Counted from the first letter of the stretch, positions 1 through 35,874 are shown. The stretch is DNA of 35,874 bases from an uncultured Mollicutes bacterium (GCA_945923475.1 CAMELE010000001.1:1-35874), one strand, 5' to 3'. Numbers and translations are program-made. Notes: generated by a model from the sequence alone, not told the origin.

Positions 1-60
1 GGATCAGGATCAGGATCAGGATCAGGATCAGGATCAGGATCAGGATCAGGATCAGGATCA
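1..60. repeat. (GGATCA)x10 perfect hexanucleotide tandem repeat, inside the CDS above
   Basis: Direct reading of positions 1-60. Confidence 0.95.
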
Positions 61-317
61 GTCCGAACAGTGCCCTCATCTCTGTATGCAGTATGCCAAC
101 TACCAGCTGTATAAAACTCTATTAAAGCAACGTAAGAGTATCGTGTATTAGGAGTTAACCCAGTAATTAAAACGAAAGGCGTTCCAGTAGTAGAACTACC
201 TTCATACTCTTCACCATCCAATAGTACACTTATTTTTCTACTAACATTGTCATTGCTTAAGCCAGAACCGGTAAACCTTAAAGTATAGGCAGTTGAAGTA
301 ATGTCTATAGAAGCCAT
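1..317 (-). CDS. 5'-partial structural-like protein with C-proximal (Asp-Pro)n linker; runs off the window start
   Basis: ATG at 315-317 (minus) preceded by AGGAGGAAATTAA RBS. Open frame to position 1. The (GGATCA)10 at 1-60 encodes DPDPDP... in this frame. Confidence 0.55.
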   Translation of the reverse strand, partial: MASIDITSTAYTLRFTGSGLSNDNVSRKISVLLDGEEYEGSSTTGTPFVLITGLTPNTRYSYVALIEFYTAGSWHTAYRDEGTVRTDPDPDPDPDPDPDPDPDPD

Positions 318-835
318 TTAATTTCCTCCTTTTATCTTAAAAATTTCTAAAAGCATTTTTGAATTGCGGTTTTCGGTCCTTGTGCTTGATGCCGGTCGGA
401 CCACATTAACTGCTCCTATTTAAGCAAACAAAAATGCTCTTAAATTTTGTCATCATGTTCTTTTACTCCGCAAACGCTAACCCGCAGGTTGCCTTACGCT
501 TCCTTCCACCATCAAAGAACAATCAAACTCCATTTAAGAGCATTTCCTCGGTTTGTTTTCAGTATTCAATTTGGTTAGATTTAAATAGGAAATCTTACTT
601 ATTCCGCACCGATCAACATTAAAATTAACAATAGTGCCAAATCACCTTTAATATAAATATTCCTTACCTATTCTTAATCACTCTTTCGTTGTGGTTAACG
701 TCTTTTCTTCAGCCTGTTAGGAAAAGAAACCTATCGTTTTAAATAAACAACGCCGTCGCCATCTACGACCTTGCTACTTACTCAGGTACGATAAGCAGTT
801 TTTGCGATTACTATAAAGTATACTGCCAAATACTT

Positions 836-925
836 TGGTCGGAGATGAGGGAATCGAACCCACTCGAGCGACTAAGCGCACCGGTTTTACAGACCGGGGT
901 GTCTACCTTATCACGTTAATCTCCG
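836..925 (-). tRNA. tRNA-Tyr (anticodon GTA), class II with long variable arm, CCA encoded
   Basis: Hand fold of the reverse complement. Acceptor CGGAGAT/ATCTCCG. Anticodon stem CCGGT/ACCGG with loop CTGTAAA. T-arm GTGGG-TTCGATT-CCCTC, then A + CCA. Confidence 0.75.
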
Positions 926-1207
926 AAATATATTTCTTATAATCTTTAATAAAACGCCAATAATCTTCTCGATTTTATTTTGAGGGTTTTAATTAGGTTA
1001 ACCCACAACCTCCGATAGTGTGTCTACTGGACCAAGGAAATACCCGATCGCCGTATTTCGCTCTTTAAAAGATGGACGCTTCTAATCCTACTTCCTATCG
1101 TATAAAAGGACTTATCAATGACTTTTATACATATTGCCTTTATTACCTTTATAAACAAATTAGCATTACCCAGTGCTACCGCGAGGAGGTTTTGTTTTTA
1201 GCACCGC

Positions 1208-1294
1208 AGCCCCGCTGGGATTCGAACCCAGAACGACTCCTTCAAAGGGAAAACGGTTTTAGAGACCGCCGTGTTAACCGTTACACTACGGGGC
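1208..1294 (-). tRNA. amber suppressor tRNA (anticodon CTA, reads UAG); class-II-like long variable arm
   Basis: Reverse complement gives D-arm TAGTGTAACGGTTAACAC, anticodon stem GCGGT/ACCGT, loop CTCTAAA (U33, anticodon CUA, A37), ~20-nt variable region, T-arm CTGGG-TTCGAAT-CCCAG. Acceptor GCCCCGT/GCGGGGC carries a 1-nt register irregularity. Confidence 0.75.
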
Positions 1295-1299
1295 AATAA

Positions 1300-2055
1300 T
1301 TATATTAAATCCCACTCTTCATCAGAATAAGAATTAATATCTCTTTTTGTTGAGGGAAGACTATATCCTCTACACCATTTACGGATAGTGTTATCATTAA
1401 CTCCAAACTTTTTACCTAAAGAAGTAAAAGTCTATCCACGAATTAAATTTTTTAATTCATTTCTATCTGGTCGAGCTACTTTTCTATCTTTTAAATGATT
1501 ACAAGCACTACAACGAATACTTTTGTTATCAGATAATTCTTTTCCACAATCACAACAGTATCGTTTTTTTCTACGGTTATTTCTTAAAGGATAAGTATAT
1601 CCTTCTAATCGACGACTTTTACCGTGATTTATTGTAGAAATAACATCTTGCCCTACATTAAACTATTTTGCTATATTTCCTTGAGAAATATTAGAATTTT
1701 GTAATAAATCATAAATCTCTAATAATTGTTGTTTAGAAATTTTAGACTAACTATTACAATTATTTTGTCCACCAGTTGTTTCATTATAACCATTAAAATA
1801 AGTATCAAATAACTAAATATAATACTTTTCCTTTTGGTCTAATTCTTTTTGAGAACATTCTTCTAAAATCTCCCAAGTAAAACTATCTAATCCATATTTT
1901 CTAAAAGCTCTACATAAAGTTTTTTCATATTCTTCAGAATTAGGATTAAATGCTCTGCTTTTTTCTTTAGTCCATCTATTTTCAATATTGATAGACTATC
2001 CAATATAAGAATGATTATTTACTTTATTTGTAATTTTATAAATTCCACAACTCAT
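1300..2055 (-). CDS. GIY-YIG homing endonuclease (I-TevI-like, C-terminal zinc finger plus HTH), 251 aa, with five in-frame TAG codons
   Basis: Manual minus-strand translation: MSCGIYKITNKVNNHSYIG*SINIENRW...RYCCDCGKELSDNKSIRCSACNHL...GVNDNTIRKWCRGYSLP. One TAG falls in the canonical YIG-Q-S motif. 756 nt, an exact multiple of 3, ends TAA. Absent from the standard-code ORF track. Confidence 0.8.
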
Positions 2056-2142
2056 TAAACTACCTTCTTTCTTTTTCTATTATATATAAAAATTAAAAGA
2101 AGATAATAATAAAGATTCGACCTCGAAATTGAATTTTTTTAT

Positions 2143-2265
2143 TAATTCAACTTACGGAGTTTTCGCTTCATCTTATTAATGAGGCGCTGATTCATAACTT
2201 CACTATGGGAATACAACTTCGCAATGCGATTTTCATAATGCTCTTTAGTGCGATAAATCATAATT
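2143..2265 (-). CDS. small hypothetical protein (40 aa, basic)
   Basis: AAGGAG RBS 8 nt before the ATG. Followed on the minus strand by the inverted repeat TTGAATT...AATTCAA plus T-run, terminator-like, at ~2100-2140. Confidence 0.35.
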
Positions 2266-2390
2266 TTTCTCCTTAAATTGAATTTATGATCCAGAGAGGG
2301 TTATCTGCGTCATCTAGACCCAATTTTTATTCATTATATATTCTTTCAGAGTAGCAAATTCTTAATTAAATATATAACTTAGCAGAACTC

Positions 2391-2490
2391 TGGTGGCACG
2401 GCCGGCTGGACTCGAACCAGCAGATGCAGGAGTCAGGGCTCAAAAGTTGGACTTGCACCAACATTCTCGGTTTTATAGGACCGGAAGCCT
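2391..2490 (-). tRNA. tRNA-like element: T-arm GCTGG-TTCGAGT-CCAGC and acceptor 3' strand + CCA are clear; 5' half not confidently folded (possible Leu-CAA-like loop); may be degenerate
   Basis: Reverse complement ends ...GCTGGTTCGAGTCCAGCCGGCCGTGCCACCA. No complementary 5' acceptor strand found upstream even allowing G-U pairs. Confidence 0.3.
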
Positions 2491-2840
2491 ACTAACAGAA
2501 CTTATATAATACTACTTAACCCCGTCATATTATATAACCCATTTAACTGATTTTGAGAAAGTCCTGTGCCTTACCATTTTGGCGACGGCCGTATAAACAA
2601 GACACCAAAGAATTTCAATCAATTCATTTCATCTATTTGTCGATTAATTCTCTCTTACCCCAAACAGACTACACCTTCAACAGGCAATCAAAAATTATTT
2701 GTAAAACAATATCTCTGTATCTTCTGTTATAGAAAATTCGCAGTTTGTGGTGTCTTTGATATATTTAAGACGCGAACGCCGTGCTCAACCATTACACTAA
2801 TTACAGCTGATTATTGGAATCGAACCAATCCTGCGTTCGG

Positions 2841-2916
2841 TGGTACGGGATGAGGGACTCGAACCCACGACCTCCTGAATGTAAATCAGATGCGCTACCA
2901 GCTGCGCTAATCCCGT
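2841..2916 (-). tRNA. tRNA-Val (anticodon TAC), CCA encoded
   Basis: Acceptor ACGGGAT/ATCCCGT, D-arm GCGC-AGCTGGTA-GCGC, anticodon stem TCTGA/TCAGG with loop TTTACAT, T-arm GTGGG-TTCGAGT-CCCTC (U50-U64), A73 + CCA. Confidence 0.8.
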
Positions 2917-2925
2917 ATAAGCAAC

Positions 2926-3129
2926 TCAATTAATGAAAGTTGCTACAAAATCCTTTTCGAGCATATACATGGGAGCAGAAGCAAAACCGCCATCATCAAT
3001 CTTACAATACAGAATAATATTTTCTGCATTGGGATTGGAAGCACGAGTAATTGCTTTTACAAGCTCCTTATTATCAATGGAATTATAATAGCAACCAAAA
3101 TCAATAGAAGTCTTTTTCATTTTTTTCAA
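2926..3129 (-). CDS. hypothetical protein (67 aa)
   Basis: ORF track. The promoter/leader cassette sits immediately upstream (3130-3190). Confidence 0.6.
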   Translation of the reverse strand: MKKMKKTSIDFGCYYNSIDNKELVKAITRASNPNAENIILYCKIDDGGFASAPMYMLEKDFVATFIN

Positions 3130-3153
3130 TTCCTTTCTTAACTTTCTATATAT

Positions 3154-3182
3154 ATTATATTATATTTTTTATAAAAAATCAA
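3154..3182 (-). promoter_or_regulatory. sigma70-like promoter, minus-strand TTGATT-N17-TATAAT, one copy of the repeated promoter/leader cassette
   Basis: Minus-strand reading: -35 TTGATT (plus aatcaa 3177-3182), 17-nt spacer, -10 TATAAT (plus attata 3154-3159), then leader ATATATAGAAAGTTAAGAAAGGA and the ATG. Confidence 0.6.
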
Positions 3183-3213
3183 AAAAGTTATTTCAAACTA
3201 GACACATTAGAAA

Positions 3214-3290
3214 CATAATTTTAAGTTATGTGCGTTAACCAATTTCGCCAAAACCCCAATTGGAGTTTACAGGATTTGAACCTGTATACC
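3214..3290 (-). tRNA. apparently circularly permuted tRNA-Leu(UAA)-like unit: [variable region + T-arm + acceptor 3' strand + A] - ATT - [acceptor 5' strand + D-arm + anticodon arm]
   Basis: Minus-strand reading GGTAT ACAGG-TTCAAAT-CCTGT AAACTCC A | ATT | GGGGTTT T G GCG-AAATTGGTTAA-CGC A CATAA-CTTAAAA-TTATG. The acceptor halves pair 7/7 with one G-U. Only ~37 nt precede the T-arm and no T-arm follows the anticodon arm, so a normal gene order is impossible. Confidence 0.45.
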
Positions 3291-3322
3291 TTTCTAATGA
3301 AAGAATTGCTGTATGTGTCTTA

Positions 3323-3350
3323 TGGTCCGAGTGAGACGACTTGAACGTCC
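3323..3350 (-). tRNA. orphan tRNA 3' fragment (T-arm GGACG-TTCAAGT-CGTCT + CACTCGG + A + CCA) with no 5' half
   Basis: Only 35 nt separate it from the 3' end of the upstream tRNA-Pro. No complementary 5' acceptor strand found. Confidence 0.35.
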
Positions 3351-3385
3351 GGCTGTCAGTTCAAATCAAACTAAACAGCGCTTCG

Positions 3386-3459
3386 TGGTAGAAGACGTGG
3401 GATTCGAACCCCTATTCAAGCTCCCAAAGCTAGCGTGTTACCATTACACTACATCCTCT
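3386..3459 (-). tRNA. tRNA-Pro (anticodon TGG), CCA encoded
   Basis: D-arm TAGTGTAATGGTAACACG, anticodon stem CTAGC/GCTTG (one mismatch) with loop TTTGGGA (G37). T-arm GGGG-TTCGAAT-CCC. Acceptor pairs with G-U wobbles; +/-1 register ambiguity. Confidence 0.65.
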
Positions 3460-3469
3460 ATATTAAGCC

Positions 3470-3982
3470 TTATTTCAAAGGCTCTAATTTAAACTCTTCG
3501 GTTAAACGATATAAATGTAAAGAAATTTTACGATGACAATTAGGACACAAAATACATAAATTATTTGGATCATTATTGTCATGGTTTTCATCTTTATGAT
3601 GAACTTCTAAAATGCGTTTTTCTTCATCATAGCCGCATACAGCACATTTATGTTCATATAAATCAAAAGCAGTTTGACGATAATTATTTCCTTTAAAAGC
3701 AAAATGATTTTCGCCACTTTTAAATAAGGTATTATTCATACCATTAGCACAACTTCTACTACAATAAACATTTCCAGTAATAGAACGCTTTAATTCTGAA
3801 TTTCTTTTCCAAACTTCTTTTCCACAATTCGCACAATGACATAATGTGCTTCCTTTATGACTGCGACATTCAGATGAACAATAAAATGCTGAATTCTCTT
3901 TTAATTTAGCATTATATCGCTTTAATTCAATCTCATATTCTTTATTACATACTACACATTTCACTTTTACCATTGTCGGCAT
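3470..3982 (-). CDS. HNH homing endonuclease, standard code, about 170 aa
   Basis: ORF track 3470..4045. HNH motif EVHHKDENHDNNDPNNLCILCPNCH plus several CxxC zinc-finger pairs. Start refined to the ATG preceded by AAAGGAG (MPTMVKVKC...); ATGs at 4000 or 4045 are alternatives. Confidence 0.8.
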   Translation of the reverse strand: MPTMVKVKCVVCNKEYEIELKRYNAKLKENSAFYCSSECRSHKGSTLCHCANCGKEVWKRNSELKRSITGNVYCSRSCANGMNNTLFKSGENHFAFKGNNYRQTAFDLYEHKCAVCGYDEEKRILEVHHKDENHDNNDPNNLCILCPNCHRKISLHLYRLTEEFKLEPLK

Positions 3983-4096
3983 ATAACCAACTCCTTTCAT
4001 TATTATATGAAAGTTAGGTAAGAATGATTGTTCTCGAAAGACCAAAATCTGTCCAAAAGATTATGTGAACCCGATCTAGCGATCGAGCGATCGCAA

Positions 4097-4173
4097 TGGT
4101 TGTCTGGGAGGGACTCGAACCCTCGATCTCCCGATTATCAGTCGGACGCTCTAACCAACTGAGCTACCAAACA
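4097..4173 (-). tRNA. tRNA-Ile (anticodon GAT), CCA encoded
   Basis: Acceptor TGTTTGG/CCAGACA, D-arm GCTC-AGTTGGTTA-GAGC, anticodon stem TCCGA/TCGGG with loop CTGATAA, T-arm GAGGG-TTCGAGT-CCCTC. Confidence 0.8.
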
Positions 4174-4380
4174 TTATTTATTTTGAGAAAGAAGTAAAAG
4201 AACTTTTTCATCTTGATAATCCGGAAGACCAATTTCGTAGAAAATTTCTGCGATATAATAATCAGTTCTTCCATCTCTTTTGGACAAATAATTACAAAGA
4301 ATTTCAGCATTTTCTTTGAATTTGAAATCTATGGGAAAATACAAAGGACTATTTTGAATTGCAACACGATAACAAAGCAT
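4174..4380 (-). CDS. hypothetical protein (68 aa)
   Basis: ORF track. AAGGAG RBS upstream of the ATG at 4380. Confidence 0.55.
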   Translation of the reverse strand: MLCYRVAIQNSPLYFPIDFKFKENAEILCNYLSKRDGRTDYYIAEIFYEIGLPDYQDEKVLLLLSQNK

Positions 4381-4397
4381 AGTATTTCTCCTTATTA

Positions 4398-4488
4398 GAA
4401 CAAGACACCATTGATTTACGGCGTTCTACCATTGAACTAATCCCCTATATAGTGGCAGGGGATGAAAGGAATCGAACCTACACTTCCG
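4398..4488 (-). tRNA. second permuted-like tRNA unit: T-arm + acceptor 3' strand ATCCCCT + G + CCA, then CTATAT, then a perfectly complementary acceptor 5' strand AGGGGAT + canonical D-arm. Anticodon arm irregular (6-nt loop)
   Basis: Minus-strand reading ...GTAGG-TTCGATT-CCTTT C ATCCCCT G CCA CTATAT AGGGGAT TA GTTC-AATGGTA-GAAC G CCGTAAATCAATGG.... Too little room upstream of the T-arm for a 5' half. The downstream half runs into the RBS of the 4174..4380 gene. Confidence 0.35.
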
Positions 4489-4575
4489 GCTTGGTATGCA
4501 ATCAAAATTGCTGTTAATGTCTTTAACTTATATATTTATTATATAATATTTTTTTATAAATGTCAAAAAGTTTTA

Positions 4576-5433
4576 TTAAGTAGTTAAAAACGCATTATAA
4601 CCTTTTGATTTTAAATCATTAATTACTTTTATAGCATTTGCTTTGACAGAAAAAGCACCAACTTGAACTTTATAATACTTGCCAATCTTACGAATATAAG
4701 CATTTTTATAACCTGCTCCAATAGTATCAGGTAATGCTTTAATTTTCAATAAGAAAGCGTCAGCATTAGATTTAGATCCAAAAGCACCAAGTTGAACGCG
4801 ATAAATAATTTGCGGTTTAAGGTAAATAGCCACTACATTATCGACAGCGCGATTGCCCCAATCTTTAGTGATACAAGCTCCATTATGAAGAACTTTCGTG
4901 CTACCACCGCCATCAAGGTTAATTGCATAATCAACTTTTAATGCTAAAAGTAAATTCTACATTTCTGTAAATGCCATGCCTGGCTTTTCAATAGCAATTA
5001 AATAAATATTAAATTTATTATATGCTAATACCGTTCTACGAGCTTTATAATTTAACTCTTTGGCATAAGTAATTTGAGTTTTTTTGCCAGCCTTAATTAA
5101 TACTGGATAACCGCTAACAAAATCTTCAAACTTTTCTGTTCCAATTATACCGTATTTCAATTCACCATTAATGATACCAAAGCCTTCTTTATAAGAAGAA
5201 GTGGAATTAATGATTATACCATTATCCATATAATTAAAACAAGTGCTGCCATTATCCATGCTAAAGAAACCACCATTAGTTAAAATAGTAGGTTTAACCG
5301 CGCAACTATCATAGTATTGCTTTAAAGTCTAACGCGGTTGAGCGCATAAGGCCATATCTAACTTACTAATTTCTTCTTTTGGAATTTCAATAATTTTTAC
5401 ATATGAATAATTGCTTGGAGAATATATCTTCAT
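4576..5433 (-). CDS. phosphodiester-glycosidase-like (DUF2233-type) protein with two C-terminal SPOR-like peptidoglycan-binding repeats; 285 aa with two in-frame TAG codons
   Basis: With TAG as sense, track ORFs 4957..5259 and 4576..4833 join upstream sequence into one 858-nt frame. Hallmarks: ILTNGGFF and NLDGGGST (DUF2233-like), YRVQLGAFGSKSNA and YKVQVGAFSVKANA (SPOR-like). ATG at 5433 after AAGGAAGG. Confidence 0.65.
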
Positions 5434-5493
5434 CAAATCACCTTCCTTAATATTTTTAAGGTTTCAATGACTTTTATTAATGAAATATACCCT

Positions 5494-5570
5494 TGGCATC
5501 CCCGGAGCGATTCGAACGCCCGACACAAGGATTAGAAATCCTTTGTTCTATCCAACTGAACTACGGGGAC
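5494..5570 (-). tRNA. tRNA-Arg (anticodon TCT), CCA encoded
   Basis: Acceptor GTCCCCG/CGGGGAT, D-arm GTTC-AGTTGGATA-GAAC, anticodon stem AAGGA/TCCTT with loop TTTCTAA, T-arm GGGCG-TTCGAAT-CGCTC. Confidence 0.8.
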
Positions 5571-5686
5571 AAATTCGCTACAAGACTCTTCATTCTTCTT
5601 AATCCCATATTAAGCGCTTATTGCAAGCAAAAAAGTTGCTGTATGAGTCTTTATTTAGTTAAGAAAGGAAATACCATGATAATGGT

Positions 5687-5775
5687 AGGGCGAGGGAGAC
5701 TCGAACTCTCCATTGAGCGATTTGGCCTGTGAATTAGGCCTTGAACCTAAATCTTCGTAGTACTACCGTTATTTT
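5687..5775 (-). tRNA. tRNA-like element, fold unresolved (alternative T-arms GAGAG-TTCGAGT-CTCCC and TTAGG-TTCAAGG-CCTAA; CCA ends present)
   Basis: Hand folding gives two competing structures. No single canonical cloverleaf could be built. Confidence 0.3.
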
Positions 5776-5842
5776 ACCATTTAAACTACTCACAGATAAG
5801 TCGCCTAGTCTAGCCTTTGACTTACCACCCCAGATCGGCGAG

Positions 5843-6361
5843 TCAAGAAACCCGCGATTTCAACCAATAAACTGACATTCGTTCATTAGGCTGATTTGTC
5901 ATTTCACCTTTTGGCCCTAAGATTTCAGGATAAGGCCAAACATATTCATTAGCAGTCTTTTCATCAGGAAATTCAATTTCTGCATAGCAAAATTTCCCAT
6001 CAACTTCACTAATTTCAATCAAACGATTAGGATTGTAAATATCTTCAACCATGTAATAATCCTTAATAATAGGATTATAACCTTCATGTCGAGTTTTCTT
6101 AATCATTTCATAGAAATCTGAGGAAATTGGCGTTTCAATTTCTTCACGAGAAAGACCATCACCATATTTATAAGTCATCTTATAATCAACTTGATTGGTT
6201 TTAAGATTAATGGCTTTCCGCACTCGAATTTCTTCAAGCACTTTACCATCATTATCAAAGTCAATCATAAGATAGATTTGTTCAATTTTCTTATGACGGA
6301 CACTTTTTTCCTTCATCCAAGAAGGAATATTTTTAATATCAAACTTACGTTCGATTTCCAT
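5843..6361 (-). CDS. CYTH-domain (triphosphate-tunnel metalloenzyme / CyaB-like) protein, 172 aa
   Basis: N-terminal MEIERKF... is the CYTH EXEXK signature. Ends in TGA. Confidence 0.65.
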   Translation of the reverse strand: MEIERKFDIKNIPSWMKEKSVRHKKIEQIYLMIDFDNDGKVLEEIRVRKAINLKTNQVDYKMTYKYGDGLSREEIETPISSDFYEMIKKTRHEGYNPIIKDYYMVEDIYNPNRLIEISEVDGKFCYAEIEFPDEKTANEYVWPYPEILGPKGEMTNQPNERMSVYWLKSRVS

Positions 6362-6500
6362 TTTTATACTCCTTTAACTCTTGGAAATAAGTAAGAATCT
6401 ACTCATTTTTATCAATAATCTCTGGATTATAATTATAATACTTCATAGAAGCAATCTAATCTTTCCATTCAGCGATTAACTAATCTACGGTATAATTCAT
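6345..6500 (-). CDS. small hypothetical protein (51 aa) with three in-frame TAG codons
   Basis: GGTGAAATT then ATG. Continuous only if TAG is sense. Overlaps the CYTH gene start in the +1 frame. Confidence 0.3.
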
Positions 6501-6519
6501 AATTTCACCTACTTACTAT

Positions 6520-6595
6520 TGGGGTGACTGGCGGACTTCGAATCCGCGACATTCTGAGCCACAATCAGACGCTCTACCAACTGAGCTACAGCCAC
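6520..6595 (-). tRNA. tRNA-His (anticodon GTG), C73 + CCA encoded
   Basis: Acceptor GTGGCTG/CAGTCAC, D-arm GCTC-AGTTGGTA-GAGC, anticodon stem TCTGA/TCAGA with loop TTGTGGC, T-arm GCGGA-TTCGAAG-TCCGC. Confidence 0.8.
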
Positions 6596-6596
6596 A

Positions 6597-6684
6597 TGGT
6601 GCTTTTGATGAGACTCGAACTCATATGAACTTTACGTCCACTAGATTCTTAGTCTAGCATGTATACCAATTCCATCACAAAAGC
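6597..6684 (-). tRNA. class II tRNA-Leu (anticodon read as AAG; A34 is unusual), CCA encoded, abuts tRNA-His
   Basis: Acceptor GCTTTTG/CAAAAGC (perfect). Anticodon stem CTAGA/TCTAG with loop CTAAGAA. 16-nt variable arm. T-arm ATGAG-TTCGAGT-CTCAT. Confidence 0.6.
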
Positions 6685-6736
6685 ATTTTCTTATTTTTTA
6701 TATATTTATTATACAATATTTTTTTTATAAAGTCAA

Positions 6737-6780
6737 AAGGGGCCGATGTAAAGTATATTTACTTTACATCGGCCGTCGCG
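6737..6780 (-). terminator. rho-independent terminator hairpin for the AAA+ gene upstream
   Basis: GGCCGATGTAAAGTA-TATT-TACTTTACATCGGCC perfect inverted repeat, followed (minus-strand reading) by a T-rich run and the promoter cassette at ~6690-6735. Confidence 0.6.
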
Positions 6781-7920
6781 TTAATAAAGATACTGTTCAA
6801 TAGTATTTGCGACCTTAGTTAAAACAACAGACTTAATCACGCGCTCATTTTTAGCCTTTTCGATAGCTTCCTTACGCTTTTCTACATTGCTGATCGTCCA
6901 AAAGTCATCAGGATCAATGTAAATTTCAACCTTTTTCGGATCGGCCGTAATCATACCCTTTTCAATCTTAATTGAATCAGGAGTCAAGGCATAACGAATA
7001 GTCTTACTATCTGAGGCATAACCATCATACCATCTTTTATGATCGGCATTAGGATTGCTAAACAAATTAACTGAAACACCATAGGTATTATACACATCAC
7101 CATTTACCGTAGTAATAGTGATATTGAAACGAACATTGGAAGTTTGAGAAATATTAAGATCTTCAAGAGTTTCTGCCACACCATAACCCTGATTAAGTTC
7201 AAAAGCAATCGCGCGAAGATAATCATAAGTCATATTGGTAGTACGAGAAAAATTCACAATATCCTTAATACCACTCGCATATTTAGGCTTAACCTTATCA
7301 GTAAGATATTCTACAATCTCTTCCTCTGTTGGATAAGTAATCTTAAAATGATAATGAAAACGACCAGGCCGATTCAATAGATAAGTGCTAAGTCGATCAA
7401 CTTCATTACAAGTAATAACGAAAAGCTTCTTACCATTATCAAGACCATCAAAAAGAGAAAGCATTTCCTCCTGCGGAGAGGGGCCCGCATGGTCGTCAGA
7501 GTTATTAGAGAAATTCTTTTCAAACTCATCAAAAATAATTACGACTTCTTGCTCGATACTGGAAATAAAATCTGCGATACCGGGCACATAAGTATTAGCC
7601 AAGAGAACAGGATATCCGCTTTCAATAGCGTGATGAGAAAGAATACGAGCAAACAATGACTTGCCAATACCCTTCTGACCACTTAAAATAACACCAAGAT
7701 TACGGTCTGAATACTTAAAAGAATTAAGCACCTTATTGACTTTAACTTCGTGATTACCATAAATTTTTTCCTCATTGACCGCAAGGTCTGGACGAGAAGA
7801 AAGATAAAAACCTGCCATTTTATTAAAGCAGATTTCAAAAGACATAAGCGGAAGTCGCTTATAAGTCTTAACGTCCTCGCCATAAATCTGATAGCGAGAA
7901 CCAGCATTTACAATATTCAT
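6781..7920 (-). CDS. AAA+ family ATPase, about 379 aa
   Basis: Walker A GQKGIGKS, Walker B VVIIFDEFE. Start refined to MNIVNAG, preceded by AAGAGGA. The longer track ORF start overlaps tRNA-Ser. Confidence 0.8.
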   Translation of the reverse strand: MNIVNAGSRYQIYGEDVKTYKRLPLMSFEICFNKMAGFYLSSRPDLAVNEEKIYGNHEVKVNKVLNSFKYSDRNLGVILSGQKGIGKSLFARILSHHAIESGYPVLLANTYVPGIADFISSIEQEVVIIFDEFEKNFSNNSDDHAGPSPQEEMLSLFDGLDNGKKLFVITCNEVDRLSTYLLNRPGRFHYHFKITYPTEEEIVEYLTDKVKPKYASGIKDIVNFSRTTNMTYDYLRAIAFELNQGYGVAETLEDLNISQTSNVRFNITITTVNGDVYNTYGVSVNLFSNPNADHKRWYDGYASDSKTIRYALTPDSIKIEKGMITADPKKVEIYIDPDDFWTISNVEKRKEAIEKAKNERVIKSVVLTKVANTIEQYLY

Positions 7921-7947
7921 ACTTAATCCTCTTAATTTAAAATTTAA

Positions 7948-8035
7948 TGGCGGAGCCACCGCGAGTCGAACGCGGACTACCTATAAAGGTAGGAAAGCTT
8001 AGCAGGCTTTTGTGATACCATTACACCATAGCTCC
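7948..8035 (-). tRNA. tRNA-Ser (anticodon GCT), class II, G73 + CCA encoded
   Basis: Acceptor GGAGCTA/TGGCTCC. Anticodon stem AAAGC/GCTTT with loop CTGCTAA. Long variable arm CCTACC...GGTAG. T-arm CCGCG-TTCGACT-CGCGG. Confidence 0.8.
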
Positions 8036-8039
8036 ATTA

Positions 8040-8273
8040 TTTACACCTATATATGATTAGTTTATGCTTAATACTATATCCACAATAACTATGCTAAGTG
8101 CGATAATTACTAAAAATATAATACTTTCTATCGGATTTAATATTACCAAATAAATTTAAAACTCTCAATCCCTGTTTATAATGAGAAGTTTTATTATTTA
8201 CTTGATAATTAGCCCAATCAAGAATTTCTTGACCGCTAAAACAAGGATTTTTATAACTTAAAATATTTTTCAT
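8040..8273 (-). CDS. small hypothetical protein: 77 aa if the internal TAG is read as sense, 58 aa if TAG terminates
   Basis: GGAGG RBS then ATG at 8273. One in-frame TAG. The extended frame ends TAA next to tRNA-Ser. Confidence 0.4.
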
Positions 8274-8682
8274 ATTCTACCTCCTCTGCTTTTCTGGACT
8301 TGGAACCAGCCTATGGTAGCATTAGGTAGGCGACCGCACTTATCGTTCGCTAGGACAAAATTCACGCTCATCGCCAAAAATCAAATCATCAACATCTTTA
8401 AACATATCAGACAATCCTCCTTTTTTATTTAATTTTATGAAACAAAATAGAGAGTAGAAAAACAATTCATTTCTATGGAAGTGAGAGAAAACAACAATCT
8501 ATATATCAAACGAAAGGGGAAATCAAACAGAAAGATAAGTAAGAAAATGAACTAGATGTAAAAGACTCTCTCTATTGTATAGTCTTTTATTTCTATATAT
8601 TTAAATATATAGAAGAGTAGCCTTTCTAACAGGCATTCCAACAGCCTCGAGCAGCAAAGAGGTTCCTCATTTGTTGGTCTTT

Positions 8683-8758
8683 TGGTGGGCGGAGACAGAA
8701 TCGAACTGCCGACGCTAGGATCTTCAATCCTACGCTCTACCAGCTGAGCTATCCGCCC
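8683..8758 (-). tRNA. tRNA-Phe (anticodon GAA), CCA encoded
   Basis: Acceptor GGGCGGA/TCCGCCC (perfect), D-arm GCTC-AGCTGGTA-GAGC, anticodon stem TAGGA/TCCTA with loop TTGAAGA, T-arm GGCAG-TTCGATT-CTGTC. Confidence 0.85.
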
Positions 8759-8972
8759 ATAATATTTATATTGCTACGATTCCCGATTCTCCACGTAGTC
8801 ATTCTTCCTTTAAAATTTACTAAAAGAATGTGATATTTTATTTATCGTCCTACATCAACAATATAAATAGAACAAGACGCTATAAACAATCCTAAGCATA
8901 TGTATTTCGTACATTGATGTTTTAAAGTTTGCTGTTAGCGCCTTAATTATTCAAAAAGAAAGGAAAGATAAA

Positions 8973-9176
8973 TTATGCGTTTGCGGGTTCCGCGTTCTTC
9001 GGTCTGCGGAACTTTACATAACGCTCACCATCATGTCGGGACATCCAAATGATTGTGCCATCCTTAAAATGGAAATCATAAGTAAAATCCTTATCCTGTT
9101 CATCAATCTGATGGCAAAAGCCCTTACCGTACTTCTTAGAATAAACCTTGTCGCCGGGCTTAAATTTAAACTTCAT
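8973..9176 (-). CDS. hypothetical protein (67 aa)
   Basis: ORF track. Confidence 0.5.
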   Translation of the reverse strand: MKFKFKPGDKVYSKKYGKGFCHQIDEQDKDFTYDFHFKDGTIIWMSRHDGERYVKFRRPKNAEPANA

Positions 9177-9221
9177 TTAGATATCTCCTTTTGGATTATT
9201 TTAATTTACAAGACACAAATG

Positions 9222-9294
9222 AAATATTTGTTGGAATTGAACCAACTACAGTTTGTTTAACAGACAAATGCTCTACCAAATGAGCTAAAATATT
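9222..9294 (-). tRNA. tRNA-Asn (anticodon GTT) with an unusually AT-rich acceptor stem
   Basis: Acceptor AATATTT/AAATATT, D-arm GCTC-ATTTGGTA-GAGC, anticodon stem TTTGT/ACAAA with loop CTGTTAA, T-arm GTTGG-TTCAATT-CCAAC. Confidence 0.7.
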
Positions 9295-9370
9295 TTCAAT
9301 AGAAAATGATTGCTGTGTGTGTCTTTATTACTGTGATACCTCTTATTAAGAGGGCTTACGGCGTTACGCC

Positions 9371-10012
9371 TTAAATATATTTCCAGATATAACCATAAGC
9401 AGATTTTCGTTTACCATTCGCGCATTCTGCTATATGACTTCTAACTCCAGAACTATAATTTAAACATTTTTTATTTTTATAACACCACTATCCAGCTTCA
9501 GCTACTGATTCAAATGAATTAAGTAAATCTCCATTTTTATCATATTGTTTAATTGCTTTAGATTTTTCTTTTCTTAAATTTTCATTCGCTCGATTAATTA
9601 TCTAAATACAATTTTCTTTTGCTATTGAATAAACTAAATCTAGACTACAATGAAATAGTTCAGCTATTTCTATTGGACGAGGATTTATTTTTAATGCTTT
9701 TAAAATTTCTTTATGGTCATAAATTAATTTGCCATCGCCACCTTTAGTAGCATTATATCCATTCTAATAAGCATTTAATTTTTCAATCCAATAAATTTCT
9801 CTTTCTTCTGGATCGTCAGTCTCTTCAATTAGCTCAATATGAAAATGTTCTACTCCATATTTTCGCATTGCCGAATATAATGGACGTTTTTCATTGCGCT
9901 CTCTAAAAGCATCTTTACAATGTTCTTTAAAACGCTTCTCAATAAAAAACTCAGTTTTTCCAATATAAATTTTCTAATTTACATCATTGATAATTTTATA
10001 AATATATGCCAT
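9371..10012 (-). CDS. GIY-YIG homing endonuclease, 213 aa, with five in-frame TAG codons
   Basis: Minus-strand translation MAYIYKIINDVN*KIYIGKTEFFIEKRFKEHC...YWIEKLNAY*NGYNATKGGDG.... 642 nt, an exact multiple of 3, ends TAA. Invisible in the standard-code ORF track. Confidence 0.8.
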
Positions 10013-10146
10013 ATTCTTATCATCCTCCATTATTTTATGGAGTTTTTGGTTGCTAAATTATCTAAACGCAACCAAAATTTTAGTCCCACCGTTAGTTTAA
10101 ACAGAGCATACCATCGTGAAGGTGTGTGGTGACATTTTATGCTCCT

Positions 10147-10215
10147 TGCGGTCGGGCGATTCGAACGCCGTTTTTAGCTTATGAGGCTAACGAGCTACCT
10201 TTGCTCCACCACCGC
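10147..10215 (-). tRNA. tRNA-Met-like (anticodon CAT); short, 4-bp T-stem
   Basis: D-arm GAGC-AAAGGTA-GCTC, anticodon stem TTAGC/GCTAA with loop CTCATAA, T-arm GGCG-TTCGAAT-CGCC, acceptor GCGGTGG/CGACCGC with one mismatch. Confidence 0.55.
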
Positions 10216-10217
10216 AA

Positions 10218-10293
10218 TGGTCGGTCAAATTAGAATCGAACTAATATCCCTTGTCTTATGAGAACAATACTCTACCAATTAAGCTATTGACCG
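10218..10293 (-). tRNA. tRNA-Met (anticodon CAT; could be elongator Met or a lysidine-type Ile2), CCA encoded
   Basis: Acceptor CGGTCAA/TTGACCG (perfect), anticodon stem TTGTT/GACAA with loop CTCATAA, T-arm ATTAG-TTCGATT-CTAAT. Confidence 0.75.
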
Positions 10294-10455
10294 AAAATGG
10301 GATAGATATAATATTCGCGACCATTATATCTATTGGACTTTCTAACCCATCGTCCCAAAATTCTTAATAGACCTCATCAAATGGCCAACTTTTGTAGAGG
10401 CTTTTGTGCGACTCTGCATGCGCACTCACATAGACATAAGAATGATGCCAACGTA

Positions 10456-10533
10456 TGGCGACCCAGGCGGGGCTCGAACCCGCGGTCTTAGCCGTGACAG
10501 GGCTACGTGATATTCCAGCTTCACTACTGGGCC
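10456..10533 (-). tRNA. tRNA-Asp (anticodon GTC), G73 + CCA encoded
   Basis: Acceptor GGCCCAG/CTGGGTC, anticodon stem TAGCC/GGCTA with loop CTGTCAC, T-arm GCGGG-TTCGAGC-CCCGC. Confidence 0.8.
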
Positions 10534-10536
10534 ATA

Positions 10537-10614
10537 TGGTACTCCTGGTGGGATTCGAACCCAACGACTCTAGCGTGAAAGGCTAGTGACTTAAGCCCAC
10601 TTGTCGACAGGAGC
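10537..10614 (-). tRNA. tRNA-Glu (anticodon TTC), CCA encoded
   Basis: Acceptor GCTCCTG/CAGGAGT, anticodon stem CTAGC/GCTAG with loop CTTTCAC, T-arm TTGGG-TTCGAAT-CCCAC. Enlarged D-loop. Confidence 0.7.
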
Positions 10615-10684
10615 ATATTATTTATTTTATTCTACATTAGTAAAAACAGGATATACCACGTGAAGGTTGTAGAATTTATATCCC

Positions 10685-10758
10685 TGACCTCAGCCAGATT
10701 CGAACTGACATCTCAACCTTGAGAGGGTTGCCACCTAAGCCAATTAGTAGATGAGGCC
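10685..10758 (-). tRNA. tRNA-Glu (anticodon CTC); atypical D-arm
   Basis: Acceptor GGCCTCA/TGAGGTC, anticodon stem CAACC/GGTTG with loop CTCTCAA, T-arm GTCAG-TTCGAAT-CTGGC, A73. Confidence 0.6.
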
Positions 10759-10762
10759 ATAT

Positions 10763-10903
10763 TTAAGCACATCTATCATAATCTTGATTTTTGTGCTTTT
10801 GTTTTCGCTTAAACGAACCTTTACCTTTCTTCGCAGGAACTTTAAATCCTCTGCGCCGAAATAATTGAAGATATTCATTAAGCTCTTCCTTGTTTTTTTT
10901 CAT
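10763..10903 (-). CDS. small basic protein (46 aa, Lys/Arg-rich)
   Basis: ATG directly after the stop of the acidic peptide ORF. Sequence MKKNKEELNEYLQLFRRRGFKVPAKKGKGSFKRKQKHK.... The longer track ORF 10763..11011 overlaps the acidic peptide in another frame. Confidence 0.4.
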   Translation of the reverse strand: MKKNKEELNEYLQLFRRRGFKVPAKKGKGSFKRKQKHKNQDYDRCA

Positions 10904-10907
10904 ATAA

Positions 10908-11018
10908 CTTTTATTCACGGTATTCATCCTCATCTTCATAAAGGGAAAGATCCTGATAAGCAGCATATTCATCACTTTGAATCTCGCAAGCATAGCTTTC
11001 ATAGTAATCATTATACAT
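10908..11018 (-). CDS. small acidic peptide (36 aa, Tyr/Glu/Asp-rich)
   Basis: Lies immediately after the promoter/leader cassette at 11022-11090, ...GAAAGGAAGATTTAAATT then ATG. Sequence MYNDYYESYACEIQSDEYAAYQDLSLYEDEDEYRE. Confidence 0.4.
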
Positions 11019-11198
11019 AATTTAAATCTTCCTTTCTTAACTTTCTATAAATATTATAACTTATTTTTTATAAAATGTCAAAAGATTAAAAGACCAACCA
11101 AGAAGCGATATTTGTTAACGATGGTCGCCACTCCACCGCCGTCAATACTCATAAATGCTTATCATTTTCACATTAACCTACTAATTAAAGGAGGTGAC

Positions 11199-11286
11199 TG
11201 GTGCTTCGAGAGAGACTTGAACTCTCACCATCCATTCGGATAATCGGGTTTGAGCCGATCGCGTCTGCCAATTCCGCCATCAAAGC
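11199..11286 (-). tRNA. tRNA-Leu (anticodon CAA), class II, CCA encoded
   Basis: Acceptor GCTTTGA/TCGAAGC, anticodon stem ATCGG/CCGAT with loop CTCAAAC, long variable arm, T-arm GAGAG-TTCAAGT-CTCTC. Confidence 0.75.
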
Positions 11287-11289
11287 ATA

Positions 11290-11390
11290 ACTAAGAGGAT
11301 TTTTAAGAAGAATCCTCAAAACTTCTTTCTAATCTAATGGAAGTTTTAAGAAGATCTTCCAACTTCTTTCTAATCTTAATCGCACTTTAG
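11290..11390. repeat. tandem duplication of a ~48-bp unit, each unit a hairpin followed by AACTTCTTTCTAATCT
   Basis: Hairpin 1 GAGGATT-TTTAAGAAG-AATCCTC. Hairpin 2 GGAAG-TTTTAAGAAGAT-CTTCC. Confidence 0.6.
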
Positions 11391-11837
11391 GGCGGCCGTC
11401 CCTCCGCGGCGTCACGGTAAATATAATATAATTTTTTATCCAAAAAAAGGTTATGAGCCAAAAAGGGATAATTATTTAAGACATAATTATCAAGACTACG
11501 CTACTTTTCAAATTTTCTCTTCTTAGTGGGAAAAACTTTCTTAGCGCTGAAACCAAAATCACTATTAGCATTTTGTATATATTATCTTATTGTATATAAG
11601 TTTTATTAATATACCTTATCTATTATATCGTTTAGTATATTGTATTAAGTTTTAATTAATAAGATAATATTTCTGGCTGCTTTTATCACCAATCATATAA
11701 TCGGTTATATCAGGCAATGCTCCTAAACTTGCGGTTTATTCAACCGCCGTGCTTACTCTTTACACCATATAACCATTTCTATTCACTATTAGCGTTACCC
11801 ATCATCTACCTCGTGGCGGTTATGAATTTTAGATGAC

Positions 11838-11913
11838 TGGACCTCGTGAGAATCGAACTCACCTGATTTTCTGTGTGCAAGACAGACGACCACGCCATGC
11901 AGTCCCGAAGCCC
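11838..11913 (-). tRNA. tRNA-Ala (anticodon TGC)
   Basis: Acceptor GGGCTTC/GAGGTCC (G-U wobbles), D-stem GACT/GGTC, anticodon stem TCTGT/ACAGA with loop CTTGCAC, T-arm GTGAG-TTCGATT-CTCAC, A73. Confidence 0.65.
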
Positions 11914-11988
11914 GAAATGCGACTTATTTATGTATAGATGGAGTCGCCAACCACCATTTGAGTTTTACCAGATATCCCGAGGAGGGAT

Positions 11989-12064
11989 TGGTGCTGGAGA
12001 AAGGACTCGAACCTTCAGATTAATGATCCTAAATCATTCGCCTATGCCAATTCGGCTACACCAG
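11989..12064 (-). tRNA. tRNA with anticodon TAG (formally Leu) but a short class-I variable arm; CCA encoded
   Basis: Acceptor GCTGGTG/CTCCAGC (one mismatch), anticodon stem AATGA/TCATT with loop TTTAGGA, T-arm GAAGG-TTCGAGT-CCTTT. Confidence 0.55.
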
Positions 12065-12135
12065 CAAATAAAGAATTTTATAACCCACATCGCGAAGATT
12101 CGAACTTCGTCAATCGTTAGGACTCGAACCAACTT
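12065..12135 (-). tRNA. tRNA-like element with two tandem T-arm-like hairpins (CGAAG-TTCGAAT-CTTCG and GTTGG-TTCGAGT-CCTAA); no canonical cloverleaf found
   Basis: Hand folding failed to find matching acceptor or anticodon arms. Confidence 0.25.
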
Positions 12136-12305
12136 TTACTCTTCTGGATTCCCAGAACCCATGGCCTTGATTAATGTGAGTATAGCCACTATTTCACAAT
12201 AAGTTTTACTTCGCTTCCTTATATTTAGTCGGGCGTTTTCCGCAAGCCACATACTCTTTCGATCGGTGGTAGTTTAAACTTACAAAATCCGTGTTAACGC
12301 CCCAA

Positions 12306-12380
12306 TGGCGGGTGATGTAGGAATTGAACCTACCTAAGGCAGATTAACAGTCTGCTGCCTAACCACTAGGCTAATCACCC
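12306..12380 (-). tRNA. tRNA-Asn (anticodon GTT), second copy, CCA encoded
   Basis: Acceptor GGGTGAT/ATCACCC (perfect), D-arm GCCT-AGTGGTT-AGGC, anticodon stem GCAGA/TCTGC with loop CTGTTAA, T-arm TAGG-TTCAATT-CCTA. Confidence 0.8.
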
Positions 12381-12532
12381 ATAAAAGAAGGACTTTTTAA
12401 AATCCTTACTTTATATATTTATTATATTATATTTTTTTTAAAAAATCAACTTTTCTCTTTTACCCAAGTTTTTTATTTTCTTTTTTCTTTCTTCGTCTTA
12501 TATAAATATTATATAATATTTTTTATAAAATG

Positions 12533-12715
12533 TCAATAAGGTCTTTGAATTGGCATTAAATCATCTTCTGAAAGAAGCCACTTTTCACCATGTTCATCAA
12601 GGACTTCAATCTGATAATTTAATACTCGAATGACAGTGCATTTAAGATACTGTCTACGATAACAACGGCCGCGATAAGGGACAAAACAATAAGAATTACC
12701 AACTTCAATATTCAT
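12533..12715 (-). CDS. hypothetical protein (60 aa)
   Basis: ORF track. Promoter/leader cassettes on both sides. Confidence 0.5.
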   Translation of the reverse strand: MNIEVGNSYCFVPYRGRCYRRQYLKCTVIRVLNYQIEVLDEHGEKWLLSEDDLMPIQRPY

Positions 12716-12805
12716 TATTTATTTTCTCCTTTCTCAACTTTCTATATATATTATATTATATATTTTTAATAAAATCAAAAAAGTTCTTTTTGTTTAAGTA
12801 GATTA

Positions 12806-12890
12806 AATGGCACCAGGGGTACGAGTCGAACGCATTACCACGAGATTTGGAGTCACGCCCCAGTCCCTCCGGGATTAAGGTTCCCCTGAT
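12806..12890 (-). tRNA. tRNA-like element (~83 nt): acceptor ATCAGGG/CCCTGGT + G + CCA and D-arm plausible; anticodon arm unresolved
   Basis: T-arm-like TGCG-TTCGACT-CGTA. No clean 5-7-5 anticodon stem-loop. Confidence 0.3.
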
Positions 12891-12912
12891 ATAAAAACAA
12901 GACCTTAACTTT

Positions 12913-12983
12913 GTCCGGAAAATGGATTTGAACCATTAACTTAATCTTGAAGGATTATGACCTAACCTTTAGTCTATTCTGGA
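12913..12983 (-). tRNA. tRNA-like element with a 6-nt anticodon loop (CTTCAA; would read UCA if a 7th nucleotide is recruited); possibly a pseudogene
   Basis: Acceptor TCCAGAA/TTCCGGA (one A-C mismatch), D-arm GACT-AAAGGTTA-GGTC, stem TAATC/GATTA, T-arm AATGG-TTCAAAT-CCATT. Confidence 0.3.
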
Positions 12984-13061
12984 AGTTATTTTTGCTGTAA
13001 AGGTCTTTTTTTATTTTATAAATATATTATATATTATTTTTTTTAAAATGTCAAAAAATTT

Positions 13062-13367
13062 TTAACTTAATCCTAATCTTGCCATTAAATCAGCAACATT
13101 TTTCTTTTCATCTTTAGTAATTTCAATTGGGGTTTCTCCGCCTGCGGTTGCCCCATCTTCAAAATTCAAAACATTTGAATCCGTGGTTGCACCCGCTTCA
13201 CCAATCGGAGTCTTTGGGCATGTCATACTAATAGCAATTTGAATTCGCTCACCATTCTCGTTAGCCCAAAGATAATACTTTTTATCTCGCTCGCCGATCC
13301 AATCAGCGCCAAATGTTTCCGCCATCTTCTTGGCAATTTGCTCTTTGGCAATACTTCCTTTAGCCAT
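13062..13367 (-). CDS. hypothetical protein (101 aa)
   Basis: ORF track. Confidence 0.6.
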   Translation of the reverse strand: MAKGSIAKEQIAKKMAETFGADWIGERDKKYYLWANENGERIQIAISMTCPKTPIGEAGATTDSNVLNFEDGATAGGETPIEITKDEKKNVADLMARLGLS

Positions 13368-13379
13368 ATCTAATTCTCC

Positions 13380-14810
13380 TTAACTAAAATTATGTATAAA
13401 GTCTTTTAAAGACCTAAAATTATTAACTTTTTCTTCATCAGCATCTCTAAAACACCAAGGACACAAATACATATCAGTTCCTTTATGATAGTGAATATCC
13501 TCTGTATAATATAAATTATTACAACATTCGCATCGTTTACAATAAGTATCCGCACAACTATCGCAAACTAATTCATTCTCATCGCCTACGGAATTTGCTT
13601 CATCAAGGATTATACGAGAACCGCAACAAGCACAATAACCATAATTATCGTCTTCGTTTACTCCATAATTGAATTCACAGTCTCCACATCGCATATATTC
13701 TCCACTTTCGATAATAGTTTTACCGCATTGTAAACAAGGGACATCACCGCCAATAGACCAATGAGGAAGATCAGTCTCTAATGGATAATAATACAATTTT
13801 AAACTATAAATGGGTAAATAGCAAGAAGAATAAAGCAAATCATTATATTGAAGAGTATGCTCGCCAATATCTTCAACAATATCACCAATAGGATATAAAC
13901 GAGATAAAATAGGAATCCATGTCTCGGATAATCCAATAGTTTCTTCGTCAAAAGAAGTAGTGCTCATCCTATTAGAAACAGTATTAATACCTCCATCTAC
14001 CCATTCACGCAACTGAAAAGTCTTATCAAAAGTATTGATAATATCTTTAATTTTAATTAAAGCATTGGTTGTCATAAAAGGATATTGACGACCAGCCATT
14101 AAACCGCGTCGCTTATCTTCCATATAAAGAAGCATACGCCATTTCTTAGAATTCCAAAGAACATCTTCGGGGAAATGCGGAAGTTTCTGATTCTCTGCTC
14201 CGCGCAAATAGCAAATAAAAGTGCTTCTATCTACCATGTAAGACAAATTTCCTGCTCTATATTCGCCGTCAAGTGCATGGCAAGAGCGCCAATTATAAGT
14301 ATTTTCACTTACGCTTAAAAAATCCAAAGGATGAACTGAGAAACATAATGTTCCCTCGATCTTGTCCTCTTGGATAATACGACTTGCGTAATTCTGAATA
14401 TCTTCCAAAGAGCGTGGATTCTCTTCGAAATACTTAAAAGCCTTAACTAATTTCATTCCTCTTGGAATCTTTTTATCCTTATAAAAATAAGTATCTATAA
14501 CTGTATTGTTAAAGAATCCTTCTTTATTTACTGTAATAAAATCCTTTAAGTCTTCATTATTATAAGTATAATTAATTGTTTCAAGAAACTCTTCAAGACG
14601 ATGCTCTTTAGTTTTATCATCTAAGGAAAAAGATACCTTTTCCGGCCATTCATAAATTAAATGACCGTGAAAAAATTTAATTAAGTCTTTTTTGGCTTCG
14701 AGGAATCTTTCGAATAGTTCTTCTGTTTTTGGATTACTGATTCCTTGGGAGTAACTGATGACTTTGTTGAACTGTTTTCTAATGCTTTCGATGTCGAAGT
14801 CATATGACAT
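13380..14810 (-). CDS. large Cys-rich protein, paralog A (about 476 aa): conserved central domain plus C-terminal multi-CxxC zinc-ribbon region
   Basis: Shares GTLCFSVHPLDFLSVSEN...W.SC...GEYRAG...WNSKKWR with the 17318..18922 product, and a C-terminal CLQCG...CGDC...CACCG...CDSC...CKRCECC...CPWC. Start taken at MSYDFD by homology; the track ORF starts at 14831. Confidence 0.65.
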   Translation of the reverse strand: MSYDFDIESIRKQFNKVISYSQGISNPKTEELFERFLEAKKDLIKFFHGHLIYEWPEKVSFSLDDKTKEHRLEEFLETINYTYNNEDLKDFITVNKEGFFNNTVIDTYFYKDKKIPRGMKLVKAFKYFEENPRSLEDIQNYASRIIQEDKIEGTLCFSVHPLDFLSVSENTYNWRSCHALDGEYRAGNLSYMVDRSTFICYLRGAENQKLPHFPEDVLWNSKKWRMLLYMEDKRRGLMAGRQYPFMTTNALIKIKDIINTFDKTFQLREWVDGGINTVSNRMSTTSFDEETIGLSETWIPILSRLYPIGDIVEDIGEHTLQYNDLLYSSCYLPIYSLKLYYYPLETDLPHWSIGGDVPCLQCGKTIIESGEYMRCGDCEFNYGVNEDDNYGYCACCGSRIILDEANSVGDENELVCDSCADTYCKRCECCNNLYYTEDIHYHKGTDMYLCPWCFRDADEEKVNNFRSLKDFIHNFS

Positions 14811-15787
14811 TTGACTAATCCTCCAATACAATCTTTACAATACTCGCTGTGTGGGTTCGCAGGGTCAATCTCAAATGCCTCTTCACACTCCGCACACCAT
14901 TCAACATTACTGGGAATACAATCAGGACAATAAAAACATGTATGTCCATCTAATCCTTTTACTGGAAATGTTTCATATTCACTAAATAACTGACCGCATC
15001 CTCTACAATGAACGTAGAATCCATCGCCATCAGTTGGAAAATTCTTACAAATATTATCGAACCAAATACTATGATAATTACGATAATATTCAAAATTAGG
15101 AATATCTTTCTCTTTGAGCATGCGGATTACCTTATTAATCGTATCAAAAAGAGCACCCGCATTTAATGTTTCAATACGGTTATGTTCATTTTTATAACCT
15201 ACTGAAAGATTCACGCCACAAATTTTCCATTCAGGACATAAAACACTAATATCACTAAACGTGCCAAAATCCTCTACAAATCCAAAAGATTCAATGTAAT
15301 CAATGAATTTAGGATTGTAAAGATCATAAAACACACAATCATTTGTGCCTTGTCTATCCAACTGAATAATGTATTTCAGATTGGGAAATGGACACTCAAA
15401 ATATTGTAATACTAATGCTTCGGCGCCCAATCCACCAATTTCTTCATCAGTGGTAAAAATAATAGAAGGGCGCAAAGATGTATTTCTCAAAATATGAAGA
15501 ATCGCATATACTCCTGCTCTATCATCTGCGCCAAGACCATCGGGCGACCAAAGCACATTTTTTCTTGTATCATAATATAAATCTTTGACCGGTTTCTCAA
15601 ACACAGTATCAAGATGAGCCACTAAAGCAATCGGAATATCGCCAACCGCACAAACATACTCTTTAGTAATAACTACTTCAGTATATTTAGCTTTCAATAC
15701 ATCGGCAACATATTCTCTTAACTCATCTTGCGTCGAGCGAACCAGATATTCAAATAACCAAAGTTCATTAGTTTTAAAACCTCTCAC
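14681..15787 (-). CDS. M42/M28-family metallopeptidase-like protein with C-terminal zinc-ribbon extension (368 aa)
   Basis: Metal-ligand motifs AHLDTV, GADDRAG and TTDEEIGGLGA (compare M42 HMDEIG / DDR.G / QEEVGLRGA). C-terminal CRGCG...CFYCPDC...CAECE...CKDC. Its 3' end overlaps the next gene by ~130 nt. Confidence 0.7.
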   Translation of the reverse strand: MRGFKTNELWLFEYLVRSTQDELREYVADVLKAKYTEVVITKEYVCAVGDIPIALVAHLDTVFEKPVKDLYYDTRKNVLWSPDGLGADDRAGVYAILHILRNTSLRPSIIFTTDEEIGGLGAEALVLQYFECPFPNLKYIIQLDRQGTNDCVFYDLYNPKFIDYIESFGFVEDFGTFSDISVLCPEWKICGVNLSVGYKNEHNRIETLNAGALFDTINKVIRMLKEKDIPNFEYYRNYHSIWFDNICKNFPTDGDGFYVHCRGCGQLFSEYETFPVKGLDGHTCFYCPDCIPSNVEWCAECEEAFEIDPANPHSEYCKDCIGGLVKCHMTSTSKALENSSTKSSVTPKESVIQKQKNYSKDSSKPKKT

Positions 15788-15838
15788 AGTTTATTCTCCT
15801 ATCTTTTATCTTATATTTATATTATAACATTATTTTTT

Positions 15839-16639
15839 TTATTTGTCAATTGAGTCTTCTTCCGCCTCGGGGATAGGATTATTCTGCTTACTTGCTTGAA
15901 CGGCTTTATCTATAACACGAGAAAATATAAATGCGGTTTCACAATAATGACACGTCCCTTGTCGCTGACAACGCTGACCGCAATTGATGCGGTTTGGGCC
16001 AAAATCTTCGGGGATTCCACGATTATCCGCATTATAATTTAAATTAGTTAATAAAAGGTTTAGATTACCTTGCCAATGACCACTTTGATAGATATCCAAA
16101 AGCACAGCTTCTTTAGAGAGCGCAGGTTCATCGAATTCTAAAGTTGAGACATATGTTCCATAATAATCTACGTCTTCCGGTCGGACGTAGGAACCGCATA
16201 TTCCATTTTCTCTTGGAAGGTTATCGTCATAACACTTATTCGCAATCATACGAATTGGAACTTTTGCTTGTTGATTTAATTGTCTTAAATCAAATGTAAG
16301 TGGTGCTCCGATGAAAAGTTCGCTAACTCCAAGATCAAGAAGAACGCGGACTTCTGCCCATGTGGTAGCAGGATAAGCAAAATAATACTTTACATCGATA
16401 TTACATCCATTGCGGGTAAGCATATCTTCAAATGCTACAATAAGATCGACTTTATCCTTAAATGAATCAATCTCTTCCCAATTCACTTCTTCATTTTTGC
16501 GGATTCTGATAATATATCGTTTATTTGGGAATTTCTAAATCATATCATACATAATATTTATATCATTATAATTAACCATAAGTTCATCAGCCTTCTCGCG
16601 GACAACATCAGGTTGGCGCACAGAAACACAATATTTCAA
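15839..16639 (-). CDS. hypothetical protein, 266 aa, with one in-frame TAG and a probable TTG start
   Basis: The track ORF 15839..16486 extends upstream in frame through one TAG to a TTG 9 nt after AAAGGAG. An in-frame TGA lies just 5' of that, so no further extension. 801 nt, an exact multiple of 3. C-terminal CGQRCQRQGTCHYCE. Confidence 0.55.
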
Positions 16640-16663
16640 ATTATATCACTCCTTTATAATATA

Positions 16664-16692
16664 ATTATAACAAAAAACTCCAATTTTGTCAA
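16664..16692 (-). promoter_or_regulatory. perfect sigma70 consensus promoter TTGACA-N17-TATAAT driving the 15839..16639 gene
   Basis: Minus-strand reading TTGACAAAATTGGAGTTTTTTGTTATAAT, then TATATTATAAAGGAGTGATATAATTTG. Confidence 0.65.
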
Positions 16693-16737
16693 GAAAATTC
16701 TAAACGGCTTTTTACTTTTGGGCTTTCGGTATATGCG

Positions 16738-16790
16738 ACCAGCACCGGTCGGAGCAGATGACAAGAAAAAATGGACTGAAAAATTTTCAG
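16738..16790 (-). terminator. rho-independent terminator of the 16811..17227 gene
   Basis: AAATGGACTGAAAA-TTTTT-CAGTCCATTT hairpin followed by a T-run on the minus strand. Confidence 0.6.
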
Positions 16791-16810
16791 TCCATTTAAT
16801 CGTTTGGCTC

Positions 16811-17227
16811 TTAATCCTCGGCGACAATCTTGCGATAAGCCACTTTCTTTGAAGCCTTACCGCCATCAACGCCAGGGACAGAAACCTCAGTCTTCTCCGC
16901 GCGGTTTTCGCTCATAAGAGTGCGAAGTCGATAGCTTGCCTTCTGCGCGGAAACGTCTTCATCACCAAGAGCCTTGACAATCTCGGGGATAGTCATAAAC
17001 TCATCGCTGGAAAGAACATCATAAATCTGCTCGGTCAGCTCATCACCCTCAGCACGCTTGGCGGCCGCACGCTCCTTAGCCTTGGCAGTCTTCTTATCAA
17101 GCAATTCAATCTCATGCTCGCAAAATGCAATCACGTCATTGGGATCATACTTGATCTCACCAGTGTGCATAGCTTCGATAATTGCGGTCAGATAATCGCG
17201 CTTAGATACTTTAATTTCATTAGTCAT
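16811..17227 (-). CDS. hypothetical protein (138 aa), locally higher GC
   Basis: ORF track. Lys/Ala/Glu-rich. Followed by the terminator hairpin. Confidence 0.6.
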   Translation of the reverse strand: MTNEIKVSKRDYLTAIIEAMHTGEIKYDPNDVIAFCEHEIELLDKKTAKAKERAAAKRAEGDELTEQIYDVLSSDEFMTIPEIVKALGDEDVSAQKASYRLRTLMSENRAEKTEVSVPGVDGGKASKKVAYRKIVAED

Positions 17228-17317
17228 AATTTTTACCTTAACCTTTCATAAATAACAATTTTATTTTTAGGAAGTATTTCTTCCTTTACCTTACATAAAT
17301 ATTATATATTATTTTTT

Positions 17318-18922
17318 TTAAAAAATCAAAGAAGGTCTTTGATTTGGGTTGGTGCCAATAGCCCAAGAAATAAATTCCTTTTCACTAATATTAAAGAGGT
17401 CTCTGCCCTTTTTAGTGAGAGTTTCTCCATCGACATAATAATTAGAGCGCCAACCATCTCTATCTTCTTCAATTTCACCATTGAAGAAGGTTTTTACTTT
17501 TTTATCCTCACAGCAATCCCAACAAATATCTGTATAGAACCCAACTGGCTTCTTCTGGAATCGAAGGCGGATTTGCTTCATGTCATCATAGTCTTTGCGG
17601 ACTCCGCAACAAGGACAAACTTCTGTGTTTTCGTCATAACAATAAGCGCAGTAAGTTCTTCCATCGACATTGTAAGTGTCATCGACATAAACAATATCAC
17701 CACACTTATCGCACTTTACTGCACCCGAACAACTTGTGCAAATGGTCATTTCTGCGTTATTCTCTCTATCATCGAGGAGAGAATCATCAAGAAGCTCTCC
17801 GCAACACATACACTCAGATTCACCCGAGTAGTTAAGATCAACGCTTTTGTCCGTAGGAATTTTAGTGGAAACGTAAGCATTATGCTCTGAGTAGATATCA
17901 TTATACATGAAATTGGTATCAAGATTGAAATAAATATTTCTGTCAAGCTCGCCAATAATGTTATTACTGTAATTATGAATCTGATTTAAATACTTGGTAT
18001 AAGGGCCAAAACCAAGATTCTGCTCAGCAAGTTTTTTAATCCAAGCAAGACAAATACTTTCAAGATTTTCATTACAATAAGGATAACCCTTAATGCCAAG
18101 GATAAGGCTTTCATCTACGATGAAAAGTTCGCGCCAACGTTTACTATTCCACATTACAGGCTTACCAGCCTTATACCAAAGTTCCATATCCTTATCAGAT
18201 TTAAGGTAAGCTTCGAGGATAATGGGAGAATTCATCATCTCAACGGTTCCCTGACGGTATTCACCACCGCCATTCTGCCATCTCATACAAGAATCCCAAC
18301 CGCAATCATTATCACTCATAGTGATATAGTCAAGAGGATGAATAGAAAGACAGAGTTCACCAGAGATATTTTTCTGATTAAGGAACTGAGAATGAGCGAT
18401 ACGGAACTTTTCATAGATATCGCGGTCAATCTCCAAGATATCACTCATCTTACCAAGCATCTTACTAAGCTTCATACCCTTATTAATCATAAGAGTTTTA
18501 TTGTTATAAGTGAATTTAAAAGATTCCCCATCATAAATGTTAGACATTAAAGGCTCAACATCCAAAAGATTTACCAGATTAAAATACTGAGTATTAGAGA
18601 TGTCTGTTTTAAGATAAAGATCTCTTACCTTATTATTAAAGGTATTTCGGAATTCATATCCATCACCATTTCTGCCGAAATAATCATAAAAATCATCACT
18701 CATATCTTCATAAGTGCGAGAATAACTTACCTTACGAGAAATGATAAGATTATCTCCCAACATTTTATAAAGACTCTGCTTATTATAGGCCCAAAAACGG
18801 AGGATGTAGTCGAGAGATGCCTTCATATCGGAACTATCTCCACCGAGGCCCGCAAAATTACGGATATACCATTCAATCTTTTCGCAATCTTCTTTGGAAA
18901 GGAGTTCAAATAAATTAGCCAT
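17318..18922 (-). CDS. large Cys-rich protein, paralog B (534 aa)
   Basis: GELCLSIHPLDYITMSDN...WDSC...GEYRQG...WNSKRWR core. C-terminal CMCCG...CTSCSGAVKCDKCG...CAYC...CPCCG...CWDCC. Confidence 0.75.
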   Translation of the reverse strand: MANLFELLSKEDCEKIEWYIRNFAGLGGDSSDMKASLDYILRFWAYNKQSLYKMLGDNLIISRKVSYSRTYEDMSDDFYDYFGRNGDGYEFRNTFNNKVRDLYLKTDISNTQYFNLVNLLDVEPLMSNIYDGESFKFTYNNKTLMINKGMKLSKMLGKMSDILEIDRDIYEKFRIAHSQFLNQKNISGELCLSIHPLDYITMSDNDCGWDSCMRWQNGGGEYRQGTVEMMNSPIILEAYLKSDKDMELWYKAGKPVMWNSKRWRELFIVDESLILGIKGYPYCNENLESICLAWIKKLAEQNLGFGPYTKYLNQIHNYSNNIIGELDRNIYFNLDTNFMYNDIYSEHNAYVSTKIPTDKSVDLNYSGESECMCCGELLDDSLLDDRENNAEMTICTSCSGAVKCDKCGDIVYVDDTYNVDGRTYCAYCYDENTEVCPCCGVRKDYDDMKQIRLRFQKKPVGFYTDICWDCCEDKKVKTFFNGEIEEDRDGWRSNYYVDGETLTKKGRDLFNISEKEFISWAIGTNPNQRPSLIF

Positions 18923-18939
18923 ATCTTATCAACCTCTTT

Positions 18940-19040
18940 TTAATATCTTTCTTAACTTTATATATATATTATATTATATTTTTTTATAAAAATAAAGAAA
19001 GCCCTTTGCGGTCAATCAAAGGGCTTTCTTGCGAAAGGGG
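18940..19040 (-). promoter_or_regulatory. promoter/leader cassette preceded by the terminator hairpin AAAGCCCTTTG...CAAAGGGCTTT
   Basis: Plus strand ...tctttcttaactttatatatatattatattatatttttttataaaaataaagaaagccctttgcggtcaatcaaagggctttc. Confidence 0.55.
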
Positions 19041-19051
19041 TTTTATTATAT

Positions 19052-20413
19052 TTACTTACAAAGATTACCCATGAACATGAGCGGAAGAAGATCATCCGCG
19101 TTCTTGGAGTCCTTCATAAGGAAATACATCATCATAGGATTCTTAGAGAAATCCATGCCACCCTGACCGCTCATCATAGAGAGCATCAGCATGGTGTTCA
19201 TGTCAAACTCGCCACTATTCTCACTCATCATGAGGAAGGGGAGCATATTGCCGAACGGATTCTCCGCACTCGGCGCATTCTCAGGACTCTTCATAAAAGA
19301 ATCGAACAGAGAAACAACACGAGTATAGAAGTTAAAGTTGAAGCAATTCTTCGTAGGAAGAATCTTCTTCTCCTCACCAGCCTGCGGATCGACAACCGTA
19401 ATACCGCTATCGCCAACCTCAATTACGAACATAGCCTTGCGGTTATGAACAATAACCATGCCAGGGGCGATATCCTTGATGGCAACCGGCATCTTGTAAA
19501 GGAACTTACCGCCATCAAAGTTAAAGATATCGACGTCGATAATCTCTTTACTCTCAGGGTTGTAAGAAACCCAAGTGCCGTTCGCGTTCTTCACGGCCAA
19601 GCCATACATAGACATACGAATGTTATCAGTGGTGCAGGGGCCAAAATCAAAATTAAACGCCTTCATTTTCTTATTTCCTTTCTTATTATCAACATTATTG
19701 TTAAATGTATTTTGCTCGTTCAAAACTTTATTGATTTGATCATTAATATAATCACTATCAATCATAGCGCACTTATCTTTAATTGCGTCAATTTTGCTAC
19801 CAAGTGTAGTTGTATCAGAGGTAGAGGTAGCGAAAATTGCGTTAGAATTAATCGAAGCAACTTTTCCAGTTTCAAGACTGCAATCGCTATCAGGAACTAC
19901 CGTAATAGGTGTAGTATGTAGCTTTCCAAGAATCTTCTGGGCTTCTTCGTCGGAAATAGTATTTGCGCAAGAAAATTCTGTGTTCCATCCTGTCTTGTCA
20001 AACACTTTGGTATAATCAAGTCCATCCCAGGTCTTGCTTACATTATTATTCTTTTCAGTAGTCTTCTTATACTCGAAAAGTTTTTCAGAGCATTTATTAA
20101 CTGCATAATCATTTGTAAAAATATTACAAATATTATCAAGCAGATACTTACCAAAAGATCCATCAATGCCATCAACAAAAAAAGAATAATTCGTAAAGTA
20201 AACATCAGGGTAAATATCAAAGAAAATCTTATCATTGAGGTCAGATTTGACAACAATTCTGACCTTATTTTTAGAAGTTTTTAGTTTACGCCAAAAGACA
20301 TAATCAATCTTCTGATACTTATTATCTTGAACTGCTTGACTAAATCTATCTAAAATTTTATCAAAAATATTATGTGAGAATTCAAAAATTCCCATTACAT
20401 TAGTTCCAGCCAT
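19052..20413 (-). CDS. hypothetical protein (453 aa) with Met-rich C-terminal tail
   Basis: ORF track. GAGGAG RBS. C-terminal ...MLPFLMMSENSGEFDMNTMLMLSMMSGQGGMDFSKNPMMMYFLMKDSK.... Confidence 0.7.
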   Translation of the reverse strand: MAGTNVMGIFEFSHNIFDKILDRFSQAVQDNKYQKIDYVFWRKLKTSKNKVRIVVKSDLNDKIFFDIYPDVYFTNYSFFVDGIDGSFGKYLLDNICNIFTNDYAVNKCSEKLFEYKKTTEKNNNVSKTWDGLDYTKVFDKTGWNTEFSCANTISDEEAQKILGKLHTTPITVVPDSDCSLETGKVASINSNAIFATSTSDTTTLGSKIDAIKDKCAMIDSDYINDQINKVLNEQNTFNNNVDNKKGNKKMKAFNFDFGPCTTDNIRMSMYGLAVKNANGTWVSYNPESKEIIDVDIFNFDGGKFLYKMPVAIKDIAPGMVIVHNRKAMFVIEVGDSGITVVDPQAGEEKKILPTKNCFNFNFYTRVVSLFDSFMKSPENAPSAENPFGNMLPFLMMSENSGEFDMNTMLMLSMMSGQGGMDFSKNPMMMYFLMKDSKNADDLLPLMFMGNLCK

Positions 20414-20567
20414 TTAATCTCCTCTCCACTTCTCGTCGGATATATTCCATATCAATACTCGTCAAAGTGAGTTCAGTCTGGAAAGTCGTCGCGCCCGCAC
20501 TAATTTCCTTGATAATTCTTTCAAGTTCCTCAGTGTGATTCGCATAACACATAAACAAATTATCCAT
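20403..20567 (-). CDS. small hypothetical protein (54 aa)
   Basis: ATG overlaps the upstream stop as TAATG. MDNLFMCYANHTEELERIIKEISAGATTFQ.... Ends 11 nt into the next gene. Confidence 0.45.
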
Positions 20568-20842
20568 TACTCCACCCATTCTTTGGCATTTTCATCGTCC
20601 CAAAATAGAATAAACTCAGTATAAGCTGTACCATCCTTGTCTTTCTCAATAAGGATATTTAGCATATCATTGTAGCCACTATTTTCCGGATAATCAGTTT
20701 CCCAAATTTCACGAATGCTATAATAATCCTCATGCGGATTCGCCAAATGGGTAATAAATTCCTCTACGGTCCAAGTTTCAGTAGGTGAACAAAACACCAA
20801 GCCATGATACTCACTATGAACCGCAATTACTCTCTTAACCAT
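20567..20842 (-). CDS. hypothetical protein (91 aa)
   Basis: ORF track. Confidence 0.6.
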   Translation of the reverse strand: MVKRVIAVHSEYHGLVFCSPTETWTVEEFITHLANPHEDYYSIREIWETDYPENSGYNDMLNILIEKDKDGTAYTEFILFWDDENAKEWVE

Positions 20843-21077
20843 TGTTATCTTCTCCTAATATATCACAAATTGCCTGATGACTAAAAGTAATCTTTGCTTC
20901 AAGGTAAGGAACTGTTTTATCATCAGCGATAATAATTTCCACAAAAGCAATATCATATTTATAGAAATATACAATACGCTTAATTGCTTCCAAGTAATCA
21001 GAGGCTACCATTACGCCCTGAAAATCTTCCTTTTCTGGGTCTACTGCATGAACATGAGCTATGTAGTGATACTCCAT
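20835..21077 (-). CDS. hypothetical protein (80 aa)
   Basis: ORF track. Confidence 0.6.
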   Translation of the reverse strand: MEYHYIAHVHAVDPEKEDFQGVMVASDYLEAIKRIVYFYKYDIAFVEIIIADDKTVPYLEAKITFSHQAICDILGEDNNG

Positions 21078-21110
21078 AATAAATAACCTCTTTTTTTATT
21101 TTCTATATAT

Positions 21111-21139
21111 ATTATATATTATTTTTTTAAAAATGTCAA
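21111..21139 (-). promoter_or_regulatory. perfect sigma70 consensus promoter TTGACA-N17-TATAAT (cassette copy)
   Basis: Minus-strand reading TTGACATTTTTAAAAAAATAATATATAAT, followed by ATATATAGAAAATAAAAAAAGAGG and the ATG at 21077. Confidence 0.65.
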
Positions 21140-21146
21140 AAAGATC

Positions 21147-21431
21147 TTACCAACCACGACACACGAGCATGCTTATATAGTCAGTATCACAAAAGGCATT
21201 GCGAAGTTCGGCATAAACACGATTCACGTTAGCGAAAATTTCGCGTTCATCTTCATCAACAAGAGATAAATCTTCATCATTGTTAATGAAATAAACTTCG
21301 GTATAACTTTGGTCATCAAGGATAACGTCTAAAACATCATCAATGTCATTCTCTGACCATTCAGGAAAAGTATCACGAAGCCAAATTATAAATTGATTTT
21401 CATATACAATAGGTTTCAAAGTGTAATCCAT
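21147..21431 (-). CDS. hypothetical acidic protein (94 aa)
   Basis: ORF track. Cassette upstream (21432-21500). Confidence 0.6.
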   Translation of the reverse strand: MDYTLKPIVYENQFIIWLRDTFPEWSENDIDDVLDVILDDQSYTEVYFINNDEDLSLVDEDEREIFANVNRVYAELRNAFCDTDYISMLVCRGW

Positions 21432-21512
21432 ATAAAAAAAGTCCTTTCTTAACTTTCTATAAATATTATATAATAATATTTATAAAAAATCAAAAAAGGA
21501 CTTTTAATTTAT

Positions 21513-22184
21513 TTAATTATTGAATAAATCAGTATCAATGATGGCGAAATTCGCACGATGAATATATACTGCCTTGCCATCAATCGTCAACTGAGTAGTT
21601 TTAGGAAGATTCTTTGGAATACTCCAAGAGACGTTATCTCCTACAAACATACAAATGGGGTCGCCCATCTGAGACTGAATTACCACAATCTTACTACCGG
21701 CATCTGCATTGTTCAAATCCTTAGACTTCCAATACCACCAAGAAAGATCCCAATACTCATCCCAACTGCGATCAGTAGGCGCGGAAATGCTGGCTCCATT
21801 GCCACTTGTAGTCGAGGCTTCCGCGGGAATATCTACATCATACTGAGTAAGACGGCTATCAGCAAAAACAATAGTAGAACCGCAACTCTCAATACTCTTG
21901 CCATCAATGTCAATGCTTACAACCGACGAAAGAGAATAAGAACTAACCCAACTACCATCAGTGCTATAAGCCCATTCCTTTACCTTATTAGGCTTAATGT
22001 CGAAGGTCTCGCCTTCACACTGAAACCACTGAGCGCCATGATTATCATAGAAAGTAGCGAGGAAAGAAAGCTTAACATCGCCGTCCTCCGGCTCAGCGGT
22101 AATTGTAGTTGTTTCTGGACTGTCGCATGCGGTCAACGAAAGGCAAAGGATAATCGCAATAATACCACAAATAAATCTCTTCAT
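21513..22184 (-). CDS. putative lipoprotein (223 aa)
   Basis: N-terminal MKRFICGIIAIILCLSLTAC: signal peptide plus lipobox. Confidence 0.65.
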   Translation of the reverse strand: MKRFICGIIAIILCLSLTACDSPETTTITAEPEDGDVKLSFLATFYDNHGAQWFQCEGETFDIKPNKVKEWAYSTDGSWVSSYSLSSVVSIDIDGKSIESCGSTIVFADSRLTQYDVDIPAEASTTSGNGASISAPTDRSWDEYWDLSWWYWKSKDLNNADAGSKIVVIQSQMGDPICMFVGDNVSWSIPKNLPKTTQLTIDGKAVYIHRANFAIIDTDLFNN

Positions 22185-22187
22185 AAT

Positions 22188-22364
22188 TTAATGCTCCTTT
22201 GGATTATTTTCCATATAATTTTTGATACGTTCACCATCAAATCGAGAAGGACATTTGAGACAAATATAAGTATTATAACTACTGCACCAATGCTTCTCAG
22301 TTCCATCAGGATTGATGGTGGGATTTAAAGTGTCATACGCACAATAAATAGGTTCCATTTCCAT
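22188..22364 (-). CDS. small Cys-rich (zinc-ribbon-like) protein, 58 aa
   Basis: GAGGTAAAATA then ATG. MEMEPIYCAYDTLNPTINPDGTEKHWCSSYNTYICLKCPSRF.... Below the ORF-track size cutoff. Confidence 0.5.
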   Translation of the reverse strand: MEMEPIYCAYDTLNPTINPDGTEKHWCSSYNTYICLKCPSRFDGERIKNYMENNPKEH

Positions 22365-23083
22365 TATTTTACCTCACTACATCTTGTTAATGTGTTAATC
22401 TTTACATTCTTACGAACATCTTGTGATTTCACGGTTCCGCGGATATGATAAGTATTTCCAACAGTCCAATCACTCTTGGAAGAAGTAATCCACATAAACT
22501 GATTACCATCGGCATCACTCATAGAGTAAGCAATAGTATGACCATATTTGCTTTCAAGAGCGTGCTTATCATCAATTTTCACGGTGATATCAATGCGATC
22601 GCCGATATTGCCGATCCACTGAGCCAAACTCTCATCATACACAAGGGCATCAACTGCGTGCTTTACCACTTCTTCACGATAAAGCTCGCCATCTGCTCCG
22701 CCAACCTTATCCCAATCAAGACGAATTGGTTCAACGTCTGCGGGAAGCGCGGGAATTTCATCACATGAACGGAAATACCAACCCCACAACCGCGTATAAC
22801 GTGCGGAACTCATCTTAAACCAATCATTCTCTTCATCACAATTACCTTTGAAAATCGTGATGTAGCCCGCATCGCCAAATCCAAGAACCTGACGATGCGG
22901 AGCCATCTTAGTTGCTACCTCTTGGGATTTTTCAGGGTAAAGCTTGGCATACTCCGCGTCTTCATACCAACGCACCTGTCTCACATTAAGAGTTCGGGGA
23001 TGCTGAACCTGAATATACTTTTTTCCACCGGAAATATAAACATCACCGATTACTTTATATGACTGAAAACTCGGAGCTACCAT
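22364..23083 (-). CDS. hypothetical protein (239 aa)
   Basis: ORF track. Confidence 0.7.
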   Translation of the reverse strand: MVAPSFQSYKVIGDVYISGGKKYIQVQHPRTLNVRQVRWYEDAEYAKLYPEKSQEVATKMAPHRQVLGFGDAGYITIFKGNCDEENDWFKMSSARYTRLWGWYFRSCDEIPALPADVEPIRLDWDKVGGADGELYREEVVKHAVDALVYDESLAQWIGNIGDRIDITVKIDDKHALESKYGHTIAYSMSDADGNQFMWITSSKSDWTVGNTYHIRGTVKSQDVRKNVKINTLTRCSEVK

Positions 23084-23086
23084 ATT

Positions 23087-23374
23087 TTACGCCTCCCACA
23101 TACTAACTATGCTAAAATGTTTTTCGTGATCTAAGATATAAGCTTCAAGTGTTTCATATTTCTTAGAGTTATTACACTTATTATATAGCTCAAAAGAGTC
23201 TTTCATACTATCAAAATAATCCTCAATGGACAAATCGTGATAAACACAAGACCAAAGAAAATCATCATAAGTTTTTTCTTCATAAAAAGAAAGAAGCATT
23301 TCATATGCATCTGAAAGATCACCGCAAGCTAAAACGGGGCTAAATTCATCCCATATTAAATAAACTCTTTTCAT
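23087..23374 (-). CDS. hypothetical protein (95 aa)
   Basis: ORF track. Confidence 0.6.
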   Translation of the reverse strand: MKRVYLIWDEFSPVLACGDLSDAYEMLLSFYEEKTYDDFLWSCVYHDLSIEDYFDSMKDSFELYNKCNNSKKYETLEAYILDHEKHFSIVSMWEA

Positions 23375-23685
23375 AGAATTGTTCGCTCCTCAATATAATA
23401 TTTATGGCTCTTAAACTGAATTGCGAAACCTTCGGTTGTGGTATAGTGAGACTTCATTGCTTTAAGTTTACTATACCAATCTTTCAAACTGGCAACCTCG
23501 TTCCACCACTTTTCCGGTTCAGTGGTAAGATAAGAACTGGTGAATCGTACAGTATCATTAAGGAATCGCTCATACATTGCTTCCTCTTGGAGAGAAAGAA
23601 CTGTCTCCTGAGCGTCATCAATAGTTTCTGCAAGAAGAACAATCTCCTCAGTCTCATTGTCCCTAATAGCGTAAATCGTTTTCAT
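23371..23685 (-). CDS. hypothetical protein (104 aa)
   Basis: ORF track. Confidence 0.6.
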   Translation of the reverse strand: MKTIYAIRDNETEEIVLLAETIDDAQETVLSLQEEAMYERFLNDTVRFTSSYLTTEPEKWWNEVASLKDWYSKLKAMKSHYTTTEGFAIQFKSHKYYIEERTIL

Positions 23686-23700
23686 AATTAAACCTCCTTG

Positions 23701-23970
23701 TTAATTCTCCATCAAATAATCAAATCCATAACCACACAAATGACCTTCCTCAATCCAAGAGACAAAGCAAGCACCGCCTTCTCTATTGGGCCATTCGGAA
23801 CAAGAGAGATTCCATTGCTGAATACTAAGATGATTAAAATATTCAAGAATTTTATCAATTGCGCTCTCGTCGCAAGTCATTACATCATAACCACCATGGC
23901 CATACTCAACGCAAATATTCTCAATATCTTCTTCAATTTTAGAATAAGGAATATTAACAGTGCCAAGCAT
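23701..23970 (-). CDS. hypothetical protein (89 aa)
   Basis: ORF track. Confidence 0.6.
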   Translation of the reverse strand: MLGTVNIPYSKIEEDIENICVEYGHGGYDVMTCDESAIDKILEYFNHLSIQQWNLSCSEWPNREGGACFVSWIEEGHLCGYGFDYLMEN

Positions 23971-24076
23971 AAGCGTCTCTCCTTTTTTTTATCTTCTCTT
24001 TAACTTTCTATAAATATTATAATATATTTTTTTATAAAAATAAAGAAAGACCTTATGATTTACATAAGGTCTTTAA

Positions 24077-24355
24077 TCATCGCCGTATAGAGAAATGGAG
24101 CAAACCCGCAATCATTTCGCGGTTCTTAATATCTTTCTTGAGAGTCTCAGGGCAACAACCAGTAGTTTCCTCAATATAAGAAATGAGTTCCGCATTGCGG
24201 GCACGCGCTTCCGCGAGCTCTTTCTTCGCGGTTTCCAGTTCCTCTTGGGCTTCCACAAGTTCTCTACAAAGTTGAAGATTACGCGCTTGAAGTTTAACCT
24301 TCTCGCGCTCAAAAGCAAGGTCTTTCGCGCTCTTCTTATACTTACTCGTTGCCAT
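24077..24355 (-). CDS. coiled-coil protein (92 aa)
   Basis: ORF track. Heptad-like LQARNLQLCRELVEAQEELETAKKELAEARARNAEL. Confidence 0.6.
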   Translation of the reverse strand: MATSKYKKSAKDLAFEREKVKLQARNLQLCRELVEAQEELETAKKELAEARARNAELISYIEETTGCCPETLKKDIKNREMIAGLLHFSIRR

Positions 24356-24941
24356 TAAGATTCATCTCCTTATTATAAAGCTCCTCGTAAATCTGACAAG
24401 TCTCAGGATAAACATATACGCCATACTGATTATAATATTCAATAGCGAAATGCTCCTCAAAGGTTTCAATCTGAGCATCAATCTCAATGTTAGAATAACC
24501 CTTAACCTTGATATACACCGGATCGCCAACACGTTCGTTAGAGACAGAATTATAATAATCAATGCGATAATACTCTTCGCGCATTTCATTATCCTCTTCC
24601 TCTTCAAGGCCATTAGCTCGATCCCAAAGAGTGTCAAGCATCTGCTCATAAGGGAAGAAACCAAACTCAGGGAACTTTTTACCGAAGACCATTTCAATGC
24701 CTTCGGGATACTCTTCGAACTCAGACACTTCAAATGCACTGAGAAAATCGTTGACATTGCTATATTCAATTTCCTCATTGGTGCCGATCTGATAAATAAA
24801 TGGCAAACCACATTCAATATCTGCAACGATCGCATTCACAGTCGCAGTATAGTGCTCGTATTCCTTTTCGTCCATAATAGAAAAGCCATCAATAAACATT
24901 TCATCAGCCCAGCTATCTTTATAATTAACATAATAAAACAT
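24342..24941 (-). CDS. acidic hypothetical protein (199 aa)
   Basis: ORF track. Confidence 0.65.
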   Translation of the reverse strand: MFYYVNYKDSWADEMFIDGFSIMDEKEYEHYTATVNAIVADIECGLPFIYQIGTNEEIEYSNVNDFLSAFEVSEFEEYPEGIEMVFGKKFPEFGFFPYEQMLDTLWDRANGLEEEEDNEMREEYYRIDYYNSVSNERVGDPVYIKVKGYSNIEIDAQIETFEEHFAIEYYNQYGVYVYPETCQIYEELYNKEMNLNGNE

Positions 24942-24962
24942 ATTGATTACTCCTCCACAATC

Positions 24963-25277
24963 TTAATGAACATCAATACCTTCAACCGCATTTTTGCAAT
25001 TCCAAAGAATATCGAAAGCCTTTGCGATCTCTTCCGTGTTAACTAACTTGGCAGGAGAGAGATCTATTGCGTCAAAAGCTTCTACGACATTGCTTTCTTC
25101 TTCGAGGTCTTCATAATGAATGGTCTTAAAAATATAAGTTTCATCATGACAAATTGCAATCTTATTAACAAAAAGGCAGAAACTATACTTATGATTATCA
25201 CCTTTGCAGATGACAAACTTATCGTGATAGCCATCGTCAAAAACGATTGCATTAATAAACTTCTCCATAATTATCAT
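24963..25277 (-). CDS. hypothetical protein (104 aa)
   Basis: ORF track. Confidence 0.6.
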   Translation of the reverse strand: MIIMEKFINAIVFDDGYHDKFVICKGDNHKYSFCLFVNKIAICHDETYIFKTIHYEDLEEESNVVEAFDAIDLSPAKLVNTEEIAKAFDILWNCKNAVEGIDVH

Positions 25278-25304
25278 TCCCTTTCTTTCATTAACATTTG
25301 TTGC

Positions 25305-25487
25305 TTATTCTTTTACATTTCGAATAAAACTTTCGAGAATTGAAATGTTCAAAGTAAGTTCATCAAGCTCATCGCTATCAATGATACCTTGCCAGTCAAG
25401 CATATCAACATAGGTGTCAATTGTTTCAAGAGCCTCAACTGCGTCTTCCTTAGTAAAGGGCTTTTCTACCAACTTCATAATTATCAT
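25305..25487 (-). CDS. hypothetical protein (60 aa)
   Basis: ORF track. Cassette at 25488-25550. Confidence 0.5.
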   Translation of the reverse strand: MIIMKLVEKPFTKEDAVEALETIDTYVDMLDWQGIIDSDELDELTLNISILESFIRNVKE

Positions 25488-25723
25488 TCCCTTTCTTAAC
25501 TTTCTATATATATTATATATTATTTTTTATAAAAAATCAATAAAACTCTTTTTTGGAGGTATCATACAATCAAGGATTTAGCGTATATAATATAGCCTAT
25601 TCAAGTTTGTTAGCAGAACTATCATACCCACTTATAATCTAACCTTATTGAATAGCGTCCTTGAACAGTATGGACTGAAACTTTATCCTATTGGGGAAGA
25701 GAATGCCCTTCCAGAGTTTTATA

Positions 25724-26041
25724 TTAAGTATTGTGGATATCTACACAACAATACTCGTCAATAAAGAGACTTCTACCTAGGTTTGCAAATTCGCAGTCAA
25801 GCTCGCTGACGGAAAGTCCAGTGTTATCGCGGACAGGCCAAACCTCCCACTCAATGCCTTCCCTTACCTCTTCTTGGTCGTAATCCTCAAAGATATGGGT
25901 ATAACCCTCGATTACGTCATAAGCCAGTTCTCTGCCAATTTCATCGGCTTCTGCGACATTATCAACCTCGAAGACACCACCAGTATTGATACCATGGAGT
26001 CCGCAATAAATATCTTCATAAGCATAAATCATTACAACCAT
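25724..26041 (-). CDS. acidic hypothetical protein (105 aa)
   Basis: ORF track. Confidence 0.6.
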   Translation of the reverse strand: MVVMIYAYEDIYCGLHGINTGGVFEVDNVAEADEIGRELAYDVIEGYTHIFEDYDQEEVREGIEWEVWPVRDNTGLSVSELDCEFANLGRSLFIDEYCCVDIHNT

Positions 26042-26289
26042 TAGATAGTCTCCTTATCAACTTCCATAATCTTTACATAGTAGTCGCCATAGCTGTGAAC
26101 GAAAAACCCATCAAATGAAGGCTTTTTATGATATGAGATAGATTTATTTTTTTCCCAACGTTCTTGCGCTTCCTTTTCTTTCTTTCGTCCTGCTTCAAAA
26201 GCCTTTTCCTCAGTAGAATAAAGGCCAAGCACTGCGGTATCATCACCGCCAAAACTATCATAATGATAACAAAGAGCATAAATAGTCAT
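26041..26289 (-). CDS. hypothetical protein (82 aa)
   Basis: ORF track. Confidence 0.55.
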   Translation of the reverse strand: MTIYALCYHYDSFGGDDTAVLGLYSTEEKAFEAGRKKEKEAQERWEKNKSISYHKKPSFDGFFVHSYGDYYVKIMEVDKETI

Positions 26290-26573
26290 TAATTACATAC
26301 CTCCGTATAATAAGTTCCAAGAGAGCCATCTGCGTTAATCCAAGAGACAATCAGCACGTAAACCATTTCGATGCCGATTGTATCGAAAACGCAGGGGATT
26401 TCAATATTATACTCGCGGATTCGACCCTCGCCCTTAGCCTTAGAGAAAAGAATTTCAACCGCGTTGGCGATATGAATGCCATCCTTAGAAACGAGCATTG
26501 CGTATTCATCATCTTCTGGATCAGTATACTTTCTACCAATTAGATCCCAAAGCTCTACATACATAATTTTCAT
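26289..26573 (-). CDS. hypothetical protein (94 aa)
   Basis: ORF track. Confidence 0.6.
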   Translation of the reverse strand: MKIMYVELWDLIGRKYTDPEDDEYAMLVSKDGIHIANAVEILFSKAKGEGRIREYNIEIPCVFDTIGIEMVYVLIVSWINADGSLGTYYTEVCN

Positions 26574-26661
26574 TTCCTTTCTTAACTTTATATATATATT
26601 ATATTATATTTTTTTATAAAAATAAAATAAGGACTTATGAATTAACATAAGTCCTTATTAT

Positions 26662-27066
26662 TTACTTTAACTCAATAGGTTCAAGTCGATCAACATACTC
26701 TCCCGCAAAAACCTTCAACCAAGGGTTTGCGCGATTAGCCTTTGCGCTTGCAAGGGTTTCATTATACTCTTGGATTTCTTCATAAAGCTCGGTTGCGCCA
26801 AGGTTGTTATCATTATCGGTATAATCCTGTTCAAGTCGCCATTCAAGAGCTTCTCGACGAGCCGTATATTTCTCATAGAGAGCATCACTATATACATTTT
26901 CATTGATAACTGCAATAGTGGAAAATACCACTACAATTCCAAAGATAATCGCGCCAAGTAAGCCGACAATCGAACTAACATAACCAAGAGTAGAATATTT
27001 ATCAAAACCCCAAGCTGCGAGGGCAATAAAGCCCGCAAGCGCAAGAATAAAAACTACATAAAGCAT
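26662..27066 (-). CDS. membrane protein (134 aa, two N-terminal TM helices)
   Basis: MLYVVFILALAGFIALAAWGF...IVGLLGAIIFGIVVVFSTIAV. Confidence 0.65.
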   Translation of the reverse strand: MLYVVFILALAGFIALAAWGFDKYSTLGYVSSIVGLLGAIIFGIVVVFSTIAVINENVYSDALYEKYTARREALEWRLEQDYTDNDNNLGATELYEEIQEYNETLASAKANRANPWLKVFAGEYVDRLEPIELK

Positions 27067-27079
27067 AATTATCTTCTCC

Positions 27080-27286
27080 TTAATGAATAAAATATTGAAT
27101 TACTCCATACACTCCTGATATGGTTGGGAGCGCGGAAATTACAAGTAGAAGAGTTCCGGTAATGATACAAGCATCAATCAGAAACATATCTTCAAAAGGG
27201 TCAGCGCTATCGGCAAGTTTGAAGATATATAAGGCAAGTCTTGCTATAATTAATCCAAGAATAATTTCTACAATAAACTCTACCAT
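27080..27286 (-). CDS. small membrane protein (68 aa)
   Basis: ORF track. Two hydrophobic segments. Confidence 0.5.
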   Translation of the reverse strand: MVEFIVEIILGLIIARLALYIFKLADSADPFEDMFLIDACIITGTLLLVISALPTISGVYGVIQYFIH

Positions 27287-27353
27287 ATATCCTCCTCCTT
27301 AATCTAAGTCATCGAACAAAATAGATAAAATGCCAAGAGCGCAAAAACAAAGA

Positions 27354-27533
27354 ATTATTACTTTAAGCATAGAAGACTGACTGAATGAAACCGACAAACA
27401 GGCAAAGCAACATGCCCATACCGCAGTAATAATACTTCTCATTGAGAGGCATAGTATCATCATTCAGTAGATCCATATACATAAAGCCGAAAAATACTAA
27501 TATAATAAATAGCATAATAATCATTTCTCCCAT
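27354..27533 (-). CDS. small membrane protein (59 aa)
   Basis: MGEMIIMLFIILVFFGFMYMDLLNDDTMPLNEKYYYCGMGMLLCLFVGFIQSVFYA. Below the track cutoff. Confidence 0.4.
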
Positions 27534-28258
27534 ATCTTTTTTCCTCCTCGCTTCTGCTTTCTCTTGGTCGCGGTATCAATCGTTTTTCTATGGACGCTCT
27601 CGATCTTCGCAGTCGGGCCATTTTTCATGAACTGATTCAAGTTCAAAGGGGCGGGGCCAAACACATCTACACAAACATTCTTGTGATAGATATCCGTCTC
27701 TTTATGATTGTGGTCGTGGCCGTGAAGATCGAGAGCCCAGTCCTGCTTAATCGGTTCGTGAGAAAGCATAAGTTTCTCACCAATAATGAGCGCGCCAGGA
27801 AAGACATAATCAAATAATTTATTATCAGCTTTAACTAACCAATATTCAAATGGACGATTAAAAGCATATCCCTCCTCAATTGTATAAATACAATCAGGAT
27901 ATAAACATTTCATTTCCATAAGAGCTTCATCTTTTTGATAAATTTCTTTATCAAATTTTTTCTTCCAAATTTGGCGTTGATAATTTGATGGACCAGAATC
28001 ATGATTACCCATAATTAGTATTTTTAATCCACCTCGTAATTTTTTAACGCACTCAATTTTTCCTACATCACCTAAATGAATTAATACATCCTTTTTTCCA
28101 ACTTTAGAATTAATGCTTTTTATTAATTCATCGGTAGAAAGACGATTACATCCTTTAGCTAATTCTTCATCATCAAAATGAGTGTCTGAAATTACATAAC
28201 AAGATTGATATTCTTTCCATAAATCATTAAAAAATGGATAAATGCCAGGTAAATTCAT
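27521..28258 (-). CDS. calcineurin-like metallophosphoesterase (245 aa)
   Basis: Motifs ISDTHFDD, LGDVG, GNHD, GHDHNH. Start at MNLPG; its AAGGAG RBS overlaps the stop of the gene upstream. Confidence 0.8.
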   Translation of the reverse strand: MNLPGIYPFFNDLWKEYQSCYVISDTHFDDEELAKGCNRLSTDELIKSINSKVGKKDVLIHLGDVGKIECVKKLRGGLKILIMGNHDSGPSNYQRQIWKKKFDKEIYQKDEALMEMKCLYPDCIYTIEEGYAFNRPFEYWLVKADNKLFDYVFPGALIIGEKLMLSHEPIKQDWALDLHGHDHNHKETDIYHKNVCVDVFGPAPLNLNQFMKNGPTAKIESVHRKTIDTATKRKQKRGGKKIWEK

Positions 28259-28263
28259 TAGTA

Positions 28264-29163
28264 TCACTCCTTTTGTAAATATTTATTACCAAGTAATAAG
28301 TCTAAAGTAATGTTATCACGTTCCCAATAAGGGATCCTTACTAAAGAAATATTATGAGATAAAGCATAATCATTTTTTATTTTATCTCGTTTTTGTGTAG
28401 CTTCTAATTCTCCCCAAGTAGGAACTTCCATAAAATGTTGTTCTCCGTCAAATTCAATTAATCTATTATAATCAGGTAAATAAAAGTCATATCTTAAATT
28501 ACCTAAATTTTTATATTTATATTCTTTAATATAAGTAATATTATTTTCAGATAAAATATTACTTATATGGTATTCTCCAAGAGACGTTTTTAAACAACCA
28601 CAAGAAATTTTTCTTCCACTTAATAAAGATTTACTTGAAGTATCACATTCATTACCACAATCACATCGACAATGCCAAATAATACGGTTATTTTTTCTTT
28701 CAGGTTGTTCAAATAATACAGTTAATTTACCAAAACGCTAACCAATTAAATCTTTTTTAGTTAAATTAGCTACCATTTCTTTATGTAAACACCCACAAGA
28801 CTATGTATTTCCAGTGGTTAAATCGTTAGTTGCATAATAAACAATATTACCACATTCGCATTGGCATTCCCAAATAATACGGTTATCTTTTCTTTTACCA
28901 GAATCTTTAATAACAGTTAAACGTCCAAATTTTTGGCCTACTAAATCTTTTTTGGTATTATTACTTGCTACTTCTTTCCTATAACAACCGCAAGATTTAG
29001 TGCTACCATTTCTTAACCTATTTAAACTAATACTTTTTATATTACCACAATCACACTAACATTTCCAATAAGTAGAACTATGTGTTTTAGTTTTTTCTAC
29101 ATCTATTTCTAAAGCAGTTAGACGTCCAAATTTCTAACCACTTATATCCTTATATTTTCCCAT
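28264..29163 (-). CDS. HNH-type homing endonuclease-like protein: three tandem zinc-finger modules (G-Q-[KR]-F-G-[RK]-L-T ... W-x-C-x-C-x-C-G-N ... S-C-G-C) plus a C-terminal PD-(D/E)XK-like (Vsr/DUF559-like) domain; 299 aa with four in-frame TAG codons
   Basis: Minus-strand translation MGKYKDISG*KFGRLTAL...YWKC*CDCGN...; second module DLVGQKFGRLTVI...IIWECQCECGN uses CAA at the same positions; third DLIG*RFGKLTVL...IIWHCRCDCGN. C-terminal YDFYLPDYNRLIEFDGEQHF. 900 nt, an exact multiple of 3, ends TGA. Confidence 0.75.
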
Positions 29164-29174
29164 TTATATCCTCC

Positions 29175-29450
29175 TTAAAACATATAGGCATTAAATTTAT
29201 ACATATAGAACTCTCCATCTATAAGACGAAGTTTATCAACTTCTTTATAGAATTCTACTCGCCACCAATCGGGTTTAGGAAGAGGGAGATCATAGTATTC
29301 GATTCGCTGAGTTTCCATAATATCTTCTTCGATTGCGCCTTCAATGAAAGCGAGATATAACTCTTGTATTTCTGCTTCAGAAATATTGGCGAAGGTCCAA
29401 GACTTACCATTCATTTCATCTTCAATTTTATAACAAGTAATTTCTTTCAT
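29175..29450 (-). CDS. hypothetical protein (91 aa)
   Basis: ORF track. Confidence 0.6.
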   Translation of the reverse strand: MKEITCYKIEDEMNGKSWTFANISEAEIQELYLAFIEGAIEEDIMETQRIEYYDLPLPKPDWWRVEFYKEVDKLRLIDGEFYMYKFNAYMF

Positions 29451-29461
29451 AATTATTCTCC

Positions 29462-29782
29462 TTACATTTCAACTGCATCAACGAAATCAATAAAGACATC
29501 ATCGGCGACGTTATTCATCATATCGAGATAAGAAGAGAATTTCTTCGTCCAATCGCCAGTCATCTCGCCGTGGTAAAGATACCAATCATTATCAGGGTCT
29601 TTCTGAATCTCTTCAAACTGACGTTCCATAAGACTATCATCTACCGTATCTCGACAATACTCCATAAACATTTCCTGCATATCGGCTTCGGACGCATTCA
29701 GGAAATAGAAATTATGGTCTCCGGCCGTATCACAAAGAATGCCAATGGAATGAGTTTTAATCTTAGAATTAGAAGTAGTCAT
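29462..29782 (-). CDS. hypothetical protein (106 aa)
   Basis: ORF track. Cassette plus hairpin at 29783-29880. Confidence 0.6.
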   Translation of the reverse strand: MTTSNSKIKTHSIGILCDTAGDHNFYFLNASEADMQEMFMEYCRDTVDDSLMERQFEEIQKDPDNDWYLYHGEMTGDWTKKFSSYLDMMNNVADDVFIDFVDAVEM

Positions 29783-29880
29783 AATTTTTATTTCCTTTCT
29801 TTACTTTATATATATATTATATATTATTTTTTATAAAAAATCAAAAAAGGATTTGCGATTTGCGCAAATCCTTTTAAAAA

Positions 29881-30096
29881 TTAGAGAAGGGGAGCATAAT
29901 TATAATAAATAATCATATCTTCCAATGCATCTTTGTAAAGTTTTGTATCAAATTTACGACAATGGAATCGTTTCTCAACATTCTCTTCAATCGCGGACAT
30001 AGCGATTTCGAGAGCGTCAGATCCACTTATATTTGTAGCGCAATAAATCTCATCACAGAACGCGTCATAAATGAATAAGACAGGCATATGCTTCAT
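29881..30096 (-). CDS. hypothetical protein (71 aa)
   Basis: ORF track. Confidence 0.55.
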   Translation of the reverse strand: MKHMPVLFIYDAFCDEIYCATNISGSDALEIAMSAIEENVEKRFHCRKFDTKLYKDALEDMIIYYNYAPLL

Positions 30097-30154
30097 ATAT
30101 TATTCCTCCATTAATTGATTTTACCCAAAATTTTTGTTATAATATATTTAGAAA

Positions 30155-30400
30155 TTAAAAGATTTCAATCGCGCCTTCAAAAAGATTGAGAAACTCTTCG
30201 GCAGTTTCAGAAGACACGAGAATGCTTGTTGAAGCATTGAATTGCCAATCAATGTAAATAAACGAGAGTGGTCCACCGCCCGCTTCCGCAATTTCCTTTG
30301 CATAAGTTTCAGAATTCGCTGGTCGAATTTCGACGGCATTAATATTGTTAGTATTAATAAGATATTTAAAACCGCGGAAGTTGTGTAAAATTACAATCAT
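30155..30400 (-). CDS. hypothetical protein (81 aa)
   Basis: ORF track. The overlapping 30148..30339 ORF is in another frame and rejected. Confidence 0.55.
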   Translation of the reverse strand: MIVILHNFRGFKYLINTNNINAVEIRPANSETYAKEIAEAGGGPLSFIYIDWQFNASTSILVSSETAEEFLNLFEGAIEIF

Positions 30401-30666
30401 TTGAATGCCTCCTCAGAAATAAAATTTTTGAGTTGTCTTAGAATTGCGGTACCATTAGAATACCTATCATCAAAGACATACTCATAATGAGATTTATCAT
30501 TCATATAAAAGTCAAGTTTTGTTTCAAAAGTTTCAGCAGAAATACTGTCATCATCTGAATTATCCTTGGTAGTATGAGAAACAAGAACTGTGACGATTTC
30601 ATTTACATTGAAGAAAACGCTGTCGCCATTAGACATTTTTAAATAAATTAAATCACCTTTGTTCAT
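30397..30666 (-). CDS. hypothetical protein (89 aa)
   Basis: ORF track. Confidence 0.6.
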   Translation of the reverse strand: MNKGDLIYLKMSNGDSVFFNVNEIVTVLVSHTTKDNSDDDSISAETFETKLDFYMNDKSHYEYVFDDRYSNGTAILRQLKNFISEEAFK

Positions 30667-30667
30667 T

Positions 30668-31267
30668 TTATTTCTCCACGATATAATCTTTCGCTACATC
30701 CGTTCCTTCTGGAATATAAAGATAAGCTCGCGTTGACTTAGAGCAGACAAAGAACCACTCTCTCCAATCGCCATAACGCGGGAGACGCTTCTCAATGTGC
30801 GGAACCTGATTAGAGTAAACAATTACTGTGTCATTCACGGGATGGGTCTCAGTACTCATAATGCCATCAATGCTGAGTGTAAGATAAGTATAATAAACAC
30901 TCTCACCTTCAAAGGCACGGTAAGTATAGATATTGCCATCGTTATCTATACTTGTTAACTCTTGGGCTTCCGTAATCATATAATCATACTTAGAATAGTC
31001 ATCAACAGCCGAAGACATCATAACTCCGCCAAACATGCTTACGGCGAGGTAAAGACAAACGCCGATCCAAAAGGCAGGAATAATTTGACGGAGAATATCA
31101 ACGCGGTCGCGATGAGACCAATTGCGGAAATGCTTAGCCTTAGGATCGGAAAGAGTGCTATAATACCTATAACTACGATAAGCAGAATGAATGGCGAAAA
31201 TCAGAAAAATAATTAAGGTCGGTAGAACAAATCCGCCCACCAGCGTTTTCAAGAAGAAGATAAACAT
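30668..31267 (-). CDS. membrane protein (199 aa, 2-3 TM)
   Basis: MFIFFLKTLVGGFVLPTLIIFLIFAI...IPAFWIGVCLYLAVSMFGGVM. Confidence 0.65.
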   Translation of the reverse strand: MFIFFLKTLVGGFVLPTLIIFLIFAIHSAYRSYRYYSTLSDPKAKHFRNWSHRDRVDILRQIIPAFWIGVCLYLAVSMFGGVMMSSAVDDYSKYDYMITEAQELTSIDNDGNIYTYRAFEGESVYYTYLTLSIDGIMSTETHPVNDTVIVYSNQVPHIEKRLPRYGDWREWFFVCSKSTRAYLYIPEGTDVAKDYIVEK

Positions 31268-31296
31268 ATTTAAAAACTCCTTTAAAGAATAGGTTT

Positions 31297-31390
31297 AAGT
31301 TTATCGCAACAATTGAAATCTCTCATACAGCCATTTTCTTCGTTAAAACAAGAGCAACCTTTCTTGCACGTCTTTTCGAGAGATAACGGA
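31297..31390 (-). pseudogene. duplicated 3'-end fragment of the Cys-rich gene at 32194..32643, lying just downstream of the HNH gene
   Basis: 31301-31335 matches 32219-32253 at 34 of 35 positions, with further similarity beyond. Encodes ...KTCKKGCSCFNEENGCMRDFNCCDKLKPIL*, compared with ...LCYSEENGCMRDFNCCNNIKYILGN* in the intact gene. Confidence 0.55.
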
Positions 31391-32119
31391 TTAGTCGATA
31401 TTATTTCGATTTTTTGACGGAATTAGATCGTCAATAGTTAAATCTTCATATTGTAAATATGAGATACGAATTAATGGTATATTATGTTCTTTGCACCATT
31501 TATTTTTATATTCGTCTCTATCCTAAATTTTTTTAATGTCTTCTCCCCATCCTCCATCTGGTTCTGTATGTTGACGGCCATCATATTCTATAAGATATTT
31601 ATTATCAACATAAAAATCAAACCGCAAAGGATAGTTAGTTTCAGGATTACGACAATCTTTAAATTTTTTTTCCATTTCAAAAGGGATATTATTCTCAGTT
31701 AATAATTGAGAAATTTTTAATTCTCCAATTGAAATTTTTAAACATCCACAAGAATTTACTTTATGAGTTCGTAATTCATAAGGTCTTACGTAGACAATGT
31801 TTCCGCAATCACACTAACACTATATTTTATAAGTGCCACTTGGTGATCTATGATTAAAGTCTCTTTTTATTGCGGTTAATTTACCGAAGCGATGACCTAT
31901 AATATCATCACTTTTATGACGATTCATTCGTTCTTCTTGAATTAAACATCCGCAAGACTTACATCCGCCCGAAGTTAAAAGATTTGTATAAGCGAAATGC
32001 TCTTTACCACAATCACAACGGCATTTCCAAACAATATTACCATGTTTACGTTCAGAAGTTTCTTCTATAACAGTTAGCTTTCCAAAACGCTAACCAATTA
32101 AATTTTGTTTTTTTGCCAT
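31391..32119 (-). CDS. HNH-type homing endonuclease-like protein (paralog of 28264..29163; two zinc-finger modules plus a PD-(D/E)XK-like C-terminus), 242 aa with four in-frame TAG codons
   Basis: MAKKQNLIG*RFGKLTVI...VWKCRCDCGK...CKSCGC...IIGHRFGKLTAI...KI*C*CDCGN...NSCGCL...RFDFYVDNKYLIEYDGRQH...KKI*DRDEYK. 729 nt, an exact multiple of 3, ends TAA. Confidence 0.75.
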
Positions 32120-32193
32120 AAATAAAATCTCCTTTTACAAGTTTTTGCGACTCCCCTTAATATTAAGGAAATTTTATTTATATTTTATGAAAC

Positions 32194-32643
32194 TTAATTG
32201 CCCAAAATATACTTAATATTATTGCAACAATTGAAATCTCTCATACAGCCATTCTCTTCTGAATAACAAAGACAGCCATTTTGGCATGTAGTTTTTACAA
32301 TGTCGGGATTACGGACATTCGTGACGGCTTGCATATTTCCAACGATTTCTCGCTTTTGGATCATTTTTGGCGTGTCGGGAGAAGCATCAAATGCGCAGTT
32401 CACATTTTGTTCACAATTTGCGCATGTGCTAAGTTTTGCGAAACATTTATCGCAATAAGTGTTTCCTTTGTCGTCAATAATCATTTGCTTATGGAAAATT
32501 GGAGTATGACAAACTTTACAAATATACTTAGTGTCGCTAAAGCTATTACAAACGGGCTGATTGGGGTCGGGTGAATATCCTACTATTGGACAAGCGCCAT
32601 TAGACAAAAGGTAAGCGCAATTCTTACATAGGAAAGTCATCAT
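32194..32643 (-). CDS. Cys-rich protein (149 aa, many CxxC pairs)
   Basis: ORF track. Its 3' end is the source of the duplicated fragment at 31297-31390. Confidence 0.65.
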   Translation of the reverse strand: MMTFLCKNCAYLLSNGACPIVGYSPDPNQPVCNSFSDTKYICKVCHTPIFHKQMIIDDKGNTYCDKCFAKLSTCANCEQNVNCAFDASPDTPKMIQKREIVGNMQAVTNVRNPDIVKTTCQNGCLCYSEENGCMRDFNCCNNIKYILGN

Positions 32644-32894
32644 AGCATTTTAGCAGAATATGGAGCATCTTCGCCGTCAAACTTTAGAATTTTATCGGCA
32701 AGATCGTGATTGACGCGCAAAGGGCCATCGTCAAGAGGGGTAAATGCGATAGTGATAAGATCGTCGAAATATTCTTCGGCCCAACGGCCGGCTTCTGCGA
32801 GGGTTTCCGCGAAGATAAAACCGCATGTAAGTCTATCCATTTTATCAGAATTGTCCCAATAGCGTGCTTCATAATAAACAGGGCATTGTTTCAT
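32640..32894 (-). CDS. hypothetical protein (84 aa)
   Basis: ORF track. Confidence 0.6.
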   Translation of the reverse strand: MKQCPVYYEARYWDNSDKMDRLTCGFIFAETLAEAGRWAEEYFDDLITIAFTPLDDGPLRVNHDLADKILKFDGEDAPYSAKML

Positions 32895-32910
32895 ATTTAT
32901 TTTCCTTTCT

Positions 32911-33249
32911 TTAAGAAATTGTAGAGATTAGAAAAATCTCGGGATCATCAAGGCTTTCGATGGGGATTTTGAGAAACTTTGCGTAAGCTCCCTTCATTGT
33001 GTCATTAAGGCGATAATATTCCTGCGGAGCGATGAAAATGTTGTCGATGCGGACGGCCTCGCCAGCGGAAGACTTACCGAGAAGATAGCCGAAGATAGGA
33101 TTTTCGTCATTATCATAGCAGCTTGCGCGATGCCAATAACCTTCCTCGGTGAGCTGTTCAATGGTCTCAGCCATATTATCATAGTTTTCAAGAAGGTTCT
33201 TGGAGACTTTGTAGCCACACACGAGCTTAGAACCAAAATCAACAGACAT
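32911..33249 (-). CDS. hypothetical protein (112 aa)
   Basis: ORF track. Confidence 0.6.
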   Translation of the reverse strand: MSVDFGSKLVCGYKVSKNLLENYDNMAETIEQLTEEGYWHRASCYDNDENPIFGYLLGKSSAGEAVRIDNIFIAPQEYYRLNDTMKGAYAKFLKIPIESLDDPEIFLISTIS

Positions 33250-33250
33250 A

Positions 33251-33448
33251 TTACTTATCCTCCTTAAAAATAGAATTGATAAAAGTGTTATACTCAGTGG
33301 GTTTTACATAATACGCGGTTTTTGTTTCATTATCCCAAAAAACCATCACAAGTTTATCCGACCCAGAATTCTTTACGGAAATTGAATGAATATGGGTCGT
33401 ATTGATGATATGAGTTTGACCTTGATTATCAATAAGTTTAGCAAGCAT
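33251..33448 (-). CDS. hypothetical protein (65 aa); last gene of the minus-strand block
   Basis: ORF track. Promoter/leader cassette at ~33455-33520. Confidence 0.55.
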   Translation of the reverse strand: MLAKLIDNQGQTHIINTTHIHSISVKNSGSDKLVMVFWDNETKTAYYVKPTEYNTFINSIFKEDK

Positions 33449-33846
33449 TTTTTATCACCTTTAATAGTTTTTCTTTATTTTATATTTATATTATATATTA
33501 AAATTTAATAAAAATCAATAAATGTTTTTTGAATTAAATAAAAAATAAACCGCGCTTGGGCAAACATATTAAATGTAATTAAAATAGGTAAAAATTGTAG
33601 GCAATTTTTCATAGTCGCCTATGTGGATATTAGAGATCGCTATGCTTAGGACAGAAGGAATATTAGACGGGAAAACCGCGTTAGTTAAAATTGTAGAAAA
33701 TTTTTACCATTTTGTATTAAAATGTAAGACAAATTATTACTTTTAGAAAAATATTTAAAAATTTGTGGGCAAACGCAATTAAAAGTATTAAAAAAATTTT
33801 TATTTATTATAGAACAATTAAAAAGAAAAGGAGGAGGACTTATAAA

Positions 33847-34404
33847 TTGACTAAAAAGGAATTGATAACTTTTTTCCACGACAAATACTATTATAAGAAA
33901 GGTAGTATGAGAGCGGTTAAAGATATTGAATAGATTGCTGAAAAGGAACATTATCAAGTTATAAAAAATAGTCCTGATAATTATGATTTATATGAAACAG
34001 GAGCGGTATTAGATTTTACTAAACCTATTAAAATAAATAGAGAGATCCCGCCTTTGGCTTCACATAAAGCATATAATGGAGTTCCGCTTTATTTATTTAC
34101 ATACACATTCGCTTATTATATTAACTTTGAGTTATGGTGTTATGTAATGAATAAAAAGAATGGAGATTATATTCATTTCAATGATATTTTAAATACAGAT
34201 ATTTAGTATTGTAAAGATATAGAAGATATTGTATTTAATTTTGACTTATTAGTTCATCATGGATACCTAAGAGAGCGTAAAGATTGTCTCGAATTTTATG
34301 CTTATCCGATTAAAGATGGAATTCAACTTCCATTAGATTATATTTTTCAATCGGAAGATAATAAAAAAGTATCAAGATTGGCTCCATTTAAATATTTAGA
34401 ATAA
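33847..34404 (+). CDS. hypothetical protein (185 aa) with two in-frame TAG codons; first gene of the plus-strand block
   Basis: AAAAGGAGGAGGA RBS, then TTG 8 nt later (an in-frame ATG at 33907 is an alternative). Open through two TAGs to TAA at 34402-34404. No standard-code ORF exists here. Confidence 0.5.
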
Positions 34405-34433
34405 TATTTTAATTGCTTAAAGGAGTCGCTAAT

Positions 34434-34610
34434 ATGCCAAATGCTAATAAAATTATATATTCATTAAGAATATATTTAGAATTAGAAAAGAAAGGAATAT
34501 ATCCAATAACAACAACCGCAAATCCGCGGAAGCCTAACTTTATGTGTTGGATATATGAAAAGACTCCGGAGTTAGTTTAGGCTCTGGATGAATTAATGGG
34601 CAAGAAATAA
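34434..34610 (+). CDS. small DUF5659-like protein (58 aa) with one in-frame TAG
   Basis: AAAGGAG RBS. MPNANKIIYSLRIYLELEKKGIYPI...NFMCWIYEKTPELV*ALDELMGKK. The family assignment is from memory of the motif. Confidence 0.45.
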
Positions 34611-35041
34611 TGAGCCTATTTAAGATTCATAAAGAAGTTTTATAGAGTGGTAATTTTACTTCAATAAACACTCCTACGTTGGGTTAGGCTACTGGGAGTT
34701 TAACATTGAATGGTTTAAGATTATATTTATATTTAGCTGGTAATACTAATAATTTTGTTTGGACTATGAATCCGACCGCCTATGCCAATTGGTTAGGAAA
34801 AGATTATTCAAAGGCGAGTGAAGCAAGGGCAGTCCGCAAGGCTATTGATGCTGGCATAAATGATTTAAAGAATAATAACTATTTAGTCGAAACCGCGGAA
34901 GGAAAATATGATTTTTATGATAATTGTAATGATTTTCCGGAACAAAAAGTTCCGAAAGGATAGGTTGTTATTCAAAAATAGACAATTAGTAATAGTAAAG
35001 TGGAACAAAAAGTTCCGAAAGAAGACAAATTTGAGTTTTAA
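34610..35041 (+). CDS. putative replication-initiator / replisome-organizer-like protein (winged-helix N-terminal domain); 143 aa if the three in-frame TAGs are read through, or ending at 34963 if the third TAG terminates
   Basis: ATG overlaps the preceding stop as TAATG. LNGLRLYLYLAGNTNNFVWTM...LGKDYSKASEARAVRKAIDAGINDL resembles DnaD / phage replisome-organizer wHTH domains. Track ORF 34706..34963 is the TAG-free core. The iteron cluster lies at its 3' end. Confidence 0.5.
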
Positions 35042-35176
35042 CATTAAATTCGGAACCGTTAGTTCCATTCATTTAAAATGTGATGAATTATTAGGGACTG
35101 CGGAACCGTTAGTTCCAAAATGCCCCTTATGTTTGGAACCGTTAGTTCCGAATTGCCTATATTTTCGGAACAAAAA
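34939..35176. promoter_or_regulatory. cluster of six 15-bp palindromes GGAAC-N5-GTTCC (three with AAAAA spacer, three with CGTTA spacer): iteron- or operator-like, putative replication origin
   Basis: GGAACAAAAAGTTCC at ~34939, 35005 and 35162. GGAACCGTTAGTTCC at ~35055, 35103 and 35136. Confidence 0.6.
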
Positions 35177-35180
35177 GTTC

Positions 35181-35222
35181 CTATTAATATATATATAATA
35201 GATAATATTTAATATATATCGG
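35181..35222. other. AT-rich tract directly after the iterons, candidate DNA-unwinding element
   Basis: attaatatatatataatagataatatttaatatatatc, essentially 100% A+T. Confidence 0.4.
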
Positions 35223-35265
35223 CTGGGTAATTCAGGGGCAGTAATGAGAGTAAAAGGAGTAAAAT

Positions 35266-35502
35266 ATGAGTTATAGTTATGAAGAAATAAGAGGCGGAAA
35301 AGGCAATCCTTCAATAGTAAGATTTGTAAGAGGAACGCAAGAACAGTTTGATAAGATGATAGATAAAACAAATATGATAAAGCCTGATCTATATATGAAA
35401 GATAATACTATTTATTTTGTTGTTCCAGACGATACAAAACCAGTAAAGGTAGCATTTGATAATGATAGATCTGAGTCAATAGAAGAAAATCCATTTCTTT
35501 AG
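35266..35502 (+). CDS. hypothetical protein (78 aa)
   Basis: ORF track. AAAAGGAG RBS. Confidence 0.55.
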   Translation: MSYSYEEIRGGKGNPSIVRFVRGTQEQFDKMIDKTNMIKPDLYMKDNTIYFVVPDDTKPVKVAFDNDRSESIEENPFL

Positions 35503-35669
35503 GAATTCATTTGATTTATAATAAATAATATATTATAATATAAATAATAAAAGAAAGAAATATAATTTTGAAGTGAAAACCGGGGTAGGTTATTTCTGTG
35601 TAAAGCAGGGGTATTTATTCCGGGGAACGATTCAAAAAATGAAATGAAAGTAAGGATTTGAAAACTGAA

Positions 35670-35874
35670 ATGAAATTTACAACTGAAGAACTGAAGAAGA
35701 ATAATGGAGAAAAGGTAGGCGTTTTCCGCAATTGGAATGTAATTGCTACTACTAAGAAAGAGTTTTTTAATAGGGAGAATACGCAAGGCGCATACCTTAT
35801 TTGGGATGACTGTAATAAATTAGTTTTTAATGGTAAGGTTCTTGGTCGAATTACTGAGCAAGGTAAGATAGAAT
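35670..35874 (+). CDS. 3'-partial hypothetical protein; runs off the window end
   Basis: ATG at 35670. Open frame MKFTTEELKKNNGEKVGVFRNWNVIATTKKEFFNRENTQGAYLIWDDCNKLVFNGKVLGRITEQGKIE... to the window end. Confidence 0.4.
   Translation, partial: MKFTTEELKKNNGEKVGVFRNWNVIATTKKEFFNRENTQGAYLIWDDCNKLVFNGKVLGRITEQGKIE

What the first reader, a model, noticed from the sequence alone, without database searches (positions are those of the whole stretch)
34610..35225. Putative replication origin: initiator-like wHTH gene followed by six GGAAC-N5-GTTCC palindromes and an AT-rich tract
- The 34610.. ORF has a DnaD / replisome-organizer-like winged-helix signature (LRLYLYLAGNTNNF...RAVRKAIDAGI).
- At and beyond its 3' end lie three copies of GGAACAAAAAGTTCC and three of GGAACCGTTAGTTCC within 240 bp, followed by a ~40-bp pure A+T stretch.
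- This is the classic initiator-iteron-DUE arrangement.
- Whether the third in-frame TAG (34961) is read through matters. Readthrough would make the protein C-terminus literally encoded by the iterons (repeating EQKVPK). Termination there would mean TAG still stops translation in this gene.
Basis: partly seen in the sequence, partly recalled or inferred. Interest (0 to 1): 0.65.

Follow-up and report, generated by a model that had tools for sequence, protein, structure and literature searches.

The report
Initiator-like protein with self-encoded binding sites
A small DNA-binding protein of an uncultured gut phage that reads TAG as glutamine sits next to six copies of a perfect 15-bp palindrome; the array starts inside the protein's own gene and ends at a TA-rich tract, which most likely marks a lambda-style replication origin, although this is not proven.

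Summary
Six perfect GGAAC-N5-GTTCC palindromes lie at 34939-35181, against 0.44 expected even with one mismatch allowed. A 38-nt TA-rich tract follows directly.

TAG is read as glutamine here, so the gene runs 34610-35041 (143 aa) and the first two palindromes are translated as EQKVP.

Relatives keep this design: a winged-helix domain, a disordered tail built from the sites, a C-terminal aromatic tip (FxF), then an array ending at TATTAATATATA. Three findings show that the DNA motif is what is conserved and that the adjacent protein binds it:
- Inside relatives' ORFs the palindrome is read in two frames (EQxVP and GTNCS).
- The arms change with the protein lineage (GGAAC, ACGAC, TGAY).
- The tail peptides change with them.

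Best reading is a lambda O/ori-lambda-like origin module (about 0.5). The main rival is an operator array on an activator- or repressor-controlled promoter (about 0.25). Three points weaken the origin reading:
- The AT tract is not unique: at least 15 comparable promoter tracts exist in the window.
- The GC-skew flip is local.
- No replication genes are adjacent.

The parts
33848..34404 (+). Gene 1 of the plus-strand island (185 aa, TTG start after the RBS AAAGGAGGAGGA, 2 in-frame TAG). Function unknown.
   Evidence: Syntenic homologues occur in L008, L004 and L005. No Pfam or PHROG hit.
34434..34610 (+). Gene 2 (58 aa, in-frame TAG at 34578). Its TAA stop overlaps the ATG of the winged-helix gene (TAATG). 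It lies immediately upstream in most relatives examined (not in L017).
   Evidence: Synteny: the called genes of 58-69 aa directly upstream in L002-L007 and L012-L016. No family hit.
34610..35041 (+). Winged-helix (initiator-like) gene, 143 aa with TAG read as Gln. In-frame TAGs at 34643, 34685, 34961 and 34976; stop TAA at 35039-35041.
   Evidence: 249 representatives at E<=1e-3.
34610..34924 (+). Winged-helix domain (residues 1-105).
34925..35038 (+). Disordered tail (residues 106-143) holding two EQKVP repeats that are the translated palindromes, ending in the conserved aromatic tip KFEF.
   Evidence: pLDDT 24-62. The tip (G/x)FxF is conserved across the family.
34939..34953 (.). Palindrome 1, GGAACAAAAAGTTCC, inside the ORF (read as EQKVP).
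35002..35016 (.). Palindrome 2, GGAACAAAAAGTTCC, inside the ORF (read as EQKVP).
35052..35066 (.). Palindrome 3, GGAACCGTTAGTTCC, 11 nt after the stop. A site at +9 to +11 is present in most relatives.
35102..35116 (.). Palindrome 4, GGAACCGTTAGTTCC.
35135..35149 (.). Palindrome 5, GGAACCGTTAGTTCC.
35167..35181 (.). Palindrome 6, GGAACAAAAAGTTCC. It lies 32 bp after palindrome 5 (31-33 bp in most relatives examined; 22 bp in L013) and is fused to the TA-rich module.
35182..35219. TA-rich tract (37 of 38 A/T). Its first 12 nt, TATTAATATATA, are invariant in the GGAAC-type loci aligned (L013 differs). Candidate unwinding element or -10 region (TATAAT at 35194-35199, TTTAAT at 35208-35213, no -35).
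35266..35502 (+). Gene 4 (78 aa), the first gene downstream of the array. This position is occupied by dissimilar genes in relatives.
35511..35539 (+). Canonical phage promoter (TTGATT-N17-TATAAT) for gene 5, which starts at 35670 and runs off the window.

Best explanation
The locus is most likely a phage replication-origin module of the lambda O/ori-lambda type, built around a minimal initiator.

Proposed mechanism:
1. The 143-aa protein is made only once TAG is decoded as Gln, because codon 12 is TAG.
2. It binds as a dimer through its winged-helix domain to each 15-bp dyad GGAAC-N5-GTTCC. The half-sites lie one helical turn apart.
3. Six dimers (6-13 in relatives) occupy an array that begins in the 3' tail of the protein's own gene and ends against a conserved TA-rich element.
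4. The nucleoprotein complex destabilises the TA-rich tract.
5. The conserved C-terminal aromatic tip (FxF), tethered by the disordered linker, recruits a helicase, loader or other replisome partner.
6. The tail peptide (EQKVP repeats) is largely a by-product of the sites being laid into the reading frame.

Shown here: the sites, their conservation, the selection acting at DNA level, the covariation of site with protein, the fold, and the TAG read-through.

Inferred: dimer binding, unwinding, partner recruitment, and the replication function itself.
For: 1. The site cluster is far beyond chance and unique within 35.9 kb.

2. The same architecture recurs in eight independent relatives at 33-97% protein identity. 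There are 6-13 sites running from the ORF tail into the intergenic region. The last site abuts TATTAATATATA or a close variant (CACTAATATATA in L013, CACTATAAATATATA in L016). The spacing mode is 32 bp, with Rayleigh p about 0.01 at a 10.5-bp period.

3. Selection acts on the DNA:
- Synonymous positions and the preceding third-codon base (G) are invariant in the perfect in-ORF copies.
- In-ORF sites occur in two frames in L012 and L013: 18 read as EQxVP and 3 as GTNCS.

4. The arms covary with the adjacent protein while the geometry is kept. They are GGAAC in the window clade, GGAAC/GTTAC in L014, ACGAC/GTCGT in L015 and TGAY/RTCA in L016. The tail peptides change accordingly (EQKVT, DxLS).

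5. The domain is of the initiator type:
- Relatives found with the window family's profile (E 6e-12 to 1e-4) score above the HTH_36 cut-off and sub-threshold to DnaD_N and Phage_rep_O.
- They match the PHROGs 'replication initiation protein', 'replication initiation O-like' and 'DnaD-like helicase loader' at 1e-6 to 1e-11.
- 7 of 46 short family members also hit phrog_186 and 5 hit phrog_270.

6. There is a precedent. The lambdoid ori lies in the middle of gene O and consists of iterons plus an AT-rich tract. Two extra iterons there add 13 residues to the O protein (PMC7466680).

7. Relatives carry a separate small RHH or HTH_3-like regulator at the head of the operon, as rep-control operons do.
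Against: - The AT tract is not distinctive. At least 15 equally AT-rich tracts in the window are conserved sigma-70-type promoters. The right half of this tract resembles their -10 region.
- In L009 and L012 the AT element is only 12 nt and lies between two sites, which is short for an unwinding element.
- The GC-skew flip is confined to the 2.5-kb plus-strand island and reverts after it.
- The island and the neighbours scanned contain no recognisable helicase, primase, loader or polymerase. The only weak hints are PNK/dNMPase-like and pol-exo-like matches on the right flank of L006.
- The gene carries four in-frame TAGs, so it cannot be an immediate-early function.
- L004 and L005 carry an extra site just upstream of the operon's first RBS, which shows the protein probably also regulates transcription.
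Confidence: 0.5

Rival explanations
1. Operator array on a regulated promoter. The winged-helix protein is a transcription factor. The last palindrome overlaps or replaces the -35 region of a promoter whose -10 lies in the TA-rich tract, driving gene 4. The upstream sites give cooperative repression or activation, and the C-terminal tip contacts RNA polymerase.
For: - The tract contains TATAAT (35194-35199). The segment TAGATAATATTTAATATATATCG matches 19 of 23 positions of the phage's own promoter -10 consensus, but lacks the TTGAYW -35 that all 15 other promoters have. That is what an activator-dependent or operator-occluded promoter would look like.
- No other promoter precedes gene 4 in the window.
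- In L009 and L012 the 12-nt AT element is sandwiched between two sites, a classic operator/-10/operator layout.
- L004 and L005 have one more site just upstream of the first RBS of the operon, suggesting autoregulation.
- Winged-helix domains are common in regulators: TrmB and MarR_2 sub-threshold hits, and one PHROG 'transcriptional regulator' hit.
Against: - Six to thirteen sites spread over 250-400 bp and reaching into the regulator's own ORF is unusual for one promoter.
- No site stands at any of the other 15 promoters in 36 kb.
- The downstream gene is not conserved among relatives, whereas the array and the AT module are.
- In L009 the next gene has its own perfect TTGAAA-N17-TGgTATAAT promoter about 150 nt further on.
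- Relatives already carry a dedicated RHH or HTH_3 regulator in the operon.
Confidence: 0.25
2. Centromere-like or other DNA-organising site. The array nucleates a protein-DNA complex, as ParR does on parC or omega on its heptads. The complex would serve genome segregation or positioning, packaging recognition, or act as a decoy against host factors.
For: - Arrays of 6-13 closely spaced cognate sites next to the gene of a small DNA-binding protein, with lineage-specific specificity, also typify type II/Ib centromeres (established knowledge).
- The spacing mode of about three helical turns suits a wrapped or filament-like complex.
Against: - No ParA- or ParM-type ATPase and no terminase in the island or its neighbours.
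- The fold is a winged helix of the initiator type, not RHH or ParB.
- The conserved TA-rich element at one end of the array has no role in such systems.
Confidence: 0.1
3. The repeats are selected at the protein level, as an EQKVPK short linear motif, and the DNA palindromes are incidental. Alternatively, they act as RNA hairpins or weak terminators.
For: - EQKVP is repeated in the tails of many homologues.
- The simple scan flags three of the palindromes as terminator-like.
Against: - Four of the six copies lie outside the ORF.
- In-ORF copies occur in two reading frames, giving unrelated peptides (EQxVP and GTNCS).
- The residue encoded by the spacer is free (K, I, F, N, T) while the arms are fixed.
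- The spacer orientation flips (AAAAA/TTTTT, AAATT/AATTT), which a strand-specific RNA element would not tolerate.
- The arms never show compensatory pair changes. They switch in concert in all copies of a lineage.
- The stems are only 5 bp.
Confidence: 0.02
4. The sites are bound by a host factor, for example LexA (the Gram-positive Cheo box GAAC-N4-GTTC), rather than by the adjacent phage protein.
For: The half-site GAAC/GTTC resembles the Gram-positive SOS box. This rests on my own knowledge and was not tested.
Against: - The spacing is N5 in all six copies and in all relatives, not N4.
- The arms covary with the adjacent phage protein across lineages.
Confidence: 0.03

Closest known systems
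Bacteriophage lambda O protein and ori-lambda (lambdoid phages; Pfam Phage_rep_O)
   Same: - An N-terminal winged-helix DNA-binding domain.
- Several dyad-symmetric initiator sites lying inside the initiator's own coding sequence, in a linker-coding segment.
- An AT-rich tract directly after the last site.
- The number of sites varies between relatives and changes the protein length (PMC7466680).
- Site specificity diverges with the initiator.
   Different: - The protein has 143 aa and no folded C-terminal (P-binding) domain, only a disordered tail with an aromatic tip.
- The sites are 15-bp 5-5-5 palindromes.
- The array starts at the 3' end of the gene and mostly lies beyond the stop codon.
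- There is no Pfam match to Phage_rep_O for the window protein, and only sub-threshold matches in distant relatives.
- Replication function is untested.
Firmicute phage replisome organisers and DnaD-like initiators (for example SPP1 G38P with oriL inside gene 38; PHROG 186, 270, 678)
   Same: - A winged-helix N-terminal domain of the same superfamily.
- PHROG matches for family members.
- An origin within or next to the initiator gene (established knowledge).
   Different: - There is no DnaB_2/DnaD C-terminal domain.
- The protein is much shorter.
- The window protein itself matches none of these profiles.
Iteron-plasmid Rep proteins (RepA of pPS10, RepE, pi, RepA_N) and RctB domain 1
   Same: - Dimers bind inverted repeats for autoregulation, as the extra operon-proximal site in L004 and L005 would allow.
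- Cognate repeats lie adjacent to an AT-rich element.
   Different: - There is a single winged helix, not two.
- All sites are dyads. No direct-repeat iterons for monomers are present.
Phage or plasmid repressor with multiple operators (for example ParR on parC or omega on heptads flanking a promoter)
   Same: - An array of cognate sites next to the gene.
- One end of the array overlaps a -10-like AT element.
- Autoregulation is likely.
   Different: - The fold is an initiator-type winged helix, not RHH.
- No partner ATPase is present.
- The sites reach into the coding sequence.

Membership tests
Lambdoid O / ori-lambda system (Pfam PF04492 Phage_rep_O) | N-terminal domain matches Phage_rep_O at or above the gathering score | tested here: not met
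   The window protein has no Pfam hit at E<=1. Distant relatives score 18.6-20.5 bits against a cut-off of 28.7.
Lambdoid O / ori-lambda system (Pfam PF04492 Phage_rep_O) | Multiple dyad-symmetric initiator sites inside the initiator's own ORF | tested here: met
   Palindromes at 34939 and 35002 lie within the 34610-35041 ORF under TAG=Gln.
Lambdoid O / ori-lambda system (Pfam PF04492 Phage_rep_O) | AT-rich tract directly flanking the last site | tested here: met
   35182-35219 is 37/38 A/T and abuts palindrome 6. Comparable tracts are common in the window.
Lambdoid O / ori-lambda system (Pfam PF04492 Phage_rep_O) | Folded C-terminal domain that recruits the helicase loader | tested here: not met
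   Residues 106-143 are disordered (pLDDT 24-62) and match no domain.
Lambdoid O / ori-lambda system (Pfam PF04492 Phage_rep_O) | Supports origin-dependent replication | not testable with these tools
   Needs an ori-cloning assay or marker-frequency analysis.
DnaD / phage replisome organiser (PF21984 DnaD_N, PF09681, C-terminal DnaB_2) | DnaD_N-type winged helix | tested here: inconclusive
   [not shown]
DnaD / phage replisome organiser (PF21984 DnaD_N, PF09681, C-terminal DnaB_2) | C-terminal DnaB_2/DnaD domain | tested here: not met
   No such domain is present. The tail is disordered.
HTH_36 winged-helix family (PF13730) | Match above the gathering score | tested here: inconclusive
   The window protein has no hit. 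Among ten long relatives reached with its family profile, eight score 25.3-38.7 bits and two score 20.9-22.1 bits, against a cut-off of 25. The link is therefore transitive.
HTH_36 winged-helix family (PF13730) | Winged helix-turn-helix fold | tested here: met
   [not shown]
Iteron-plasmid Rep (Rep_3 type) | Two tandem winged-helix domains and directly repeated asymmetric iterons | tested here: not met
   There is a single winged helix. All six sites are perfect dyads.
Repressor/operator at a promoter | Site overlaps a recognisable -35/-10 promoter | tested here: inconclusive
   -10-like hexamers lie at 35194 and 35208, but there is no TTGAYW -35 of the kind found at the phage's 15 other promoters.
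Repressor/operator at a promoter | Sites at other regulated promoters of the genome | tested here: not met
   No other perfect site occurs in 35.9 kb. L004 and L005 have one extra site upstream of the operon's first gene.
Gram-positive LexA (Cheo) box | GAAC-N4-GTTC spacing | tested here: not met
   All copies are GAAC-N5-GTTC.

The most novel reading that the evidence does not exclude
This may be a previously undescribed family of minimal phage initiators: about 120-190 aa, with one winged helix, a disordered linker and a C-terminal aromatic FxF tip. The linker would be literally written by the protein's own origin sites, in whichever frame they fall. Gain and loss of sites would then tune both origin strength and tether length. 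The tip would recruit the host or phage replisome directly, with no loader-binding domain. Lineage-specific arm changes (GGAAC, ACGAC, TGAY) would define replicon specificity groups among uncultured, partly TAG-recoded gut phages.
Probability: 0.3. Interest if true: 0.7.

Novelty: new variant of a known kind. Interest (0 to 1): 0.5.

Why it matters
If this is an origin, it gives a concrete, testable origin and initiator for a clade of uncultured 180-190-kb phages that decode TAG as Gln, for which no replication mechanism is known.

It also offers a clean natural example of a binding-site array invading a coding sequence. The same 15-bp DNA motif is read in two frames, and the protein tail evolves as a by-product of the DNA sites.

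The covarying site-protein pairs form a ready-made set for studying winged-helix specificity.

Finally, it settles the local question of whether TAG is read through in this gene. It is.

Tried and rejected
Searches that found nothing or little:
- Direct Pfam and PHROG scans of the window protein and its four neighbours found nothing useful.
- blastn of the locus and tblastn of the protein against cultured phages and plasmids gave no match.
- A profile search of PDB sequences gave no match.
- Rfam found only tRNAs.
- Foldseek against BFVD returned only unnamed 'HTH domain' phage proteins.

Methods that failed or were too broad:
- The first AlphaFold run, on 8 sequences, was poor (pLDDT 57.6). 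It was redone with 46 sequences.
- The search for related loci with the deep alignment failed. With the shallow one it found a single viral contig.
- A broad two-site pattern scan of viral contigs returned mostly unrelated repeats, for example in giant viruses. Only L095 was a true relative.

Ideas tested and dropped:
- DnaA boxes are not enriched: 15 found against 12 expected.
- GC skew as an origin marker is rejected, because the flip is confined to the plus-strand island.
- The peptide-motif and RNA-hairpin readings are rejected by the two-frame and extragenic copies.
- The strong hairpin after the AT tract in relatives is absent from the window.
- L017, at 25% identity and in a prophage-like context, has no array, so the architecture does not extend to the most distant hits.

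Full report
**1. The observation**

The window holds six perfect copies of GGAAC-N5-GTTCC. They lie at 34939, 35002 and 35167 (spacer AAAAA) and at 35052, 35102 and 35135 (spacer CGTTA). All fall within 243 bp, and there is no other perfect copy in 35.9 kb. With one mismatch allowed there are 8 matches against 0.44 expected, and none of 100 shuffles reaches 8.

Palindrome 6 is followed directly by TATTAATATATATATAATAGATAATATTTAATATATAT at 35182-35219, which is 37 of 38 A/T with one G at 35201.

**2. The genetic code and the gene**

The window is part of a large phage genome with 21 tRNA genes, one of which has anticodon CUA (1206-1295). Many ORFs are only continuous if TAG is sense. TAG stands for Gln on three lines of evidence:
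- The window's L-G-TAG-A aligns with LGQA in ten of the eleven homologues. In L005, a relative whose gene has no TAG at all, that Q is a CAA codon.
- A CAG in window gene 4 is TAG in L006 and L011.
- One protein carries both GQKFGRLT and G-TAG-KFGRLT repeats.

The gene therefore runs from the ATG at 34610 to the TAA at 35039-35041, giving 143 aa. The start overlaps the TAA of a conserved 58-aa upstream ORF (TAATG). In-frame TAGs lie at 34643, 34685, 34961 and 34976.

It is. All full-length homologues, including the TAG-free one, continue through a second EQKVP to a conserved C-terminal aromatic tip such as KFEF, GFVF, EFVF, SFTF or DFIF.

**3. What is conserved: the DNA, not the peptide**

The protein belongs to an uncharacterised family with 249 representatives at E<=1e-3. 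I read the DNA of eight independent relatives at 33-97% protein identity: L001, L004, L005, L008, L009, L012, L013 and L095.

All show the same layout:
- 6-13 GGAAC-N5-GTTCC sites.
- The array starts in the 3' tail of the gene, with usually one site 9-11 nt after the stop.
- The last site is typically 31-33 bp after the penultimate one and is fused to TATTAATATATA, or to CACTAATATATA in L013.

EQKVP is simply G|GAA|CAA|AAA|GTT|CC. Several observations show that the DNA motif is the selected unit:
- In the perfect in-ORF copies every synonymous position is fixed.
- The third base of the preceding codon is always G, whatever the amino acid (P, V, S, L, M, W, K).
- The residue encoded by the spacer is free: K, I, F and N, and T in the L014 variant.
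- In L012 and L013 the in-ORF palindromes alternate between two reading frames, giving EQxVP and GTNCS. Overall 18 are in one frame and 3 in the other.

The predominance of one frame is explained by the need to keep the C-terminal tip in frame. Any duplication of a site must then be a multiple of 3 nt. This last point is an inference.

**4. The adjacent protein is the binder**

More distant family members keep the geometry and the layout but change the arms:
- GGAAC-AAAAA-GTTAC in L014.
- ACGAC-N5-GTCGT in L015.
- TGA(T/C)-N5-(G/A)TCA in L016.

The geometry kept is 4-5-nt arms, a 5-nt A/T-rich spacer, an array beginning in the ORF tail and, where the contig reaches that far, a TA-rich tract after the last site. 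The tail peptides change accordingly (EQKVT, DxLS) while the aromatic tip stays. Concerted change of all copies together with the neighbouring protein is the signature of a cognate protein-site pair.

Site spacing has a mode of 32 bp and is weakly phased with the helical repeat (Rayleigh p about 0.01 at 10.5 bp; the loci are not fully independent).

**5. What kind of protein**

The window protein gives no direct hit in Pfam or PHROGs, in PDB sequences, or in cultured phages and plasmids.

With a 46-sequence alignment AlphaFold gives a confident model. Residues 1-105 have pLDDT above 90 and form a winged helix. Residues 106-143 are disordered.

The scores are modest, as expected for a small domain.

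Profile evidence points the same way:
- Longer relatives reached by the family profile mostly match Pfam HTH_36 above threshold, and DnaD_N and Phage_rep_O below threshold.
- The same relatives match the PHROGs 'replication initiation protein', 'replication initiation O-like' and 'DnaD-like helicase loader' at 1e-6 to 1e-11.
- Among 46 short family members, 7, 5, 5 and 4 hit four of these replication PHROGs. Only one hits a 'transcriptional regulator' PHROG.

So 'initiator-like winged helix' is supported, but transitively.

**6. Context**

The gene is the third of five or six plus-strand genes forming an AT-rich island of about 2.5 kb. In the window the island runs from 33848 to beyond the end. 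It is complete in L006 and L011, and it sits between two minus-strand blocks.

The GC-skew reversal seen in the window (minimum near 32.5-33 kb) simply follows this island and reverts after it. It says nothing about replication.

None of the island's other genes has a recognisable function. Relatives start the operon with an RHH protein (L009, L014) or an HTH_3-like protein (L013). No helicase, primase or polymerase was recognised among the neighbours scanned. The right flank in L006 has only PNK/dNMPase-like hits and a weak pol-exo hit.

**7. The AT tract**

The tract is not special by composition. At least 15 equally AT-rich tracts occur in the window, and they turn out to be a highly conserved phage promoter. 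Its form is TTGAYW-N17-TATAAT-ATATATAGAAAGTTAAGAAAGGA, and it lies upstream of minus-strand genes and tRNAs. Gene 5 has one at 35511-35539.

The tract after palindrome 6 contains TATAAT at 35194. A stretch of it matches 19 of 23 positions of that consensus around a TTTAAT at 35208. It has no -35.

What is special is its invariant junction with the last palindrome in the relatives. In L009 and L012 the AT element is only 12 nt and is followed at once by another palindrome.

A strong hairpin (-16 to -26 kcal/mol) follows the tract in five relatives but not in the window.

**8. Interpretation**

The best-supported reading is a replication-origin module of the lambda O/ori-lambda kind. It combines an initiator-type winged helix, dyad sites laid into the initiator's own coding sequence, an AT/TA-rich element at the end of the array, a variable number of sites that changes the protein length, and lineage-specific specificity. 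All of these have precedents in lambdoid phages (PMC7466680).

The differences are substantial:
- The initiator is minimal, with no folded C-terminal domain, only a tether and an aromatic tip.
- The array lies at and beyond the 3' end of the gene.

I put this reading at about 0.5.

The main rival, at about 0.25, is an operator array controlling a promoter without a -35 in the TA tract. It is supported by the promoter-like -10 region, by the operator/-10/operator layout of L009 and L012, and by the extra operon-proximal site in L004 and L005. The two readings are not exclusive, because initiators commonly autoregulate.

A centromere-like role is possible but lacks partner genes. Peptide-motif, RNA-hairpin and host-LexA readings are contradicted by the data.

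The four in-frame TAGs mean the protein appears only after the code switch. The stop-codon-recoding preprint reports that recoding of replication genes varies between clades, so this is only mildly against an origin role (10.1101/2021.08.26.457843).

**9. Verdict**

The feature is real, strongly conserved and well defined. It is most likely a new variant of a known kind, an initiator with cognate sites and an AT element. Its notable twist is that the protein's tail is the translation of its own binding sites, in two frames. The function remains to be shown experimentally.

Noticed in passing
window 1206-1295 (-): The tRNA with anticodon CUA is 90 nt long and appears to have a long variable arm (class II-like; ARAGORN labels it 'Pyl'). 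Yet TAG aligns with Gln codons in homologues. It is not a simple derivative of the neighbouring 90-nt tRNA-Tyr(GUA) at 836-925 (about half of the aligned positions identical).
   Followed up: partly
window 836-12983 (-): An array of 21 tRNA genes is interspersed with homing-endonuclease-like genes that are rich in in-frame TAG. These include GIY-YIG-like ORFs at 1300-2079 and 9371-10057 and an HNH-like ORF at 3470-4060.
   Followed up: no
window, minus strand, near 3147, 4521, 6691, 12410, 12498, 12742, 13009, 17295, 18957, 21091, 21458, 24009, 25505, 26589, 29801: At least 15 copies of a conserved module of about 50 nt combine a promoter and a 5'UTR: TTGAYW-N17-TATAAT-ATATATAGAAAGTTAAGAAAGGA...ATG. 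It looks like a sigma-70-type promoter with a shared leader and RBS, upstream of both protein and tRNA genes.
   Followed up: partly
window 28264-29163 (-) and 31391-32134 (-): Two paralogous proteins are built from repeats of the form G-Q/TAG-(K/R)FG(R/K)LTV...W.C.CDCGN, plus a C-terminal region of unknown function. TAG falls repeatedly at the Q of the repeat.
   Followed up: no
window 13380-14834 (-) and 17318-18925 (-): Two large paralogous ORFs of 485 and 536 aa share a '...W(R/D)SC...' core and Cys-rich (CxxC) C-terminal regions. Neither contains an in-frame TAG.
   Followed up: no
L006 9940-10320 (the window ends about 350 bp before the equivalent place): Long tandem arrays of 9- and 10-mers (GTTAGAAAT, ATTGCGAGAA), with a scaffold gap, sit at the convergent end of the plus-strand island. 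L011 has only remnants (TRF finds no array there). This hypervariable microsatellite probably breaks assemblies at this point.
   Followed up: partly
L001 10600-10700; L006 9080-9220; L011 7320-7350: A GC-rich hairpin element, CTTCGGGCACAAGTGCCCTCGTTGATAAGGG, is inserted repeatedly, apparently in frame, in genes 4 and 5 of close relatives. It is absent from the window and looks like a miniature mobile palindromic element.
   Followed up: partly
L004 1806-1862, L005 1586-1640, L008 140-200 (-), L009 4820-4885 (-), L013 4548-4600: A strong hairpin with a 14-15-bp stem follows the TA-rich tract in relatives (-16 to -26 kcal/mol, z -3.3 to -6.9; UUCG-type loop in three of the five). Its sequence is not conserved. 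The window has no equivalent (-2.7 kcal/mol).
   Followed up: partly
L004 359-373 and L005 246-260: A single extra GGAAC-N5-GTTCC site lies about 25-45 nt upstream of the start of the first gene of the operon in two relatives. The window has no such site in the 33450-33848 region.
   Followed up: yes
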